From positions 960,001 to 1,024,000 of the forward strand of contig CAWHDR010000001.1 of the NCBI GenBank assembly GCA_963828165.1: 64,000 bases of DNA, given 5' to 3'. The notes under the pieces were generated by a model. That model was not told where the DNA came from, ran no database searches, and saw nothing but the letters and a program-made list of their open reading frames with translations. This document shows positions 1-64,000 of the stretch, piece after piece. How positions within the stretch are numbered: the first letter of the stretch is position 1; each line of letters opens with the position of its first letter. The stretch comes from an uncultured Chloroflexia bacterium. Its GTDB lineage: Bacteria; Chloroflexota; Limnocylindria; Limnocylindrales; CSP1-4. A program made the position numbers and the translations under genes.

Positions 1-19
1 TCGAGGGCGAGCGGGTCGG

Positions 20-619
20 TCATGACGATTCGTCCGGCACGGCGCCCGACACGGCGCGGATCGACAGCTCGACGTAGGCATCGGTCACGGAGCCCGGGCC
101 GAGCCGACCGTCGGGCCGATACCAGGCGACGAGGCCGTTGAGCGCGGTCAGGAGATAGGCGGCGGCGACCGTCGGGTCGATGGGCGCGAAGGTGCCAGCG
201 TCGATGCCCTCGCGGATGACGTCGCGGAACCCCTGTTCGTAGTCGTCGCGGCGGGTCAGCGTGTTGGCGCGGCGCTCCGGGCTCAGCGAACGCCACTCGT
301 GGATGAACACGCTGGCACGCCCGATGTCCTCGACCACCACCCCGACATGGGCGCGGGCGAGCGCCCGGAGCCTGGCCATCGGGTCCGCGTCACGCAGGCC
401 GGACAACGCCTCATCCGCCGCGGCTTCGAACTGCGAGGCGGTGCGGTCCACGATCGACCAGAGCACGTCCTGCTTGGAGGCGACGTGCGCGTACAGGCTG
501 GCCCCCTGGATGTCCAGCGCACGGGCGATATCGCGCACGCTCGTCCCGGAATAGCCATGCTCGCGGAAGAGTTCGCTGGCGACGTCCTCGATCTCGCGAC
601 GTCGCGTGGTCTCGACCAT
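20..619 (-). CDS. TetR/AcrR family transcriptional regulator (PaaR/KstR2-like)
   Basis: N-terminal HTH 'ASELFREHGYSGTSVRDIARALDIQGASLYAHVASKQDVL' and C-terminal 'WYRPDG' motif; downstream of enoyl-CoA hydratase genes. Confidence 0.9.
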   Translation of the reverse strand: MVETTRRREIEDVASELFREHGYSGTSVRDIARALDIQGASLYAHVASKQDVLWSIVDRTASQFEAAADEALSGLRDADPMARLRALARAHVGVVVEDIGRASVFIHEWRSLSPERRANTLTRRDDYEQGFRDVIREGIDAGTFAPIDPTVAAAYLLTALNGLVAWYRPDGRLGPGSVTDAYVELSIRAVSGAVPDESS

Positions 620-636
620 GGAGATTGGGCCCCCAA

Positions 637-652
637 CCTAACGTTCGTTAGG
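637..652. promoter_or_regulatory. Palindromic TetR operator (PaaR-type)
   Basis: CCTAACG-TT-CGTTAGG perfect inverted repeat just upstream of the TetR start; fits the CNAACGNNCGTTNG consensus known for Thermus PaaR; overlaps a minus-strand TAGGTT -10-like box (635-640). Confidence 0.75.
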
Positions 653-694
653 CGCCAGCCTACGTCACGGCGGGCGTGTGGGCAAGCGGCGCGT

Positions 695-1474
695 CTACTC
701 CCCCGTGAAGCGTGGCGCCCGCTTCTCGCGGAATGCGGCGAGGCCCTCCGCGTGGTCGGCTGTCGCGCCGGCGATCCCCTGCAGCTTCGCTTCGCCTTCG
801 AGCGCCTCGTCGAGGTCGGTCGTCGCCGCGCGCTCGAGTGCGCCCTTCGTCAGGGCGACGGCCAGCGGCGCACCCGCCGCCACACGGTCCGCGAGGGTCC
901 GAGCCTCGGCCATCAGGTCGTCGGGCGGGACGACCCGTGCCACCAGCCCGATGCGGAGCGCCTCCTCGGCGGAGATCGGGTCGCCGACGAAGGCCATCTC
1001 GGCGGCCCGTGCCGCTCCGACGAGTCGCGGCAGCAACCACGTCGCGCCGCTGTCCGGGATCAGCCCGATGCGCCCGAACGCCAGCACGAAGCGCGCGTCC
1101 GCGGCGGCGATTCGCAGGTCGCACGCGAAGGCGAGCGAGGCGCCCGCTCCCGCCGCCACGCCATTGACGGCCGCGATGACCGGCTGGCCCATGGATCGCA
1201 AGGCCCTGATGATCGGGTTGTACCGCTCGCGAACCTCCTCGTCGAGCGGGGCGGCATCGGGTCGCTCGCGCTCGGCGAGATCCTGCCCGGCGCAGAAGGC
1301 ACGACCGGCCCCGGTCAGGATGACGGCCCGGACGGCTCGCTCGGTGGCGATCCGCTCGAGCGCCTCGCGCAGGGCGAGCTTCATCGGGATCGTCAGGGCG
1401 TTGAGCGCCTCCGGGCGGTCGAGGGTGAGCGTCGCGACCGGCCCGTCGACCTCGACGCGCAGGCCCTCGGTCAC
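695..1474 (-). CDS. Enoyl-CoA hydratase/isomerase (PaaG-like)
   Basis: Crotonase motifs 'GRAFCAGQDL', 'AVNGVAAGAG', 'IGLIPDSG'. Confidence 0.88.
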   Translation of the reverse strand: MTEGLRVEVDGPVATLTLDRPEALNALTIPMKLALREALERIATERAVRAVILTGAGRAFCAGQDLAERERPDAAPLDEEVRERYNPIIRALRSMGQPVIAAVNGVAAGAGASLAFACDLRIAAADARFVLAFGRIGLIPDSGATWLLPRLVGAARAAEMAFVGDPISAEEALRIGLVARVVPPDDLMAEARTLADRVAAGAPLAVALTKGALERAATTDLDEALEGEAKLQGIAGATADHAEGLAAFREKRAPRFTGE

Positions 1475-2265
1475 CCGCTGAACTCGACCAGCCGCCCGTC
1501 CACGATCTCGAATACCCGCCGGTCGATGGGCTCGTCCGCGCCACCCGACTGCTCGAGGATGAACTCCGCGAACATCCCCGCGAACCCCTGGTCGTCCGGC
1601 CGCAGACTTGCGGCCGTGAGGAGGTGACGCTCGGGGATGCCGACGAGCACGCGCGCCCCATTCCCACCCAGCTCCTTGGCGAGATGGGCGATGACGTCAG
1701 GCAGGAGGATCCGGACCGCATCCATGCCGTCGCCGGTGTCGGAGCTGATCAGGTGCCGTTCACCCGAGACCTCGTCGGTCCACGGCGCGGTCGCCGCCCA
1801 GGCCGCGAGGTTGCGCAGGGCCGCGTCCTGCAGCTCGACGGCCTCGATACCCCACGACAGCAGGTGATCGCCGTTCACCATGATGTCGAAGCCACCCGCG
1901 GGGATGGCGTACACCACGGGCAGCCCTGCCGGGCCGGCGTCGAGGACCGGCTGGGCATGGCTCTGCATCGCGTGCTGGGCCAGCGTGTCGCGCTGGACGT
2001 CCTCGATCGCGAGGCCCTGCGTCCCGACCGGCCGGAACGCGGGCCGGATGACGTCACGCGCCAGTGCCCAGTCGTGCTCGGGCGAATCGACCACCGACGA
2101 GGAGGACTGGGGCCGTGGCACGTGCCCGCTGACGGGCGCTGTGTCGTCGATCGGAGAGAGGATGTCAGGCGGACTGTCGCGGAGTGACGATGGCGGCTCG
2201 TCGCCGAGGTCTCTGGCCAGGTCGCGCCCGACGTCGCTCCCGCCTTCGTACGGGTCACGCTCCAT
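1471..2265 (-). CDS. Hypothetical protein (possibly DUF1444-like)
   Basis: Host-like ORF with a GTGA overlap to the next gene; 'LLSWGI..LQDAALRNL' and 'VLVGIPERHLL' resemble DUF1444. Confidence 0.6.
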   Translation of the reverse strand: MERDPYEGGSDVGRDLARDLGDEPPSSLRDSPPDILSPIDDTAPVSGHVPRPQSSSSVVDSPEHDWALARDVIRPAFRPVGTQGLAIEDVQRDTLAQHAMQSHAQPVLDAGPAGLPVVYAIPAGGFDIMVNGDHLLSWGIEAVELQDAALRNLAAWAATAPWTDEVSGERHLISSDTGDGMDAVRILLPDVIAHLAKELGGNGARVLVGIPERHLLTAASLRPDDQGFAGMFAEFILEQSGGADEPIDRRVFEIVDGRLVEFSG

Positions 2266-2283
2266 CCGTTCCTCCTCGTGTGG

Positions 2284-3087
2284 TCATCGGCCGGTCCAGG
2301 TCGGCGAGCGCTTCTCCATGAACGCACGCATCCCTTCGCGTTGGTCCTCGGTGGCAAAGAGCTCGAAGAAGGCCGCCCGCTCGGCACGCAGGCCGGCGCT
2401 GAGCGACAGGTCCGCGGCGGCGAGCACGGAACGTTTGGCGGCACGGACCGCGAGTGGCGGCATGCCGGCGATCGTGTCGGCCAGGTCCAGGGCCGCCTCG
2501 ACAGTCTGGGCGCTCGGGACGACCTTCGTGACGAGCCCGGCCGCCTTGGCCTCCTCGGCCGGCATCGCCCGCCCGGTCAGGATGAGCTCCATGGCCAGCG
2601 CCGCGCCGACTGCCCTGGTCAGACGCTGCGTGCCCCCGGCCCCTGGCATGACCCCGATACGGATCTCCGGCTGGCCGAACTGAGCGTCGTCGCCCGCAAC
2701 GATGAGGTCGCAGGTCATGGCCAGCTCGCAGCCGCCACCCAGGGCGAAGCCGCGGACGGCGGCGATCAGCGGCAGGCCGATCGAGCCGATACGGTCCCAA
2801 GCGGAGAAGTTGCCCTCGGCGTGCAGCCGCTCCGGAGTCTGGTCCGCGAGCTCCATGATGTCGGCACCGGCCGCGAACGCGCGGTCCCCGGCACCGGTCA
2901 GGACGACGACCCGGATGCGATCGTCGAGATCGAGCGCCTCGAGCTGGGCGGCCAGCTCGGCCAGGAGCGCGAAGCTGAGCGCGTTGTGCGCCTCGGGCCG
3001 ATCGATCGTGACGAGCGCGACGCCGTCATGCCCGGGGACGGGGGCATCGACACGGATCAAGCGGGTGGTCGGCTCGACGTCGGTCAC
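2284..3087 (-). CDS. Enoyl-CoA hydratase (PaaF-like)
   Basis: 'AFAAGADI', 'GFALGGGCEL', 'FGQPEIRIGVMPGAGGTQRL'. Confidence 0.9.
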   Translation of the reverse strand: MTDVEPTTRLIRVDAPVPGHDGVALVTIDRPEAHNALSFALLAELAAQLEALDLDDRIRVVVLTGAGDRAFAAGADIMELADQTPERLHAEGNFSAWDRIGSIGLPLIAAVRGFALGGGCELAMTCDLIVAGDDAQFGQPEIRIGVMPGAGGTQRLTRAVGAALAMELILTGRAMPAEEAKAAGLVTKVVPSAQTVEAALDLADTIAGMPPLAVRAAKRSVLAAADLSLSAGLRAERAAFFELFATEDQREGMRAFMEKRSPTWTGR

Positions 3088-3175
3088 GGGCTCCTCGCTG
3101 GTCGTCCCGTCAAGTATCCATGTTCCGGGAAGTGCGACGCGGGGTTTCCGGTCGATGCCACGGTGTCAACCAGCG

Positions 3176-3628
3176 CTATTCGCGGGCGCGAAGGGCGGCC
3201 TCGATCTCGTCGAGGTGCTCACCACGGTGCTCGCCGCGGGCCGGGCTGATCGGGCTGTCCGGATCGCCCGGCCAGAGCCGATCCAGGGGCAGCCGAGCAG
3301 CGAGGGCGTCCGTCTCCTCCGCGGTCTGCAGGGCGAACCGCGCGGCCGTGCGCGGCTCGATCTGGTGGATCAGGGGGCGGGTCGAGTCGTTCAGCCAGTC
3401 ACCATCGGGCTCGTCATCACCTGACACCCACGGCTCGCCTCGATCGATCTTCGCCGCAAGCGTCTGGAAGCGGATATCCCAGTAGGCGAGGTGACCGAGC
3501 ACTCCCGCTACCGTCCAGAATTCGTTCACGGGCGCCGTAAGCGCGTCGTCGTCCAGCCCCTCGATGAGCGCGCGCAGTCGCGCTCGCTGACGCGCGTTGG
3601 CTTCGATGTACGGCCGATCTTCGCTCAT
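3176..3628 (-). CDS. DinB/maleylpyruvate-isomerase N-terminal-like protein
   Basis: 'WTVAGVLGHLAYWD' and C-terminal 'EHRGEHLDEI' His motifs. Confidence 0.75.
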   Translation of the reverse strand: MSEDRPYIEANARQRARLRALIEGLDDDALTAPVNEFWTVAGVLGHLAYWDIRFQTLAAKIDRGEPWVSGDDEPDGDWLNDSTRPLIHQIEPRTAARFALQTAEETDALAARLPLDRLWPGDPDSPISPARGEHRGEHLDEIEAALRARE

Positions 3629-3695
3629 GGTCTGACCATACAGCCCGCGCGCGGGGCGCGCCCAAGCTCGGGCGAGGCTGCTTCACACTGGGCGA

Positions 3696-5075
3696 ATGAC
3701 CCGGCGTCGCGTCCTGAGCGCGCTCCAGTTCTTTCCGCGCGGCGGGTCGTCGCATGTCGCCCGCGCACTCGCGCGGGAGCTTCCGGCGCATGGCTGGGAC
3801 GTCACGATCCTGTCCGGCTCGCGGCGGGACCTCGAGGGTGTCGGCGACGCGGCGCGCTTCTACGCGGGCCTCGACGTGTATCCGGTGTCATTCGACGAGG
3901 CGCTCGCTTCGCCCGACCCACTGGCTCCGCCCCCGGGTGTTGCGCCGATCCAGCCGTCGTACGAGGATCGCCCCGGCGCTCCGGACCGGGTGTTCGCCAT
4001 GCTCGACGACCATGCCTACGAGCGGCAAGTACGCGCTTGGGCGAGCGTCCTGACCACCGCCGGCGCCGCCCGATTCGACGCGCTGCACCTGCACCATCTG
4101 ACGCCGATCCACGAGGCGGCAGCGCGAGTCGCTCCAGCGGTCCCGATCGTCGGACATCTGCACGGCACCGAGCTGCTGATGCTCGAGGCGATCGCAGCCG
4201 GCCCGCCGCTCAGCTGGACGCACGCCGAGGCGTGGGTCGAGCGAATGCGCCGCTGGGCGCACGGTTGCGAGCGACTCGTGCTGGTCTCCCCATCGGAGAT
4301 CCCACGCGTTGAGCGGTTGCTCAGCCTGGGTACGGACCGGCTGGTGGTGCTGCCGAATGGGTTCGACCCGCGCGTCTTCGCGCGGCGCGATGTCGATCGC
4401 GCGTCGCTCTACCGCGATGCGCTCGTCGAAGCGCCGCGCGGCTGGTCTGCCGGCCAGGAAGCCGGCAGCGTCCGCTACCTGCCCGAGGACGTTTCGACCC
4501 TCGCTGACGGGGTGGTGGTGCTCACGGTCAGCCGCTTCACCGGGGTAAAGCGGCTCCCGCTACTCATCGAGGCATTCGCCCTGGCCCGCGATCGCGCGCG
4601 GACGCCCACCGGGCTGGTGATCGTCGGTGGCCACCCGGGCGAGTGGGAGGGAGAGCACCCTGCCGATACGATCGCCCGACTCGGAGTGCGCGGCGTCTTC
4701 CTGGCCGGCTGGCGCGACCACGCTGAGGTCTCCGAATTCCTGTCGGCCGCGGACCTGTTCGCCCTGGCCTCAGTTCGCGAACAGTTCGGCCTCGTGCTCG
4801 TCGAAGCGATGGCGTGCGAGATGGCGGTGATTGCCGTCGACCGCTTCGGGCCTGGCGAGATCATCGACGACGGCGAAACCGGCTGGCTGGTGGAGCCCGA
4901 CGATGTCGGGGGCCTCGCCGGGGCGCTGCTCCACGCAGTCGACGACCCCGCTGAGCGGGCGCGCCGCGGCGCCCATGCGCGCGCCGTCGCCATCGAGCGC
5001 TACGGCTGGCCAAAACTCGCCGAGCGCCTGGCCGGCGTGTTGGATGCCTCCGTGGTCGGGCCACCAAGGCGATAA
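3696..5075 (+). CDS. Glycosyltransferase family 4
   Basis: 'LPNGFD', 'VSRFTGVKR', 'EQFGLVLVEAMA' GT-B motifs; CACACT-N6-ATG leaderless start. Confidence 0.9.
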   Translation: MTRRRVLSALQFFPRGGSSHVARALARELPAHGWDVTILSGSRRDLEGVGDAARFYAGLDVYPVSFDEALASPDPLAPPPGVAPIQPSYEDRPGAPDRVFAMLDDHAYERQVRAWASVLTTAGAARFDALHLHHLTPIHEAAARVAPAVPIVGHLHGTELLMLEAIAAGPPLSWTHAEAWVERMRRWAHGCERLVLVSPSEIPRVERLLSLGTDRLVVLPNGFDPRVFARRDVDRASLYRDALVEAPRGWSAGQEAGSVRYLPEDVSTLADGVVVLTVSRFTGVKRLPLLIEAFALARDRARTPTGLVIVGGHPGEWEGEHPADTIARLGVRGVFLAGWRDHAEVSEFLSAADLFALASVREQFGLVLVEAMACEMAVIAVDRFGPGEIIDDGETGWLVEPDDVGGLAGALLHAVDDPAERARRGAHARAVAIERYGWPKLAERLAGVLDASVVGPPRR

Positions 5076-5240
5076 CCGCGCTTTCTTGCGCAGTTGTAGG
5101 CGGACGACCTCGCAATCCCATTGGTCACGACGCGAGGGGTCGCGGCTTCGTCCCGCTTGGCGCCCACCGGGGGCCGTACCCGGGCAGCCAGTCTGCGTCG
5201 GCCCGTCGCTCGGCGCCGGGCTCGCGGTGACGAGACACAG

Positions 5241-5265
5241 CTCCGTTTGCGTCCGCCAATGACAC
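5241..5265 (+). repeat. Cassette site R1
   Basis: CTCCGTTTGC-GTCCGCCAATGACAC. Confidence 0.85.
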
Positions 5266-5339
5266 CTGAGACCGCTGCGCCTTCCCCGCGCATTCGTGCC
5301 TCGCTACGACTTAGTCGGCCCGCCGCCGTTCACCGCCTT

Positions 5340-5714
5340 CTAATTCCTGACCGTGTAGACGGTGTGATTGGCGATCCGATTCGCGAGGACGCGGTCGAGC
5401 ACGTCCGCTCGCGGCAGTTCTACGCGCTGATCGACGCTGTCGGAGCTCCAGGTGGCAGTCAACTCCAGCACGCCAGTCAGCTGGCTGAACAACGTCGATA
5501 GGTCGGCATGCAGGCTCGATCGATGCTCCTTGGGAAGCTTCCAACCGGATGGGCGATCCCATTCGCGGACCATCTCGCACCCGTGGAGAGACAACGTCGG
5601 CTCCTCGTCATCCCGGTCGATTTCCCAGTCGAGGGAGACGGGCGCGCGGTCCCAGCCGATGAGGTTCGCTCGATCCGACGGAGTCATCGGGCGCACGACG
5701 TAGACCATGCACAT
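5340..5714 (-). CDS. Cassette 1 hypothetical protein
   Basis: 124-aa ORF between R1 and R2; TACCCT-N6-ATG. Confidence 0.65.
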   Translation of the reverse strand: MCMVYVVRPMTPSDRANLIGWDRAPVSLDWEIDRDDEEPTLSLHGCEMVREWDRPSGWKLPKEHRSSLHADLSTLFSQLTGVLELTATWSSDSVDQRVELPRADVLDRVLANRIANHTVYTVRN

Positions 5715-5772
5715 GCCGCGAGGGTAGCAGTCGGCCCGCTGTTGGGCCCTCCCGTCGTCACAGCTCCCCGTG

Positions 5773-5797
5773 GTCGCAATGCGTCCGCCAATGACAC
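5773..5797 (+). repeat. Cassette site R2
   Basis: GTCGCAATGC-GTCCGCCAATGACAC. Confidence 0.9.
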
Positions 5798-6402
5798 TAG
5801 GGCGATAAATCCTCGCACTGAGTCAGAGTCTTCCCCGGCTTCACGAATTGACAAAGCGCGTCGTAGGAATCGTCGGAGCCTTTGAGCACGAGATACTTCG
5901 GGTAGGCGCCGAGGTGGTCGCCCTCGCCTTCATTGGTTTCCATCAGCAGAGCCGTTCGAGCTGGCACGCCGGGGATCCGGTATACCGTCCTCTTCTCGCC
6001 TTCATAGGACGTCGTGCCAGATGCCTCGAGACCATTGGGCCAATCGAAGCTTCGACCAATGGACACCAGGTATGGGTCCCCATTGACGGTTGCCGTGGCG
6101 GCCTCGAGAACCTCTGTCACGACCACGTTGCCTGGAAGCTGAACGACGTCCACTCGCGCGCTGACATGCGACCGAGTAGGGTCGGCAACCGCGACGCTCG
6201 GGGCACCGGCCTCGGGGCGGTCTGCCGGCCGGGACAGGCCGAGGACGGCGACGGCGGCCACGACTCCGAGCGCCACTATCGGAACCCAGCGCGGAAGGAG
6301 CGGACCCGGCTCATCCTCGGACGTCGCGACGACGGCGAAGGTCTCGGGCAGCTGACGATGTCGGTCGACATCCGCGAAGACGGTCGCCTGTTGATCACGC
6401 AT
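5797..6402 (-). CDS. Cassette 2 hypothetical membrane-anchored protein
   Basis: Hydrophobic segment 'WVPIVALGVVAAVAVLGL'; stop codon overlaps the last base of R2; TAGCCT-N8-ATG. Confidence 0.65.
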   Translation of the reverse strand: MRDQQATVFADVDRHRQLPETFAVVATSEDEPGPLLPRWVPIVALGVVAAVAVLGLSRPADRPEAGAPSVAVADPTRSHVSARVDVVQLPGNVVVTEVLEAATATVNGDPYLVSIGRSFDWPNGLEASGTTSYEGEKRTVYRIPGVPARTALLMETNEGEGDHLGAYPKYLVLKGSDDSYDALCQFVKPGKTLTQCEDLSP

Positions 6403-6428
6403 GTGCTCTCAGGCTACTCGACCTTGGT

Positions 6429-6453
6429 GTGGCTTAGCGTCCGCCAAAGTCAC
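6429..6453 (+). repeat. Cassette site R3
   Basis: GTGGCTTAGC-GTCCGCCAAAGTCAC. Confidence 0.88.
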
Positions 6454-6833
6454 CCGAATGGAGTAGCGCCAGGATCTGAGCCTGCGCGCATCGGCGAAAC
6501 GGGAAGCGAACTGGGGTCCGAAGCGTGAAGTCCATCCTCGGCAGAGAACATGACCAGTGCGACGACGAGGGCGTCACCGCTGGGCGATCGCAGCCGGAAT
6601 CCCTTTCGGTCATACGTCAGCGCCTTCAGAGCGTCCTCGCCCCCGATCGAGCGGACCTCGGCCGGTGAGACTTCGTCGATGGACTCGATGTCGAGCCCAT
6701 CCGGCATGTGAAGGAAGCTCACGCCCTTGAAGAGAACGTCGATCCGTGTCGGATTGTCGTTGTCCCGCTGGCTCCTCAGCAGCAGTTGGGCGTGAGTAAC
6801 CGCGTACTCCCATATGACGTAGCGGCGCGTCAC
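6450..6833 (-). CDS. Cassette 3 hypothetical protein
   Basis: 'WEYAVTHAQLLLRS..TRIDVLFKGV' looks like a conserved small-protein family; TGA inside R3; start placed at GTG 6833 (uncertain). Confidence 0.65.
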   Translation of the reverse strand: MTRRYVIWEYAVTHAQLLLRSQRDNDNPTRIDVLFKGVSFLHMPDGLDIESIDEVSPAEVRSIGGEDALKALTYDRKGFRLRSPSGDALVVALVMFSAEDGLHASDPSSLPVSPMRAGSDPGATPFG

Positions 6834-6928
6834 CGCGCAAACGAAAACGGGGTGCCAAGGACCGCACCCCCGAGGACGAAGGTGACCCTCCCAAACGGCC
6901 GCATTGCGCGATGTTACAGGCCACCCCG

Positions 6929-6953
6929 GTCGCAAAGCGTTCGCGAATGTCAC
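6929..6953 (+). repeat. Cassette site R4
   Basis: GTCGCAAAGC-GTTCGCGAATGTCAC. Confidence 0.85.
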
Positions 6954-7660
6954 TCGACCGGGGGCTTGAAACCGTAGCGTGCCTGCTCGTCCGCGATCGT
7001 GTAGCTGAGATCGGGCCGGAAATCCCGAGTTGTAATCAGCAATCCCTCTAATCCATAGAAGCTCTCGTCGAATGGGCGCAGGCCGATCGCCCGGCAGTAT
7101 CGATCGACCAGTGCCGGCGTCAGTCGGTCCGCCACGCGGCGGGCCCCGTAGGAACGGAGGTCCTCGTAGGGCTGCGGACGCCCGGTCGCGACGAAGACCA
7201 AACGGCCACCATCATCACGTCCCACATGAACGGTGCGTTCATGGTTGAGAAAATCAGTTGGGTGGTCGGCGATGAGCTGGAAGCGAAGGGTCTCATGGCT
7301 CGGTACCGGCCACCACACGATGTAGACGGCGCGGCATCTCATCATCTCCGCGATCACACCGACCGGAGCTTCGTCAGCACCGGTGTGCTGGTTGCTGAAG
7401 TAGGCCGTCCAATCGGACCGCGTGCCAAGGAGTAGCTCGCGATTGCCTAGGCTCATCGGTTCCAGGGCAGATAGGACCTCGCGAAGCGGCCCAACCACGC
7501 CCAGCTCGACCGGCTGCAGATCGAGTCCTCGACGCCATGCGGCCAGGACTTCGGCAACTTCGCCGATCGCGGCGTCGAAGAACGCGTAGGCGCCCGTGAT
7601 GGGCCACAGCTCCGCTCCGAGAAGCGGTTTTGGCTCGGGCGCCGCGGGTTCGTCGTGCAT
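6950..7660 (-). CDS. Cassette 4 hypothetical protein (possibly immunity-like)
   Basis: 236-aa ORF filling R4-R5; TGA inside R4; TACGCT-N7-ATG; motifs 'WTAYFSN', 'GRPQPYED..Y'. Confidence 0.7.
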   Translation of the reverse strand: MHDEPAAPEPKPLLGAELWPITGAYAFFDAAIGEVAEVLAAWRRGLDLQPVELGVVGPLREVLSALEPMSLGNRELLLGTRSDWTAYFSNQHTGADEAPVGVIAEMMRCRAVYIVWWPVPSHETLRFQLIADHPTDFLNHERTVHVGRDDGGRLVFVATGRPQPYEDLRSYGARRVADRLTPALVDRYCRAIGLRPFDESFYGLEGLLITTRDFRPDLSYTIADEQARYGFKPPVE

Positions 7661-7696
7661 GCGAACAAGCGTATCGGGCGGGACCAGGCCGCTCGG

Positions 7697-7721
7697 CTCA
7701 GTCTGTGTCCGCCAATGTCAC
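7697..7721 (+). repeat. Cassette site R5
   Basis: CTCAGTCTGT-GTCCGCCAATGTCAC. Confidence 0.9.
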
Positions 7722-8053
7722 CCGGTCGACTGCCGAGATTGGCGGGCGGCGCGATCCGCTGCGTAGCGCCTCGCCACGGCCTTCAGCTCGTCAATCGAGG
7801 CATCGCTTCGAGCACTCCACGCGTCCCATTCGCCGTGGGGGTAGCTCAGCAATTGGAAGAGCGCGGCCTGGACGACGTGGTATGTCTGGTCGGTCCCAAT
7901 CCCCTCCGGCCACACATCGAGGACCGCCCGAACCGTGTCTCGCTCGTAACCGAAGAGGGTCGGGAATTCCCAGTCGGGATAGAGCGGGCCATCGACCGTG
8001 GCAAGAAGGACGCTATGGATGACATCGCGATCGCGTTCCGTCAACGCCGCCAT
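7718..8053 (-). CDS. Cassette 5 hypothetical protein
   Basis: 'GPLYPDWEFPTLFG..LLSYPHG' small conserved-looking protein; TGA inside R5; TACACT-N6-ATG. Confidence 0.72.
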   Translation of the reverse strand: MAALTERDRDVIHSVLLATVDGPLYPDWEFPTLFGYERDTVRAVLDVWPEGIGTDQTYHVVQAALFQLLSYPHGEWDAWSARSDASIDELKAVARRYAADRAARQSRQSTG

Positions 8054-8076
8054 TGCCGGAGTGTAGGCATCGCGAG

Positions 8077-8101
8077 GTCTCACAGTGTTTGGGAATGTCA
8101 C
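8077..8101 (+). repeat. Cassette site R6
   Basis: GTCTCACAGT-GTTTGGGAATGTCAC. Confidence 0.85.
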
Positions 8102-8139
8102 CCGAAAGCGGGGGCACTCCGACCTGTCATGCTCCACGT

Positions 8140-8439
8140 GTGTCCACGGAGTCGGCCGAGAAGACCGAGCAGTTTGAGTACGAGGTCGCGGAGGCTCTTG
8201 CGCTCCCGCAGCACGGCATCGGCGCGATTGGCTGGATCCGTGTCGGGACAGTTCGAATTGGCGACCAAGTAGCCGTCGACGATGACGCAGCTGAGCCATA
8301 CACGGTTCGCGGAGTAGGAATTCTCGACGGGCTGGGACCGAAAGCGGGTAGCGCCAACATCGAGCTTCTCCTCGACGACTACGGCACGAAACGATTGGCG
8401 CCAGGCGTTCCAATTCGCAGGTGGAGAGACTTCACCTAG
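8140..8439 (+). CDS. Cassette 6 small protein resembling the EF-Tu domain II beta-barrel
   Basis: 'FEYEVAEALALPQHGIGAIGWIRVGTVRIGDQVAV' parallels the EF-Tu D2 pattern; CATGCT-N6-GTG. Confidence 0.55.
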   Translation: MSTESAEKTEQFEYEVAEALALPQHGIGAIGWIRVGTVRIGDQVAVDDDAAEPYTVRGVGILDGLGPKAGSANIELLLDDYGTKRLAPGVPIRRWRDFT

Positions 8440-8454
8440 GGCGAGGGCAACCGC

Positions 8455-8479
8455 ACCGTTACGTATCCGCCAATGTCAC
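8455..8479 (+). repeat. Cassette site R7
   Basis: ACCGTTACGT-ATCCGCCAATGTCAC. Confidence 0.82.
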
Positions 8480-9087
8480 TCGAGCGTGAGCTTTCCGTGT
8501 GCTCCCGTCAGGGAGATCGACCACGCCCCGGATGAACCCGTCACGGCGATCGGTAGGTCGTGGTCGCCGAGCCAGTCGGCGAGACGTTCTTGGTCTGCCG
8601 CCACCGACAGAAGCGTCAGACTGACCGAACCATCCCGATGGCGAACGGCGGCGGCTCCCGGCACCTGCATGCCGTCTCCCCATTGGATGAAGAACGGAAG
8701 CCCGGGCTCGCGCACGGCGATTTCGACACCTACGCTGCGCCAGGCGATGAGGGCACCCCGGGGATCGACTCGCGAACCAGGAAGGACGGGCTGGCCGAGC
8801 CTTCGCCCGACAGCGTCGATCGAATCCGTTCGAACAGCCCAGCCGAGCGGGCTTCCCGGAAGCGCGGAGGCGACCCATCGCCCGAAGGCGCTCCGACTCG
8901 CCGCCTCGCGGTCGGCCACCGCGACGAGCTCGAGATAGGACTCGCCGAGCGGGACGATCCAATTGGCCGTACCCCACGCTGGATGCCGCCCACCCTCAAC
9001 GGAGACAAGCCCGTACCGAGCCTTCAGCCTGGCCACCTCGGCCGCGAGGTCACGGACGGGCAGGATCACGTGATCGATCGCTAGCAC
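8476..9087 (-). CDS. Cassette 7 VOC/glyoxalase-like protein
   Basis: 'IDHVILPVRDL', 'GGRHPAWGTAN', 'YLELVAV', 'LPFFIQW'; TGA inside R7. Confidence 0.85.
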   Translation of the reverse strand: MLAIDHVILPVRDLAAEVARLKARYGLVSVEGGRHPAWGTANWIVPLGESYLELVAVADREAASRSAFGRWVASALPGSPLGWAVRTDSIDAVGRRLGQPVLPGSRVDPRGALIAWRSVGVEIAVREPGLPFFIQWGDGMQVPGAAAVRHRDGSVSLTLLSVAADQERLADWLGDHDLPIAVTGSSGAWSISLTGAHGKLTLE

Positions 9088-9121
9088 AGCTCACTCAAGG
9101 TGGTACCCGCTGGGCTCACAG

Positions 9122-9169
9122 GTGTCCGGGAAGGTTTCTCAGATCGGCCACGTATGGGGGCTATGTCAC
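9122..9169 (+). repeat. Degenerate/split cassette site R8
   Basis: GTGTCCGGGAAGGTTTC (9122-9138) followed by ...GGCTATGTCAC ending 9169, which holds the next gene's TGA. Confidence 0.5.
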
Positions 9170-9567
9170 CTGTCAGGTTCGGCCGCGTCGAACGGTGGCA
9201 GGGCGTGCTGCCCGAACGATTCCTGCCACCCAACATAGGCGACCGACAACCCGTCACTTACGTCGGTCAGGTCCGTCGTGGCACCGGTCAACTCGTTGGT
9301 GCCGACCACTTTGATCCAAGGCAATCGCTCGATAGCCCACATCGTATTGCTCACCGCCTCGTTCGTCACGGCGACGACGAGCTCTCGCACGAACTGCTGC
9401 CCTTCGGGCGAAAGGGCCTGAAAGGCAACCCCGACATCCCGTGCGCCAGGAAACCGCATCCGCCCCTCGAACGTGGCGAACCAGTTACTGATCGTGTAGT
9501 CGAACCCGGTCTCGACGATCTCCCGACCGAGGGCAGCGAGCGCGTCCATTTCGTCATCGATGGTCAC
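9166..9567 (-). CDS. Cassette 8 hypothetical protein (possibly immunity-like)
   Basis: 'GRM..LSPEGQQFVRELV..DVSDGL..GW..F' helical protein; TGA inside R8. Confidence 0.65.
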   Translation of the reverse strand: MTIDDEMDALAALGREIVETGFDYTISNWFATFEGRMRFPGARDVGVAFQALSPEGQQFVRELVVAVTNEAVSNTMWAIERLPWIKVVGTNELTGATTDLTDVSDGLSVAYVGWQESFGQHALPPFDAAEPDR

Positions 9568-9590
9568 GGTGAGAGTATGCGGCCGGGACC

Positions 9591-9640
9591 CATGGGATCG
9601 GGTCGAAGCGAGGGAGCCCTTGCGACTGTCCACAAGCGTC
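9591..9640 (+). repeat. 50-bp direct repeat, copy 1 (5' end of cassette 8)
   Basis: CATGGGATCGGGTCGAAGCGAGGGAGCCCTTGCGACTGTCCACAAGCGTC identical to 9917-9966. Confidence 0.95.
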
Positions 9641-9662
9641 TCACAGTGTTCGGGAATGTCAC
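9638..9662 (+). repeat. Cassette site R9
   Basis: GTCTCACAGT-GTTCGGGAATGTCAC, one mismatch from R6. Confidence 0.9.
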
Positions 9663-9700
9663 CCGAAAGCGGGGGCACTCCGACCTGTCGGGCTCCACGT

Positions 9701-9913
9701 GTGTCCACGGAGTCGGCCGAGAAGACCGAGCAGTTTGAGTACGAGGTCGCGGAGGTTCTTGCGCTCCCGCAGCACGGCATCGGCGCGATTGGCTGGATCC
9801 GTGTCGGGACAGTTCGAATTGGCGACCAAGTAGCCGTCGGCGATGACGCAGCTGAGCCATCCACGGTTCGCGGAGTAGGAATTCTCGACGGGCTGGGACC
9901 GAAGGCGGGTAGC
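9701..9913 (+). pseudogene. Truncated duplicate of the cassette 6 gene
   Basis: 9638-9913 matches 8077-8352 with 7 substitutions by eye, then breaks off after 'GPKAGS'. Confidence 0.85.
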
Positions 9914-9916
9914 CCG

Positions 9917-9966
9917 CATGGGATCGGGTCGAAGCGAGGGAGCCCTTGCGACTGTCCACAAGCGTC
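9917..9966 (+). repeat. 50-bp direct repeat, copy 2
   Basis: Identical to 9591-9640; ends in the GTC that begins R10. Confidence 0.95.
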
Positions 9967-9988
9967 GCTTGGTGTCCGCCAATGTCAC
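9964..9988 (+). repeat. Cassette site R10
   Basis: GTCGCTTGGT-GTCCGCCAATGTCAC. Confidence 0.9.
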
Positions 9989-10036
9989 CCGAAGCAAAGA
10001 GCGTTGGTAGCGGCCGGCAGGGGCGCCAGTCCGTCC

Positions 10037-10459
10037 CTAGACGGCCTCAAACATGTGTGCTAGGGACGTAGCGATCAAGGACAGCGAGCCGGGGTCCACG
10101 ATTACCTGTGCCGTCACCTTCCAGGCCGGTTCGTGCCATTCGTGGACAGGATCGACGCCCAGCACCACCTGGATGGCGACGTGTCCGATGCGGTCGTGCC
10201 AACATGTCAACTGGAAGTTGCCGTCGCCGTAGGAGTCCCAGCCTCGTGGGCCTTCCCAGCCTTTCCAATCCCGGGCGAGGCCCTGGAAAAAGTCCACCAG
10301 CTCACCGCCCTGGATGTAGTGACCGGGAAACACCGGTTCTGACGCTGTGATTCCGGGGAGGTCGAGAGAAACGACGAACGACTGCCCAACCGGGTCGTCG
10401 GTTTGGAAGGTCAGCGTGGCTCCCGGCTGGCCGATGGTCACCGAGGGCGTGGGTTCCAT
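10037..10459 (-). CDS. Cassette 10 DUF6228-like protein
   Basis: 'LVDFFQGLARDWKGWEGPRGWDS..LTCWHDRIGHV..W' pattern; TACAGT-N6-ATG. Confidence 0.75.
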   Translation of the reverse strand: MEPTPSVTIGQPGATLTFQTDDPVGQSFVVSLDLPGITASEPVFPGHYIQGGELVDFFQGLARDWKGWEGPRGWDSYGDGNFQLTCWHDRIGHVAIQVVLGVDPVHEWHEPAWKVTAQVIVDPGSLSLIATSLAHMFEAV

Positions 10460-10589
10460 CCGACGACTGTAGCAACCACAGGCCGCATTTGGCAGGCCGG
10501 GCAGCACTCGAGCTGCATGTCCGCAAGGCTCAGGTCGGGCTGCGGACGATCTGAATGACCGCTGGACTCGGCAGTGACGCCGCGTGATC

Positions 10590-10614
10590 CTCCCAAAGTG
10601 TCCGGGAATGTCAC
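10590..10614 (+). repeat. Cassette site R11
   Basis: CTCCCAAAGT-GTCCGGGAATGTCAC. Confidence 0.88.
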
Positions 10615-10738
10615 CTGACGAAGTGGAGAGGTGGTGTGTACGCGTGCCCGCTCGCACCAGACATCGCGGTTCGGTCGTTCCATGTGCGGGCTGTTCGAGT
10701 CATGCTCAACGGCAACGCTCCGAGATTGGAGGACCGGG

Positions 10739-11182
10739 ATGCTCCCGCCGGCGAGAAGACCGTCTGACAGGATGCCTCGGCAGGCCGCGCAGGGTGGCAG
10801 GTCGCCGTGGCTGCTGGCTGTGCTCGTGTTCCTCTCCGTCAGCCTGGTGACCCTCGGCCCGACGAGCTGGCCTCATGTGGTCGACGCGGATTGTCCGGCG
10901 CCAGAGTTCATGCTCGATTCCGACGGCGATTGCATGGCCCGAGGCACGCTCATCGTCATGACCGGCGCGCCTTCCGACGGCAAAACTCGCGCGGACCTCG
11001 AACGCGCCATTGAACCGCTCGGCGGACGGATCGAGACGGACGTCGACGCTCTGAGGATCTACGGAGTTCTGTTTCCGTCAGCGGACACCCTTGCAGAGCT
11101 CGACGAACTGGAGGCCGCCCTCGAAGCGCTCGGATTCTGGGTCAGCCGCTCATACACCGGGGAACTGTTCGCCACGACCTGA
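10739..11182 (+). CDS. Cassette 11 putative secreted/membrane protein
   Basis: GGAGG at 10728-10732 before the ATG; hydrophobic 'WLLAVLVFLSVSLVTLG'. Confidence 0.6.
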   Translation: MLPPARRPSDRMPRQAAQGGRSPWLLAVLVFLSVSLVTLGPTSWPHVVDADCPAPEFMLDSDGDCMARGTLIVMTGAPSDGKTRADLERAIEPLGGRIETDVDALRIYGVLFPSADTLAELDELEAALEALGFWVSRSYTGELFATT

Positions 11183-11289
11183 GCCACGCCCCTGCCGGCG
11201 TGCGGAATCCGCGCCGCGGCGCGCCCGGCTGGTCCGATCGGAGCCCGAGTCATCGGTGGTCGTCACCTTCGGGTGTAGAGCACGCAAGC

Positions 11290-11314
11290 GTCAGTCACTG
11301 TGCGTCGATGTCAC
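11290..11314 (+). repeat. Degenerate cassette site R12
   Basis: GTCAGTCACT-GTGCGTCGATGTCAC retains the leading GTC and the terminal ATGTCAC. Confidence 0.65.
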
Positions 11315-11732
11315 CAGGGCCATCCCAGGCCGCCATGACCTGTTCTTGATCCGTCTTGCTTTCGCCGAGGTGCGTGACGCCTCCGGCAGTCACCTCGTGG
11401 CGGGAGCTCAGGTCCGACCACGGCTCGGCGTAGGCGAATCCCTCGAGTACATCCAGAACACCGTCCTGAACGAACAGCACGAACCCGGCCCCATGCTCCA
11501 AGCCTTCGATGGTTGCGGTGACGTCCCCAAGGTCCATCCTCCCGGGCTTCACGGGGGCGGGCGCAGCATCCGTCGCGACATCGAGCTCCGTGATGAAGCC
11601 CACGCCTGTCATCTGGCGCGACGCCACCTGGCAACGCTCGACTTGGCGGCGAAGCGCATTCATGACGGGGTGGTCCGGCGCGAGGATGGCCGCGATCACG
11701 TCCCGCTCCAACAAGCTCAGCGCGTCGGCCAT
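11295..11732 (-). CDS. Cassette 12 hypothetical protein
   Basis: 'RQMTGVGFIT..GLEHGAGFVLFVQDG.LDVLEGFAY.EPW'; reads through the R12 core; TAACGT-N7-ATG. Confidence 0.75.
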   Translation of the reverse strand: MADALSLLERDVIAAILAPDHPVMNALRRQVERCQVASRQMTGVGFITELDVATDAAPAPVKPGRMDLGDVTATIEGLEHGAGFVLFVQDGVLDVLEGFAYAEPWSDLSSRHEVTAGGVTHLGESKTDQEQVMAAWDGPGDIDAQ

Positions 11733-11757
11733 GCCGGGCACGTTACAACGCGGTTGT

Positions 11758-11782
11758 GTCCCTCAGTGTCCGCCAATGTCAC
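11758..11782 (+). repeat. Cassette site R13
   Basis: GTCCCTCAGT-GTCCGCCAATGTCAC. Confidence 0.9.
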
Positions 11783-12317
11783 CCGGTCCGGCCACGATAC
11801 GGAAAACCATCCATTGGTCGTGGAAACCCGCGCAGAGCGGGACATCCGGGCTCCACTTGGCTGATGCGCGACCGAAGGCGGCGATGGTACGGGCTAGCAG
11901 GTGGAGATTGCGCGCCTCGTCCGCAGCGTTACCGCGCCACGTGGTTGCTAACAGGGCAGCAAGTTCAGGCACAGCAGGCCCAGAACGGACCTGTGACGGA
12001 TCGAAGTCCGATGCCCAACTGTCGTCACCAACGGACTCAGACTCATAAGAGAGACACTCGAAGAACGCACTACTCCATCCGTTATCGACGTCAAACTCCC
12101 AATAGACCGCGGCCGTGGTCTTGTCCAGTCGGTTGCCCAAGGCGTCGATGCTGTCCGCAAGGGCAGAGGTATACGAACTGAGATCGACCGAGGACACGGC
12201 CGCGGCCGCCTCAGGATCAAGGCGACGGCAGTCTTCGGCGAATGTGTACTCGAGACCATCCCAATCGCGGCTGGCGATCCAGGCTCTCATCGCTTCCACG
12301 CCCGCATCGATATCCAC
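11763..12317 (-). CDS. Cassette 13 hypothetical protein (possibly immunity-like)
   Basis: 'AVYWEFDVDNGW..DDSWASD..CAGFHDQ'; reads through the R13 core; TACCCT-N6-GTG. Confidence 0.7.
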   Translation of the reverse strand: MDIDAGVEAMRAWIASRDWDGLEYTFAEDCRRLDPEAAAAVSSVDLSSYTSALADSIDALGNRLDKTTAAVYWEFDVDNGWSSAFFECLSYESESVGDDSWASDFDPSQVRSGPAVPELAALLATTWRGNAADEARNLHLLARTIAAFGRASAKWSPDVPLCAGFHDQWMVFRIVAGPGDIGGH

Positions 12318-12342
12318 GCTCGGAGGGTACGGCACCGCCGGG

Positions 12343-12681
12343 TCACATGGCGTGATCTCCCCCGAGGTCTTCCGCCTCTTCCAGTACCAGCAACGTCGAC
12401 AGACCTGGTGCGATCTCGCGCAGGTTTCGGCCCGCGGCGCGCATCGCGTCCGAAGCGAGACCCGCGTCCATCGCCGCGCGATCGTCGAATTCCATCGCCG
12501 TGACCAACACAAGGTCGGTCTCGCCTCCCAGGGCCTCGGAAACGCGCTGCACCTTGGTCGAGCGCAAGCCCGGCGTCTCGGCAACGAGAGGCAGATGTTC
12601 CGTCGCGTAGCGACGCTCGAACTCGGCGAGCGCGTCGGGGCCGCCCTCAGGGCGGCGATACAGGGCGAGTAGCGTGGTCAT
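12343..12681 (-). CDS. EthD family reductase
   Basis: 'LYRRP..FERRYATEHLPLV..PGL..MEFDD' EthD pattern. Confidence 0.8.
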   Translation of the reverse strand: MTTLLALYRRPEGGPDALAEFERRYATEHLPLVAETPGLRSTKVQRVSEALGGETDLVLVTAMEFDDRAAMDAGLASDAMRAAGRNLREIAPGLSTLLVLEEAEDLGGDHAM

Positions 12682-13493
12682 GCGGTCACCTCCTCAGTGG
12701 TCGTCGCGGTCGTTCCGGCGCGCTGGCGCGCGATCGCCTCGGTCGATCGATAGAACTCGCCGAGCGCTTCGGTGGCGATCACCGGTCGTTCCGAGAACGC
12801 CTCGTGGCCGGCCTCGGGCAGGACGAGCAGGCGCCCGTCCAGGACGGAGCGCGACAGCCGCCAGGCATCGTCGACCGGGACGAACGGGTCGCGGTCACCG
12901 GCCGCCACGAGCGTCGGCGGATCGATCGTCCGGATCTCGCGCGGCGTCAGCAACGATTGGGTCGCCACGTCGCGCGCGATAGCCGGGAGCAGCACCCGCC
13001 AGGCACCCGCACCCTGCTCGGGATCGTGCCGGCGCGCGAGGTCGGCCGCCCACGTGGGATCGTCACGGTCGATCCGGATCGGGTCCATCAGCCGTCGGGC
13101 GACGCTGGCGCGCGGTTCTCGGTCGGTCGTGATGCCGACGACGACGAGGGTCCTCAATCGGTCGGGCGCCCGGACGGCGACGCGCAGCGCGGTCATCGCC
13201 CCAAGCGAGAACCCGAGCAGGTGGAACGTCTCCAGCCCCAGGGCGTCGGCGAACGCCAGCAGGTCGTCTGCGAGCCAGTCGGCCGAGAATCCACCGGTCG
13301 CCGTGTCCCAGCGCGTCCGTCCATGACCGCGGGCGTCCGGCGTGTAGCAGCGAAAGGCCTCCGTGAGCGTCGGCAGCTGGCCGCGAAAGTCTCGGGCGGC
13401 GTCGGATGTCGCGCCGTGCAGGAGGATCAGCGGCGGGCCGGCGCCGGCGACGTCGTACCCGACGGTCAGGCCGTTGGCGTCGATGGTGGGCAT
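12678..13493 (-). CDS. Alpha/beta hydrolase
   Basis: 'LLHG', 'DARGHG', 'GFSLG' nucleophile elbow, 'GDRD', 'AGH'. Confidence 0.88.
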   Translation of the reverse strand: MPTIDANGLTVGYDVAGAGPPLILLHGATSDAARDFRGQLPTLTEAFRCYTPDARGHGRTRWDTATGGFSADWLADDLLAFADALGLETFHLLGFSLGAMTALRVAVRAPDRLRTLVVVGITTDREPRASVARRLMDPIRIDRDDPTWAADLARRHDPEQGAGAWRVLLPAIARDVATQSLLTPREIRTIDPPTLVAAGDRDPFVPVDDAWRLSRSVLDGRLLVLPEAGHEAFSERPVIATEALGEFYRSTEAIARQRAGTTATTTEEVTA

Positions 13494-13563
13494 CACGGGC
13501 GATGCTACGACGTCCGCCCGGCGACGACCCACCGAGCCAGAGCCCGGACCTACAATCGGGTCC

Positions 13564-14973
13564 ATGACCGACCCCGAGCCCGGCACGCGCCTCGAACGCG
13601 ATTCGATGGGCGAGATGCCCGTCCCGGCCGATGCCCTCTACGGCGCATCGACCCAGCGCGCAGTCCTGAACTTCCCGATCTCGGGGCAGCCCTTCCCACC
13701 CGGGTTCATCCGCGCCCTCGCCCTGGTGAAGCTCGCGGCCGCGGAAACGAACGGGGAGCTCGGACTCCTCGAGCCGGACGTCGCGCGGGCGATCGCGACT
13801 GCGGCGGCAGCCGTCGCCGACGGCGACCACGACGCGCAATTCCCGATCGATATCTACCAGACGGGATCGGGAACCTCGACCAACACGAACATGAACGAGG
13901 TCGTGGCGCACCTCGCCTCGAGGCGGCTGGGCGAGGGTCGAAACGTCCACCCGAACGATCACGTCAATCGCTGTCAGAGCTCGAACGACGTGATCCCGAC
14001 CGCGCTTCAGCTCTCGGCGGCGATGGCGATCGAGGAAGCGCTGCTGCCGGCGCTCATCGAGCTGCAGACCGCGCTGGCCGCGAAGGCCGACGAGTTCTGG
14101 CCGGTGGTCAAGACCGGGCGAACCCACCTCCAGGACGCGACGCCGATCCGGCTGGGCCAGGAGTTCCGTGGCTATGCCGGACAGGTCGAGGAAGCCGTGC
14201 GGCGAGCCCTGGCCGCCCAGGCCGAGTTGCTGTCCGTGCCGCTCGGGGGCACGGCCGTCGGGACCGGCATCAACGCCCATCCCGAGTTCGCGGCACGGAC
14301 CTGCCAGCGCCTGGCCGAGCTGACCGGCCTCCCCGTGCGCGAGACCCGGAACCATTTCCACGCCCAGGCCTCGCTCGACGCGGTGATCGCCGCGCACGGC
14401 GCGATCCGGACGATCGCGCTGGGCCTGTGGAAGATCGCCTCGGACGTGCGGCTCATGGGCATGGGCCCGCGCGCCGGCCTCGCGGAGCTGTCGCTGCCTG
14501 AGACCCAGCCGGGTTCGAGCATCATGCCGGGCAAGGTGAACCCAGTCATCGTCGAGTCGCTGACGATGGTGGTGGCGCGGGTCGTCGGCAATGACGCGAC
14601 CGTGGCGTTCGCGCAGACCGGCTCGCTGTTGGAACTCAACGTGATGCTGCCGGTCACGGCGGCCGCGATGCTCGAATCGATCGGTCTGCTGGCCGCCGCC
14701 GCCCGCAACTTCAGCGACCGAACGATCACCGGGCTGACCGCCACGGAGCGCGGTCCGCAGCTGGTCGAGCAGGGATTGATGCTCGCGACGGCGCTCGCGC
14801 CCGTGATCGGCTATGACGACGCTGCGACGCTGGCCAAGGAGGCGTTCAAGTCCGGGCGCACGATCCGGGAGCTGGCCCTGGAGCGCGGCATGAGCTCCGA
14901 GGACCTCGACCGGCTGCTGGATCCGGCCGCGATGACCGAGCCGGGCCTCGACGGCGGACCCGCCGGCGGCTGA
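13564..14973 (+). CDS. fumC: Class II fumarate hydratase
   Basis: 'QTGSGTSTN', 'HPNDHVN..QSSND', 'KTGRTHLQDATP', 'GSSIMPGKVNP'; TACAAT-N7-ATG. Confidence 0.93.
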   Translation: MTDPEPGTRLERDSMGEMPVPADALYGASTQRAVLNFPISGQPFPPGFIRALALVKLAAAETNGELGLLEPDVARAIATAAAAVADGDHDAQFPIDIYQTGSGTSTNTNMNEVVAHLASRRLGEGRNVHPNDHVNRCQSSNDVIPTALQLSAAMAIEEALLPALIELQTALAAKADEFWPVVKTGRTHLQDATPIRLGQEFRGYAGQVEEAVRRALAAQAELLSVPLGGTAVGTGINAHPEFAARTCQRLAELTGLPVRETRNHFHAQASLDAVIAAHGAIRTIALGLWKIASDVRLMGMGPRAGLAELSLPETQPGSSIMPGKVNPVIVESLTMVVARVVGNDATVAFAQTGSLLELNVMLPVTAAAMLESIGLLAAAARNFSDRTITGLTATERGPQLVEQGLMLATALAPVIGYDDAATLAKEAFKSGRTIRELALERGMSSEDLDRLLDPAAMTEPGLDGGPAGG

Positions 14974-15096
14974 CCCTCACGGGGAGGGACCGACCGGACC
15001 TTCCGCGGCTGGTTGGAACGGTCCTGGCGCCAAGCGCGGGGCACGAGCGCCGCGGAACCGATCCCATGGGCGGCCCGACCGGTACAATCCGGCGCG

Positions 15097-15876
15097 ATGA
15101 CCGACACGCGACTCTGGGACCGCGCGGCCCTGACCGTCCAGTCCGGGGAGCGCCGCCTTCCGGCGGTCGCGTCGCTGCCCGCGACGCTGCCGACGCCGGC
15201 GATGCTCTTCGACTTCATGCGCGATGCGGAGCTGCGTTTCGCGACCCTGCGGATGCGCATCCTGGAGCGCACGACCACGACGCGCGGCGAGGACGCTGTC
15301 CAGATGGACGTCCTGGTCCGCCACCCGGCGCACGCGAAGGTGACGACCAGCCGCCCGGGCAAGGTGCTGGGCCACGACTACGAGGTCTGGATCTCGGACG
15401 GTGACCTCGTTCGGACGTACGCAGCCGCCCACAAGCTCGGCACGCAGCGCCCGATGCGGAACCGGCCCCGGGGCCTCGGCGACAAAGATTTTCCAGGCAT
15501 GTCGCGCGTCTACGAACCGGTCACCGCGTTGCCGATGGAGACCCTGCCCGACACGTTCGTCCATCCCGGCGGCTACTGCCAGAACGTGCTCGCCACGGGC
15601 CGCTGCACGGTCACCGGCACGGCGCTCGTCGCGCAGCGGGAGGCGATCCTGCTCGAATGCGACCATCCGCGCACCATCGAAGTCGCCGCGGACCGGCCCG
15701 ACTTCAAGATCTCCATCGCGGTCGATCGCCAACTCGGCGTGATCCTGCGTCTGGTCGAGACGATCGGCGGAGGGACGAGCCGCGACGCCGAGGTGACGGA
15801 CATCGGTCCGGACGCGCCGCTGCCGCCTGGTGCCTTCGACTTCGTCTTCCCCACCGGGACGACGATGCTCTACTGA
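15097..15876 (+). CDS. Hypothetical protein, possibly LolA/RseB-like fold
   Basis: 'VWISDGDLVRTY' and 'FDFVFPTGT' are reminiscent of LolA-like proteins; TACAAT-N8-ATG. Confidence 0.55.
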   Translation: MTDTRLWDRAALTVQSGERRLPAVASLPATLPTPAMLFDFMRDAELRFATLRMRILERTTTTRGEDAVQMDVLVRHPAHAKVTTSRPGKVLGHDYEVWISDGDLVRTYAAAHKLGTQRPMRNRPRGLGDKDFPGMSRVYEPVTALPMETLPDTFVHPGGYCQNVLATGRCTVTGTALVAQREAILLECDHPRTIEVAADRPDFKISIAVDRQLGVILRLVETIGGGTSRDAEVTDIGPDAPLPPGAFDFVFPTGTTMLY

Positions 15877-16211
15877 CCGGACGGGTCTTCCCGCGCCGAG
15901 AAGCGGCGCGTATAGTCCGGCCATCGTGTCAGGGTCGGGTGACCGACCCGGGGCGTTCAGACGCCGAGGACACGCGGAAGGAGGGCCAGCGAGCGACCCC
16001 GCGCCGTCGACCCGTCGACCCGTCGGCCCCACGGCGCCACCCGCGGCCATGCCGCTCCCCGTCACGCGTCATCCACGCGATCCCCGCGTCCCGCGCGGCG
16101 CCCCGCCTCAGGGCTGCTGCCGCGCACGGTCCGACATCGAGGGAACGTCGGACCCGAGGCGCCCGTCGGCCACCCCGACCGACGGTTCCGCCGTTGTGAG
16201 GGAGGTTCTCG

Positions 16212-17861
16212 ATGACCCAGGCACGTTCGCGCGACGACGTCATCAAGCAGGACGTCGCCGACCTGCATTCGCTCGGCTACGCGCAGGAGCTGTTCCGCTC
16301 GATGGGCGGTTTCAGCAACTTCGCGATCAGCTTCTCGATCATCAGCATCCTGACCGGCGCGGTCATCCTCTACGACTACGGCCTCGCCTGGGCGGGCAAG
16401 GCCGCGGTGACGCTCGGCTGGCCGCTGATCACGATCTTCGTGCTTGCCATCGCCGCGGCGATGGCCGAGATCGCCTCTGCCTACCCCACGGCCGGCGGCC
16501 TGTACTACTGGGCCAGCCGGATGAAGAACAAGAACTGGGGCTGGTGGACCGCGTGGCTGAACCTGATCGGCCAGTTCGCCATCGTCGCGGGCATCAACTA
16601 CGCGGCTGCGGGCTTCATCAACGCGACGATCATCGAGCGCCTGACCGCTCCAACGTTCGCGAACACGACGGAGATCATCCCGGGGATCCTCAATGGCCAA
16701 CTCGTGACCATGGGCATCCTCATGCTCATCCAGCTGGTGATGAACATCCGGGGGATCAACCTCGTCGCGATGCTCAACCAGGTCAGCGTCTGGTGGCACA
16801 TCGTCATCGTCGCGGCCGTCGTCCTGCTCATCTTCGTGACCGGCAAACCGGACGAGTCCGGTCTGCCGCTGTTCGGGATCCAGCCGTTGGATACGGCCGG
16901 AAGCTGGGACAACAATCTGGGTGTGGTCCATCTGACCTACGGCCCGGCCATCTCGTACCCGATCGTGCTGGCCTTCTTCTTCTCGCTCCTCCAGGCGAAC
17001 TGGACCTACACGGGCTACGACGCCTCGGCGCACGTCGCCGAGGAGACCGTCGGTGCCCGGGTCGCCAGCGCGTGGGGACTCTTCCTGTCAGTGGCGGTCA
17101 GTGCGGTCGTCGGATTCATCTTCCTGCTCGCGCTGTCCACGCACCTGCCGGACCTGTCGGCGCTCTTCCCGGCATCGCTGGACGACGCCGCGACCTACAG
17201 CCAGTACTACTTCGGTGGCGGCGTGGCGGTCATCGAGATCCTGCGCTACAACCTCGGCCAGCTCGGCGACGTCCTTTCGGCAGGCATCGCCATCGCCATG
17301 GCGTTCTGCGGGCTTTCGTCGGTCGCGTCGGCGGGCCGCATGCTGTACGCGTTCAGCCGCGACGACGGGCTGCCCGGCTCGGGCTGGCTCAAGAAGGTGT
17401 CCCACACCTATCGAACCCCGGCGAATTCGCTGATCGCGATCGTCGTGATCTCGTGGCTGTTCACGGTCGCCGCGTTCATCGTCGGGACCGGGACTGCCAT
17501 CGTGATCGTCACGGCGATCAGCACGATCTTCCTGTACGCGGCGTATGGGATCTGCATCTACCTGGGCGCGACGACCGAAGAATGGATGAAGGAGCGCGTC
17601 TGGAGCCTCGGTCGGTGGTCGAAGCCGATCGCCTGGATCGCCATCGCCTGGGTGATCGTGCTCATGGTCCTCTTCAGCTTCCCGACATCGGGCAACATCA
17701 GCTGGCCGTTCATGGTGGTGACGGTCCTGTTCCTGCTCGTCTATTACTTCGCGTCGGCACGTCGCACGTTCAAGGGCCCGAAGTCCATGGGCGACGCCGC
17801 CGAATTGACGGAGATCGAGCGGGAGTTCTCGCACGAAGCCGAGAAGCTCAGCACCACTTGA
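16212..17861 (+). CDS. APC family amino acid/amine permease
   Basis: 'GYAQELFR..FSNFAISFSIIS', 'AYPTAGGLYYW', 'GYDASAHVAEET', multiple TM segments. Confidence 0.92.
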   Translation: MTQARSRDDVIKQDVADLHSLGYAQELFRSMGGFSNFAISFSIISILTGAVILYDYGLAWAGKAAVTLGWPLITIFVLAIAAAMAEIASAYPTAGGLYYWASRMKNKNWGWWTAWLNLIGQFAIVAGINYAAAGFINATIIERLTAPTFANTTEIIPGILNGQLVTMGILMLIQLVMNIRGINLVAMLNQVSVWWHIVIVAAVVLLIFVTGKPDESGLPLFGIQPLDTAGSWDNNLGVVHLTYGPAISYPIVLAFFFSLLQANWTYTGYDASAHVAEETVGARVASAWGLFLSVAVSAVVGFIFLLALSTHLPDLSALFPASLDDAATYSQYYFGGGVAVIEILRYNLGQLGDVLSAGIAIAMAFCGLSSVASAGRMLYAFSRDDGLPGSGWLKKVSHTYRTPANSLIAIVVISWLFTVAAFIVGTGTAIVIVTAISTIFLYAAYGICIYLGATTEEWMKERVWSLGRWSKPIAWIAIAWVIVLMVLFSFPTSGNISWPFMVVTVLFLLVYYFASARRTFKGPKSMGDAAELTEIEREFSHEAEKLSTT

Positions 17862-17888
17862 CCTCTCGCCGATCGATCATGCGCAAAT

Positions 17889-17915
17889 GACCCGGCCGGT
17901 CTCGCCGGCCGGGTC
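17889..17915. other. Intergenic hairpin
   Basis: GACCCGGCCGG-TCTCG-CCGGCCGGGTC, 11-bp perfect stem with no U-tract. Confidence 0.6.
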
Positions 17916-17942
17916 GACCTACCTACCCCAGCGGAGTCCCCC

Positions 17943-19343
17943 ATGACCGACCACGGCCACGCGACCAAGCATCCACGCCTGGCGGAGCTCGAGGGCATGG
18001 TCCGCGACGGGCGGATCGACACGATCGTCGTGGCCTTCACCGACATGCAGGGCCGGCTCATGGGCAAACGCGTCCAGGGCCAGGCCTTCCTCGACGGGGT
18101 CATCTCCCACGGCGCTCACTTCTGCACGTACCTGCTCGGTACGGACATGGAGATGAACACGCCTGACGGCTTCAAGCTCATGAACTGGGAGACCGGCTAC
18201 GGGGACTGGATCGCCGAGCCCATCTGGGACCAGCTCCGGATCCTCCCCTGGCTGCCCGGGACGGCCATGGTCCTCGCCGACACGATCGACGAGGAGACCG
18301 GGGACGAGATTCCCGTCTCACCGCGCACGATCCTCAAGCGCCAGGTGACGCGCGCCGCCGATGCCGGCTACGCGATCAAGGCTGGCTCGGAGTTCGAGTT
18401 CTACGTCCTCAAGGATTCCTGGGAGGATCTCGCCGAACGCGGTTGGCCGGTCCCCAGGCCGTTCGGCCACTACAACGAGGACTACCACCTGCTCCAGGCG
18501 ACCAAGGCGGAGCCCCTCCATCGGCTGCTGCGCAATCAGATGACCGAGGCGAATGTCCCGATCGAGTTCAGCAAGGGCGAGGCGGCCAACGGCCAGCACG
18601 AGGTCAACATCCGCTACGACCACGTCCTCGAGTCGGCCGATCGGAGCGTGGTCTTCAAGCACGGGGCCAAGGAGATCGCCTACCTGAACGGCTGGGGAAT
18701 CACGTTCATGGCGAAACCCGACCATCGCTGGACGGGTTCGTCCGGGCACCTGCACATGAGCGTCTGGGATGTCGTCAAGGACGTGCCGCTGATGCACGCG
18801 ACCGGCCGCGAGAAGGCGGGACCTTACGGCCTATCGAAGGTGGGCCAGCAGTTCATGGCCGGGATGATGACGCTGTCCCGCGAACTCGCCGTGTTCGTCG
18901 CGCCGTTCATCAACTCCTACAAGCGCTACGCGTCGCTGTCATGGGCGCCAGTGAACGTGGTGTGGGGCCGTGACAACCGGACGACGGGCTTCCGGCTCGT
19001 CGGCCGCGGCCCGGCGCTGCATGTCGAGAATCGCTTCCCGGGTGGCGACATGAACGCCTACCTCACCTACGCCGCGATGATCGGCGCCGGTCTGTACGGC
19101 ATCGAGCACGGCCTGAAGCTCGAGCCCGAATTCAAGGGCAACGGCTACCTCGCAACGGGCCATCCCCGGATGCCGCGCGCCCTGTACGAGGCGATCGGGG
19201 AGCTGGAACGCTCCGAGGCCGCCCGCGCGATCTTCGGCGAGGACGTCGTGGACCACTATCTCAACGCCGCCCGCGTGGAACAGGAGACGTACGACGCGAT
19301 GGTCCACCCGTGGGACCGTGAGCGCTACCTCGAGCGCGGCTGA
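17943..19343 (+). CDS. Glutamine synthetase-family protein (gamma-glutamyl-amine ligase-like)
   Basis: 'DMQGRLMGKR', 'EFEFY', 'GQHEVN', 'TFMAKP..GSSGHLHMS', 'WGRDNRT', 'ENRFPGGD'. Confidence 0.9.
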   Translation: MTDHGHATKHPRLAELEGMVRDGRIDTIVVAFTDMQGRLMGKRVQGQAFLDGVISHGAHFCTYLLGTDMEMNTPDGFKLMNWETGYGDWIAEPIWDQLRILPWLPGTAMVLADTIDEETGDEIPVSPRTILKRQVTRAADAGYAIKAGSEFEFYVLKDSWEDLAERGWPVPRPFGHYNEDYHLLQATKAEPLHRLLRNQMTEANVPIEFSKGEAANGQHEVNIRYDHVLESADRSVVFKHGAKEIAYLNGWGITFMAKPDHRWTGSSGHLHMSVWDVVKDVPLMHATGREKAGPYGLSKVGQQFMAGMMTLSRELAVFVAPFINSYKRYASLSWAPVNVVWGRDNRTTGFRLVGRGPALHVENRFPGGDMNAYLTYAAMIGAGLYGIEHGLKLEPEFKGNGYLATGHPRMPRALYEAIGELERSEAARAIFGEDVVDHYLNAARVEQETYDAMVHPWDRERYLERG

Positions 19344-19416
19344 GGGTCGGCGGACCGCGCTGCTATCCTCCCCCCGTCCCCGCACGTCGCGAGTGTGATC
19401 GGCGTGTGGCCCCGAG

Positions 19417-22400
19417 GTGACATTGGCCCGACGCGCGCGCCCTGAGACCACGTCCGCCGCACCCGAGGGCTCGGACGAGGCCGTCCTGAGGAAACGCGTC
19501 GCTGAGCTCGAGACGCGCGACGCGGAGCGAGCCGACGCGGAGCGCCTCCAGGACGCTCTCTACCGGATCGCCGAAGCCGCCAGCGCGGCACCCGACCTGG
19601 ACGACTTCTACCGGGTGATGCACGGCATCGTCGGGGAGCTCATGGATGCGCGGAATTTCTATATCGCCCTCTATGACGCCGACCGCAGTACGATCAACTT
19701 CCCGTACTACGTCGATACTGTCGATCAGGACCTCCCCAATCCCGATGCCTGGGAACCGTTCGGTGCAGGCAACGCCCGTGGGCTGACCGCTTACGTCCTG
19801 CGAACCGGTGAGCCGGCCCTCGTGACGCGCGAGCGCTGGGAGCGATTGGTCGAGGAAGGGCAGATCGACATGATCGGCGAGGCCGGCGAGGACTGGCTCG
19901 GCGTTCCGCTGCATTGGGACGGCAACGTCATCGGGATCGTCGTCGTGCAGACGTACGACGAGGGTCTCCACTACCGCGAGCAGGATGCCGACCTGCTGAC
20001 GTACGTAGGTCGGCACATCGCGGCTGCCTTGGCTCGAGCGCGGGCGATCGAGGAAACACGCCAGCGCAACGCCGAACTGACCCTCGTGAACGAGATCGGG
20101 CAGGCGCTCGCCGCGCAGCTCGAGTTCGACGCGATCATCGACATCGTCGGCGAGCGCATCCGATCGATCTTCGACGTCCACGCGATGTTCATCGCGTTGT
20201 ACGACACGGCGACCGACACGATCGCCTTCCCATACGACATCGATGCTGGAGAGCGCTTCGTGCGCACCAGCTTCCCGCTAGGGCCGGGCATGACCTCGAC
20301 GGTGATCCGGACGAAGCGGCCGCTACGCGTCGGCTCCTTGCAGCAACAGATCGCCCTGGGCGCGATCGAGGTCGGGGGTACGCCAACGCAATCCTGGCTC
20401 GGCGTGCCGATCCTGTCCGGCGAGCGCGTCATCGGCGTCGTCGGGCTGGAGGCCGTGCGCGCCTTTGCCTTCAGCGAGTCGGACGAGCGGCTGCTCACGA
20501 CCCTCGCGTCGAGCATGGGCGTCGCGCTCGACAACGCCCGGCTGCTCGGCGAGACGAAGCGACTGCTCGCCGAGACGGATGAGCGCGCCGCCGAGTTGGC
20601 GATCATCAACGGCGTCCAGCAGGGACTCGCGGCCGAGCTCGATCTCCAGGCGATGTACGAGCTCGTGGGCGACAAGATCCAGGAGATCTTCGACGCGCAG
20701 GTCGTCGACATCGGCATCTACGATCTCGACGCCGGCGTCATCCACTACCCGTACGCGATCGAGCGCGGCGTCCGCTACCCGGACGAACCCGTGCCGATCA
20801 CCGAGGTGAGCCGCGCCCAGATCGCGGCGGGTAAGCCGGTGCTCATCAACGACGTCCCGGCCTGGCAGCTCGAGCAAGGACATGAGATGGCGGTCGTCCA
20901 GGGTGAGCCGTCCCTTTCGATGCTCACCGCGCCACTCACCGCCGGTGGCGCCGTGCGCGGACGGATCGGCCTCCAGAACCTCGACCACACGGATGCGTTC
21001 TCCGATGCGGATGTGCGACTCCTGACCACCATCGCGGCGAGCCTCAGCGTCGCGCTCGAGAATGCGCGGCTGTTCGGGGAGACGCGGCGGCAGGCGGCCG
21101 AGCTCGCGATCGTCAACCGCGTCGGCCAGGCGTTGAGTGCGCAGCTCGACCTCGACGCCCTGATCGACCTCGTGGGCGAGCAGATGCGCGAGACGTTCGC
21201 GGCGGACATCGTCTACGTCGCGCTGCTGGATGTGGACGCCGGAGAGATCCAGTTCCCGTATTACTCCGAGGACGGCACCTCCCAGCTTCAGCCGGCGCTC
21301 CCCTACGGCACGGGCTTGACCTCACGGATCGTGCGCGACCGAGCGCCGCTCCTCCTGCGCCACCCAGCGGAGTGGGAGGCTCTGGGCGACCGCGGGATCG
21401 GGACCCAGGCGATGACCTACCTTGGCGTCCCGATCCTCCAGGGCGAGGCGGCGATCGGCGTCATCAGTGTCCAGAGCACCACGCAGGAGGGCCGCTTCGG
21501 CGATGAGGACGTCCGCCTGCTCTCGACGCTCGCGGCGAGTGTCGGGTCCGCGATCTCGAACGCTCGGCTGTACGAGGAGACGCGCCGGCGCGCGCGCGAG
21601 ATGGCGGCGCTCGCCGAGGTCGGTCGCGAGATCTCCGCGAACCTGGACCTGACAGCGGTCCTGCAGCAGATCGTGGAACTTGCGCAGTCGTTGCTCGGCG
21701 TCGATTCGACGGCCCTGTTCCTGGCCCAACCGGATGGCAAGACCCTCAAGGCGATCGTCGCGATCGGCGCCCTCGCCGAACCCGTCCTCAACGATTCGAT
21801 CGAGGTCGGCGAGGGGATCATCGGCGACATCGTGCTCCGCCGCACTGCCGAGGTCATCAACGACGTCAATGCCGACGGCCGCAGCGTCGAGATCCCGGGC
21901 ACCGACCCCGACATCGAGGAGCGGCTGATGGTCGCTTCGCTGGTGGCCCGTGACCAGGTCGTGGGCGGGTTCGCCGCCTGGCGGAGCATGCCGAGCCGGC
22001 AGTTCACGGACAGCGACCTCGACCTGCTCGTCGGCATGTCACAGCAGGCCGCGATCGCCATCGACAATGCTCGCCTGTTCCGCGAGGGCGAGGCAGCCCG
22101 CGAGGCGGCCGAGGACGCGGACCGCGCAAAGAGCACGTTCCTCGCGGCCATGAGCCATGAGATCCGCACGCCGATGAACGCGGTCATCGGCATGAGCGGC
22201 CTGCTGCTCGACACCACGCTCGATGACGAGCAACGCGACTACGCCGAGACGATCCGCACCTCGGGCGACGCGCTGCTGACGATCATCAACGACATTCTCG
22301 ATTTCTCGAAGATCGAGGCCGGCAGGGTCGAGCTCGACCACCGTCCCTTCGCCCTCGCTCCGTGCATCGAGGGAGCGATCGATGTCCTCGCGCCGACCGC

Positions 22401-23694
22401 AGCGGCGAAGCAACTCGAGCTCGTCTACACCATCGCCGAGGACCTGCCGCGCGCGATCCTGGGCGATGAAGGACGGCTCCGCCAGATCGTGCTCAACCTG
22501 CTGTCGAACGCAGTGAAGTTCACGGAGGCGGGTGAGGTCGAGCTCGCGGTCACCGGCCAGCCGCTCGATCCCGCAGCGCCGGATGCACGCTGGCGGTTCA
22601 CGGTGGAGGTCCGCGACACGGGCATCGGGATCCCGGCGGACCGGGTCGGACAGCTCTTCCAGTCGTTCAGCCAGGCCGATGCCTCGATCAGCCGTCGCTA
22701 CGGTGGGACGGGACTCGGTCTGGCCATCAGCCGCCGACTCGCGGAACTGATGGACGGCTCGATCACGGCGCAGAGCGCCGGCGTGGCCGGGCGGGGCAGT
22801 ACCTTCCGGCTGACGTTCGGCGCCGACGTGGATGAGTCGACCCCGGCGCCAGGACCGGCGATCGACTACGACCTCGACGGGCGTCACGTGCTCGTCGTCG
22901 ACGACAACGCGGCCAATCGCCGGATCTTGGTGACCCTGCTGGGGCGCTGGGGGATGACCTCCGAAGCCACCGCGTCCCCACGCGAGGCGCTCGGGTGGGT
23001 AACGGCCGGCCGGCGGTTCGACCTCGCCCTGCTCGACCTCCATATGCCCGAGCTCGATGGCCTGAGCCTGGCCACCGCCATCCGGTCCTCGGGTGGGGGC
23101 GCGGAGACACCGATCCTGATCCTTTCCTCGCTGGGCGTGCACGACCGCACCAACGACGCCGTCGCCGCGTACCTGGTCAAGCCGGTGAAGCCGTCTGCGC
23201 TCCACGATTCGCTCGCCACCGTGCTGGCTGGTCAGGCGAGCGCCGTGCCGGTCCGCGTTGCAACGACCGGGATCGATCACGACCTGGGGGCGCGCCATCC
23301 CCTGCGCATCCTGCTGGCCGAGGACAATCCGGTGAACCGCAAGATCGCGCTGCGCCTGCTCGATCGGATGGGCTACGCCGCCGACGTCGCCGGCAACGGG
23401 CTCGAGGCGATCGCCGCCGTGGAGGGCGCCCGCTATGACGTCGTCCTCATGGACATCCAGATGCCGGAGCTCGACGGCCTCGAGGCGACCCGGCGGATCC
23501 GACAGCGGTGGCCCGACGGCAGCGGCCCCCGGATCGTGGCGATGACCGCGAACGCCATGGAAGGGGACCGCGAGGCGTGCATCGCGGCGGGCATGGATGA
23601 CTACATCTCCAAGCCGATCAGGCCGGAGGCACTCGCGGCAGCCCTCACGGCGGCAGCACTGAGCGCCACGGCGCAGGCCGGGGGCGCCCCGTGA
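19417..23694 (+). CDS. Hybrid sensor histidine kinase (about 5 GAF, HisKA, HATPase, 2 REC)
   Basis: Repeated GAF units ('WLGVP..IGVI'), H-box '[10 protein letters not shown]', '[10 protein letters not shown]', 'GGTGLGL', two receiver domains. Confidence 0.93.
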
Positions 23695-24797
23695 ACGGCG
23701 GCCGCGTCCTGGTCGTCGACGACACGCCATTCAACCGGCGACTATTGGTCCGACTCCTCGCAGACATCGGGCATTCGACGGTCGAGGCAGCGGACGGTCG
23801 CGCGGCACTCGCCGTGCTGCGCGACGACCGAGCAGAGCCGGTGGATGTGGTCCTGCTGGACATCGTCATGCCGGTGATGGACGGCTACGAGACGCTGGCG
23901 AATCTCAAGGCCGACGACGCGCTCCGGGACCTTCCGGTCATCGTGATCTCGGGGGTCGATGAGCTCGACAGCGTCGTGCGCTGCATCCAGATGGGGGCTG
24001 CCGACTATCTGCCCAAGACCGTCGCACCCGAGATCCTCCGGGCGAGGATCGAGGCCTCGATGAGCCAGAAGCGATTCCGCGACCTCGAACGCGCCACGGT
24101 CGACGAACAGCGACGCCTCCTGGCAACGATCGATCGCCAACGGTCCGAACTCTCCCGGTTCCTGTCGCCGCAGGTGGCGGCGCTGGTCTCCAGCGAGGAC
24201 GGTGAGGCCATGCTGGCGGGGCATAGGCGCGAGATCACCGCGATGTTCTGCGACCTGCGCAACTTCACGTCCTTTTCCGAGACCGCCGAACCGGAAGAGG
24301 TCCTGGGGTTCCTGCGCGCCTATCACGCGGCGATGGGGCGACTCATCGTCGAGCACGAGGGGACGCTCGAGCACTTCGCCGGCGATGGATTCATGACCTT
24401 CTTCAACGATCCGGTCCTCCAGCCCGACCACGCCGCCCGCGCCGTCGGGCTCGCGGTGGCAATGCGCGAACGATTCGCGGAGATCGCCAGCGACTGGCGG
24501 AAACGCGGTCATGTGCTCGAGATCGGCATCGGGATCGCCACCGGCTACGCGACGCTCGGTCGGATCGGGTTCGAGGGACGCTACGACTACGGGGCCATCG
24601 GCCAGGCCATCATCCTGGCGGCACGCCTCAGCGGCGAGGCTGGCCCGGCGGAGATCCTCATCGCGCCGCGGACGTATGCCGCCGCCGAGGACGCGATCGT
24701 GGCGGCGGCAGCGGGCGAGCGACAGTTGAAGGGCTTCAGCCGGCCGGTCGAGGTGTACGCCGTGTCCGGCATGGCGACCGCCGAGGTGGGCACGTGA
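23691..24797 (+). CDS. Response regulator fused to a class III nucleotide cyclase
   Basis: REC 'VVDD..LLDIVMP..K'; cyclase 'FCDLRNFT', 'FAGDG', 'IGIGIATG', 'LAARL'. Confidence 0.88.
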
Positions 24798-25150
24798 CCC
24801 TTCCGACCTTCGACCAGGCGGCGTTCGACCACCTCCTGGAGATCACTGGCAACGACCTCGAGTTCGTCGATGAGCTCATCGACACGTACCTCGCCGATGC
24901 GTCCCTCCAGCTCGAGGCGATGCAGGCCGCGGCATCGTCAGGAGATGCTGCGGCTCTGGTCCGTCCGGCCCACTCACTCAAGTCGAGCAGCGCCAACGTG
25001 GGGGCGATGGCCCTCGCCGACATCTGCCGGGCCCTCGAGGTGGCCGCCCGGAACGGCGACGTGCCGGATGCACAGGAACGGGTGGCGGACTGCGATCAGG
25101 CCTTTGCCGATGCAAGAGCGGCGCTCCTGGCGGCTCGCGCAGCGCGCTGA
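24794..25150 (+). CDS. Hpt phosphotransfer protein
   Basis: 'AHSLKSSSANVGA' Hpt motif. Confidence 0.9.
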   Translation: MTLPTFDQAAFDHLLEITGNDLEFVDELIDTYLADASLQLEAMQAAASSGDAAALVRPAHSLKSSSANVGAMALADICRALEVAARNGDVPDAQERVADCDQAFADARAALLAARAAR

Positions 25151-25192
25151 CGCGCCGGGCGCGGTTACGACCGGCTGGCGTCGTCGCGGCCT

Positions 25193-25861
25193 TCAGGTCG
25201 CGTCGACGACCTCGCGAAGCCGGCGCGCGAGATCGACATGACCGGCACCCTCCGCGACCTCGACCGGGGTTCGGCCGTCGGCGGTCTTTGCCCCCACGTC
25301 GGCCCCGGCCGACAGGAACAGCTCCACCAGCTCCACGTCGCCGCTCGCCGCGACCTCGTGCAGTGGCGAGTAGCCCCCGTGCTGCGTCGCGTTCACATCC
25401 GCGCCGGCGGCCAGGAGCGCTCGACAGACCTCGATATGTCGTCCGGCCGCGGCAGCGTGCAATGGCTGGTTGGCGAAGTCGTTGGCGCTGTATACGTGTG
25501 GCGAGGCGCCGGCATCAAGCAGGAGTCGTGCCGCCTCGAGCTTGCCGAAGAAGGCGGCCAGGTGAAGGGCGGTGAAGCCGTCCGCCGCGACTGCCCGGGC
25601 GCTCCCGGGATCTTCCTCGAGCCGCCCCCGAAGCCGGTCGATGTGCCCCAGTGCGGCGCTGTCGAACACGTCCATCTCGGGGTCGGCGGCGAGCAGCAGA
25701 TCCAGGGTGGCACGGTCGAAGCGGTAGCGAGCGTGCAGCAGGACCGACACGCCATCGTCGCCGCGACCGCTCGCGAGAGACGGGTCCTCGGCCAACATGG
25801 CCCCCACGCGCGCCGTGTCCCCGGCGTCGACAGCCGCTACGAATCCCTGGGCGCTGGGCAT
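25193..25861 (-). CDS. Ankyrin repeat protein
   Basis: 'GFTALHLAA', 'PLHAAA..GADVN', 'SPLHEVA'; TACCCT-N6-ATG. Confidence 0.9.
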   Translation of the reverse strand: MPSAQGFVAAVDAGDTARVGAMLAEDPSLASGRGDDGVSVLLHARYRFDRATLDLLLAADPEMDVFDSAALGHIDRLRGRLEEDPGSARAVAADGFTALHLAAFFGKLEAARLLLDAGASPHVYSANDFANQPLHAAAAGRHIEVCRALLAAGADVNATQHGGYSPLHEVAASGDVELVELFLSAGADVGAKTADGRTPVEVAEGAGHVDLARRLREVVDAT

Positions 25862-26009
25862 GGCGCGAGGGTACTCCCGACCTCGCCCCGCCGCGGCCCG
25901 AACGCGCGGATCGCGTGACGCCGGCCCGACGCAGCCGGGTACGATGCGGCGCACGGCGCCCGCACGCCGTCAGCGTGGTCACACCCATCCTGAGGATCGA
26001 GTGACATCG

Positions 26010-26777
26010 ATGCGACTCGCCGACAAGGTCACGATCATCACCGGCGCGGGCGGCGGCATGGGCCGCGTCGCGGCGCAGATGTTCGCGAGGGAGGGCGCCA
26101 AGGTCGTCGTGGCCGAGTACGGCGAGGCGGCCGGCCAGGAAACCGTCGACCTCATCCGCGCCGAAGGCCGCGACGCGACCTTCGTCAAGGTCGACGTCTC
26201 GAGGGAGGCCGACGCCAAGGCGATGGTCGACCATGCCGTCGCGACGTATGGCCGGCTCGACTGCCTCTACAACAATGCCGGCGTCATGCCCGAGGCGGAT
26301 CACTCGGTGACGGACACGGAAGTCGACGTCTGGGACCAGGTGATGGCCGTCAACGTGCGCGGCGTGTTCCTCGGCTGCAAGTATGCGATCCCGGCGATGG
26401 AGGCCGCCGGTGGCGGATCCATCATCAACATTGCCAGCTTCGTCGCGCTCGTCGGCTGCTCCGTGCCGCAGGACGCGTACACCGCCTCGAAGGGCGCGGT
26501 CCTGAGCCTGACGCGCAGCCTCGCAGTCCAGTTCGGCCCGAAGGGCATCCGCTCCAACGCGATCTGCCCCGGGCCCGTCGAGACGCCGCTGCTCATGGAC
26601 TGGCTCGTCAAGGACGAGGCCGCCAAGCAGTTGCGCCTGGCGCGAAACCCGACCGGCCGCTTCGGCAAGCCCGAGGAGATCGTCCACATGGCCGTCTACC
26701 TCGCCTCGGACGAGTCCCGCTGGACGAACGGCGCGTCGCTCGTCGTCGACGGTGGCATCACCGTCAACTACTTCTGA
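26010..26777 (+). CDS. SDR oxidoreductase
   Basis: 'TGAGGGMG', 'NNAG', 'YTASK'. Confidence 0.92.
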   Translation: MRLADKVTIITGAGGGMGRVAAQMFAREGAKVVVAEYGEAAGQETVDLIRAEGRDATFVKVDVSREADAKAMVDHAVATYGRLDCLYNNAGVMPEADHSVTDTEVDVWDQVMAVNVRGVFLGCKYAIPAMEAAGGGSIINIASFVALVGCSVPQDAYTASKGAVLSLTRSLAVQFGPKGIRSNAICPGPVETPLLMDWLVKDEAAKQLRLARNPTGRFGKPEEIVHMAVYLASDESRWTNGASLVVDGGITVNYF

Positions 26778-26785
26778 GGTGTGAG

Positions 26786-27653
26786 GTGACGGTCAGCCCG
26801 CTCAAGGGCAGCGCGTCGAAACGATCGAGCGGACCGCTTGCCATCGGGGTCGACGTCGGTGGCAGTGGGATCAAGGCAGCGATCGTGGACACGGCCTCCG
26901 GGCAGTTCGTGTCCGAGCGACTTCGCGTCCCCACGCCGACCCCGTCGACCCCGGAGAAGGTCGGTGCCACGATCGGACGGCTCGTCCGGCGTCTCGTGAA
27001 GTCCAGCGGGATCGACGACGGTGCCCAGGTCGGTGTCGGCCTGCCGGGCGTCGCGGTAGGCGGTCGCCTGCTGACGGCGGCCAACATCGACCCGGCCTGG
27101 GTGGATTACCCCATCGCCGAGAAGCTCGCGAAGACCTTGAAACGGCCGGTCAGCGTCGTCAACGACGCGGACGCCGCGGGCATCGCGGAGATGCGGTTCG
27201 GGATCGGACAGGGCTAAGCCGGGTGTGGTCATCTTCCTGACCCTCGGCACCGGAGTCGGCTCCGGCGTATTCGTCGACGGGACCCTGGTGCCGAACACCG
27301 AGTTCGGTCAGATGGAGATCCGCGGCCGCCCGGCCGAGCGGCGATCCGCGGCCGCTTCCCGACGCCGCCGCGGCCTGTCCTGGAAGGCGTGGGCGATGGA
27401 TCTCGATGAACACCTCCAGCGGATCGAAGACCTGATGTGGCCGACGCTGTTCATCCTCGGGGGCGGCGTCAGCAAGAACGCCGACAAGTTCATCCCCAGG
27501 CTGACGACCCGCACGCCCGTGGTCCCTGCGTCGCTGCGCAACGACGCCGGGATCGTGGGGGCGGCGGTCGTGGCCGCAGAAGGGCTCGCCGATGCGCAGT
27601 CGACGTGGGACGACCTACCCGCGGCCAAGCGCCCCAAGTCGGCCGAGGCCTGA
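26786..27653 (+). pseudogene. ppgK: ROK-family polyphosphate glucokinase, frameshifted (or sequencing error)
   Basis: 'GVDVGGSGIK..NDADAAGIAEMRFG' then 'LTLGTGVGS..PNTEFG..NDAGIVGAA' in the +1 frame; extra T at 27215. Confidence 0.8.
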
Positions 27654-27713
27654 TCCGGGCGTATCATCGGGGTCCTTTCTCGACGGCTCACGCCCGAATC
27701 CGAGGTCCCGACC

Positions 27714-29201
27714 ATGACGACCGAATCGAAGCCCGCGGCTGAGGCCGCTGCCCCCACCGTCGCGCGAATGCTGATCGGCGGTGAGGCCGTCGACGCCGCC
27801 GACGGCCAGACGTTCGACGTCGTCGACCCCGCCACTGGCCGGACCATGGCCACGGCACCGCTCGGCGGGCGCGAGGACGTCGACCGCGCCGTTGCGGCGG
27901 CCCGCAAGGCCTTCGACGACCGCAAGGGCTGGGCCAACTGGGCTGCCGGCAAGCGTGGTCGGAGCCTCTCGAAGCTCGCCGACCTCATCAAGAAGAACAG
28001 CGAGGAGCTGGCCCAGCTCGAGAGTCACAACGTCGGCAAGCCGATCACCGGCTCACGCGGCGAGGTCATCGGCGCCAGCCTCGTGTTCGACTACTACGCG
28101 GGGGCGGCGAACAAGCTCTACGGCCAGACGATCCCCGTCAGCAAGCCCGGCCTGGACCTGACGCTGCGCGAGCCGATCGGCGTCGTCGGGCTGATCGTGC
28201 CGTGGAACTTCCCGATCCTCATGGCCTCCTGGAAGGTCGCGCCGGCCCTGGCGGCCGGCAACACCGCGATCCTGAAGCCAGCGTCGTACACCCCGCTGAC
28301 GGCGATCCGCCTCGGCGAGCTGGCCCTCGAGGCCGGCATCCCGGCCGGGGTCCTCAACATCGTGACGGGCCCCGGCGGCACGGCGGGCGCGTCGATCGCC
28401 GCCCACGACGGCATCGGCAAGGTCGCGTTCACGGGCGAGACGACGACCGGCCAGGAGATCATGCGGCTGGCGTCGGGCAACGTGAAGAAGATCTCGCTCG
28501 AGCTCGGTGGCAAGAGCCCGAGCATCGTCTTCGCCGACGCCGATCTCGAGAAGTTCGCGAAGGAGTCGCCCTACAGCGTCTTCGACAACGCCGGTCAGGA
28601 CTGCTGCGCGCGCAGCCGCATCCTCGTCGAGCGCTCGGTGCACGAGCGCGTGCTCGAGCTATTCGTCGAAGCGACGCGCAACGTCAAGGTCGGCGATCCG
28701 GCGGACGACGCGACCGAGGTCGGGACCCTCGTCAGCGCGAAGCAGCGCGACCGCGTGAAGGACTACATCGAGATCGGGCTCGGCGAAGGAGCGACGATCG
28801 TGGTCGGCGGGACTGAACCCGACGATCCGGCCCTGGCCGATGGCGCGTATCTCCTCCCGACGGTCTTCGACGGCGTCTCGAATGACATGCGCATCGCCAA
28901 GGAGGAGATCTTCGGGCCGGTGGTATCGATCATCCCGTTCGATACGGAGGAGGAGGCCCTGCAGCTGGCCAACGCGACGCCGTACGGCCTCAGCGGCTCG
29001 ATCTGGAGTCGCGACATCGGCAAGGCGCTGCGTGCCGCGAAGGCACTGCAGGCCGGCGTGATCAGCGTGAACTCGAACAGCTCGGTCCACACCGAGGCCC
29101 CGTTCGGCGGCTACAAGATGTCCGGGATCGGCCGGGAGCTCGGGCTGAGCGCACTCGATCTCTACACGGAGACCAAGAACGTCTTCATCGACATCAGCTG
29201 A
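27714..29201 (+). CDS. Aldehyde dehydrogenase
   Basis: 'IVPWNFP', 'LELGGKS', 'GQDCC', 'EEIFGPV', 'PFGGYK'. Confidence 0.93.
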   Translation: MTTESKPAAEAAAPTVARMLIGGEAVDAADGQTFDVVDPATGRTMATAPLGGREDVDRAVAAARKAFDDRKGWANWAAGKRGRSLSKLADLIKKNSEELAQLESHNVGKPITGSRGEVIGASLVFDYYAGAANKLYGQTIPVSKPGLDLTLREPIGVVGLIVPWNFPILMASWKVAPALAAGNTAILKPASYTPLTAIRLGELALEAGIPAGVLNIVTGPGGTAGASIAAHDGIGKVAFTGETTTGQEIMRLASGNVKKISLELGGKSPSIVFADADLEKFAKESPYSVFDNAGQDCCARSRILVERSVHERVLELFVEATRNVKVGDPADDATEVGTLVSAKQRDRVKDYIEIGLGEGATIVVGGTEPDDPALADGAYLLPTVFDGVSNDMRIAKEEIFGPVVSIIPFDTEEEALQLANATPYGLSGSIWSRDIGKALRAAKALQAGVISVNSNSSVHTEAPFGGYKMSGIGRELGLSALDLYTETKNVFIDIS

Positions 29202-29202
29202 G

Positions 29203-29874
29203 ACACGGTTCGAGGGCTCGGTCGGCGGGCGGGGCGGGCCCGGCGGACGCGGCCCGGGGCGGTTCGCCATCGCTGCGTGGGGTCTTGGTCTCGTCACGGT
29301 CGTTGGCGTTGCCCTCGCCGGTGGCGGCATCGGCGAAGCGGCGGGCGAGGCGGCGCCGGCGGTCAGCGCGGTCCCATCGGTGGGCGCGGCCCCTTCCACC
29401 GATGCCAGGGCGGCGACGGCTGCTCCGACGCTCGATCCTGCGTTTGCAGATCTGGCCATGACCTCGCCGGCACGCCCCAACCAGGTCATCACCACGCGCG
29501 ACCTCGTGGTCCGCGGTCACGTGCGCGAATCGTCGTGGCGCGTGCAGGTGGTGCTGCAGTCCCAGAGCGCGGAGCCCATCGTGGTGCGCACCGGCGGGCC
29601 CATGACCCGACCCGGGGATCGCGACCGGAGCCCGGGCCGGACCTTCATCATCACGTTGCCCCTCCCCGATCCACGTCCCGCGGGGCCCGCGGTCGTGCAG
29701 ATCGTGGCGTACGACGCGAGCGGCCGAGCCCAGGAGGTCGTGCTGCGGACCATCCAGATCGGAGCACTCCTCGGCCCGGCGTCCGGCGCCGACCCCGGGC
29801 TCATCGCGCGCTGTCACCTGCCGGACGCCATCCGCGGGCAACGCAGGCTGGACCTCGCCGGATCGGGCTGCTGA
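29203..29874 (+). CDS. Hypothetical membrane-anchored/secreted protein, start unclear
   Basis: The frame is open upstream of 29380 and encodes TM-like 'FAIAAWGLGLVTVVGVALAG', but has no ATG/GTG/TTG before it. Confidence 0.4.
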   Translation, partial: TRFEGSVGGRGGPGGRGPGRFAIAAWGLGLVTVVGVALAGGGIGEAAGEAAPAVSAVPSVGAAPSTDARAATAAPTLDPAFADLAMTSPARPNQVITTRDLVVRGHVRESSWRVQVVLQSQSAEPIVVRTGGPMTRPGDRDRSPGRTFIITLPLPDPRPAGPAVVQIVAYDASGRAQEVVLRTIQIGALLGPASGADPGLIARCHLPDAIRGQRRLDLAGSGC

Positions 29875-29893
29875 GCGCGGCGAAGCTGCCTCG

Positions 29894-30511
29894 CTAGCGC
29901 CCTACCTCGACGGCCGGCCACGAAACATCCGGCCGGTGCCGCTCGAGCCAGTCGCGCAGCGCCCACATGGTCGTGCGGAACGCGAGGCCGGACCACGGGA
30001 TGTCCTCCGGGGCGAACGTCCGGATCTCGAGCGCCTCGGCCGTGGGCGCGGCCGTGCCACCCACGATCCGCGCGGCGAACGCGATCGTCACGACGGCCGC
30101 CTCGAGACGCGTGTACAACCCGACGATCTCGGTGGGCTCGATCAGCAGACCGGTCTCCTCCCAGGTCTCGCGGATGGCCGCCTGGTTGACGGTCTCGTCG
30201 ATCTCCAGGAAGCCGCCGGGCTGGGCCCACTGGCCGCGGCCGGGCTCGATCCCGCGTCGCAGCAGGACGATCTCGCCTTCCTCGGTGATCGGGAAGACCG
30301 TGACGACGAGGCGCGGGTTGACGTAGGCGATGTGGCCGCAGTCCGGGCAAGACAGCCGGTCGCGGTCCTCACCCTCGATCTGGCCGAAGCGCAGCGACGT
30401 ACCGCAGTTCGAGCAGAAGTTGAGGGACTGGCCCATCCACTGCGGGACGCCGCCACCGGACGGGAGATCCGTGGAGCGGCCGTCGCGTCCTCGATCGAAC
30501 TCGTCCATCAC
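29894..30511 (-). CDS. NUDIX hydrolase with zinc ribbon
   Basis: 'FCSNCG..CPDCG', '[24 protein letters not shown]'. Confidence 0.9.
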
Positions 30512-30521
30512 CCGATGCGCG

Positions 30522-30953
30522 TCAGGCGAGCAGCACGGCGATGGCCGCGACGACGAGGGCTCCGAGCCCGATCAGGCTGACCGCGACCCAGGCGAGCCGG
30601 AACAGACCCTTGCCACGATCCACGCCCATCCAGGCCCAGGCCGAGCGCCAGATGCGCACGATCGCGTCGGCGGTCGTCACGACCAGCAAGGGCGCGGCCA
30701 CGATCACGCACAGCTTGATGAGCGGATCGCCGAGCCTCGCCCCGAGGTTGAGGGCCGTGATCGCGATCGCGCCACAGATGAGCACGACCACGGACAGGTT
30801 GATGTAGTGCTTCTGGAGCGGCGTCGGAGCGACTTCGGGCACGGAGCGCGGGGCCAGCCCCTGCAGGCTGGGCGGGAGCGGCGTCGGGGCGCGAACCGCC
30901 TGGCGGTCCAGGGCCGGCATCCCCGGTTCCCAGCGTTCGTCGTCCATCGTCAC
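30522..30953 (-). CDS. Hypothetical membrane protein
   Basis: Three hydrophobic segments; TACACT-N6-GTG. Confidence 0.65.
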
Positions 30954-31006
30954 AGTCCGAGTGTAGCCACGTCACGCACAACCGCGGTGCGGCTCGCCCT
31001 CCGAGG

Positions 31007-32365
31007 TCAGGCTTGGCTGGTGGGCCGTCCGCCTCGCCGGAGGAAGCTCGGGACGTCGAGGTCGTCGCTCTCCGCGTTCGTCGATCGTGCGTGGACCTGG
31101 TCGGGGAGTTCCGGGCCCCCGGCGGAACGCGGTTGGATGTGCTGCCTCCGGGTGGCGACAGCCTGCCGGGGCGGGATCGTGGCCGATCGAGCCGGACGCT
31201 TCGCGGGCGCCATCACCGGGATCGCCGGCGGCGGCGGGACCGTGGCAGCCTCCTCGACGCGGGGAGGGCCAGAGACCGGGGGGTCCTTGGGGGACGCAGT
31301 CTCGATGGGCGGCGTCGAACTCCGAACCGGCGTCGCCAAGCCCGTGGCGATCAGCGTGACGAGGACGTCCCCCTCGAGCGAGTCATTGAAGCTCGCCCCG
31401 AAGATCACGTTCGCGTCGGGGTCGGCCCTTTCGCGGATCACCTCGGCGGCCTGACGCACCTCGCGCAAGCGGAGGTCCCGCGGGCCGGAGACGTTGAAGA
31501 GGATCCCCCGGGCGCCTTCGATGCTGGCCTCCAGCAGCGGGCTGGCGATGGCCTGGCGTGCCGCGTCCGTGGCGCGATGCTCGCCCGTCCCGCGACCCAG
31601 GCCGATGAGCGCCGGACCGGCGTCCTGCATCACGGACCGGACATCGGCAAAGTCGAGATTGATCAGACCGGGTGCGGTGATGAGGTCGATGATCCCCTGG
31701 ACCGCCTGGCGGAGGACGTCGTCGACCACGCCGAATGCGTCGATCATCGAGGCGTCCTCGGCGAGGACATCCGCGACACGGTCGTTCGGGACGACGATCA
31801 AGGCATCGACGTTGGCGGCGAGCTCCGCTGCGGCGGCCTCGGCGACCCGCAGCCGATGCGAACCCTCGAATCCGAACGGCTTGGTCGCGACCGCGATCGT
31901 CAGGGCGCCCTGGTCCCTGGCGTTGGCCGCGACGATCGGCGCGGCGCCGGATCCGGTGCCGCCACCAAGGCCGGCGGTGACGAAGACGAGGTCTGCGCCG
32001 CCGACTGCGCCGGCGATCTTCGCTTCGTCTTCCTCGGCTGCGCGCCGGCCGATCTCAGGGTTCCCTCCGGACCCGAGGCCACCGGTGATGGCCTCGCCGA
32101 TGCGGATCTTCGTTTCGGCGCTCGATCGGCGCAGGGCCTGGGCATCGGTGTTGCAGACGACGAAGCTCGCTGCCCCGATCCGCGCGTCGACCATGCGATC
32201 GACCGCGTTGCTCCCGCCGCCGCCGACACCGACGACCCGGATCGCGCGCGTCTCGGGCGTGCGCGCATGGCGAATCCAGCCGGGGATGGCGATCAGGAGG
32301 CGGAGGGACAGCAAGGCGGCCAGGCCGATGATGACCACGGCCACGGCCTCGCCCGGGACAGGCAC
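31007..32365 (-). CDS. ftsZ: FtsZ homolog with an N-terminal hydrophobic extension
   Basis: 'VVGVGGGGSNAVDRM', 'NTDAQAL', 'GGGTGSG', T7 loop 'GLINLDFADV', C-terminal 'DDLDVPSFLRR'. Confidence 0.92.
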   Translation of the reverse strand: MPVPGEAVAVVIIGLAALLSLRLLIAIPGWIRHARTPETRAIRVVGVGGGGSNAVDRMVDARIGAASFVVCNTDAQALRRSSAETKIRIGEAITGGLGSGGNPEIGRRAAEEDEAKIAGAVGGADLVFVTAGLGGGTGSGAAPIVAANARDQGALTIAVATKPFGFEGSHRLRVAEAAAAELAANVDALIVVPNDRVADVLAEDASMIDAFGVVDDVLRQAVQGIIDLITAPGLINLDFADVRSVMQDAGPALIGLGRGTGEHRATDAARQAIASPLLEASIEGARGILFNVSGPRDLRLREVRQAAEVIRERADPDANVIFGASFNDSLEGDVLVTLIATGLATPVRSSTPPIETASPKDPPVSGPPRVEEAATVPPPPAIPVMAPAKRPARSATIPPRQAVATRRQHIQPRSAGGPELPDQVHARSTNAESDDLDVPSFLRRGGRPTSQA

Positions 32366-32448
32366 CGATCGATCCTAGGCGGGTTGCGGCAGCAACCCCC
32401 ACGAAATCCGTACCGGTGAAGGGGGCCCCTTCGTCCCCCTCGTCTCGA

Positions 32449-32871
32449 TCAGAGCAGCCGGTCAGCCGGCGCTTCGGCGGGATCGACGGCCGCTTCGCAT
32501 GTCGGGCAGAACCAGCGCGCCTCGAGGGCCGTGCCGCACGTGAGGTGGCGCAGCGGTTCTGCGTCGCTCCCGCCGCGACTGCCCCAATCGGCGAGCAGGC
32601 GCAGCGCCGAGGCGAGGTCGCGGCCGTCGGCCGTGAGGTCGTAGGCGAGTCGGGTCGGTCGCTCCTGGTAGGGAGTCGATCGGACGATCCCCGCACGTTC
32701 CAGCCGGCGAAGTCGGTCGGTCAGGATGTTCGGCGCGATGCCGGAAAGGGTCTCAGTGAGCTCGCCGAAGCGACGTGGGCCGTCCAGCAGCGCCTCGACC
32801 ATCAGCAGGCTCCAGCGGTCGCCGACGCGATCGAGCGCGGCCTCGAGCGGGAGCGGTCGACGGTCCGTCAT
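32449..32871 (-). CDS. HxlR family winged-helix regulator
   Basis: 'VGDRWSLL..GPRRFGEL..IAPNILTDRLRRLE..YDLT'. Confidence 0.88.
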   Translation of the reverse strand: MTDRRPLPLEAALDRVGDRWSLLMVEALLDGPRRFGELTETLSGIAPNILTDRLRRLERAGIVRSTPYQERPTRLAYDLTADGRDLASALRLLADWGSRGGSDAEPLRHLTCGTALEARWFCPTCEAAVDPAEAPADRLL

Positions 32872-32922
32872 GCGCATCGATGGTAATCGGAGCTGAGGGC
32901 TTGTCATGCGGTCCTGTCAGTA

Positions 32923-32945
32923 GTAACTTGCAAGTCACAAGTTAC
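32923..32945. promoter_or_regulatory. Inverted-repeat operator between the divergent HxlR and protease genes
   Basis: GTAACTTG-N7-CAAGTTAC, AT-rich. Confidence 0.65.
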
Positions 32946-32979
32946 ACCCACCTTCCACACGACAGGAGTCCCTCCGGAT

Positions 32980-33897
32980 ATGAGCGCTATCGAAGAGATC
33001 GGCGCGGCGGTCGCGACCGTCGCCGACGCCGCCGGTCCGTCCATCGTCACGATCGGCCGCAATGCCCGCGGGTCCGGCGTCGTCATCGCCGACGGCCAGG
33101 TCCTGACCAATGCCCACAACCTGCGCGGTGGCGAAGTCACCGTGACGTTCGCAGACGGTCGTTCCACCCGAGGGTCCGTTACCGGCGTGGATCCGGACGG
33201 CGACCTCGCGGTCGTGTCGGTCGACACGGCCGGCGCGCGCGCGATCGACTGGGGGGCCGGCGACGGTCTCGCGGTCGGAGCACCCGTGTTCGGGATCGCG
33301 GCGACGTTCGGTGGCGGCGTGCGCGTCACGTTCGGGCTCGTCTCCTCCGTGTCGCGCTCGTTCCGCGGCCCGGGTGGCCGGCGGATCGCCGGAAGCGTCG
33401 AGCACACGGCGCCGCTGGCGCCCGGCTCGTCCGGTGGCGCGATCGTCGATTCGGCCGGGAAGTTCCTCGGGCTCAACACGAACCGGATCGGCGAGGGCTT
33501 CTACCTCGCGCTGCCGGCCGACGGCGCGCTCCGGGCGCGGGTCGATGCCCTCGGGCGCGGCGAGTCCGCGAAGCGGCTGCGGCTCGGTGTCGCGATCGCG
33601 CCGTCACACGTGGCGCGCCGGCTGCGACGCTCGGTCGGCCTTCCGGAGCGCGAGGGGATCCTCGTCCGAGGCGTCGAGGAGGGCTCGCTTGCGGAGGCGG
33701 CCGGGATCGAGGGCGGCGACCTGATCGTGTCCGCCGGTGGCAAGCCGATCAAGGACGCGGACGACCTGTTCGATGCGCTCGGTGGGCTCGAGCCGCCGTT
33801 CGAAGTCGGTGTCGTGCGCGGAGCCGAAGAGCGGACCGTCAAGGTGGAGACGCCCGCGGCCGGGGACAAGTCGGAGCGAACGCCCGGGGACGCGTAA
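32980..33897 (+). CDS. HtrA/S1C serine protease with PDZ domain
   Basis: 'GSGVV..LTNAH', 'DLAVV', 'PGSSGG', PDZ 'AAGIEGGDLI'. Confidence 0.88.
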   Translation: MSAIEEIGAAVATVADAAGPSIVTIGRNARGSGVVIADGQVLTNAHNLRGGEVTVTFADGRSTRGSVTGVDPDGDLAVVSVDTAGARAIDWGAGDGLAVGAPVFGIAATFGGGVRVTFGLVSSVSRSFRGPGGRRIAGSVEHTAPLAPGSSGGAIVDSAGKFLGLNTNRIGEGFYLALPADGALRARVDALGRGESAKRLRLGVAIAPSHVARRLRRSVGLPEREGILVRGVEEGSLAEAAGIEGGDLIVSAGGKPIKDADDLFDALGGLEPPFEVGVVRGAEERTVKVETPAAGDKSERTPGDA

Positions 33898-33963
33898 GCA
33901 GCGGGCGCTGCACGGCCCTACCGGCCTACCGGCACGCTTGCCGCCTGAGGTAGCATCGCGCCC

Positions 33964-34728
33964 GTGGATCGGATCGTGGGCTGGTACCGCGTCGCTTCTT
34001 CTACCGGGGCCGTCGTCGCGCTGATCGTCGCGAACGCCATCCCGCTGATCGGCGCGATCTTCTTCGCCTGGAACGTGTGGATGATCCTGATCGTCTACTG
34101 GCTCGAGAACGGCGTCGTCGGCTTCTTCAACGTCCTCAAGATCCTGCGCGCCGAGGGCCCGGCGGACCCGACGAGCAGCTGGCGGATGAACGGCAAGCCG
34201 ATGGCCACCGTTGGCCGCGCGGGGATCGCGGGCTTCTTCGTGATCCACTACGGGATGTTCTGGTTCGTCCACGGGATCTTCGTGCTGACGCTGCCGCTGT
34301 TCGCGGGCATCCGAGACGGCTTCAGTGCGATCGGGCCTCTCACGCCGGCTGATGGTGAGTTCGTCGATGGGGTCTTCACGCCGTTCCCGACCACGGGCAC
34401 GGACATGACGAGCGGCTTCGAGCCTGGCGCGATCCTGCTGGCTGTCGTCGCCCTCGCGATCAGCCACGGCCTGTCGTACTGGTTCAACTACCTGGGCCGC
34501 GGTGAGTACCGGCGGACCTCGCCGGCCGGCCAGATGTTCGCGCCCTACGGCCGGCTGGTCGTCCTGCACATCACGATCATCGTCGGGGGCATGGCCATCG
34601 CCTTCACGGGTGCGCCCGCCGCGGCCCTCGCGATCCTGGTCGTGCTCAAGACGCTGATGGACATCGGGTTCCACCTGGCCGAGCATCGCAACCGGTCGGC
34701 GCCTCCTGGGACGGTCGCACCCGCCTGA
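33964..34728 (+). CDS. DUF6498-like membrane protein
   Basis: 'YWLENGVVG', 'FFVIHYGMFWFVHG', 'PYGRLVVLH'. Confidence 0.75.
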   Translation: MDRIVGWYRVASSTGAVVALIVANAIPLIGAIFFAWNVWMILIVYWLENGVVGFFNVLKILRAEGPADPTSSWRMNGKPMATVGRAGIAGFFVIHYGMFWFVHGIFVLTLPLFAGIRDGFSAIGPLTPADGEFVDGVFTPFPTTGTDMTSGFEPGAILLAVVALAISHGLSYWFNYLGRGEYRRTSPAGQMFAPYGRLVVLHITIIVGGMAIAFTGAPAAALAILVVLKTLMDIGFHLAEHRNRSAPPGTVAPA

Positions 34729-34773
34729 GCCGCGTGCCGCAGGGCCGGCGCCCGGCTATGCCAGAGCTCGGGC

Positions 34774-35277
34774 TCAGCTGCCGGCGTTCGAGGGGTCGTC
34801 CAGGACGCCCTGGGTCTGGGCCGCGCGCCAGGCCACCAGCCGCGCGGCCAGTGCCTCGTCCGACAGCGCGAGGATCGCGGCCGCCAGCAGCCCAGCGTTC
34901 GTCGCGTTGCCGATGGCCACGGTCGCGACCGGGATCCCGCGCGGCATCTGGACGATCGAGAGCAACGAGTCCATCCCGCCCAGATGCTGGGTCGGGATCG
35001 GCACCCCGATCACCGGCAGGATCGTCTTCGCGGCGAGCATCCCGGGCAGATGGGCTGCCCCGCCGGCTCCCGCGACGATGACGCGGATCCCCCGACCGGC
35101 TGCCTCCTCCGCGTAGCGAAATAGCGCGTCGGGCGTGCGATGGGCCGACACGACGCGCAGCTCGGACCCGACCTCGAGCTCCATCAGGACCGCGCAGGCT
35201 CCCTCGAGGACCGGGAAGTCCGACCGGCTGCCGCCGACGACCCCGACCTGCGGCGGTCCTGCGACGTCCCAGCTCAC
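34774..35277 (-). CDS. purE: N5-CAIR mutase
   Basis: 'GSRSD', 'VVSAHRTP', '[11 protein letters not shown]', '[11 protein letters not shown]'. Confidence 0.95.
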
Positions 35278-36473
35278 TGTTCGTCCTCCTTTGCGGCAGG
35301 AATCTCGTCGTCCGTCCAGCACACGTGTGCCGCCGCGGCCCGCGCCCGCTCCAGCGCGCGCTCGACCGACGAGCCGACCGCCGTCACGTGCCCCATCTTG
35401 CGACGTTCGAAGACGCGACGCTTGTCGTAGAGGTGGAGGTGGATGGCCGGATCGGCGAGGGCGTCACCGAACTCTCCGGCCTCCAGTCGCGCGGCGCGCG
35501 GCCGGCCCGTGCCGAGCAGGTTGACCATCGCCGTGGGGGCCAGGGCCGCCGTCGAACCGAGCGGGAGGCCGCAGATCGCGCGGATATGCTGTTCGAACTG
35601 CGATGTGGCGGCACCTTCGATCGTCCAGTGGCCGCTGTTGTGGACACGCGGAGCGAGCTCGTTGACCACGAGCTGGCCGTCCGGCATCAGGAACAGCTCG
35701 GCCGTGAGCGTCCCGGCCATGCCCATCGCGACGGCCAGCCGCTCCCCGAGGTCAGCGGCACGGTCGGCGACCTCGGCGGGGACCGGCGCGGGCGCCACGG
35801 ATTCCGCCAGGATCCCCGCGTCGTGGGTGTTCCGCGTCAGCGGGAACGCCGCCGATCGGCCGTCGACGCCGCGGGCCACGATGATCGACACCTCCACGTC
35901 GAAGGCCATCTCGGCCTCGGCCAGGAGCGCGTCGCCGGGCGGGCGCCCGAGCCGCTCGAGCGCCCCATCGAGGTCCGCGGCGGCGTTCACGCGGATCTGG
36001 CCCCGGCCGTCGTACCCCCCGGTCGTGGCCTTGACCCGCAGCGGCAACCCGAGTTCCTTGGCCGCCTGACGCAGGTCGTCCGTCGTCTGGATCTCGCGCC
36101 AGGGCGCGACCATTGCACCTGCCTCCTCGACGAAGCGCCGCTCGGCGATGCGATCCTGGGTCACGAGCAGCGGCAGCCGACCCGGTCGAACAGGCACCAC
36201 GCCGTCCAGGGCATCCACGACGGCGACCGCTACGTGCTCGAGCTCGTACGTCACGACGTCGCTCGATGCGGCCAAACGCAGAGCGCCGCCGACGTCGTCG
36301 TAGCCGGCCACGACCTGGCGGTCGGCGAGGGCGGCCGTGGGGCAGTCGGGGTCGGGATCCATGACGGCGATCCGGTAGCCCATCGACCGCGCGGCGAGGG
36401 CCAGCATCCGGCCCAGCTGGCCGCCCCCGAGGATGCCGATCGTCGCAGGCGGGGCGATCGATGGCAGGCTCAC
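35274..36473 (-). CDS. purK: N5-CAIR synthase
   Basis: '[11 protein letters not shown]', 'GYDGRGQ', '[12 protein letters not shown]', 'RKMGHV'. Confidence 0.95.
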
Positions 36474-36496
36474 GACCCGAGTGTAGACTGCCGCCC

Positions 36497-37123
36497 ATGC
36501 GACAGGTCATCGGCCGGCGCGTCACGGACGTGGACGTCGGCTAACTCTCCAGTTTGATCGCCCGGTCGGACCGGGTGGTCGCCGATATCGGTACCGGTGA
36601 CGGCCGCGCGGTGCTCACCCGGGCACGCGCCGAGCCAGGCTCCCTGGTCCTTGGCGTGGACGCCGCCACGGCCGCGATGGCCGAGGCATCCAGGCGCGCG
36701 GCGCGTCGCGGCGCGGCGAACGCCATCTTCCTCGCCGTCGGCGCCGAGACGCTCGCCGACACGCCGCTCGCGGGCCGGGTGGATCTCGTCACCGTCATGT
36801 TCCCATGGGGTTCGCTGCTGCGTGGCGTGCTCGGCCTGGACTCGTGCGCCCTGGCAGGCATCGCGGCGCTGCCCGCCCCAGGCGGCCGGATCGAGATCCT
36901 CGCCTCCGTAATGCCGTCCGACCGCATCGAGGGCATCGCATCGCTCGAGGCGACGTGGGAGCCGGCGATCTGCCGCGCCTGGGCCGCGTCCGGCATCGAT
37001 CTCGTGTCGATGCGCCTCGCCAAGCCCGAGGAGATCGCGGCGTCCGGCTCGTCCTGGGCACGGCGACTCCGCGTCGCCGGGAACGCCCGGCCGGTCTGGC
37101 GCCTCGACCTGTGCCGGCGGTAG
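36497..37123 (+). pseudogene. KamB/NpmA-like 16S rRNA (m1A1408) methyltransferase with an in-frame TAA at codon 16
   Basis: 'MRQVIGRR..*..DIGTGDG..PWGSLLRGVLG..SSWARRL' follows KamB motifs; TAA at 36542-36544. Confidence 0.75.
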
Positions 37124-37248
37124 TGCCGTTCTGCCAGGTGCGGTGCCATGGTCGCCGCGGGGTCCCGGTCACTCCCAGTGATCAACGCACAACGAACCTG
37201 CGCGGATCAGTGCCGAATCGCGCAGTAGTCCAGCCTACCTGCGCGGGA

Positions 37249-38070
37249 TCATCGCCCTTTTGTCACCACGAGTGACGTGGCGGCCTCGTGGTAGTTCCGG
37301 TAGGCAACCGTCGACCGACCGCCTCGGATCCGCGGGCGAACGAGCCATATCCGCCGCCGGCGGGCCGGGTCGATCAGAGCCAACGCCCTGCCCCCTGGCC
37401 AGGCCGATGCTGGATCGTCCAGTAGGGCCTGAGCAGCCGCGATGTCGACACCGAATGCTCGGTCGAACACGTCACGGTTCTGCGTCAGCGCAAGCTCGTT
37501 CTGCTCGCTGGCGAGAACGAGCAGCCACGTCACGATCCGGCGCGGGCGCCATCCTCGATTCGGGGCCACATGTCGAGCGACTCGCTCGTACCAGCCGACC
37601 TGACGTTCGAGGGCGCCGAGATCGTCGATCACGGTCTTGATCTCGATCACCAGGAGCGTCCCCGTCCGAGGGTCGAAGGCCAGGAGGTCGATCCAGCCCC
37701 GCCAGCGACCATCGACGATCGCAACCTCGCGCGCGGTACGCCAGCCCGCGCCACGCAGCCGGCGATCCACGTATCCAGAGCAGCGAGCGTGCACCGCGTC
37801 CCGTTGGCGGCGGTCGCCAACGATCACGGGTGCGCGCAGCGTGAGATCCAGTTCGAGCCCGAGGGCCCGAGCGAGCCGCACGATGACATCGAGTGAAGGA
37901 TTGGCTTGCCCTTGCTCGATTCCCGCGATGTACGACCGCGCGACGCCAACCCTCGCTGCGACCGCGGCTTGCGTGAGCCCGAGTGCTAGCCGCCCGTCGC
38001 GGCAGGCTCGGGCCAGCGTCACCCTGGGCGGTGGCCGATCCAACGCATTGACGTGCATTCGCTGAGTCAA
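37249..38070 (-). CDS. XRE HTH fused to a PD-(D/E)XK nuclease-like domain
   Basis: 'LGLTQAAVAARVGVARSYIAGIEQG' and 'GWIDLLAFDP..LLVIEIKT'. Confidence 0.75.
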   Translation of the reverse strand: MTQRMHVNALDRPPPRVTLARACRDGRLALGLTQAAVAARVGVARSYIAGIEQGQANPSLDVIVRLARALGLELDLTLRAPVIVGDRRQRDAVHARCSGYVDRRLRGAGWRTAREVAIVDGRWRGWIDLLAFDPRTGTLLVIEIKTVIDDLGALERQVGWYERVARHVAPNRGWRPRRIVTWLLVLASEQNELALTQNRDVFDRAFGVDIAAAQALLDDPASAWPGGRALALIDPARRRRIWLVRPRIRGGRSTVAYRNYHEAATSLVVTKGR

Positions 38071-38242
38071 CCATCGGCTGCTTGCCTGGCCCTTATCTCG
38101 CCTCTGTCACCAACAGAGACACGCCGCCCATGAAGGTGAGTGACTGAGGCGCGATCTAGCGGAATCTGAAGGCGTCCCCTGCATCTTCATTCGGGGACCG
38201 TCACCAACAGCGACCCTGCGCGGTTCAGGGAAGCAGCGCGAG

Positions 38243-38306
38243 CCGCCGAGCCGCCGATCCGCCGAGCCGCCGATCCGCCGAGCCGCCGAGCCGCCGAGCC
38301 GCCGAG
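38243..38306 (+). repeat. 8-bp tandem repeat (CCGCCGAK) x8
   Basis: Six CCGCCGAG and two CCGCCGAT units, contiguous. Confidence 0.95.
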
Positions 38307-38322
38307 CATGCACACTCCCCGC

Positions 38323-38835
38323 ATGGGCCACATCGTGCTGGTCGGGCTGATGGGGAGCGGCAAGACCACGGTCGGAGCCGCGCTGGCCGCCGCGCTCGGG
38401 CTGGCGCATCGCGACTCCGACATCGACATCGAGCGCGAGACCGGCATGACCGGCCGCGAGCACGCGGCGCGGGACGGCATCGACGCCCTCCACGCGCTCG
38501 AGGCCGGTCATCTGCTCGACGCGCTCGCGCAGCCCGGCACGAGCGTCATCAGCGCCGCGGCCAGCATCCTCGACGACCCGGACAGCCGGGTAGCGCTGCG
38601 CGACCCGAGCCATCTCGTCGTGTGGCTGGACGCGAGTCCCGCGGCCCTCGCGGCCCGGATGAAGCGGGGCGACCACCGGCCGGACCTCGGGTCGGACATG
38701 GCGGACGTCCTGGAACGCCAGGCGGTCGAGCGAACGCCGGCCCTGCGCGAGGTCGCCGACCTCACCCTCGACGCTACCAAGCCACCGGCGGAGCTCGTCG
38801 CCGCAATCCGAACACACGCCGACGCCGTCGGCTAG
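38323..38835 (+). CDS. Shikimate kinase/gluconokinase-family protein
   Basis: P-loop 'GLMGSGKTT', 'DSD', 'HRP'; CACACT-N6-ATG. Confidence 0.8.
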   Translation: MGHIVLVGLMGSGKTTVGAALAAALGLAHRDSDIDIERETGMTGREHAARDGIDALHALEAGHLLDALAQPGTSVISAAASILDDPDSRVALRDPSHLVVWLDASPAALAARMKRGDHRPDLGSDMADVLERQAVERTPALREVADLTLDATKPPAELVAAIRTHADAVG

Positions 38836-38844
38836 CATCGCGGC

Positions 38845-39915
38845 GTGCCCACCCCCCTCCCGCTCATCCTGGACGTCGACACCGGCATCGACGACAGCCT
38901 CGCGCTGCTCTACGCCGCGGCCTCGCCCGACGCCGACCTCATCGCGGCGACGTGCGTGTCGGGCAACATCGACGCGGAGCAGGTCGGGATCAACACGCGG
39001 GCCGTGCTGGAGCTCGCCGGACGGACGGACGTCGAGGTGGCCATGGGTCGCCAGATCCCATTGGTCAGGCCGCTCGAGACGACACCCGAGACCCACGGCC
39101 CGCAGGGCCTGGGCCACGCGGAGCTTCCGCCGCCGAGCCAGCCGCTGAGCGACCGTCACGCCGTCGACCTCATCCTCGACGAGGCGCGGGGACGGCCCGG
39201 AGAGATCACGCTCGTGACGCTCGGTCCCCTCACGAACCTTGCGCTCGCGGTCCTGCGCGAACCGGCCCTGCCCAAGCTCCTCAAGGGCTACGCGCTGATG
39301 GGCGGGGCGTTCGGCACCTCTGGCAACACCACGCCGACGACCGAATGGAACATCCACTGCGACCCGGAGGCGGCGAAGATCGTGTTCCGTGCCTGGGCGG
39401 ATGCGATCGCCGGAGACCCATCCATCCCGCGGCCGCTGGCCCTCGGACTGGATGTCACCGAGCAGGCCCGCATCGAGCCCGAGCACATCGTTCGCCTCGC
39501 GCGCCGGGCCGGCAGCACGCCGGACGACTCGATCGCCCTCGAACGCGGCGACGATCCGATGGCGCCCCAACGTTCCGTGGCGTCGGACCCGATCGTCCGC
39601 TACGTTGCGGACGCGCTGCGCTTCTACTTCGAGTTCCACCAGCACTACGACGGGTTCTATGGCGCGTTCATCCACGATCCCCTGGCCGTGGCGGCCACCC
39701 TGGACCGCGCGCTGGTCGAGACCGACGCGCTCTACGTCGACGTCGAGACGCGCGGCGAGATCACGACCGGGATGACGGTCGTGGACCGTCGCGGCCTCAC
39801 CGGACGGGCGCCGAACCTGGATGTGGCACGGACCGCGGACGTGCCGACGTTCCTCGATCGGCTCATCGAACTTCTCGGAGGGCTGGCGGCGGACCGGGTG
39901 AACGTGGCACGCTAG
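38845..39915 (+). CDS. Nucleoside hydrolase
   Basis: 'DVDTGIDD', 'LGPLTNLA', 'EWNIHCDPEAA', 'HDPLAV'. Confidence 0.92.
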   Translation: MPTPLPLILDVDTGIDDSLALLYAAASPDADLIAATCVSGNIDAEQVGINTRAVLELAGRTDVEVAMGRQIPLVRPLETTPETHGPQGLGHAELPPPSQPLSDRHAVDLILDEARGRPGEITLVTLGPLTNLALAVLREPALPKLLKGYALMGGAFGTSGNTTPTTEWNIHCDPEAAKIVFRAWADAIAGDPSIPRPLALGLDVTEQARIEPEHIVRLARRAGSTPDDSIALERGDDPMAPQRSVASDPIVRYVADALRFYFEFHQHYDGFYGAFIHDPLAVAATLDRALVETDALYVDVETRGEITTGMTVVDRRGLTGRAPNLDVARTADVPTFLDRLIELLGGLAADRVNVAR

Positions 39916-39976
39916 GCGCGGAGGGATCGCGACCCACGGCGGGGTCGATACGTGAGGGAGTGGAGGCAAAGACACC

Positions 39977-40828
39977 ATGGGCTTCAGTTGGGGCCGATTC
40001 GATACGAGGACGATCGTCCTCATCCCCATCGCCATCGCCATCAACATCGTCCTGGGCCAGACCGTCGCGGCCGCACTCAAGATCCCGATCTATCTCGATT
40101 CGATCGGCACGATCCTCGTCGGCGTGCTGGCGGGCCCGATCCCGGGCCTGATCACCGGCCTCCTCGCCAACCTCATCTGGACCTACGTGCTGCCGGCGCC
40201 GCTCCAGTCGCCGTACGCGGCTCCGTTCGCGGTCGTGGCGGCGGAGATCGGCTTCGTCTCGGGGCTCTTCGGGCAGTTCGGCTTCTTCCGAAGCCGTCCC
40301 AATTCGAGCGGGCGTGAGCTGACCACCGCCGCGATCGTCGCGCTCGCGGTCGTCGGCGTCCTGGCGTTGTACACGGTCAGCCGGTTCTATACGGGCGCCT
40401 TCACGTTCTTCAACCCCGAAGGCGACCAGAGCGTGTTCTTCCAGGCCCTGGGCTGGCTGATCCTGGTCGGCATCGTCGCCACCATCGTCGGCTTTCTGGT
40501 GCTGTTGTTCGTGCGCCGCGACGCGGGCGTCGCCTACGTGGTCATCGCCGGTGTCGTGATGGGCATCATCTCCGCGCTGATCTCGGCGCCCATCTCGGCG
40601 ATCGTGTTCGGCGGTGTGACCGGATCGGGCACGGATCTCCTGGTCGCCGCCTTCCAGCAGGCCGGCTCCGATCTCCAGACGGCGGTCCTGCAGCAGGGCC
40701 TCCTATCCGACCCGATCGACAAGGTGATTACGTCGTTCATCGTCTTCGCGATCCTCCAATCGCTGAGCCGCCGGTTCATCGCACGCTTCCCGCAGGGCGA
40801 AAAGGCCGTCGGTCTGGAAGAGCTATAG
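39977..40828 (+). CDS. ECF transporter S component
   Basis: 'IPIAIAINIV..PIYLDSIGT..GP', 'GGVTGSG', 'DPIDK'. Confidence 0.8.
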   Translation: MGFSWGRFDTRTIVLIPIAIAINIVLGQTVAAALKIPIYLDSIGTILVGVLAGPIPGLITGLLANLIWTYVLPAPLQSPYAAPFAVVAAEIGFVSGLFGQFGFFRSRPNSSGRELTTAAIVALAVVGVLALYTVSRFYTGAFTFFNPEGDQSVFFQALGWLILVGIVATIVGFLVLLFVRRDAGVAYVVIAGVVMGIISALISAPISAIVFGGVTGSGTDLLVAAFQQAGSDLQTAVLQQGLLSDPIDKVITSFIVFAILQSLSRRFIARFPQGEKAVGLEEL

Positions 40829-41658
40829 CCACCGCTCCGCCGATCGCGGCGTTCACGGATGACGACCTCGAGCCGGACGATGCCGCCCTCGTCGCCCGGC
40901 TCGTCCCCGCCACACCGACCCCGTACCACCGTCTCAACCCGCTGACCAAGGCGGTCATCGCCACCGTTGGATCGATCGGGGCGTTCGTCCTTGGTGGCTA
41001 CCTGGGGCCGCTCGCGATCATCGGGGTCATGCTCGTCCTGGCGGCCGTCGCGGGCGGCCTGACGACCCTCGTGCGCGCATCGGTCTTCCTGACGCTGCCG
41101 ATCGGGATCTCGGTGGTGCTCGTCAGCGTGTTCACGCGCGCGGGCACGACCGTGCTCTTCCAGCTGGGCCCGTTCGACGCGACGGTGGAGGGGGTCGACT
41201 TCGCCGCCCAGACCCTCGTTCGGCTGTTCGCGATCTCGCTCTCGATCGGCCTGTTCGTGCTGGCGACCGAGCCCCGGGCATTCGTCTTCGACCTGGAGCG
41301 GCGCGGCATCCCGCCGCGCTTCGCCTTCGTGGCCGTGGCCACGATCGAGGCCATCCCCACGCTCATCGACCGCGCCGCCGTCATCGGCGAGAGCCAGCGG
41401 GCCCGGGGCCTGGATACGGAGGGCGGCTTTCGGGCCCGGATCCGGGGTGTGCTTCCGCTTGTCGGGCCGGTGATCATCGGTTCGCTGACCGATGTCGAGG
41501 AACGCAGCCTGGCGCTCGAGTCCAGGGCGTTCAGCCGACCGGGTCGACGGCATCTGCTGTGGTCCATGCCCGACACCTCCTGGGAACGGGTGCTGCGCTG
41601 GGCGCTGCTGATCGCCCTGGTGGCGTTGATCGTGTCTCGCATCACCGGGCGGATCTGA
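40825..41658 (+). CDS. ECF transporter T component (probable ATA start)
   Basis: 'YHRLNPLTK' lies upstream of the first ATG in the same frame; 'QRARG' and 'ESRAF' motifs. Confidence 0.82.
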   Translation: MATAPPIAAFTDDDLEPDDAALVARLVPATPTPYHRLNPLTKAVIATVGSIGAFVLGGYLGPLAIIGVMLVLAAVAGGLTTLVRASVFLTLPIGISVVLVSVFTRAGTTVLFQLGPFDATVEGVDFAAQTLVRLFAISLSIGLFVLATEPRAFVFDLERRGIPPRFAFVAVATIEAIPTLIDRAAVIGESQRARGLDTEGGFRARIRGVLPLVGPVIIGSLTDVEERSLALESRAFSRPGRRHLLWSMPDTSWERVLRWALLIALVALIVSRITGRI

Positions 41659-41662
41659 TCGG

Positions 41663-42460
41663 GTGCTGACGCTCGCCGGGATCAGCTATCGGTACGCCGG
41701 GTACGCAAAGCCCGTCCTCCATGACATCGACCTGACGCTGGCCGACGGGGAGATCGTCGGCGTCGTCGGGGCGAACGAAGCCGGCAAATCGACGCTCTGT
41801 CTCGTCGCCTGCGGGCTGGCGCCGGGATCCATCGGCGGCGCGCTGACCGGCGGCGGCCTCTCGATCGATGGCGAGGCGATGGCCGGCAAGCCGCTCCATG
41901 AATTCGCGACCCGGGTCGGGATCGGGTTCCAGAATCCGGCCACCCAGCTGTCCGGTGTCACGGGATCGGTCTTCGAGGAGGTCGCCCTCGGACCGATGAA
42001 TCTGGGGCTTCGCCGACGCGACACCGTCGAGCGGGTGAACGGCGCGCTGGCCACGCTCGGCATCGAGGATCTCGCGGAGCGCGAGCCGCGACGGCTGTCC
42101 GGCGGCCAGGCCCAGCTCGTGGTGCTCGCGTCGCTCCTGGCGATGCGTCCGGCCCACCTGGTGCTCGACGAGCCCACGGCCCAACTGGATCCGGAGGGGA
42201 CGCGGCTGGTCGGCGAGGCCCTGCGCGGGCTTGCCGCAACGGGCACCGCGCTGCTCATCGCGGAGCACAAGACCGATCTGCTCGACACGCTGTGCTCGCG
42301 CGTCGTCGTCCTCGACGACGGCCGCGTCGTCGCCGACGGGCCGACGCGGACGGTCCTCGACGACCGGTCGCTCAAGGACCGCGGGGTCGAACCGCCGGCC
42401 CGTGTTCGTCTTGCCCGCGCCGTCGCCGCCGCCGGCCTCGACCAGCACGTGCTGTCATGA
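41663..42460 (+). CDS. ECF transporter ATPase
   Basis: 'GANEAGKST', 'FQNP', 'LSGGQ', 'LDEPT'. Confidence 0.9.
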   Translation: MLTLAGISYRYAGYAKPVLHDIDLTLADGEIVGVVGANEAGKSTLCLVACGLAPGSIGGALTGGGLSIDGEAMAGKPLHEFATRVGIGFQNPATQLSGVTGSVFEEVALGPMNLGLRRRDTVERVNGALATLGIEDLAEREPRRLSGGQAQLVVLASLLAMRPAHLVLDEPTAQLDPEGTRLVGEALRGLAATGTALLIAEHKTDLLDTLCSRVVVLDDGRVVADGPTRTVLDDRSLKDRGVEPPARVRLARAVAAAGLDQHVLS

Positions 42461-43266
42461 CCGAGATCCGCCTCGAGGAACTTGGCTTCGTGTACCCGGA
42501 CGGGACGCGCGCACTCACTGAGGTGGATCTGACATTCGCTCCGGGCCAGTCGGCGGCCATCGTCGGCCAGAACGGCAGCGGCAAGTCGACGCTCGCGCGA
42601 CACCTCAACGGCCTCCTCCGCCCCACCGAGGGCCGCGTCCTGCACGACGGCCAGGACATCGCCGGACAGCGAGTCGCCGCGCTCGCCGCGCGCGTCGGCA
42701 TCGTATTCCAGAACCCGGACCGGCAGATCTTCGCGGGCAATGTGCGCGATGAGGTCTCGTTCGGACCGCGGATCCTCGGTCGGAAGGAGGCGGACGCCGT
42801 CGCTGCTGGGACGGCGGCCCTGGAGAACGTCGGCCTCAGCGAATCGGTGGACGCCAATCCATACGACCTGGGCTACTCTCGGCGCAAGCTGCTGGCGATC
42901 GCCTCCGTTCTCGCCATGGACACGCCGGTGGTGGTCCTGGACGAGCCCACCACCGGCCAGGACGCCCGCGGCGTCGAGCGCGTCCAACGGGTGATCGCGA
43001 ACCTCGTCGACGACGGTCGCACGGTGGTCGCGATCAGCCACGACATGCGCTTCGTCGCCGAGTCCTTCGCGCGGGTCGTGGTCATGGGCGGCGGTCGGGT
43101 GCTCCTCGACGGGAGCCCAGCCGAGGTCTTCGCCGAAACGGCCTGGCCGGTCCTTGCTTCGACCTATCTCGAGCCGCCGTACGCGGCCCGCGTCGGGGCG
43201 CGACTCGGTCTGGGCCCGACGCCCACCGAGACCGCGCTCGTCGCGGCACTCGGGCCTCGCGCCTGA
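42457..43266 (+). CDS. ECF transporter ATPase 2
   Basis: 'GQNGSGKST', 'FQNPD', 'LDEPTTGQD'. Confidence 0.9.
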   Translation: MTEIRLEELGFVYPDGTRALTEVDLTFAPGQSAAIVGQNGSGKSTLARHLNGLLRPTEGRVLHDGQDIAGQRVAALAARVGIVFQNPDRQIFAGNVRDEVSFGPRILGRKEADAVAAGTAALENVGLSESVDANPYDLGYSRRKLLAIASVLAMDTPVVVLDEPTTGQDARGVERVQRVIANLVDDGRTVVAISHDMRFVAESFARVVVMGGGRVLLDGSPAEVFAETAWPVLASTYLEPPYAARVGARLGLGPTPTETALVAALGPRA

Positions 43267-43279
43267 GCCGACCCCCGAG

Positions 43280-43681
43280 TCAGCGTCGGCCGACGACGAG
43301 GAGCAGGAACGAGGTCTCGATCACGTCGATCCCGGCGATCACCGCCGCGATGACCAGGGGCAGCGGGTGCCCGAGGGCCCAGCCCGCAGCGGCCGTGAAG
43401 GCGGCCACGGCCAGGAACGCGAGGCGGACCGCCCGGATGAGCCTCGGGACGTCCCGCTCCGAGCCTTCCGCGAGTCGCGCCATGGAACGCGCCAGCAGGA
43501 CGACCCCGAGCGCCACCGAGAAGCCCACGAGCGCGGCCCGCAGCAGCGCCGGGGGCGTGACCAGGGCATCGAGCAGGCCCTCGTTCCAGCCCACGACCGT
43601 GGCGCCCACGATGGCAAGCGCGCCGAGCGCGAGCGCCACGACGGCACCGAGCCGCGGGCGGTCGGCGGTCGCACGGCTCAT
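43280..43681 (-). CDS. Hypothetical membrane protein
   Basis: Four hydrophobic segments; last gene of the minus-strand operon. Confidence 0.6.
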   Translation of the reverse strand: MSRATADRPRLGAVVALALGALAIVGATVVGWNEGLLDALVTPPALLRAALVGFSVALGVVLLARSMARLAEGSERDVPRLIRAVRLAFLAVAAFTAAAGWALGHPLPLVIAAVIAGIDVIETSFLLLVVGRR

Positions 43682-43691
43682 CCGGCGACGC

Positions 43692-44159
43692 TCATCCGGC
43701 GACGATCTCGAGCGCGACCTCGTGCGTGACTCCGTCGACGATCCGCCATGCGCGAACGCTCGGTGTGCCCGTCATCGGGTGCGCCTCCTCGTCGCTGAGC
43801 GACACCAGCAGGTACAGCGCGTCCGGGTACAGCGCCAGCCCGATGTCCGTCGGCGACGGCACCGCCTGGGTATGCGTATGGGAATGGACGATGCCCCAGA
43901 ACACCTCGTCGGCATCGTCGGCCGCGACGGACAGCCGGTACAGGTCGTCGGGATCGATCTCGTAGCGGTACGGCGACTCGGCCGCATTGCGCGTCGCCTC
44001 GAAGCGCAGCGCCCGGCCACCGTCCGCCGCCGGCATGTCGCCCAGGATCAGGCCGCACGACTCGTTCGGGTATGTGCTGCGGGCGTCGTCGATCATCGCC
44101 TGGAGCAAGGCCGCCGGCAATGACGCCGCAGCTGGCCCCGGATGGTGCGCGTTCACCAC
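43692..44159 (-). CDS. JAMM/M67 metallopeptidase (Mec-like)
   Basis: 'ESCGL', 'HSHT..PSPTD'. Confidence 0.88.
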   Translation of the reverse strand: MVNAHHPGPAAASLPAALLQAMIDDARSTYPNESCGLILGDMPAADGGRALRFEATRNAAESPYRYEIDPDDLYRLSVAADDADEVFWGIVHSHTHTQAVPSPTDIGLALYPDALYLLVSLSDEEAHPMTGTPSVRAWRIVDGVTHEVALEIVAG

Positions 44160-45169
44160 CAGTTGACGCCGCCTTCGAGGGCATCCTCCATCTCATCGAA
44201 GTCCGTCGTGAACGTGCCCGCCGACAGGTATTTCCAACCGCCGTCGGGAAGGACCGCGACGATGGTCCCGCCATCCATCGATTCGGCCTCGCGAGCGGCC
44301 GCGACCAGCACGGCACCGCACGAAGGGCCCGCGAAGATGCCCTCCCGGAACACGAGCTCGCGCAGCGCCGCGATCGCGTCCCGGTTCGAGACGAGGTACT
44401 TGGCGTCGATCAGGTCGGGATCGAGGATCTCGGGGATGAAGCCCTCATCGAGCGATCGCAGGCCTTGCACCTTCTCGCCCGGCAGCGGCTCGGCTGCGAC
44501 GATCCGCACGCCCGCCTTGTGCTCGCGCAGGTAGCGCGACACGCCCATCAGCGTCCCGCCGGTCCCAAGGCCCGCCACGAAGACGTCGATCTCCGGACAG
44601 TCGGCCAGGACCTCCGGGCCCGTCGTCTCGTAGTGCGCCAGCGGATTCGCCTCGTTGCCGTACTGGTACGGCATCACGAACCGCTCGTCCTTGCCGACGA
44701 GGTGCTTCGCCAGCGCGATCGCACCGTTGGAGCCCTGCGCGCCGGGCGAGTCGATGACCTCGGCGCCGAAGAGCGCCGCCATCTGGCGCCGCTCATTCGT
44801 GACGTTGTCGGGCATCACGAGCGCGACCCGGTAGCCCTTGCGGCGGCCGATCATCGCGAGCGCGATCCCGGTGTTGCCGGAGGTCGGCTCCAGGATGATC
44901 GAATCCTCGTGGAGCAGGCCGCGCCCTTCGAGGTCCTCGATCAGGTACTTCGCGACGCGGTCCTTGACCGAGCCCGTCGGGTTGAGCATCTCGAGCTTCG
45001 CGAAGATGCGGACGTCCGGGTTCGGGCTCATCCGCGGGATCTCGACCAGGGGCGTGTGGCCGATGGCGTCGAGGATGTCCGCGTACCGCCCGCCGTGGCG
45101 GGCCAGCCCTTCGTGCGCGTGCGTGTGGTCGTGATCGGCGTCGAGCCGCCACGGGATGGCCACGGTCAA
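44153..45169 (-). CDS. cysM: PLP-dependent cysteine synthase (CysO-dependent CysM-like)
   Basis: 'KLEMLNPTGSVKDR', 'TSGNTG', 'GLGTGGT', 'PDGGWKYLS'; flanked by cysO-like and mec-like genes. Confidence 0.82.
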   Translation of the reverse strand: MTVAIPWRLDADHDHTHAHEGLARHGGRYADILDAIGHTPLVEIPRMSPNPDVRIFAKLEMLNPTGSVKDRVAKYLIEDLEGRGLLHEDSIILEPTSGNTGIALAMIGRRKGYRVALVMPDNVTNERRQMAALFGAEVIDSPGAQGSNGAIALAKHLVGKDERFVMPYQYGNEANPLAHYETTGPEVLADCPEIDVFVAGLGTGGTLMGVSRYLREHKAGVRIVAAEPLPGEKVQGLRSLDEGFIPEILDPDLIDAKYLVSNRDAIAALRELVFREGIFAGPSCGAVLVAAAREAESMDGGTIVAVLPDGGWKYLSAGTFTTDFDEMEDALEGGVNWW

Positions 45170-45438
45170 CCGCCAGCCATCGCCGGCAGCAGACGCACCT
45201 CGTCGGTCGGGGCCACCGGCGTGTCGAGGCCCGCGAGATAGCGCACGTCCTGGCCGTTGACGTAGACGTTGACGAATCGGTTCAGGTCGCCGTCGTCGGT
45301 CAGCAGCTGCGTCTTGAGCGTCGGATGCTGCGCCACGAGCGCGTCCACGACGCCGCGGATCGAGTCACCCGCGATCTCGAGCGACTTGACGCCGCCGACG
45401 TTCGCCCGCAACACGGACGGGATGAAGACCGTGCTCAC
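45166..45438 (-). CDS. MoaD/ThiS-family sulfur carrier (CysO-like)
   Basis: 'RFVNVYVNGQDVR', C-terminal 'AMAGG'. Confidence 0.9.
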   Translation of the reverse strand: MSTVFIPSVLRANVGGVKSLEIAGDSIRGVVDALVAQHPTLKTQLLTDDGDLNRFVNVYVNGQDVRYLAGLDTPVAPTDEVRLLPAMAGG

Positions 45439-46661
45439 CCGCGTGCCTCGGGCGAGATCGTGCCGGCGAGGCCGGTCGTCGTCATCAGGAACGGGGCGTC
45501 CTCGCCCACTCCGGCTGTCGCCAGCGGGCGACCGGCCTTGCGAGCCTCGACCGCCGCGTCCGAGCAGACCGGGCAGTTCGGATCACGCCGGAGCTGGAGC
45601 TCGGTGAACTCGGTCTCGAGCGCATCGAACAGGACGAGCCGGCCGGCCAGCGTCGTGCCGATCCCCAACAGGACCTTGAGCGCCTCGTTCGTCTGGAGCA
45701 GGCCGAAGATGCCGGGCACGACGCCGAGGACGCCGGCCACGGAGCAGCCGGGCGCGAGCTCGGGCGGTGGCGGGGTCGGGTACAGGCAGCGATAGCACGG
45801 CCCTTCGAACGGCACGAACGTGGTGAGCTGCCCCTCGAACCGGAAGACGCTGGCGTGGATGACCGGGATGCCGGCCGCGACCGCGGCGTCATTGAGGATG
45901 TAGCGGGTCTCGAAGGTGTCGGTGCCGTCGAGGATGACGTCGTAGCCGGCGATGATCCGCTCGACGTTCGAGGCGACGAGCATCTCCTCGTGCTCGATGA
46001 CCTTGACGTCCGGGTTCAGCGCGTTGATCGCGATCCGGGCCGACTCGACCTTGCGGTCGCCGATCCGCTCGGTCGTGTGGACGATCTGTCGCTGCAGGTT
46101 GGAGAGGTCGACGACGTCGAAGTCGACGAGACCGATCGTCCCGACGCCGGCCGCGGCGAGATACAGGGCGGCCGGGGAACCGAGCCCGCCGGCGCCGATG
46201 AGCAGCGCCTTGGACGCGAGCAGCTTCGCCTGGCCGGCCGAACCGACCTCCGGGATCAGCAGGTGGCGGCTGTAGCGCTGCTTCTGCTCCGCGGAGAGGA
46301 CGACCGGGGTCTCGAAATCGAGGCCCGCGCTCTTCCAACCCTGGAACCCGGTCTTCATCGACTTCACGTCGGTGTAGCCCATGCCGGCCAGGGTCTGGGC
46401 CGCGAACAGCGAGCGCACGCCGCCGGCGCAGTACAGGACGACCGGGGCGTCGCGGTCCGGGGCCGCGGCCTCGATCTGCTGCTCGATATAGGACTTGGAG
46501 ATGTGCTGGGCGCCGGGGATGTACCCCTGCTCCCACTCGGACGCCTCGCGGACGTCGACGAGCGTGGCCGCGCCTTCCGGGAGGTCGGCCACCTCCTGGG
46601 GCGTGACTTCAGCGATCTGGGCGCGGGCCTCCCGGAGGAGATCGGCGTAGGACTTCGGCAT
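45435..46661 (-). CDS. Rhodanese-MoeB (MoeZ-like) adenylyltransferase/sulfurtransferase
   Basis: Rhodanese 'YCAGGVRS'; 'RYSRH', 'GAGGLG', 'SNLQRQ', 'CYRC', 'CPVC'. Confidence 0.9.
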   Translation of the reverse strand: MPKSYADLLREARAQIAEVTPQEVADLPEGAATLVDVREASEWEQGYIPGAQHISKSYIEQQIEAAAPDRDAPVVLYCAGGVRSLFAAQTLAGMGYTDVKSMKTGFQGWKSAGLDFETPVVLSAEQKQRYSRHLLIPEVGSAGQAKLLASKALLIGAGGLGSPAALYLAAAGVGTIGLVDFDVVDLSNLQRQIVHTTERIGDRKVESARIAINALNPDVKVIEHEEMLVASNVERIIAGYDVILDGTDTFETRYILNDAAVAAGIPVIHASVFRFEGQLTTFVPFEGPCYRCLYPTPPPPELAPGCSVAGVLGVVPGIFGLLQTNEALKVLLGIGTTLAGRLVLFDALETEFTELQLRRDPNCPVCSDAAVEARKAGRPLATAGVGEDAPFLMTTTGLAGTISPEARG

Positions 46662-46824
46662 GGGTGATCGGGGCTCCGATGGGTCGACGGGCTGGCTCGT
46701 TCGTGGCGGCCAGGGCGGGTTGGGCGGTCTGGGGGAGTCGGACGGGGACGGGGGCGGGATTGGCCGGGCGCGGCCGCCGGCGGTCAGGCCGGCTCGCTAC
46801 ACCTGCAGCGGCGCTCGATCCCCT

Positions 46825-47256
46825 TCATGCCTGCGCTCGCTCGGGCGAAGGCGCGTTCGCCGCGTCGCTCGTGTTCGCGGGATCCGCGGCGCCGAGATCG
46901 CCCAGCACGTGCTGCAGGCTCTCGTGGCTCAACATGGCGCACTTGAGGCGGGCCGGGCTGATGTCGATGCCCAGGAGGTCCAGCACGTCGTCCGCGCGGA
47001 TCGACGCGACCTCCTTGAGCGGCTTGCCCTTGATCTCGTCGGTCAGGAGGCTCGCGCTCGCCTGGCTGATCGCGCACCCACGGCCGGTGAATCCGACGCG
47101 GTCCACGATCCCGTCCTTCACGCCGAGCATCAGCGTGATCCGGTCGCCACACAGCGGGTTGGCGCCTTCGTACGAGGCGTCGGCGTCCTCGACGATCCCG
47201 AAGTTGTGGGGCCGCCGGTAGTGCTCGAGGATGTAGTCGCGGTAGAGGTCGTCCAT
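46825..47256 (-). CDS. sufU: SufU/IscU-type Fe-S scaffold
   Basis: 'ILEHY..P.NFG', 'NPLCGD', 'GCAISQASAS', 'RLKCA'. Confidence 0.88.
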   Translation of the reverse strand: MDDLYRDYILEHYRRPHNFGIVEDADASYEGANPLCGDRITLMLGVKDGIVDRVGFTGRGCAISQASASLLTDEIKGKPLKEVASIRADDVLDLLGIDISPARLKCAMLSHESLQHVLGDLGAADPANTSDAANAPSPERAQA

Positions 47257-47398
47257 GCTCATCCGAGTGTAGCGCGAGACGGCAATCCCGACCAGCGGGG
47301 TCAGGATTGATCTCACGCTCGTTCGGTACTCCTGTCGCGCTGGCGCGGTACCAACCGCTGGCGCCGCGCCAGCCGCCCCCGGGTATCGTCGGAGGTCG

Positions 47399-48664
47399 GT
47401 GGCCAGCATCCTTCTCTCGACACTCGAGATCCGGCTCGAAGGTCAGGCATCCAAGCGTGGGCTCATCCCGCGGATGCCCGACGGTGAGCGCCTGCTCGCG
47501 GACGCGGCCGTATGGCTGCGCGCGGAGTACCCCGACCAGGTTCGGTCGACGCGTCAGCGGACGAATCCGTCCGGCGAGGCGGAGCTGCACGTCGGGCTCC
47601 ACCCGGCGACGCCCGCGCTGTACCTCTCGGCGGGCGACTCCGGCAATGTCCGTGCCATCGCGGAGACGGTTTCCGGCGGGCCTGGCTATCACCGCTTCGT
47701 AGGTCGCGTCCTGGAACGCCTTGGTTTGGAGCTCGCCATCGGCTGGGACGAGACGACCGCCGGCATCGCGTTCGCGGAACGTCCGGACGTCGAACGCGCC
47801 TATCTCGGTTGGCTCGGCCCGACCCTGGCGGCCGTGCGCAACGCGCGCCAACGAAGCAGTGCCGGCGTGCAGGTGGGGACGCCACCTGGCACGCGCTACA
47901 CGTTCGAGGGTGCCATTGCGACGCCCCTGGGTCCACGCGACGACGCCTGGCTCGAGTCCGCCGTCGCCGATCCGCGCGTCGCGATCGAGATCACGCCGTG
48001 GTGGCTGGATGCGACGGACGGGCGCTACCTGCTGAATCGGGCGCTGGCCTTGATGTGGCTCGAGGTGCGCTGGCGCAAGCCGGCGGTCGAGGGAGAGGCT
48101 GAGCGCCTCGAGGATGTGCATCGGCTGTTGTCGAAGTCGTTCCCGCTCGAGCCCGGCCTGCCGTACCCGTGGCACGCGTGGGCAGAGCTCGTGTCGTTCG
48201 GGGGGTTCGAAGACGGGATGACGCGCCAGGTCCATTCGCGTTCCAAGCTCGAACCGCCTGAGGCGCCGATCGGCTATCGCCGGGATCCGGTGTCGATCAG
48301 CCACGAGGGCTGGGCGCTGGAGATCCCGGGCGAATTCGCCGAGCGCCGGACCGAGGAGGAATGGTGGGGCGGCGGCGCCGGACGAAGCGTCACGGTGGCC
48401 GCGACCGACACCGGGTCGATGGCCGCGCAGGCCTTCCTGGCCCAGGTCGCGGGCGATCTCGGCGCCGAGGCACTGACGCACCAGGCCGGGCCTGTCGTCG
48501 GACGGGCCCGGATCAATACCGACGAGTCGTCCGGCGTGGCCGTGGGCGTGCTCGACGGCTACTCGGCGATCAACGGCTCAGGCGCCGCGATCCGCATCGT
48601 CTTCGACGATCCGAACGACTGGCAGTGGGCCATGGACATGTGGCGGTCGCTCGCCCCGGGCTGA
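47399..48664 (+). CDS. Hypothetical protein
   Basis: 421-aa ORF with normal composition and GGAGG before the GTG; antisense between sufS and sufU. Confidence 0.7.
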   Translation: MASILLSTLEIRLEGQASKRGLIPRMPDGERLLADAAVWLRAEYPDQVRSTRQRTNPSGEAELHVGLHPATPALYLSAGDSGNVRAIAETVSGGPGYHRFVGRVLERLGLELAIGWDETTAGIAFAERPDVERAYLGWLGPTLAAVRNARQRSSAGVQVGTPPGTRYTFEGAIATPLGPRDDAWLESAVADPRVAIEITPWWLDATDGRYLLNRALALMWLEVRWRKPAVEGEAERLEDVHRLLSKSFPLEPGLPYPWHAWAELVSFGGFEDGMTRQVHSRSKLEPPEAPIGYRRDPVSISHEGWALEIPGEFAERRTEEEWWGGGAGRSVTVAATDTGSMAAQAFLAQVAGDLGAEALTHQAGPVVGRARINTDESSGVAVGVLDGYSAINGSGAAIRIVFDDPNDWQWAMDMWRSLAPG

Positions 48665-48710
48665 GCGCGGGCAACATCGCGTCGCCAATGCCCGAGCCGT
48701 AGGGGCCGCC

Positions 48711-49991
48711 TCAGCCGTTGAAGACGCGCTGGACTTCCTTGAGGCCTGCGACGAGGGCGTCGATGTCGGCCGTCGTGGTGTAGACGCTGAACGACGCGCG
48801 GGCCGTCGCCGCCAGATCCAGGCGCTCGTGGAGGGGCATCGTGCAGTGGTGGCCGGCCCGGACCGCAACGCCGGAGCGGTCCAGCACCTGGGCCACGTCG
48901 TGGGGATGGATGCCTGGCAAGTTGAACGGCACGACGCCGCCTCGCAGATCGGGGTCCAGCGGGCCGTACAGCTCGATCCCGGGGATCTCGCGCGGGAGGA
49001 CGTCCAGCGCGTAGGCCACGAGCTCGCGTTCGTGAGCACGAACCCCGTCCATGCCGAGGTCCATCAGGTACCCGGCAGCCACTCCGAGCCCGATCGCGTC
49101 GCCGACGGCCGGGGTCCCTGCCTCGAACTTCCACGGGATCTCGTTGAACTCGCTGCGTCGCAGGTGGACCTCGCGGATCATCTCGCCGCCGGCGAGGAAC
49201 GGCGGCATCGACTCGAGCAGCTCGCGTCGCGCCCAGAGGGCACCCGAACCCATCGGGCCGAGCATCTTGTGGCCGGAGAAGGCGTAGAAGTCGCAGCCGA
49301 TCTCCTGGACGTCGACCGGGACGTGCGGCACGGCCTGAGCCCCGTCCACGAGCACCAGCGCCCCTGCCGCGTGCGCCATCTCGGTCAGCTCGCGGACCGG
49401 GTTGATCGTGCCGAGCGTGTTGCTGACATGCGTGAACGCGACGAGCTTCGGCTTGAGCCGGAGCAGCACCTCGAACACGTCGAGGCGGAGGATGCCGTCG
49501 TCGGTGATCGGGATGAACTCGAGGTCGCCGTCCTGCTCCTGGACGAGCAGTTGCCACGGAACGAGGTTCGCGTGGTGCTCCATCTCGGTCAGGATGATCT
49601 GATCGCCCCGCGCGATATTGCGGCGACCCCACGAGTACGCGACGAGGTTGATCGCCTCGGTGGCGTTACGCGTGAACACGACCTCGTGGCTGTCTGGCGC
49701 GTTGATGAATCGGGCGGTCTTGACCCGGGCCGCCTCGTACGCCGCGGTCGCCTTCTCGCCGATCGTGTAGATCCCGCGGTGGACGTTGGCGTTGTACTCG
49801 CGGTAGTAGTCGGCCACGGAGTCGATCACGACGCGCGGCTTCTGGCTCGTCGACGCCGAGTCGAGGTAGACCAACGGATGGCCGTGGATCACCTGCTCGA
49901 GGATCGGGAAGTCGCCCCGGAGCGCGGCGGGGTCCAAGCGCGATGACGAGGTGGCGGCGGGGAGCTCGGTCGGCGTCGTCTCGACGGCCAT
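48711..49991 (-). CDS. sufS: Cysteine desulfurase
   Basis: 'YLDSASTSQKP', 'ANVHRG', 'SGHKM', 'RAGHHC'. Confidence 0.95.
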   Translation of the reverse strand: MAVETTPTELPAATSSSRLDPAALRGDFPILEQVIHGHPLVYLDSASTSQKPRVVIDSVADYYREYNANVHRGIYTIGEKATAAYEAARVKTARFINAPDSHEVVFTRNATEAINLVAYSWGRRNIARGDQIILTEMEHHANLVPWQLLVQEQDGDLEFIPITDDGILRLDVFEVLLRLKPKLVAFTHVSNTLGTINPVRELTEMAHAAGALVLVDGAQAVPHVPVDVQEIGCDFYAFSGHKMLGPMGSGALWARRELLESMPPFLAGGEMIREVHLRRSEFNEIPWKFEAGTPAVGDAIGLGVAAGYLMDLGMDGVRAHERELVAYALDVLPREIPGIELYGPLDPDLRGGVVPFNLPGIHPHDVAQVLDRSGVAVRAGHHCTMPLHERLDLAATARASFSVYTTTADIDALVAGLKEVQRVFNG

Positions 49992-50006
49992 CGGCAGCGG
50001 CCCGCC

Positions 50007-50927
50007 TCAGCGGGCGGCCTCCACGGGCTGGCGGTCGGCTTCAGTCTCGTGATCGAGCTCGGGGCCCTTCGGTACGAGCAGGGCGTGGTCGGGGACGTCG
50101 ATCGCGAGCCCGGCTTCGCGCAAGATCGGGCCGTAGCCCTCTTCCTCGAGACGCAAGGCGAGGTCCTTGCGGCCGCTCTTGACGATGCGCCCCTCGGCCA
50201 GCACGTGGACGTAGTCCGGCTTGATGTAGTTGAGCAGGCGCTGGTAGTGCGTGATCAGGAGCACGCCAAGGTCCGGATTGAGCATCGAATTCACGCCCTC
50301 GGCGACGATTCGCAGCGCGTCGATGTCGAGGCCCGAGTCCGTCTCGTCGAGGATCGCCATCTCGGGCTCGAGCACGGCCATCTGGAGCATCTCGAGGCGC
50401 TTCTTCTCGCCGCCCGAGAAGCCCTCATTGACGTAGCGGGTGGCGAAGCCTTCGTCCATTCGCAGCAGCGCCATCTTCTCGCGCATCTTGTTACGGAAGT
50501 CGCGCATGGAGACCCCACCCTTGACCGTATCGGTCGGGTCGATGTCGGGGTCCTTGTCGATGCCCTGCAGCTTCGCGTTGAGCGCGCTTCGGATGAAGGA
50601 TGCGACGCTCAGGCCGGGGATGGCCGTGGGGTACTGGAAAGCGAGGAACAGACCGAGGCGCGACCGCTTGTCCGGAGAAAGCTTGAGGAGGTCGCGGCCC
50701 TTCCACAGAACCTCGCCGCTCTTCACGAGGTACGCGGGGTGGCCCATCAACGCGTAGGCGAGCGTCGTCTTGCCCGACCCGTTGGGGCCCATGATCGCGT
50801 GGACCTCGCCCTTCTTCACGGTCAGGTCGATGCCCTGGAGGATGTCCTGCTCGGGCTTCGCAGCGGGGGCGACCCGCAGATCGCGGATGACGAGGTCGTT
50901 GTCGGTCGGCTTGGTCTGGGCGGTCAC
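50007..50927 (-). CDS. sufC: Fe-S assembly ATPase
   Basis: 'MGPNGSGK', 'FQYP', 'NEGFSGGEKKR', 'LDETDSGLDID'. Confidence 0.95.
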   Translation of the reverse strand: MTAQTKPTDNDLVIRDLRVAPAAKPEQDILQGIDLTVKKGEVHAIMGPNGSGKTTLAYALMGHPAYLVKSGEVLWKGRDLLKLSPDKRSRLGLFLAFQYPTAIPGLSVASFIRSALNAKLQGIDKDPDIDPTDTVKGGVSMRDFRNKMREKMALLRMDEGFATRYVNEGFSGGEKKRLEMLQMAVLEPEMAILDETDSGLDIDALRIVAEGVNSMLNPDLGVLLITHYQRLLNYIKPDYVHVLAEGRIVKSGRKDLALRLEEEGYGPILREAGLAIDVPDHALLVPKGPELDHETEADRQPVEAAR

Positions 50928-51448
50928 GATGGCGTCAGCGCTCCTTGGGTTTCGGTGGGGGCGTCGGGAGCGGCGGTCGCGAGCTCCGGCGCAAGATCGG
51001 CGAGGGTCATCGATTCGAGCGTCGAGGTGATGGCGTCGCGGACACGGACCCACAGCAGGTTGACCGTGCAGCGAGAAGATCGATCGCACACGAGCGCATG
51101 CTCGGGGTCGTCCGTGGCGCAGAACATCGGGGCGATCGGACCCTCGAGGGCGCGCAGGACGGCGCTCATGGTGATCGCCTCCGGTGGGCGCGAGAGCTCG
51201 TAGCCACCGTGCGCGCCGCGCGTACTGACCACCAGGCCCGCCTCGCGCAGGCTGACGACCAGCTGCTCGAGGTAGGCCCGCGGCAGGTCCTCCTCGGCGG
51301 CGATGCCGGCGAGGCTGGCCGGGCCCGTCCCGTAATGGCGGGCGAGCTGGACCATCAGGCGCACGCCGTACTCGCCCTTGGTCGAGAACGAGACCGCGCC
51401 GGAGCCGTGGTAGGCAGGGCGCAGGACGGTGGTGCTGATCGGGTTCAG
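50924..51448 (-). CDS. Rrf2 family regulator (IscR/SufR-like), probable CTG start
   Basis: 'STKGEYG', 'YLEQL', 'RGAHGGY', three C-terminal Cys; GAGGGG 7 nt before the CTG. Confidence 0.85.
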   Translation of the reverse strand: MNPISTTVLRPAYHGSGAVSFSTKGEYGVRLMVQLARHYGTGPASLAGIAAEEDLPRAYLEQLVVSLREAGLVVSTRGAHGGYELSRPPEAITMSAVLRALEGPIAPMFCATDDPEHALVCDRSSRCTVNLLWVRVRDAITSTLESMTLADLAPELATAAPDAPTETQGALTPS

Positions 51449-51462
51449 GTTGGGTCCCCTCG

Positions 51463-51487
51463 ATATCCGAGTGAATTCGTCGGGATT
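51463..51487. promoter_or_regulatory. Rrf2/IscR-type operator
   Basis: ATATCCGAGTGAATTCGTCGGGATT imperfect palindrome resembling the IscR type-1 consensus; adjacent minus-strand TAGACT at 51489-51494. Confidence 0.65.
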
Positions 51488-51539
51488 GAGTCTAGGGCGG
51501 CGGGCGGAGAGCGTCAACGCGGCCGGGGCTCAGGATGGT

Positions 51540-53444
51540 TCAGGCCAAGGTTCCGACCGGATGGCGGGCCTTCAGGCGTCGCGCCAATTCGGCGGCCTGC
51601 TCGTAGCGCCCGAATGAGGGCATGACGTAGGTGCCCGCGACGCGGTCCCCGACGGCGTCGAGCAGTTCCTCGGTGATGCGCAGGCCGATCTCCGCGCCGT
51701 GCTCGCCGGCCTCGCGGAGGACGGCCCGGGTGGCATCCGGGATCGTGATGCCTGGGACCTCGTTGTGGAGGAACTCGGCGTGGCGGGTCGACTGGAGGGG
51801 CAGCACGCCGAGCAGGAGCGGAATCGGGAAGCCGTCGGCCCCGAAGCGGCGGCGCGACTCGTCGAACATCGCCTCGACCTGTTCGATCGAAAAGAGCGGC
51901 TGGGTCATGATCAGGTGGGCCCCGGCCGCGATCTTGCGCTCCAGCCGATCCCATTCCGTGGCCGCGTCGGCGGCCGTCGGGTCGAGCGCGCACGCGATCG
52001 TGAACCCGGCCTGCTGCCCGATCGGCGAACCCGCCGCATCCTCACCGCGGTTGAGGCGGGCCAGGATCTCGACCAGCCCGATCGAGTCGACGTCCCACAC
52101 CCCGGTCGCGCCCGGCAGGTCGCCGATCCGCGGCGGGTCCCCGGTCAGGGCCAGGATGTCGCGGACGCCGAGGGCGTGGGCGCCGAGCAGCTCGGACTCG
52201 AGCGCCATGAGGTTGCGGTCGCGCGTGGTGACGTGGACGACGCACTCGAGGTCGAGGTCGTGCTGGATCCCGAACGCCACGGCGAGCGCGCCCATCCGGA
52301 CCCTGGCCATCGCCGAGTCGCTGATGTTGACCACATCGACGCCGGAAGCCTGAAGGAGCCGGGCGGCCTCGATCGTGCGCTCGATGCGGACCGAACGTGG
52401 TGGATCGATCTCGACCGAGATGACGTAGCGACCTTCGGCGAGGGCGCGAGCCAGCCCAGTGGATGGCGGCGGCCCGTCGGCGGCAGCAGCGACTTCGGAC
52501 CGGATCGACGTGATCGCCGCGGGCGCTGCGGGCGCGGCCGCGGCGACGACCCCGTCCCCGGCGTGCGCATCGATCGCGCTCCGCATCGCCGCGATGTGCT
52601 CCGGCGTCGTGCCGCAGCACCCCCCGACGATCAACGCGCCCGCATCGAGCATGTCACCGACCATCCGTCCGAAGTAGTCAGGTCCGGCCGCGTAGACGAA
52701 CTGGCCCTCCACGCGCTGCGGCAGGCCGGCGTTCGGCAGGATGGCCCGGCCGGGCGCGCCCATCGCCGCGAGCGCATCCAGGCAGCCCACCGGCCCAGCA
52801 CCGCAGTTGACCCCGACGACATCGATGTCGGCGACGCCGGCCAAGGACGCCGCAGCGACACCGGGCGCGGTCCCGTCCGCGAGCGCGAGGTCCTCGCCGA
52901 ACGTCAGCAGGGCCACGATCGGCAGGTCGGCCGCAGCGGCCCGCGCCTCTTCGACCGCGATCCCCAGGTGGTCGATGAGCGCGAAGGTTTCGAACCAGAA
53001 CAGGTCGGCACCGCCTTCGAGGAGCCCGTCGACGGTCTCCCGAATGGCGCTCCGGATGGCCCCCTCGTCGAGGTGCAGGATCTCGCGCGTCGGCGCGCCG
53101 AGCGGTCCGATGGACCCGGCCACGAGCACGTCCCGGCCCGAGACGTCGCGGGCCTCGCGCGCGATCTGGGCGCCACGCCGTGCGAACCGACCCGCCTGCT
53201 CGCCCAGTCCATAGGGCGCGAGTCGGATGCGGTTCGCCCCGAAGGTTGAGGTCTCGATGATGTCCGCGCCGGCGGCCAGGTACTCGCGATGGATCGCCCC
53301 GATGAGCTCGGGCCGGGTCGCGACGAGCTCGTCCAGCACGGCGCGCTGCGGGATCCCGCGGGAGAACAGCAGCGTGCCCATCGCCCCGTCTGCCAGCAGC
53401 GGGCCGGCAGCCAGGCGCTCACGGAATCGGTCGCGGTCCCCCAC
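51540..53444 (-). CDS. Bifunctional homocysteine S-methyltransferase/5,10-methylene-THF reductase (YitJ-like)
   Basis: 'DGAMGT', 'GVNC', 'GGCCGTTP' then 'VEIDPP', 'RDRN', 'ALTGDPP'. Confidence 0.9.
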   Translation of the reverse strand: MGDRDRFRERLAAGPLLADGAMGTLLFSRGIPQRAVLDELVATRPELIGAIHREYLAAGADIIETSTFGANRIRLAPYGLGEQAGRFARRGAQIAREARDVSGRDVLVAGSIGPLGAPTREILHLDEGAIRSAIRETVDGLLEGGADLFWFETFALIDHLGIAVEEARAAAADLPIVALLTFGEDLALADGTAPGVAAASLAGVADIDVVGVNCGAGPVGCLDALAAMGAPGRAILPNAGLPQRVEGQFVYAAGPDYFGRMVGDMLDAGALIVGGCCGTTPEHIAAMRSAIDAHAGDGVVAAAAPAAPAAITSIRSEVAAAADGPPPSTGLARALAEGRYVISVEIDPPRSVRIERTIEAARLLQASGVDVVNISDSAMARVRMGALAVAFGIQHDLDLECVVHVTTRDRNLMALESELLGAHALGVRDILALTGDPPRIGDLPGATGVWDVDSIGLVEILARLNRGEDAAGSPIGQQAGFTIACALDPTAADAATEWDRLERKIAAGAHLIMTQPLFSIEQVEAMFDESRRRFGADGFPIPLLLGVLPLQSTRHAEFLHNEVPGITIPDATRAVLREAGEHGAEIGLRITEELLDAVGDRVAGTYVMPSFGRYEQAAELARRLKARHPVGTLA

Positions 53445-53447
53445 CGG

Positions 53448-57188
<3,741 letters not shown>

Positions 57189-57309
57189 CGCAGCGTTGGC
57201 GTCCGATCGGTCATGTTCGGTCTCCGATTCGCAGGTCTCGACGCTGGACGGCACCAGCGGTGCGGACTCGGACGACCTGATCGGAACGAGGGTCTCCGGA
57301 GGGAGTGTC

Positions 57310-57416
57310 CCTTATCTCGCAGGAGGCACCTGCCCGGACTTGGCACCTTGCCGACGTCGCGTCGGTAGGTTGTCGTGGCTTCAACGGGCCGGTCCCTCCG
57401 CCACTCGTGATAAAAG
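57310..57416 (-). ncRNA. SAM-I (S-box) riboswitch
   Basis: Minus strand TTATCACGAGTGGCGGAGGGACCGGCCCGTTGAAGCCACGACAACC...AAGGTGCCAAGTCC...GAGATAAG directly upstream of metH. Confidence 0.92.
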
Positions 57417-57526
57417 CCCTCTTCGGTTGTGAGGCGATGATGAACCATCAAAGTCCGGTCCGGCAACCGTACGAGGGTCCGGGGGCCACCTACACGCGAT
57501 GTGCGGTCATGCCGCACGATGGCCCG

Positions 57527-58723
57527 ATGCGGATCCTCGTCTCCAGCACGCCCGGTCTCGGTCATCTGCTGCCGATGCTGCCGCTCGCGCGGGCCGCCCG
57601 AGAACGTGGCCACCAGGTCGTGATCGCCAGCGGCAGTGCACTCGCGGATGTCGCGGCCGCCGCGGGATTTCCGCACGAAGCCATGGGTCCGGCCACGATC
57701 GGAGCGGTCGTGGACGATATCCCCGAGCTGGTCGGACTGACCGGGCGACGGCGTGCCGTCGTCACCCTCCGGCGCGCCTTCTGCGAGACCATCGCTCCAG
57801 CGATGGCAGACGGCGTATCCGAACTGGCCGAGCGTTGGCGACCGGACGTCATCGTCCACGAGGATCGGGAACTGGGCTCGTGGGTGGCTGCGGACCGGCT
57901 GGGCATCCCGCACGTCACCGTGCAGGCGACTGCCTGGCGCCCGCGGATGACCGACATCGGCGACGAACCGCTCAACGCTCTGCGCGAGCGCTACGGTCTG
58001 GCCCGCGACGATGGACTCGCGGGCCTCTACGGCCGGCTCTTTCTGACGACACGGCCTCGGTCGCTGCGCGAGGGCGATGCGCCGCTGCCCGAGACGACCG
58101 CCGAGCTCCGGCCGATCGCCGATGACCGACTCACAGCCACCACCGCGCCGGACGAGGACCCGTTCCCGCCCCGCGATGGGCGGTCTCGTGTCGCGATCAC
58201 GCTTGGCACCGTGAACTACGACCAGGTCGCGGTCCTGCGGGCCCTCATCGATGGCGCGGTCGCGGCCGGCGCGCACGTCGTCGTCGCGCTTGGCGCGGAC
58301 CCCGCGTCACTGGGCGCGGTCCCTGATGGCGTTTCGGTCCACGCCTATGTGCCGATGTCCCTACTGCTCCCGGCTGCGGACGTCGTCGCGTTCCACGGCG
58401 GCTCTGGGACGATGCTCGCCGCGTTGGCGGCAGGCACGCCGATGATCATCGTGCCGTTCGCAGCGGACCAGCCGGACAACGCCGACCGATGCCTCGCCGC
58501 GGGCGTGGCCCGCGTGCTCACGCCCGTGAGCCTGGACGCCAGAGCCGTGACCGCCGCGGTCGAAGCCATCGTGTCCGGCCCCGACTATGGGCGTCGCGCG
58601 CGTGAGGTCGCCGACGAGGTCGCGGCCATGCCGGGCCCGGACGTCGCCGTCGATCGGATCGAAACGATCGTGGGCTCGGCGGCGCGGCGATCGCCCGACG
58701 ACGTACCCTCGCCACGTGACTGA
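57527..58723 (+). CDS. Glycosyltransferase family 1 (MGT/EryCIII-like)
   Basis: 'PGLGHLLP', 'TLGT', 'HGGSGT', 'ADQ'. Confidence 0.88.
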   Translation: MRILVSSTPGLGHLLPMLPLARAARERGHQVVIASGSALADVAAAAGFPHEAMGPATIGAVVDDIPELVGLTGRRRAVVTLRRAFCETIAPAMADGVSELAERWRPDVIVHEDRELGSWVAADRLGIPHVTVQATAWRPRMTDIGDEPLNALRERYGLARDDGLAGLYGRLFLTTRPRSLREGDAPLPETTAELRPIADDRLTATTAPDEDPFPPRDGRSRVAITLGTVNYDQVAVLRALIDGAVAAGAHVVVALGADPASLGAVPDGVSVHAYVPMSLLLPAADVVAFHGGSGTMLAALAAGTPMIIVPFAADQPDNADRCLAAGVARVLTPVSLDARAVTAAVEAIVSGPDYGRRAREVADEVAAMPGPDVAVDRIETIVGSAARRSPDDVPSPRD

Positions 58724-59195
58724 CGAGACAGCGAGCCAGCGACCAGCCCGCCTCGAGCGGTTCTCGACCGGATTCGCAGCCGTCGCCGATGCCCTGGACG
58801 GCGCCGACGACGAGAGCCTCGACCGCCGCGGCCCGTCGGGTGAATGGTCGGCGCGCGAGATCGCGCACCACCTCGCGGACAGCGAGTCGATGGCCTACGT
58901 CCGACTGCGCCGGCTGATCGCCGAGGACGAGCCGGTCATCGCCGGTTACGACGAACCGGAGTGGGCACGCCGGCTCCATTACGAGCGACCGATCGAGACA
59001 TCGCTCGAAGTCCTCCAGGCCGTCCGCGGCGCAAGCCAGCAGCTCCTCATGACCCTGACGCCCGACGAATGGGGTCGCCGAGGCAGACACAGCGACTCCG
59101 GCGAGTACTCGGTGGACGACTGGCTCAGGATCTATTCCGAGCACTCGCACGACCACGCCGACCAGATCCGGCGGGCCCGGCGGGGCGAGGACTGA
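58716..59195 (+). CDS. DinB family protein
   Basis: 'WSAREIAHHLADSE', 'HSHDHADQI'; TACCCT-N6-GTG. Confidence 0.88.
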   Translation: MTDETASQRPARLERFSTGFAAVADALDGADDESLDRRGPSGEWSAREIAHHLADSESMAYVRLRRLIAEDEPVIAGYDEPEWARRLHYERPIETSLEVLQAVRGASQQLLMTLTPDEWGRRGRHSDSGEYSVDDWLRIYSEHSHDHADQIRRARRGED

Positions 59196-59227
59196 CGATG
59201 CCGAGCCGCGACCGAAGCGCCCGGCGG

Positions 59228-60652
59228 CTAGGACCCCCGGCCGACCGCGGGTGCGCTCGTCGGACCGACGCCCGATCGTGCCGGCTCCCGCAGGTCTGCT
59301 GCGCCTTCGCCGAAGGCACGTCCCAGTGCCAGGACCACGACGGCACCCGTCACGAGGCCCGCCGCCTCGATCAACGGGAGGTCGAAGAACGCGCCGCCCG
59401 CGCCGAGGCCCTCGGCCATCCAGAGCAGGCCGGCGACCGCGCTTCCGATGGCGGCCACCCGGCCGGTCCGAGCCAGCCAGCGGGGCGCGGCAACGGCGCT
59501 CAAGAAGGCCGTCGCGCAGAGCACCGCCGCGGGAGCGCCGATGGTCATGTACGTGAACGGTTCGATGCCGGCGATGCCCAGGGCGACCTGCCCCAGCACC
59601 ACGGCCACGCCGCCCAGTCCAACAAGGGCGGTCCAGGTGCTCGCGCCCGGCCGCGACCGCGGTTCCAGGGCCACGGCGATCGCGGCCAGCGGCACGAACA
59701 CGACGGCGAGCCAGGTGAGCGGGACGGTGGGCTCGGCCAGCGGTGAGAGCGGTGGACACGCATCGAAGCAATCGAAGATGCCCGGCGGCCATCGGCCGAG
59801 GAGCACGGTCGGGACGAAGAGGACCGCGCCCAAACCCGCCCAGACCGCGGCCGACGTAGGGCGCCGACCGCCTGAGGACGGCGAGACATCCCGATCGCCG
59901 GCTTCGGTCGGGGCCCCGGTCCGGGACGCCAGCCCATCGGCACGCGGCCCCGAACGTGGTGCCCGCAGGCCCATCGCCGTGGCCCCGATCCCCAGGATCA
60001 GGTGGTTCCATGATGGCGGCGCCGACAGGGCCAGCACCACATCCAGCGACGCCGCGAGCGACCCGACCCCGAACAGGACGAGCAGCCAGCCCGATCCATA
60101 CCACCACGCCGTCATCGCCACCGCGACGCCGACAAGCGTTGGCACGGCAACCAGGAGGATCGACGGCAGGGCGGCATCTCGGATGGACAGGTACGGCGCC
60201 ACCAGGGTGATCACGGTGAATCCGAAGAGGGCGGCCGCCGCCAGGCGATGCCCACCGGTCTGCGGAGGAGCCTCGGAGTCGGCCGGCGAGTGGGTCGCGA
60301 TCGCCCCGAGAAGCGCGACCGTGGCGAGCCCGCCGACGATCACGGCAGGGATCACCGAGCCGAGCGACCCGAACGGTCCCATCGTCGCGCTCAACGCGCT
60401 CGCCGCAGTGCCGACGATCAGCGCGACATCTGCGACGACGAGCATCGCCCGACCGCCGGGCCGGCCCGTACCGACGAACGCCATCCCGAGTGCCAGACCC
60501 ACCAATGCGACGCTGAACGACGACGCGAGACTCGTTCCGACGAACCTCGAAGCGGGAGCCAGGTCGATGACCGCCGCCGCGACCGCCACCGCGAACAGCA
60601 GCCCGTGGACGATCCGCAGGCGGTCCCACCGCCGTTCGCCCGGAGGCGTCAA
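59228..60652 (-). CDS. Polytopic membrane protein of unknown function
   Basis: Many hydrophobic segments; TTG start overlaps the upstream TGA. Confidence 0.65.
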   Translation of the reverse strand: MTPPGERRWDRLRIVHGLLFAVAVAAAVIDLAPASRFVGTSLASSFSVALVGLALGMAFVGTGRPGGRAMLVVADVALIVGTAASALSATMGPFGSLGSVIPAVIVGGLATVALLGAIATHSPADSEAPPQTGGHRLAAAALFGFTVITLVAPYLSIRDAALPSILLVAVPTLVGVAVAMTAWWYGSGWLLVLFGVGSLAASLDVVLALSAPPSWNHLILGIGATAMGLRAPRSGPRADGLASRTGAPTEAGDRDVSPSSGGRRPTSAAVWAGLGAVLFVPTVLLGRWPPGIFDCFDACPPLSPLAEPTVPLTWLAVVFVPLAAIAVALEPRSRPGASTWTALVGLGGVAVVLGQVALGIAGIEPFTYMTIGAPAAVLCATAFLSAVAAPRWLARTGRVAAIGSAVAGLLWMAEGLGAGGAFFDLPLIEAAGLVTGAVVVLALGRAFGEGAADLREPARSGVGPTSAPAVGRGS

Positions 60653-61134
60653 CCGGAGCCCACCGTTCCGGGCGGGGCGACGCCGCCCACCAAGCCTGCG
60701 ATGTGCTCCTCGTCGTGATCGATCGCGAGGCGCAGTAGCCCGGCCACGTCGAGCCGCCCGTAGGTCGCATGTACGCCGGTCCTGGTCCAGGCAGCGTCGT
60801 CGAAGATCCGTAAGAGATCGACCGTGCTCGCCCGCAGGCGGCCGAACAGCCCGAGGACATGATCCAGCGATGCATCGTCGAAGCCGGGGAGCGGGCCAGG
60901 TTCGGTCCACGACCACTTCGGCTCGCCGCCGGCGACCAGCGTGGCCAGGCGGGACAACCAGACCTCGCCCTCGACCGCCATGAGGTGGCGCACGACCTGG
61001 GCGGGGGTCCACTCCCCGGCGGGCACCGGTCGTCCTTCGGCAGCGCGGGCGGCGTCGGCGAGCCGGGTCGGGAAGGATGCGAAGCGCTCGACGAGCTCGG
61101 CCCGGCCCTCAGGCACGGCGCCCGTAGCCTCCAT
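60649..61134 (-). CDS. DinB family protein
   Basis: 'WTPAQVVRHL', 'HATYG', 'DHDEEH'. Confidence 0.85.
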   Translation of the reverse strand: MEATGAVPEGRAELVERFASFPTRLADAARAAEGRPVPAGEWTPAQVVRHLMAVEGEVWLSRLATLVAGGEPKWSWTEPGPLPGFDDASLDHVLGLFGRLRASTVDLLRIFDDAAWTRTGVHATYGRLDVAGLLRLAIDHDEEHIAGLVGGVAPPGTVGSG

Positions 61135-62009
61135 CAGGCCGCTGGGACCGCGAGCTTGTCGAGATACCCCAGCCGCCAGCGCTCCGTGATGTCGACCGCG
61201 TTGAACGTGTACAGGTGCATGTCGACGATGCCGTTGGCCGCATCGGCGATGACCGGGGCAAGGCCCTCCAGCAGCCCGTCCGGGCGATAGAACCCGCCTG
61301 AGCGGATGAGTCGAGCGATGAACTGCGTGTTCTTGACCAGGAACCGGTGCGTGTCGGCCACCCCGATGCGGGCGCTGATCGCGAGCAGCCGTTGCGGCTC
61401 GGCCACGCCCGGAAGCCCGATGTGGACGGGCAATGCAAGGCCCTCCCCACGACGGTCCGCCAGCCACGACCTGATCGCGGCCGGATCGAAGCAGAGCTGG
61501 GTCGTCATGTAGCTCGCGAATTCCGCCTTCGCCCGCAGGGCTTCGAGCAGCGGCGCGTCCGCGATGAACGCGTGGCCCTGCGGATAGCACGGGATCCCGA
61601 TCTCGGACAGCGGGTGGCCGATCTCGGCCATCTCCCGAAGCAACGACAGCCCGTCGACGAATTCGCCCGGCTCCTTGGCATCCCCGCCCACGATGAACGC
61701 GCGGTCGACACCGGCGTTCTCGAGCCACGCGATCAGGTCGGCGAGATGGGCGCGGTCGCGGATCATGCGCGCGGAGAGATGCGGCACGGCGCGGAACCCG
61801 AGCGCCTGGAGCTGCTCGCACAGCTCGACGGTGGCCTCGATGCCCTTCGCCGGCGATGCCGTCACCGACACCGTGGCGCCCGCGGGCAGGAACGACGCCT
61901 GTTCCAGCGCGTTCTTCAACGGCACGAGCTCGAACGTCGGTGCGCGCAGGACGGCCGCAAGCGCCGCAGACTGGGACGGCGTCAGCGAGGATCGGCGGCG
62001 GAAGAGCAC
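61134..62009 (-). CDS. metF: Methylenetetrahydrofolate reductase
   Basis: 'VPHLSAR', 'VGGD', 'YPQGH', 'TQLCFD', 'HLYTFN'. Confidence 0.8.
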   Translation of the reverse strand: MLFRRRSSLTPSQSAALAAVLRAPTFELVPLKNALEQASFLPAGATVSVTASPAKGIEATVELCEQLQALGFRAVPHLSARMIRDRAHLADLIAWLENAGVDRAFIVGGDAKEPGEFVDGLSLLREMAEIGHPLSEIGIPCYPQGHAFIADAPLLEALRAKAEFASYMTTQLCFDPAAIRSWLADRRGEGLALPVHIGLPGVAEPQRLLAISARIGVADTHRFLVKNTQFIARLIRSGGFYRPDGLLEGLAPVIADAANGIVDMHLYTFNAVDITERWRLGYLDKLAVPAA

Positions 62010-62013
62010 GTCG

Positions 62014-63555
62014 TCAGACCTCCGAATCCGGCATCGATGCCTTGCGCCGGATCATGAACTCGAGCAGCGCCTCGTCCACGCCGGGGTCGATCGGCGGAGC
62101 CTCGTACTCGGCCAGCATCCGCTTCCAGATCGCGTTGGCGCGCTGGGGCGCGTCCAGACCGCCGTCCTCCGACCATTGCTCGAAGCTGTTGTTGTCGGCG
62201 ATCTCGCTGCGGTAGAACGCGTTCTCGAAGTTCGCCAGCGTGTGGGCGGTGCCCAGGAAGTGCTGGCCCGGCCCGTTCGAGCGGATGGCGTCGAGCGCCT
62301 GGCCATTCTCGGACAGGTCCACGCCCTTCACGAAGACCGCCATCATCCCCAGCTGGTCGGCGTCCATGATGAATTTCTCGTAGCCGACGGCGAGGCCGCC
62401 TTCGAGCCAGCCGGCGGCGTGGAGGACGAAGTTGACCCCACCGAGCACGGTGGGCTGCAGCGTCGCCGCACTCTCGTAGGCCGCCTGCGCATCGGCGATC
62501 TTCGAGGCGCACAGCGAGCCGCCGGAGCGGAACGGGACGCCGAGCCGCCGGGCGAGCGCGGCCATCACGTACAGCACGAGGGCCGGCTCCGGCGTCCCGA
62601 ACGTCGGCGCGCCGGACTGCATGGACATCGAGCTCGCGAACGAGCCCAGCACGACCGGCGCTCCCGGCCTGACGAGCTGCACGAAGGTCATGCCCGCGAG
62701 TGATTCCGCGAGCGTCTGGGCGGCAACGCCGGCGGCGGTGACCGGTGCCATCGCACCCGCGAGGATGAACGGGGTCATGAGCGTCGCCTGGTTGGCCTCG
62801 GCATACGCGCGGGCCGCCCCGAGCATCGTCGAGTCCCACACGAGCGGCGAGTTCGCGTTGATCAGGCTGAGGATCACGCAGTGGTCCTCGAGGTAGTCCG
62901 CGCCGAAGGTCAGCCGCGCCATCTCGACCGTGTCGCGGGCACGCTCGGGCGCGGTCACGGAGCCCATGAACGGCTTGTCGCTGTAGCGGATATGCGAGTA
63001 GACCATGTCCAGGTGGCGCTTGTTGACCGGGACATCGACCGGCTCGCAGACCGTCCCGCCACTGTGGTGCAGGTGCGGGCTCATGTAGGCGAGCTTCACG
63101 AAGTTGCGGAAGTCCTCGATCGTGCCGTAGCGCCGGCCGCGGTCCAGGTCGCGCACGAACGGCGAGCCGTAGTTCGGGGCGAAGACCGTGTGCATCCCGC
63201 CGATCTCGACGTTGTTCGCCTCGTTGCGCGCGTACTGGGTGAACTGGCGCGGTGCCGTCGCCTCGACGATCTGCCGGCACATCCCGCGCGGGAACCTGAC
63301 ACGCTCGCCCTCGACGTCGGCCCCCGCGTCGCGCAGCAGCCGGAGCGCGTCCTCATCACCGCGGAACTCGATGCCGACCTCTTCGAGGATCGTGTCGGCG
63401 TTATGCTCGATGATCGAGAGGCCCTCCTCGCCGAGGACCTCGAACGGGGCGAGCGTGCGGGTCAGGAACGGGAGCCGCTCGACCTGGTGGCTGAGTCGCA
63501 CGGCTCGGCGGCCCTCCCGGCCACCAGTGCGGCGGTTGCCCATCGTCTCGCTCAT
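62014..63555 (-). CDS. MttB-superfamily (non-pyrrolysine) methyltransferase
   Basis: 'ILEEVGIEF', 'INANSPL', 'LAGAMAPVT', 'DAQAAYE', 'HAAGWLEGG', 'HFLGTAHT'; no in-frame TAG. Confidence 0.9.
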   Translation of the reverse strand: MSETMGNRRTGGREGRRAVRLSHQVERLPFLTRTLAPFEVLGEEGLSIIEHNADTILEEVGIEFRGDEDALRLLRDAGADVEGERVRFPRGMCRQIVEATAPRQFTQYARNEANNVEIGGMHTVFAPNYGSPFVRDLDRGRRYGTIEDFRNFVKLAYMSPHLHHSGGTVCEPVDVPVNKRHLDMVYSHIRYSDKPFMGSVTAPERARDTVEMARLTFGADYLEDHCVILSLINANSPLVWDSTMLGAARAYAEANQATLMTPFILAGAMAPVTAAGVAAQTLAESLAGMTFVQLVRPGAPVVLGSFASSMSMQSGAPTFGTPEPALVLYVMAALARRLGVPFRSGGSLCASKIADAQAAYESAATLQPTVLGGVNFVLHAAGWLEGGLAVGYEKFIMDADQLGMMAVFVKGVDLSENGQALDAIRSNGPGQHFLGTAHTLANFENAFYRSEIADNNSFEQWSEDGGLDAPQRANAIWKRMLAEYEAPPIDPGVDEALLEFMIRRKASMPDSEV

Positions 63556-64000
63556 CGATCGTCTCCGGTGCCGGTCGCGGCAGGGGCGCCGGGGATGGCG
63601 TGGGTGGCGGCGTCGGCCGCGGCCGCGGCGGTGCGCCGGCGGCGGCGTTCGGCCCGCGCATCGCCACCGCGGTCCGCCGTGACAGGCCTGGCCGGCAACG
63701 TCACGACCCGCTCGAGATTGGGGTTCGCGGCCGTCCGGTGCGGGATCGCCATCGCCTCGACGAAGTGCTCCTGGAACCGCGGCTCGACCGCCGTTTCGAT
63801 CTTCTCGACGCGGCGGACCACGCCCTCGATCTCGCGCCGCGCGGCGCCGGACAGCAGGGCGATCAACGCGCCGGTGCCGGCCGCATTGCCCGCGGCCTTC
63901 ACGTGGTCGAGATCGCAGTCGGGAACGAGCCCGAGGACCATCGCGTGGAGCGGGTCGATCTGGCTCCCGAACGCGCCGGCCAGCCGAACCTCGTCGACGG
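63552..64000 (-). CDS. RACo/ASKHA corrinoid-activating protein, C-terminal part (runs off the window)
   Basis: 'LAGAFGSQIDP..GLVP..GNAAGTGA..FQEHFVEAM'. Confidence 0.85.
   Translation of the reverse strand, partial: VDEVRLAGAFGSQIDPLHAMVLGLVPDCDLDHVKAAGNAAGTGALIALLSGAARREIEGVVRRVEKIETAVEPRFQEHFVEAMAIPHRTAANPNLERVVTLPARPVTADRGGDARAERRRRRTAAAAADAATHAIPGAPAATGTGDDR

What the first reader, a model, noticed from the sequence alone, without database searches (positions are those of the whole stretch)
5241..12330. Integron-like array of 13 single-gene cassettes bounded by an unrecognised ~25-bp site
Seen: 13 same-orientation copies of STC-N5-GY-GTYCGSSAATGTCAC starting at 5241, 5773, 6429, 6929, 7697, 8077, 8455, ~9145 (degenerate), 9638, 9964, 10590, 11290 and 11758. 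Each is followed by exactly one short, unrelated, more AT-rich gene, and the array sits between two ordinary host genes. I found no full copy of the site elsewhere in the window. Known: integron attC sites are longer hairpins with RYYYAAC/GTTRRRY ends, and dif/pdif sites have TTATGTYAA-type arms; this site fits neither well. Inference: a gene capture/shuffling platform served by a recombinase encoded elsewhere, which may be an undescribed system.
Basis: partly seen in the sequence, partly recalled or inferred. Interest (0 to 1): 0.92.

Follow-up and report, generated by a model that had tools for sequence, protein, structure and literature searches.

The report
Mobile gene-cassette arrays in Chloroflexota
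This stretch is one of five arrays in a soil Chloroflexota genome in which small, unrelated genes each end in the same 26-base site and have moved between arrays and species, much as in an integron but with a different site and no recombinase gene beside it.

Summary
Twelve of the 13 listed copies score as one 27-bp site, and the copy near 9145 is degenerate. The genome has 46 such sites, all in five arrays and none elsewhere. Related arrays occur in many Limnocylindria-type Chloroflexota genomes and soil metagenome contigs.

The genes lie on the minus strand. Each cassette is a leader, a small gene and then the site, which often holds the stop codon. The same cassette occurs in different arrays and species with unrelated neighbours. 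Homology breaks at the 3' edge of the site (..GCGA|C).

Arrays start with a right-half-only site at the 3' end of a housekeeping gene. Two arrays are missing from the same loci in relatives. About a third of cassettes carry their own -10 box and a leaderless start at a fixed distance from the site. Where the cargo is recognisable it is immunity- or resistance-like (Barstar, Imm1, Tdi1, APH, glyoxalase).

The sites are not attC hairpins and do not resemble the genus dif. No recombinase is linked. A XerC/XerD-like pair was the only recombinase type found in all six array genomes examined, and a large serine recombinase sits in one cassette slot. No description turned up in five literature searches. 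The closest analogues are integrons and Bacteroidales rAID-1.

The parts
12342..12353 (-). Array-proximal right-half-only site (ACGCCATGTGAC in gene orientation). It overlaps the EthD stop codon and is followed by 12 nt, TACCCT, 6 nt and GTG.
   Evidence: Arrays C, D and E of the genome have the same layout and array A a shorter variant (ACAAAGCGAC, seen by eye). So do two other species at the PPDK-like locus.
11763..12317 (-). Cassette 1 gene. No Pfam family. The start is inferred at GTG 12317 or ATG 12291.
11758..11784 (-). Site, score 39.4
11295..11741 (-). Cassette 2 gene, 148 aa, no Pfam family. -10 box TAACGT at 11740-11745. 72% DNA identity to a cassette of array A.
11290..11316 (-). 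Site, score 20.1 (the most diverged full site)
10772..11182 (+). Cassette 3 gene, antisense to the array. The same cassette is in array E (91%) and array C (86-89%).
10590..10616 (-). Site, score 37.4
10037..10507 (-). Cassette 4 gene, DUF6228 (E 6e-21)
9964..9990 (-). Site, score 36.7
9659..9919 (-). Cassette 5, a truncated duplicate of the 8104-8454 cassette. It is fused to a 47-nt copy of the leader of the next cassette.
9638..9664 (-). Site, score 33.1
9166..9567 (-). Cassette 6 gene, 133 aa, no Pfam family
9145..9169 (-). Degenerate site. Only ATGTCAC, with the stop codon inside it, is kept.
   Evidence: below the matrix threshold
8476..9087 (-). Cassette 7 gene, Glyoxalase_3 (E 2.5e-37)
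8455..8481 (-). Site, score 27.1
8104..8454 (-). Cassette 8, the full copy of the duplicated cassette. Its reading frame is uncertain.
8077..8103 (-). Site, score 30.7
7718..8053 (-). Cassette 9 gene, 111 aa. -10 box TACACT at 8060-8065, then 6 nt, then ATG 8053.
7697..7723 (-). Site, score 33.1
6950..7660 (-). Cassette 10 gene, 236 aa, no Pfam family. -10 box TACGCT at 7668-7673.
6929..6955 (-). Site, score 39.5
6450..6833 (-). Cassette 11 gene. The start is uncertain: the ATG at 6904 behind the -10 box is out of frame with the coding frame. 80% DNA identity to a cassette in L045.
6429..6455 (-). Site, score 31.8
5797..6402 (-). Cassette 12 gene, 201 aa. -10 box TAGCCT at 6411-6416. Its leader is shared with cassettes in L025 and L030.
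5773..5799 (-). Site, score 38.3 (GTGTC variant; the stop is the TAG at site positions 1-3)
5340..5714 (-). Cassette 13 gene, 124 aa, no Pfam family
5241..5267 (-). Last site, score 31.2. The left half is intact and the right end deviates (CGGAG instead of GCGAC).
3696..5075 (+). Flanking host gene, GT4 glycosyltransferase, convergent with the array
12343..12681 (-). Flanking host gene, EthD/ABM-like, co-oriented with the array and upstream of it

Best explanation
The interval is an array of mobile single-gene cassettes. It is one of five such arrays in this Limnocylindria-type Chloroflexota genome. In the direction of transcription a cassette is a short leader, then a small gene, then 26 bp of conserved site (GGTGWCATT-SS-CG-S-AC-R-CTTTGCGA). 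The leader often holds a -10 box and a leaderless start.

Cassettes are cut and joined at the 3' edge of the site (..GCGA|C). The whole site therefore travels with the gene in front of it, as an attC does in an integron. An array grows behind a primary site that has only the right half (ACRCTTTGCGAC) and sits at the 3' end of a housekeeping gene. That conserved right half also lies 12-13 nt upstream of the next cassette's -10 box, so every insertion rebuilds the same promoter context. This last point is inferred.

I infer that the exchange is conservative and site-specific, done in trans by an enzyme encoded elsewhere. The 11-12 bp right half serves as the binding arm, with cleavage at its border, as in integrons or Xer-driven integrating elements. 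My odds for the enzyme are: the host XerC/XerD-like pair about 0.35, the large serine recombinase seen in one cassette slot about 0.15, and an unrecognised enzyme about 0.4.

The likely role is a store of immunity and resistance genes against competitors' toxins. Comparative data show cassette mobility and place its junction to within about three bases (site positions 24-28). Enzyme, mechanism, expression and function are inferred.
For: All 46 sites scoring above 20 lie in five arrays. The next best score is 17.9, and shuffled sequence gives 6-9 hits above 12.

Arrays are present in other genomes: 24 of the 51 loci from the genome scan hold two or more sites, and 23 of those 24 are high-G+C Chloroflexota or Limnocylindria records. 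A further 132 sites lie in 51 high-G+C metagenome loci.

Of 244 cassettes (235 unique), 32 families have two or more members. 36 homologous pairs have unrelated upstream neighbours and 37 have unrelated downstream neighbours. One window cassette is also in arrays E and C of the same genome at 86-91%. Only one pair of loci, two identical arrays, shares more than one family.

Junction: using one pair from each of 15 families, the break in the downstream site has posterior 0.39 at 25|26 and 0.44 at 26|27. In four clean pairs the upstream site breaks between positions 24 and 28. Pairs that are 98.6-100% identical differ from position 27 on.

Four of the five arrays begin with an orphan right half found by the matrix or by eye; array A has only a shorter, weaker version. 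At the PPDK-like locus three species each have one 11-21 nt after the stop codon, followed by different cassettes.

Empty sites: YmdB and PHP are adjacent with no site in 13 of the 14 relatives fetched; in the 14th (L079) another gene lies between them, also without a site. UGDH and speE are 142 bp apart with no site in G042. A 95-97% variant contig (C6) ends exactly at the junction of array E's orphan half.

Promoter: 88 of 235 cassettes have TANNNT, then a start codon 4-10 nt later that opens at least 45 codons. Controls gave 7 of 235 and 2 of 164. The -10 box is at site position 40 in 50 cases, and the gap to the start is 6 nt in 57 and 7 nt in 20.

Cargo: 121 of the 152 called ORFs were scanned. 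Hits include Barstar (2), Imm1, T6SS_Tdi1_C, APH (2), AadA_C and Glyoxalase_3, and most ORFs have no family.

A XerD-like and a XerC-like gene are present in G000. A pair of tyrosine recombinases 41-49 kb apart is present in all six array genomes examined.
Against: No recombination event was seen directly. The only public run held 6% of the sampled words, as short contigs, and showed no joints.

No recombinase co-occurs with or adjoins the arrays in general. The third tyrosine recombinase and the serine recombinase are sporadic.

The site resembles the genus dif only in ATGTC, and the junction lies at the outer edge of the site. It is not at an arm/spacer border of a dif-like reading.

The one empty site that could be read base by base (G042) has no recognisable target sequence, so how a first cassette enters a naive locus is unexplained.

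Central site positions 11-12 of the upstream site also correlate with the downstream cassette (0.78 against 0.41 background). A single sharp junction does not predict this.

The junction statistics rest on 13-15 families, and the genes were called with my own codon-usage scorer.

Most cargo has no known function, so the immunity reading rests on a minority of cassettes.
Confidence: 0.72

Rival explanations
1. The repeat is only a gene-boundary transcription signal: the end of one transcript plus the upstream promoter element or operator of the next. On this reading the arrays were built and shuffled by ordinary homologous or illegitimate recombination between these short repeats, with no dedicated recombinase.
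For: The right half lies at a fixed 12-13 nt from a -10 box and a leaderless start. Orphan right halves precede the first gene of each array and also the serine recombinase gene. No dedicated recombinase was found.
Against: Breakpoints cluster at positions 24-28 instead of spreading over the 27 bp of shared sequence. More than 200 unrelated low-G+C genes all carry the same 3' site, often with the stop codon inside it. Whole arrays are missing at the same loci in relatives. No sigma-70-type promoters were found, and terminator-like sites were at chance level. A regulatory role and a recombination role could both be true.
Confidence: 0.12
2. The cassettes are non-autonomous passengers of a large serine recombinase element. 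This would work like pseudo-SCC elements that use Ccr recombinases, with strand exchange at the invariant GA dinucleotide (site positions 25-26).
For: The genome's only serine recombinase gene sits with a rolling-circle Rep gene in a 3.2-kb unit. That unit is bounded like a cassette: an orphan right half, 12 nt, TAATGT, 6 nt and GTG at its head, and a full site at its end. It lies at the head of the largest array, with 17 sites. A 79% identical copy in G043 has the same head. The junction falls on a conserved, non-palindromic dinucleotide. The weak NCBIfam hits include XisF and Ccr types, all far below their cut-offs.
Against: Relatives of this recombinase were found in only 5 of 100 other genomes of the genus. 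They were found in none of the other array loci among the 217 held. Any serine recombinase was found in only 2 of 5 other array genomes, and not near their arrays. In G060/G105 a decayed copy lies about 250 kb from the array, with no site nearby. MAG incompleteness weakens these absences.
Confidence: 0.15
3. The sites are diverged dif-like sites and the cassettes are Xer modules of the pdif or IMEX type.
For: XerC/XerD-like genes were the only recombinases found in all six array genomes. The site shares ATGTC with the XerD-side arm of the genus dif. It can be read as two weakly inverted arms around 7 bp.
Against: The genus dif (TTCCGATAA-GGTGAG-TTATGTCY; exactly one copy in each of the 22 of 31 genomes where it was found) matches the site at only about 4 of 9 and 5 of 8 arm positions. 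All sites in an array are direct repeats, not alternating. The junction maps to the outer edge of the site and not to an arm/spacer border. No array is at dif itself, although array E lies roughly 25 kb from it.
Confidence: 0.1
4. It is a classical integron, or an attC cluster that has lost its integrase (CALIN).
For: The array has co-oriented single-gene cassettes. The site lies 3' of each gene and the junction is at the end of the site.
Against: The site is 26-27 bp and has no hairpin. Single-stranded DNA folds of 6 sites on both strands gave z-scores from -1.38 to +1.95. No integron integrase was found: the best scores were 113-115 bits against a cut-off of 265. Many cassettes have their own promoter. 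There are five arrays per genome.
Confidence: 0.02

Closest known systems
Integrons (IntI, attI, attC cassette arrays)
   Same: Both have arrays of co-oriented, mostly single-gene cassettes of foreign base composition. The recombination site lies 3' of each gene and moves with it. The junction is at the far end of the site. The primary site at the head of the array is simpler than the cassette sites. Most cargo is of unknown function.
   Different: Here the site is 26-27 bp, is not palindromic and shows no single-strand hairpin. No integron-type integrase was found and no recombinase is next to the arrays. There are several arrays per genome, each behind a housekeeping gene. About a third of cassettes bring their own -10 box and a leaderless start. 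The host is Chloroflexota.
rAID-1 clusters of Bacteroidales (Ross et al., bioRxiv 10.1101/471110; passages read)
   Same: Both are arrays of orphan immunity-type genes with skewed G+C and repetitive intergenic sequences, and both are thought to be built by gene capture.
   Different: rAID-1 has a conserved XerD-family recombinase gene at the head of each cluster. Here none is linked. The phylum and the repeat are different. Cassette boundaries are mapped here, and I saw no such mapping in the passages I read.
pdif modules and Xer-dependent integrating elements (IMEX)
   Same: Small modules without their own recombinase, presumed to be moved by host-encoded recombinases acting in trans.
   Different: The site is unlike the host dif. 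All sites are direct repeats. The junction is at the edge of the site. The arrays are chromosomal and hold up to 17 units.
SCC and pseudo-SCC tandem arrays at rlmH (Ccr large serine recombinases); recalled, no call
   Same: Elements stack in tandem at the 3' end of a housekeeping gene and are separated by short direct repeats that can include a stop codon. Passengers without a recombinase rely on a recombinase carried by one element.
   Different: The cassettes here are single genes of 0.3-1.1 kb. The serine recombinase is rare among genomes that carry arrays. Many loci are used.

Membership tests
Integron | An integron-type tyrosine integrase (IntI) encoded next to the array | tested here: not met
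   The genome has 3 tyrosine recombinase genes, none within 100 kb of arrays A-D. The best integron-integrase scores were 113-115 bits against a cut-off of 265. The flanks of arrays A-D are housekeeping genes.
Integron | attC sites: longer imperfect palindromes that fold as single-strand hairpins (definition recalled) | tested here: not met
   The conserved block is 26-27 bp. Twelve single-stranded DNA folds of 60-nt stretches gave z-scores from -1.38 to +1.95 and no shared hairpin. No attC covariance model was available.
Integron | The site lies 3' of the cassette gene and the crossover is at the end of the site | tested here: met
   Breakpoint posterior 0.39 at 25|26 and 0.44 at 26|27. The upstream site breaks between positions 24 and 28 in four pairs.
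Integron | Promoterless cassettes expressed from a common promoter (definition recalled) | tested here: not met
   88 of 235 cassettes have their own -10 box and a start codon, against 7 of 235 and 2 of 164 in controls. Expression itself was not measured.
Xer/dif modules (pdif, IMEX) | A site resembling the host dif (two 11-bp arms and a 6-bp spacer) | tested here: not met
   The genus dif was found as a single copy in 22 of 31 genomes. Against the 156-site logo only ATGTC and a few arm positions agree.
Xer/dif modules (pdif, IMEX) | pdif modules are bounded by sites in alternating orientation (definition recalled) | tested here: not met
   All 12 full sites in the window, and all sites within each of the other four arrays, share one orientation.
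rAID-1 | A XerD-family recombinase gene at the head of the cluster | tested here: not met
   Only one of the arrays examined (G060) has tyrosine recombinases, 3-8 kb away.
rAID-1 | Arrays of orphan immunity genes with repetitive intergenic sequence and skewed G+C | tested here: inconclusive
   The repeats and the G+C skew are met. Explicit immunity families (Barstar 2, Imm1 1, T6SS_Tdi1_C 1) are a small minority of the 121 ORFs scanned. Several DUF families that matched may also be immunity families, which is recalled and not tested.
Large-serine-recombinase cassette elements (SCC-like) | A serine recombinase carried by, or regularly present with, the arrays | tested here: not met
   One unit in G000 carries it. 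Relatives are in 5 of 100 other genus genomes, and a serine recombinase in 2 of 5 other array genomes. MAGs are incomplete (G000 is 87.7% complete).
CRISPR array | Short repeats separated by short non-coding spacers of uniform length | tested here: not met
   The intervals are about 0.3-1.2 kb in G000's arrays and 0.1-1.5 kb in other loci, and they hold genes with coding signal.

The most novel reading that the evidence does not exclude
This could be a new class of gene-capture system in Chloroflexota. Single-gene cassettes with self-contained leaderless promoters would be moved between several chromosomal arrays by an enzyme that is not an integron integrase. That enzyme could be the housekeeping Xer pair used in a new way, on a non-dif site with exchange at the edge of an 11-12 bp arm. 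It could also be a recombinase of a family not yet recognised. Either way it would be a second, independently evolved integron principle, used by soil bacteria as a shared store of immunity and resistance genes.
Probability: 0.4. Interest if true: 0.9.

Novelty: new variant of a known kind. Interest (0 to 1): 0.82.

Why it matters
Integrons are the textbook case of a dedicated gene-capture platform. Whether other lineages evolved the same principle with different parts is an open question. Here the comparative signature of cassette mobility is clear: site-bounded homology, variable arrays behind the same host genes, and empty loci in relatives. It appears in an abundant but uncultured soil lineage, with a short site that forms no hairpin and no linked integrase.

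If the enzyme is the host Xer pair or an unknown recombinase, the known ways in which bacteria assemble accessory genes would widen. A compact 26-bp site could also become a tool.

The cargo includes Barstar, Imm1, Tdi1, aminoglycoside-modifying and glyoxalase-type genes. This suggests a reservoir of immunity and resistance functions in soil that integron-centred surveys would miss.

The fixed spacing between site, -10 box and leaderless start gives a testable model in which integration itself completes a promoter.

Tried and rejected
GT4-to-EthD comparison. The GT4 orthologue was found in 3 of 40 other genus genomes at 78-79% identity. None of the three keeps EthD or the hydrolase next to it, and none has an array there.

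Public reads. One run held 6% of the sampled words, as short contigs. Laying it gave 11 pieces, no joints and no bridging of any site. This says nothing either way.

Viral contigs. There were three exact pattern hits, all one sequence in 45% G+C contigs, taken as chance. No relative of the serine recombinase was found there.

Third tyrosine recombinase (C1:454488-455279). It is not conserved in the genus. The best identities were 43%, 39% and 34% in 3 of 40 genomes, and the other hits were 26-30% or short fragments (up to 44% over 71-101 residues). I rejected it as the array enzyme.

Other transposase and HUH families in five array genomes. Y1_Tnp gave 0 of 5, IS110 DEDD 0 of 5, rve 1 of 5 and REP_ORF2-G2P 2 of 5. 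The Y2_Tnp search is void because its control matched nothing anywhere.

Recurrent flanking genes. Among 222 flank ORFs only housekeeping families recur (a PPDK-like pair and Mfd). No recombinase recurs.

Reconstructing the empty target at array E failed, because the intergenic DNA is too diverged to align.

A single summed breakpoint for the upstream site also failed. Some pairs are homologous over only part of the body, so that model ran to the window edge. I used per-pair inspection instead.

The idea that neighbouring sites share the central dinucleotide more than chance was rejected: 75 observed against a within-array shuffle mean of 82.4.

Rfam gave no credible family. The sigma-70 promoter and terminator scans were at chance level.

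ESM Atlas, two cassette proteins. The nearest clusters are 'hypothetical protein' at 0.95, so the proteins look real but no function follows.

Supplements of papers were not opened. The rAID-1 motif figures and tables, which might show how similar its repeats are, were not seen. Paper basis: 10.1101/471110, passages found by term search. All other papers were seen as search listings and abstract starts only. The claim that the system is not in print rests on those five searches.

Full report
OBSERVATION. The window is G000:C1:960001-1024000 of a 3.31-Mb, 70% G+C assembly in 6 contigs, 87.7% complete. Eleven matches are on the + strand between 5251 and 11782. Shuffles gave a mean of 2.39, and none of 100 reached 15. 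A 27-nt weight matrix was built from the 31 clustered genomic copies. The copy near 9145 is degenerate. G+C falls to 0.61-0.69 inside the array, against 0.69-0.74 outside. The flanks are a GT4 glycosyltransferase (3696-5075, +) and an EthD/ABM-like gene (12343-12681, -).

ANATOMY. The cassette genes are on the minus strand. Read in their direction, the site follows each gene as GGTGWCATT-SS-CG-S-AC-R-CTTTGCGAC. A logo of 156 distinct sites from this and other genomes shows near-invariant positions from C at position 0 to A at position 26. Variable positions are 1, 2, 6, 11, 12, 15, 18, 21-24 and 27. A weaker G follows at +34, and T at +40 and C at +43.

The TGA inside GTGAC, or a TAG at positions 1-3, closes an open frame of at least 45 codons in 88 of 235 unique cassettes. 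Downstream of the site, 88 of 235 cassettes have TANNNT and then a start codon 4-10 nt later that opens at least 45 codons. Controls gave 7 of 235 on reverse complements and 2 of 164 at an internal offset. The T of the box is at site position 40 in 50 cases. The gap to the start codon is 6 nt in 57 cases and 7 nt in 20. From general knowledge of leaderless genes in high-G+C bacteria, this spacing is what a leaderless promoter would give. Transcription was not measured.

In the window, 6 of 13 junctions show this layout. One of them is a right-half-only site (12342-12353, ACGCCATGTGAC) that overlaps the EthD stop codon and starts the array.

GENOME AND LINEAGE. All 46 sites scoring above 20 lie in five arrays. 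These are C1:585581-591156 (10 sites), the window (12), C1:1609100-1611570 (5), C1:1778060-1778741 (2) and C5:13382-22610 (17). The seven other hits above 12 score at most 17.9, and shuffled sequence gives 6-9 such hits.

In 40 relatives the strict pattern found small clusters in several genomes of the same genus. No cluster appeared in the 16 small genomes of the sister family. A scan of 185,579 species genomes returned 51 stretches. Of these, 24 hold two or more sites, and 23 of the 24 are high-G+C records titled Chloroflexia, Chloroflexota or Limnocylindria/Limnocylindrales. The exception is a 5.2-kb contig binned as an actinomycete. Single hits in other taxa match the roughly 17 I estimated by chance.

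MOBILITY. I cut all held arrays into 244 site-to-site cassettes, 235 of them unique. Thirty-two families have two or more members. In 36 homologous pairs the upstream neighbour is unrelated, and in 37 the downstream neighbour is unrelated.

The window cassette between 10590 and 11316 recurs in array E (91%) and in array C (86-89%) of the same genome. Another window cassette recurs in array A at 72%. Others recur in different genomes. Apart from two identical arrays from two samples, no two loci share more than one family.

Arrays sit behind the same host gene in different species with different content. One such locus is the PPDK-like gene, in G000 (2 sites), G001 (at least 4) and G059 (at least 13). 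One cassette is shared at 93% there but at a different rank. Another locus is behind mfd, in three metagenome contigs.

Two arrays are insertions relative to kin. YmdB and PHP are direct neighbours with no site in 13 of the 14 relatives fetched, out of 50 with the gene; in the 14th (L079) one more gene lies between them, also with no site. In G000 the two genes are 12.6 kb apart. UGDH and speE are 142 bp apart with no site in G042, against 2.9 kb in G000.

In G074 and G024 the spermidine synthase gene itself is bounded by sites. It is present twice in G074, in different contexts.

Contig C6 is a 95-97% variant that bridges the end of C1 and the start of C5. It stops exactly at the last base of the orphan right half that heads array E. 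Two co-assembled strains therefore diverge from that point on.

JUNCTION. I took one pair per family from 15 families with at least 80% identity. The likelihood of the break between cassette-linked and background identity in the downstream site peaks at 25|26 (0.39) and 26|27 (0.44). The same summed model failed for the upstream site, because several pairs share only part of the body. In four clean pairs the upstream sites differ up to position 23 or 24 and are identical from 25-28 on. Pairs that are 98.6-100% identical differ from position 27 on.

So the mobile unit runs from about position 27, through the leader and gene, to position 26 of the next site. One observation does not fit a single sharp junction. 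Positions 11-12 of the upstream site also agree between copies more often than background, 0.78 against 0.41. Neighbouring sites are not more alike than shuffled ones, so partner choice by central identity does not explain it. I leave it open.

HEAD OF THE ARRAY. Arrays B, C, D and E begin with a right-half-only element (ACRC...GCGAC). It lies at or just after the stop codon of a co-oriented host gene or, in array E, in front of the serine recombinase unit. Array A has only a shorter, weaker version (ACAAAGCGAC) inside the 3' end of lysA, which the half-site matrix did not flag. The exact 12-mer ACGCTTTGCGAC occurs four times outside strong full sites (two of them next to degenerate left halves inside arrays), where I estimate about 0.3 by chance. 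At the PPDK-like locus all three species have such an element 11-21 nt after the stop codon. This resembles a simple primary site. However, the one empty locus that could be read (G042) has no such element. The element therefore arrived with the array.

CARGO. My caller found 152 ORFs in the arrays. Of these, 121 are co-oriented with their array and 31 are opposite, and the median length is 126 aa. I scanned 121 of them. I had dropped ORFs under about 60 aa, ORFs in the wide intervals of L007, and YmdB. Thirty-eight Pfam families matched. They include Barstar (2), Imm1, T6SS_Tdi1_C, DUF4265 (2), DUF4304 (2), DUF6228, DUF6881, DUF6193, DUF4279, APH (2), APH_6_hur, AadA_C, Glyoxalase_3 and Cupin_2 (2). 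One IS-type integrase also matched. Most ORFs have no family.

In the window only Glyoxalase_3 (8476-9087) and DUF6228 (10037-10507) are named. Two unnamed window proteins sit at 0.95 next to 'hypothetical protein' clusters in the ESM Atlas. I read the cargo as immunity and resistance genes. That is an inference from a minority of the cassettes.

THE ENZYME. G000 has three tyrosine recombinase genes and one serine recombinase gene. Two are XerD-like (313 bits, cut-off 329.6) and XerC-like (283 bits, cut-off 335). Both pass the general tyrosine-recombinase subfamily model, and both are far below the integron-integrase cut-offs. A pair of such genes 41-49 kb apart is present in all six array genomes examined.

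The third tyrosine recombinase is sporadic. The large serine recombinase lies with a rolling-circle Rep gene in a 3.2-kb unit that occupies the first slot of array E and is bounded like a cassette. The same head is seen in G043. Its relatives were found in only 5 of 100 other genus genomes. They were found in none of the other array loci held. Serine recombinases were found in 2 of 5 other array genomes. Y1 transposases and IS110 enzymes were not found, and rve was found in 1 of 5.

The genus dif (TTCCGATAA-GGTGAG-TTATGTCY) is single-copy in 22 of 31 genomes. It shares little with the site beyond ATGTC. Array E lies roughly 25 kb from dif, and the other arrays do not.

The geometry is an 11-12 bp conserved arm with the joint at its 3' border, and a right-half-only site is enough at the head of an array. 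This is what a tyrosine recombinase that exchanges one strand would give, as in integrons and in Xer-driven phage integration. That comparison is established knowledge and was not tested here. I therefore favour a trans-acting enzyme of that type. The Xer-like pair is the leading named candidate, but the odds that the enzyme is something not yet recognised are about as high.

COMPARISON AND NOVELTY. The arrays work like an integron but fail its defining tests. There is no IntI, no hairpin attC (12 folds, z from -1.38 to +1.95), and many cassettes have their own promoter. They fail the dif/pdif tests on arm similarity, site orientation and junction position.

The nearest functional analogue is rAID-1 of Bacteroidales, which has immunity arrays, repetitive intergenic sequence and skewed G+C. 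rAID-1 has a XerD-family recombinase at the head of each cluster, and these arrays do not. Five literature searches found no description of such arrays in Chloroflexota, or of this site.

I rate it a new variant of a known kind, a gene-cassette platform. It would become categorically new if the enzyme proves to be a re-used Xer pair or an unknown family.

VERDICT. The feature is real, it is lineage-wide, and I found no description of it. Cassette mobility is supported by comparison, and its junction is placed within a few bases of the site's 3' edge. The recombinase, the mechanism, expression and function remain inferences.

Noticed in passing
G000:C1:2888994-2889016 (outside the window): The likely chromosomal dif site, TTCCGATAA-GGTGAG-TTATGTCC. 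It is present exactly once in each of the 22 of 31 genus genomes where it was found, and the reversed control pattern never matched.
   Followed up: yes
G000 contig C6 (24,105 bp) against C1:2892395-2903510 and C5:1-10206: C6 is a 95-97% identical variant that bridges the end of C1 and the start of C5. The assembly therefore holds two strains here, and C1 and C5 are neighbours on the chromosome. C6 ends exactly at the cassette junction.
   Followed up: yes
L001:5195-8408 (G000:C5:10195-13408): A 3.2-kb unit with a large serine recombinase, a small ORF and a rolling-circle Rep gene (REP_ORF2-G2P). It is 77% identical at the DNA level to units in G043 and G060/G105 and looks like a small integrating plasmid.
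   Followed up: partly
L093, L094, L095 (G074 and G024): The spermidine synthase gene, normally a housekeeping gene, is bounded by cassette sites. It is present in two copies in G074.
   Followed up: partly
window 9590-9990: A 47-nt leader that includes the ATG of the 9166-9567 gene is duplicated in front of a truncated copy of the 8104-8454 cassette. This rearrangement is not explained by exchange at the site alone.
   Followed up: partly
window 6833-6929: The ATG (6904) behind the -10 box of this cassette is out of frame with the coding frame that ends at 6450. This could be a frameshifted cassette gene or a different start.
   Followed up: no
L001:17602-18801 (G000:C5:22602-23801): The YmdB frame is open for 399 aa in G000. 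In 50 relatives, matches end at about residue 231-379 (mostly 258-306), and most run into a stop codon there. The extension runs into the last site of array E.
   Followed up: no
window 16500-19000: A second dip in G+C (0.62-0.66) lies over two long genes with strong coding signal (16212-17861 and 17943-19343). No cassette sites are present.
   Followed up: no
L067:9626-16593 (G060:C2): Two tyrosine recombinase genes and three large ORFs without a Pfam family lie 1.5-8 kb from the head of the G060 array. This is probably a separate integrated element.
   Followed up: partly

What the first reader, a model, noticed from the sequence alone, without database searches (positions are those of the whole stretch)
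8077..9988. Fossil duplication maps the crossover to the GTC at the site edge
Seen: 9638-9913 repeats 8077-8352 (7 substitutions by eye) and 9917-9966 repeats 9591-9640. This fits a tandem duplication of cassettes 6-7-8 followed by an internal deletion. The junction site R9 has the left flank of R10 (CAAGC) and everything right of GTC from R6 (TCACAGTGTT..). The exchange therefore lies within the shared GTC, outside the conserved 15-bp core. Inference: precise site-specific strand exchange needing only 2-3 nt of identity (compare the integron G/TT crossover or dinucleotide-core recombinases), not homologous recombination in the core.
Basis: partly seen in the sequence, partly recalled or inferred. 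Interest (0 to 1): 0.8.

Follow-up and report, generated by a model that had tools for sequence, protein, structure and literature searches.

The report
Serine-recombinase gene-cassette array, crossover at TC
The duplicated stretch is real, and its joint, with five other joints, places cassette exchange at one TC dinucleotide beside a 25-base docking site of a large serine recombinase, which points to an integron-like gene-collecting array built by a different enzyme.

Summary
9638-9913 repeats 8077-8352 (7 mismatches in 276), and 9917-9966 repeats 9591-9640 exactly. The site at 9637 is a chimera: left of GTC it matches the site at 9963, right of GTC the site at 8076.

Five further joint comparisons, in this genome and three others, narrow the exchange to the TC of that GTC. 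None falls in the conserved core.

The "site" is not one-sided by nature. It is the attP-type half-site (25 bp) of a large serine recombinase (LSR). Each array ends in a shorter attB-type half-site whose outer motif lies 5 bp closer to TC, as published for serine integrases.

LSR genes abut this terminal site in relatives, and 9 of 12 such loci that I enlarged carry an adjacent cassette array. This genome has 46 sites in 5 arrays. Its only LSR copy, at another array, is frameshifted.

Best model: cassettes carrying one P' half-site insert at the terminal B' half-site, which is regenerated each time. The duplication would be an excised end block that re-inserted.

The site family occurs across one family of uncultured high-GC bacteria. 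No paper describing it came up in five searches. No enzymology exists, and read support could not be tested.

The parts
3136..12360 (.). Strain-specific island (DinB-like gene, GT4 glycosyltransferase, cassette array) that is absent from the same locus in relatives
   Evidence: In 5 of 11 fetched orthologous loci, DNA matching window 3001-3135 lies 35 to about 690 nt (56 nt in the closest, L115) from DNA matching window 12361 onward. None of the 11 has a site at PWM >=18. GC is 0.61-0.69 across 5001-12500 against 0.69-0.74 in the flanks.
5240..5269 (+). Cassette joint 1: centre TC at 5242-5243, P'-type half-site to its right
   Evidence: PWM 34.6 bits; background in the genome is <=17.7
5772..5801 (+). 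Cassette joint 2 (centre TC)
   Evidence: PWM 40.5
6428..6457 (+). Cassette joint 3, with centre TG instead of TC
   Evidence: PWM 33.7; centre read
6928..6957 (+). Cassette joint 4 (centre TC)
   Evidence: PWM 43.6
7696..7725 (+). Cassette joint 5 (centre TC)
   Evidence: PWM 34.9
8076..8105 (+). Joint R6 (centre TC 8078-8079), right-hand parent of the chimeric joint
   Evidence: PWM 36.6; sequence
8077..8352 (+). Repeat copy 1: site plus the 3' part of the cassette-6 reading frame (minus strand, ends ...APAFG* at TGA 8098-8100)
8454..8483 (+). Joint R7, inner part degenerate (centre reads CC)
   Evidence: PWM 28.4
8476..9087 (-). Cassette-7 gene, Glyoxalase_3 domain; its stop codon is the TGA inside the site
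   Evidence: Pfam E 2.5e-37; ORF list
9144..9172 (+). Degenerate joint R8 (ATGTCAC kept at 9163-9169, about 2 extra nt; below the PWM threshold)
   Evidence: read; the ORF 9166-9567(-) ends in its TGA
9591..9640 (+). Last 50 nt of cassette 8 (5' leader of its minus-strand gene), parent of 9917-9966
   Evidence: D6
9637..9666 (+). Chimeric joint R9: bases up to G (9638) as at R10, bases from 9641 on as at R6; shared TC at 9639-9640
   Evidence: PWM 40.0
9638..9913 (+). Repeat copy 2 (7 mismatches to copy 1)
9914..9916 (+). 3-nt filler at the internal deletion joint; matches neither parent
   Evidence: read
9917..9966 (+). Second copy of the last 50 nt of cassette 8. Its ATG (9919-9917, minus strand) is in frame with the truncated cassette-6 frame.
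9963..9992 (+). Joint R10 (centre TC 9965-9966), left-hand parent of the chimeric joint
   Evidence: PWM 41.2
10037..10657 (-). Cassette gene with a DUF6228 domain
   Evidence: Pfam E 6.3e-21
10589..10618 (+). Joint 10 (centre TC), left end of the cassette found in five contexts
   Evidence: PWM 41.3
10631..11182 (+). Gene of the five-context cassette, oriented opposite to the other cassette genes
11289..11318 (+). Joint 11 (centre TC 11291-11292), right end of the five-context cassette
   Evidence: PWM 27.5
11757..11786 (+). Joint 12, the last full site
   Evidence: PWM 38.9
12343..12361 (+). Probable terminal short (attB-type, B') half-site TCACATGGCGTGATCTCCC; conserved flank begins just after it
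   Evidence: 3 mismatches to the terminal-site consensus. Homology to relatives starts at window 12357-12389. GC rises after 12500.

Best explanation
Window 5.2-12.4 kb is one of five arrays of mobile gene cassettes in this genome. I propose that the arrays are built by a large serine recombinase (LSR, serine integrase). Each cassette carries, at one end, a 25-bp attP-type half-site (P': GCAAAGYGTSCGSSAATGWCACCYG) directly next to the crossover dinucleotide TC. Each array ends in a shorter attB-type half-site (B': about GCAAWGYGTSATSTCSC), in which the outer motif sits 5 bp closer to TC. The model is inferred, not shown. A circular cassette (own end - TC - P') recombines with the terminal site (previous cassette end - TC - B'). 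The cassette lands next to B', a one-armed scar (end - TC - P') is left behind, and a B' site is regenerated for the next insertion. The same P' x B' reaction in reverse excises end blocks. The fossil duplication is then read as follows. At a time when cassette 8 was the last cassette, a block 6-7-8 was excised and re-inserted at B' of a sister chromosome, giving joint R9 (end of 8 - TC - P' of 6). An illegitimate deletion with a 3-nt filler later removed most of the second copy, and later cassettes were added to the right. What is shown is the repeats, the chimeric joint, the position of six joints, the half-site architecture, and the LSR-array linkage in relatives. What is inferred is catalysis by the LSR, one-armed synapsis, and the order of events.
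For: (1) Repeats and chimeric joint.
(2) The crossover is bounded to the TC (idx 2-3 of my 30-nt site frame).
- R9: idx0 follows R10 and idx4 follows R6.
- The cassette at window 10616-11290 occurs in 5 contexts (3 other arrays of this genome and locus L071). All copies end ...AAGCGTC and are then followed by 5 different site interiors.
- Own C1:1610k array vs L071: the same cassette has left neighbours TC|TC vs GA|TC, and a joint there is a chimera of two L071 joints.
- G124 vs G095: same chromosomal locus, flanks 96-97% identical, no shared cassette. Right-flank identity starts exactly at TC (g|TC vs c|TC).
(3) In 102 distinct sites conservation starts abruptly at T (99/102), while the base before it is G in only 61/102. 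It ends 27 nt later.
(4) Terminal short sites lie at the same end of arrays in this genome (C1:1608766, C1:1777397, C5:10187) and in L006, L007, L008 and L012.
(5) LSR linkage. The one PF00239 hit in this genome starts within 50 nt of the terminal site of the C5 array and occupies the first cassette position. Among 20 homologous LSR loci (>=55% identity) the element end abuts TC in 15 and TG in 3, followed by a short site. Of 12 LSR loci fetched with larger flanks, 9 have an array beyond the LSR, always in the orientation seen here. Two of the other three had under 2.4 kb of flank.
(6) Consensus arms: LSR-element P arm c.a.AG.GTGTG.TAATGT, cassette P' gCa.AG.GT.CG.cAATGTCAC, terminal B' gc.cAGcGTgacgTCaC. 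This is the same register with the outer motif moved 5 bp inward in B'. [quoted passage not shown]
(7) The centre dinucleotide is uniform within arrays and differs between lineages: TC in most; TG in 8/8, 3/3, 2/2, 2/2, 5/5 and 3/3 sites of six genomes; TT in 4/4 of one. The G575 LSR joint is also TG.
(8) An intact homologue has Resolvase + Recombinase + Zn_ribbon_recom domains, and its best solved relative is an 'Integrase' chain, 9iu2_A, E 3.4e-17.
Against: - No enzymology exists, and no circular cassette form has been seen.
- This genome's only LSR copy is frameshifted. That may be decay or an assembly error.
- The window's own array has no recombinase next to it.
- Many array-bearing relatives gave no LSR match (for example G095, G161, G180, which ran with a stricter first look and may miss matches).
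- The left arms of cassette joints are nearly unconserved. The attB-register motifs appear in only 7 of 102 (WCAC) and 8 of 102 (GYGT) joints. The enzyme would therefore have to work on one-armed sites, which the published serine integrases are not known to do (my recollection).
- One LSR locus with ample flank had no array (L107).
- In the five-context cassette the inner 16 nt of its own site are less alike between copies than the cassette body. By my reading, the mean is 12.7 of 16 identical, against about 14 expected from the body and about 10.6 for unrelated sites. Faster change or occasional exchange inside the site is therefore not excluded.
- A Xer-like tyrosine recombinase lies near three arrays.
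- Read support was not testable.
Confidence: 0.72

Rival explanations
1. The cassettes are moved by the Xer-like 324-aa tyrosine recombinase found beside some arrays. This would be an rAID-like or integron-like platform, with a 6-8-bp overlap region rather than a dinucleotide.
For: A homologous recombinase (66-85% identity among full-length copies in relatives) lies 0.3-4.5 kb from arrays in 3 loci (L008, L017, L052). In each it sits on the B' side and in the same relative orientation. It is the only other non-cassette protein family recurring at arrays. Published polyimmunity loci and rAID-1 arrays sit next to XerC/D-family recombinases (passages read in PMC3482391, and in 10.1101/471110).
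Against: Only 1 of 30 loci (+-1.5 kb) and 1 of 20 loci (+-10 kb; the same G568 locus) had any site. It is absent from this genome, which holds 46 sites. It is multi-copy, and only the gene plus about 40 nt upstream is conserved. The crossover window is 2 nt, and the half-site pattern (25 bp versus a 5-bp-shifted short arm) is the serine-integrase pattern.
Confidence: 0.1
2. There is no site-specific enzyme. The duplication and cassette shuffling come from homologous recombination or replication slippage between the conserved repeats.
For: The sites share up to 13-nt identical blocks, and repeats promote such events in general.
Against: None of six mapped joints lies in the longest shared block. 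All lie at a 2-3-nt identity next to it. The sites have a fixed polarity and a distinct terminal variant. An LSR gene abuts the same point in 18 of 20 loci.
Confidence: 0.05
3. The duplicated structure is an assembly artefact, for example a chimera of two co-assembled strains.
For: The bin holds a second haplotype at 95-97% identity (contig C6). The two copies differ by 2.5%. No reads could be laid.
Against: The hybrid cassette (about 330 nt) with both of its joints is within single-read length. The crossover position is confirmed by joints that do not involve this duplication.
Confidence: 0.08
4. It is a true integron or a CALIN (attC hairpins recombined by IntI as single strands).
For: The layout is integron-like: co-oriented small genes, one site at the 3' end of each, the crossover at the far end of the site, lower GC, and arrays without a nearby integrase.
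Against: Folding of the 46 sites is no better than shuffles (mean z -0.30). Flank-to-flank pairing equals that of mismatched flank pairs (94 sites, p = 0.54). The conserved block is sequence, not structure. The three PF00589 genes of the genome are not at arrays. The array-linked tyrosine recombinase of relatives scores 38.9 bits against the integron-integrase model, whose cut-off is 265.
Confidence: 0.03

Closest known systems
Large serine integrases and their attP/attB sites (Listeria A118/LI integrase model, Rutherford et al. 2013, PMC3783163; phiC31, Bxb1, SPbeta by recollection)
   Same: The enzyme family is the same: Resolvase + Recombinase + zinc ribbon domains. Exchange occurs at a 2-bp centre. 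The element-side half-site is 25 bp, and the chromosome-side half-site has its outer motif 5 bp nearer the centre. The recombinase gene lies directly beside its attachment site.
   Different: Most units here are single genes with only ONE attP-type arm and no recombinase. They are stacked by the dozen. The target half-site seems to be regenerated at each insertion, so an array grows. Canonical integrases need two-armed attP and attB sites and destroy attB on integration.
Staphylococcal cassette chromosome (SCC) elements and composite islands, moved by Ccr large serine recombinases
   Same: Both involve LSR-driven 'cassettes' inserted at one chromosomal site, including units without their own recombinase, standing in tandem. 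This part is recalled; I saw only the search listing. This LSR gives weak NCBIfam hits to CcrA/B/C, far below their cut-offs.
   Different: SCC units are tens of kb, number a few per island, and sit at rlmH. Here the cassettes are 0.3-1.2 kb and mostly single-gene, with up to 17 sites per array, 5 arrays per genome, and several chromosomal locations.
Integrons and CALINs
   Same: Function and layout are similar: a platform that stacks promoter-poor single-gene cassettes, one site per cassette at the gene's 3' end, the crossover at the end of that site, a distinct platform site (attI there, B' here), and many arrays without a recombinase.
   Different: The enzyme is a serine, not a tyrosine, recombinase. 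The site is a double-stranded sequence motif, not a folded hairpin. The crossover is a dinucleotide.
rAID-1 arrays of Bacteroidales and 'polyimmunity loci' (10.1101/471110; PMC3482391)
   Same: Both are arrays of small co-oriented genes with skewed GC and repeated intergenic motifs. Some cassettes here match immunity-type families: Imm26, a Barstar-like hit just under Pfam's cut-off, and DUF4265 and DUF1963 in a relative.
   Different: Those systems are linked to XerD-family tyrosine recombinases. Most cassettes here have no family match at all.

Membership tests
Large serine recombinase att system | A recombinase with Resolvase catalytic domain, Recombinase domain and zinc-ribbon domain linked to the sites | tested here: met
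   The intact homologue L102:2540-3900 has all three domains. The own copy at C5:10244-11305 has the first two and a truncated third because of a frameshift. 9 of 12 enlarged LSR loci carry arrays.
Large serine recombinase att system | Exchange at a central dinucleotide shared by both partners | tested here: met
   Six joints bound the exchange to the 2 nt TC. The centre is uniform within arrays and is TG or TT in other lineages. This is sequence inference; cleavage was not observed.
Large serine recombinase att system | attP-type half-site of about 25 bp, and attB-type half-site with the outer (zinc-ribbon) motif about 5 bp nearer the centre | tested here: met
   Consensus arms, compared with passages of PMC3783163.
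Large serine recombinase att system | Two inverted half-sites around the centre in every substrate | tested here: not met
   This holds at the LSR-element joint (P arm mirrors P'). At cassette joints the left arm is nearly unconserved: 7/102 and 8/102 carry the expected motifs.
Large serine recombinase att system | Catalysis of integration and excision by the enzyme | not testable with these tools
   This needs recombination assays.
Integron | IntI-type tyrosine integrase with the extra domain, next to attI | tested here: not met
   The three PF00589 genes of the genome are far from arrays. The array-linked tyrosine recombinase of relatives scores 38.9 bits against a cut-off of 265 on the integron-integrase model.
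Integron | attC sites that fold as imperfect hairpins with paired R/L boxes | tested here: not met
   Mean z is -0.30 over 46 sites. Flank pairing is no better than for mismatched flanks over 94 sites (p = 0.54).
rAID-1 / polyimmunity locus | XerD-family recombinase heading an array of orphan immunity genes | tested here: inconclusive
   A Xer-like recombinase lies near 3 arrays in relatives and near none in this genome. Few cassettes match immunity families: Imm26 and DUF7674 in the C1:585k array, and a sub-threshold Barstar hit, DUF4265 and DUF1963 in G220. Most match nothing.
SCC elements | Ccr recombinases and insertion at the 3' end of rlmH | tested here: not met
   Ccr models score 27-50 bits against cut-offs of 700-900. 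The arrays lie at several unrelated loci.

The most novel reading that the evidence does not exclude
This is a serine-integrase counterpart of the integron. Single-gene cassettes carrying only one attP-type half-site are captured at a self-regenerating attB-type half-site through a one-armed P'::B' synapse. The array therefore grows from one end, and end blocks can be excised and re-inserted. The system is spread through a whole family of uncultured high-GC bacteria, with most arrays orphaned from the enzyme.
Probability: 0.5. Interest if true: 0.9.

Novelty: new variant of a known kind. Interest (0 to 1): 0.8.

Why it matters
Integrons are the textbook case of a platform that collects single genes, and they rely on a special tyrosine recombinase and folded DNA. 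If a serine integrase does the same job with half-sites, gene-capture arrays have arisen at least twice on different chemistry. Many "orphan" repeat-punctuated gene rows in uncultured bacteria could then be read in the same way.

It would also show that a serine integrase can work with one specific arm per partner. That bears on how these enzymes choose partners, and on their use as genome-engineering tools.

For this finding in particular, a fossil duplication plus comparative joints gives base-pair resolution of a crossover without any experiment.

Tried and rejected
- Hairpin (attC-like) reading: single-strand folds of 46 sites and flank-to-flank duplex energies of 94 sites against mismatched flanks gave no signal. 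A few eye-catching inverted repeats (for example around 6928 and 7696) are not general.
- Promoter reading of the left flank (a TAnnnT box at fixed distance): it looked good in this genome's sites by eye but faded in 102 sites, where only one A at idx -12 reaches 65/102.
- Xer/dif reading: the only dif-like sequence found is at C1:2888997 (the pattern was recalled from memory of dif sites). It resembles the cassette site only in ATGTC.
- Xer-like tyrosine recombinase as the array enzyme: followed through, and kept only as a rival.
- Sequencing runs: none was listed for window 7600-10400.
I used the genome search patterns instead, and spent the one genome-contig scan on the five-context cassette protein, which gave one locus.
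- The cassette at window 6479-6891 has an 80%-identical relative in G124, but its ends have diverged too far to map a joint.
- Earlier-findings look-ups by place and by sequence returned nothing.
- Taxon: no tool named the organism. The one named record with the same sites (L071) is titled 'uncultured Chloroflexia bacterium' MAG. My early label 'actinobacterial' rested only on high GC and DinB/mycothiol-type Pfam hits, and I withdraw it.
Full report
**The observation**

I read 7000-11000 and ran a repeat search on 1-20000. 8077-8352 and 9638-9913 are a 276-nt direct repeat at 97%. BLAST gives 97.464%, which is 7 mismatches. 9591-9667 and 9917-9993 are a 77-nt repeat at 91%, and its first 50 nt are identical. 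Bases 9914-9916 match neither parent.

The site at 9637 shares everything left of and including GTC with the site at 9963. It shares everything right of and including GTC with the site at 8076, apart from one T/C change.

**The array**

The 15-nt core occurs 13 times in the window with up to 3 mismatches, against 2.27 expected. None of 100 shuffles reached 13. Eleven of the 13 lie on the + strand between 5252 and 11783.

I built a 30-nt weight matrix from 37 sites of this genome. In its frame idx0 is the base before GTC, so GTC is idx1-3. The matrix separates 46 sites (at least 22.6 bits) from 4 background hits (at most 17.7 bits) in the whole 3.3-Mb assembly. The 46 sites form five arrays:
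- the window, 12 sites
- C1:585.6-591.2 kb, 10 sites
- C1:1609-1611.6 kb, 5 sites
- C1:1778 kb, 2 sites
- C5:13.4-22.6 kb, 17 sites

Between the sites lie small reading frames, nearly all on the strand opposite to the site as written. In 8 of the 13 joints of the window, the TGA inside the site (GGTGACAT on the gene strand) is the stop codon of the gene. GC is 0.61-0.69 in the array and 0.69-0.74 in the flanks.

Few cassette proteins match a family. The matches are Glyoxalase_3, DUF6228, Imm26, DUF7674 and DUF4279 in this genome, and DUF1963, DUF4265 and a Barstar-like hit just under Pfam's cut-off in a relative. No recombinase lies next to the window's array.

**Where cassettes are joined**

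Besides the chimeric joint, five comparisons bound the exchange point.

1. The cassette at window 10616-11290 is also present in the C5 array, the C1:1610k array and locus L071 from another genome (87-91% identity), and its end is present in the C1:1778k array. All five copies end ...AAGCGTC and continue with five different site interiors.
2. A cassette shared by the C1:1610k array and L071 (94.6% identity) has different left neighbours...gaTC|TC in one and ...gtGA|TC in the other. The 14 nt after TC differ at one position.
3. The next joint in the C1:1610k array is a chimera of two L071 joints that are three cassettes apart. It keeps CA before TC from one and the outer CTGA from the other.
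4. G124 and G095 carry an array at the same chromosomal place. Their flanks are 96-97% identical and they share no cassette. Right-flank identity begins exactly at TC (g|TC against c|TC).
5. Contig C6, a second haplotype at 95-97% identity, begins at the G before the TC of the terminal site of the C5 array.

In the chimeric joint, idx0 follows the left parent and idx4 follows the right parent. In comparisons 2 to 4, idx1 follows the left. The exchange therefore lies at idx2-3, the TC. No joint lies in the AATGWCAC core, although the two parents of the duplication share 13 identical bases there.

In 102 distinct sites from this and 14 other genomes, conservation starts abruptly at T (99/102). 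The preceding G is kept in only 61/102. Conservation ends 27 nt further on.

**What kind of site**

Single-strand folding gave no support for a hairpin. Mean z is -0.30 for 46 sites. Pairing between the two flanks of a site is no better than between flanks of different sites (94 sites, p = 0.54).

Each array has polarity. At the end that lies upstream of the cassette genes it finishes in a shorter site, consensus TCGCAAWGYGTSATSTCSC. This reads like the cassette site with five bases (CGSSA) missing. It was found at C1:1608766, C1:1777397 and C5:10187 in this genome, and in L006, L007, L008 and L012. A 3-mismatch version is at window 12343-12361. Homology to the same locus in relatives begins at window 12357-12389.

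In 5 of 11 fetched orthologous loci, DNA matching window 3001-3135 lies 35 to about 690 nt from DNA matching 12361 onward (56 nt in the closest, L115). None of the 11 has a site. The whole stretch 3136-12360 is therefore an island, and its terminal site is part of it.

**The enzyme**

The genome has three PF00589 genes, none near an array. It has one PF00239 gene, and that one is a large serine recombinase (Resolvase + Recombinase).

This gene starts within 50 nt of the terminal short site of the C5 array. Together with a Rep-like gene (PF23343) it fills the first cassette position, bounded by the terminal site on one side and a full site on the other.

I searched 401 genomes of the family with this protein, and 31 had a match (the first look was stricter, so this is a floor). 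In 20 loci with at least 55% identity and enough sequence, a conserved element end (ACATTA plus 13 nt) abuts TC in 15 and TG in 3. A short site follows.

I enlarged 12 of these loci. Nine carry an array of 1 to 14 sites, 2.7-10.8 kb beyond the recombinase, always in the orientation seen in C5. Two of the other three had under 2.4 kb of flank, and one (L107) had none within 15 kb.

Reading outward from the centre, the three arm types are:
- LSR-element arm: c.a.AG.GTGTG.TAATGT
- cassette arm: gCa.AG.GT.CG.cAATGTCAC
- terminal arm: gc.cAGcGTgacgTCaC

The first two are in the same register. In the third, TCAC sits 5 bp nearer the centre. Passages I read in Rutherford et al. [quoted passage not shown] The cassette site is thus an attP-type half-site (P'), the terminal site is an attB-type half-site (B'), and TC is the central dinucleotide.

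The centre is uniform within arrays and differs between lineages. It is TC in most. It is TG in 8/8, 3/3, 2/2, 2/2, 5/5 and 3/3 sites of six genomes, and TT in 4/4 of one. The recombinase joint of G575 is also TG. This is as expected if partners must match at the centre.

An intact homologue has Resolvase, Recombinase and Zn_ribbon_recom domains. Its best solved relative is a 500-residue 'Integrase' chain (9iu2_A, E 3.4e-17). The copy in this genome is frameshifted. Its last 128 residues are in another frame, 69% identical to residues 325-452 of the intact homologue.

**How it probably works**

This part is inferred. The LSR element has P and P' arms and has integrated at a site whose right arm is B', as any serine-integrase element does. 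Ordinary cassettes have only P'.

If a circular cassette (own end - TC - P') recombines with the terminal site (previous end - TC - B'), three things follow. The cassette lands next to B'. The old joint becomes end - TC - P'. A new end - TC - B' is made, so the array can grow from that end. The reverse reaction between an internal P' and B' excises an end block.

When cassette 8 was last in the array, a block 6-7-8 was excised and re-inserted at the B' site of a sister chromosome. That gives exactly the chimeric joint seen (end of 8 - TC - P' of 6). A later deletion with a 3-nt filler left 276 nt of the second cassette 6 and 50 nt of the second cassette 8. Cassettes to the right came later. 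The two copies have since diverged by 2.5%.

**Weak points**

- The left arms of cassette joints are almost unconserved. The attB-register motifs peak at the right place but in only 7 and 8 of 102 joints. The enzyme would therefore have to act with one specific arm per partner, which I do not know to have been shown for any serine integrase.
- Many array-bearing genomes gave no LSR match.
- The only copy in this genome looks broken.
- The inner 16 nt of the site of the five-context cassette are less alike between copies than the cassette body (my count).
- No reads were available.

**Rivals**

- A Xer-like 324-aa tyrosine recombinase lies near three arrays in relatives, in a constant orientation. 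However, 19 of 20 further loci and 29 of 30 short loci have no site, and this genome lacks it.
- Homology-driven exchange is contradicted by the joint positions.
- An integron is contradicted by the lack of a hairpin and of an IntI.
- An assembly chimera cannot be excluded for the long-range order, but it does not affect the joint mapping.

**What is known**

Five full-text searches brought up no paper on serine-recombinase arrays of single-gene cassettes.

The nearest published things are these:
- serine-integrase attP/attB biology
- SCC elements with Ccr recombinases (search listing only; the rest recalled)
- integrons
- the rAID-1 arrays and polyimmunity loci, which are tied to XerC/D-type recombinases (passages read)

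Earlier unchecked notes of this scan describe similar serine-recombinase cassette stacks next to tRNA genes in Patescibacteria. I did not test those.

The site family here occurs in 54 of 137 sampled genomes of the same family. It is rare in three sister families: 3/16, 6/92 and 13/153, mostly single hits. The reversed control pattern gave zero hits everywhere.

**Verdict**

The system is best described as a new variant of a known kind.

Noticed in passing
G000 contig C5:10206-13380 (locus L001): The first cassette position of the C5 array holds a 3.2-kb unit with the frameshifted large serine recombinase and a Rep-like gene (PF23343, REP_ORF2-G2P). This suggests that the recombinase rides on a small replicating integrative element.
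   Followed up: partly
loci L021-L050, about 45 nt upstream of each Xer-like recombinase gene (e.g. L008:14343-14383): A conserved leader has a short hairpin whose stem changes in step (CACGAT..ATCGTG in some loci, CACCAT..ATGGTG in others), followed by TTGC. Only the gene and this leader are conserved between loci. The gene is multi-copy (up to 5 or more per genome) and often sits at contig ends.
   Followed up: partly
G000 contig C6 (24.1 kb): C6 is a second haplotype, 95-97% identical to C5:892-10206 and to the end of C1. It joins these two contig ends and begins exactly at the terminal site of the C5 array, so the bin holds two strains that probably differ in array content.
   Followed up: partly
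G000 C1:2888997 (minus strand): This is the only dif-like sequence found in the assembly (ACTTCCGATAA-GGTGAG-TTATGTCCGGT), about 14 kb from the end of contig C1. It is therefore close to the C5 array if C1 and C5 are joined as C6 suggests.
   Followed up: no
window 6428-6457: This joint has TG instead of TC at the centre, as do two other sites of the genome. If the centre must match, such joints would be frozen.
   Followed up: no
window 9917-9919 (minus strand ATG) with 9659-9913: In the hybrid cassette, an ATG from the leader of cassette 8 is in frame with the C-terminal 85 codons of cassette 6. The full cassette-6 frame has no ATG/GTG/TTG start within its first 70 codons or more.
   Followed up: no
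locus L004:7160-8137 (G000 C1:1609160-1610137, minus strand): A reading frame in the C1:1610k array region matches nucleotidyltransferase and AadA_C domains (E 3.9e-5 and 2.9e-8).
   Followed up: no
window 5119-5217: The 100 nt before the first full site are 76% identical to the end of a cassette in the C5 array. A further, site-less cassette remnant may therefore lie between the glycosyltransferase gene and joint 1.
   Followed up: no
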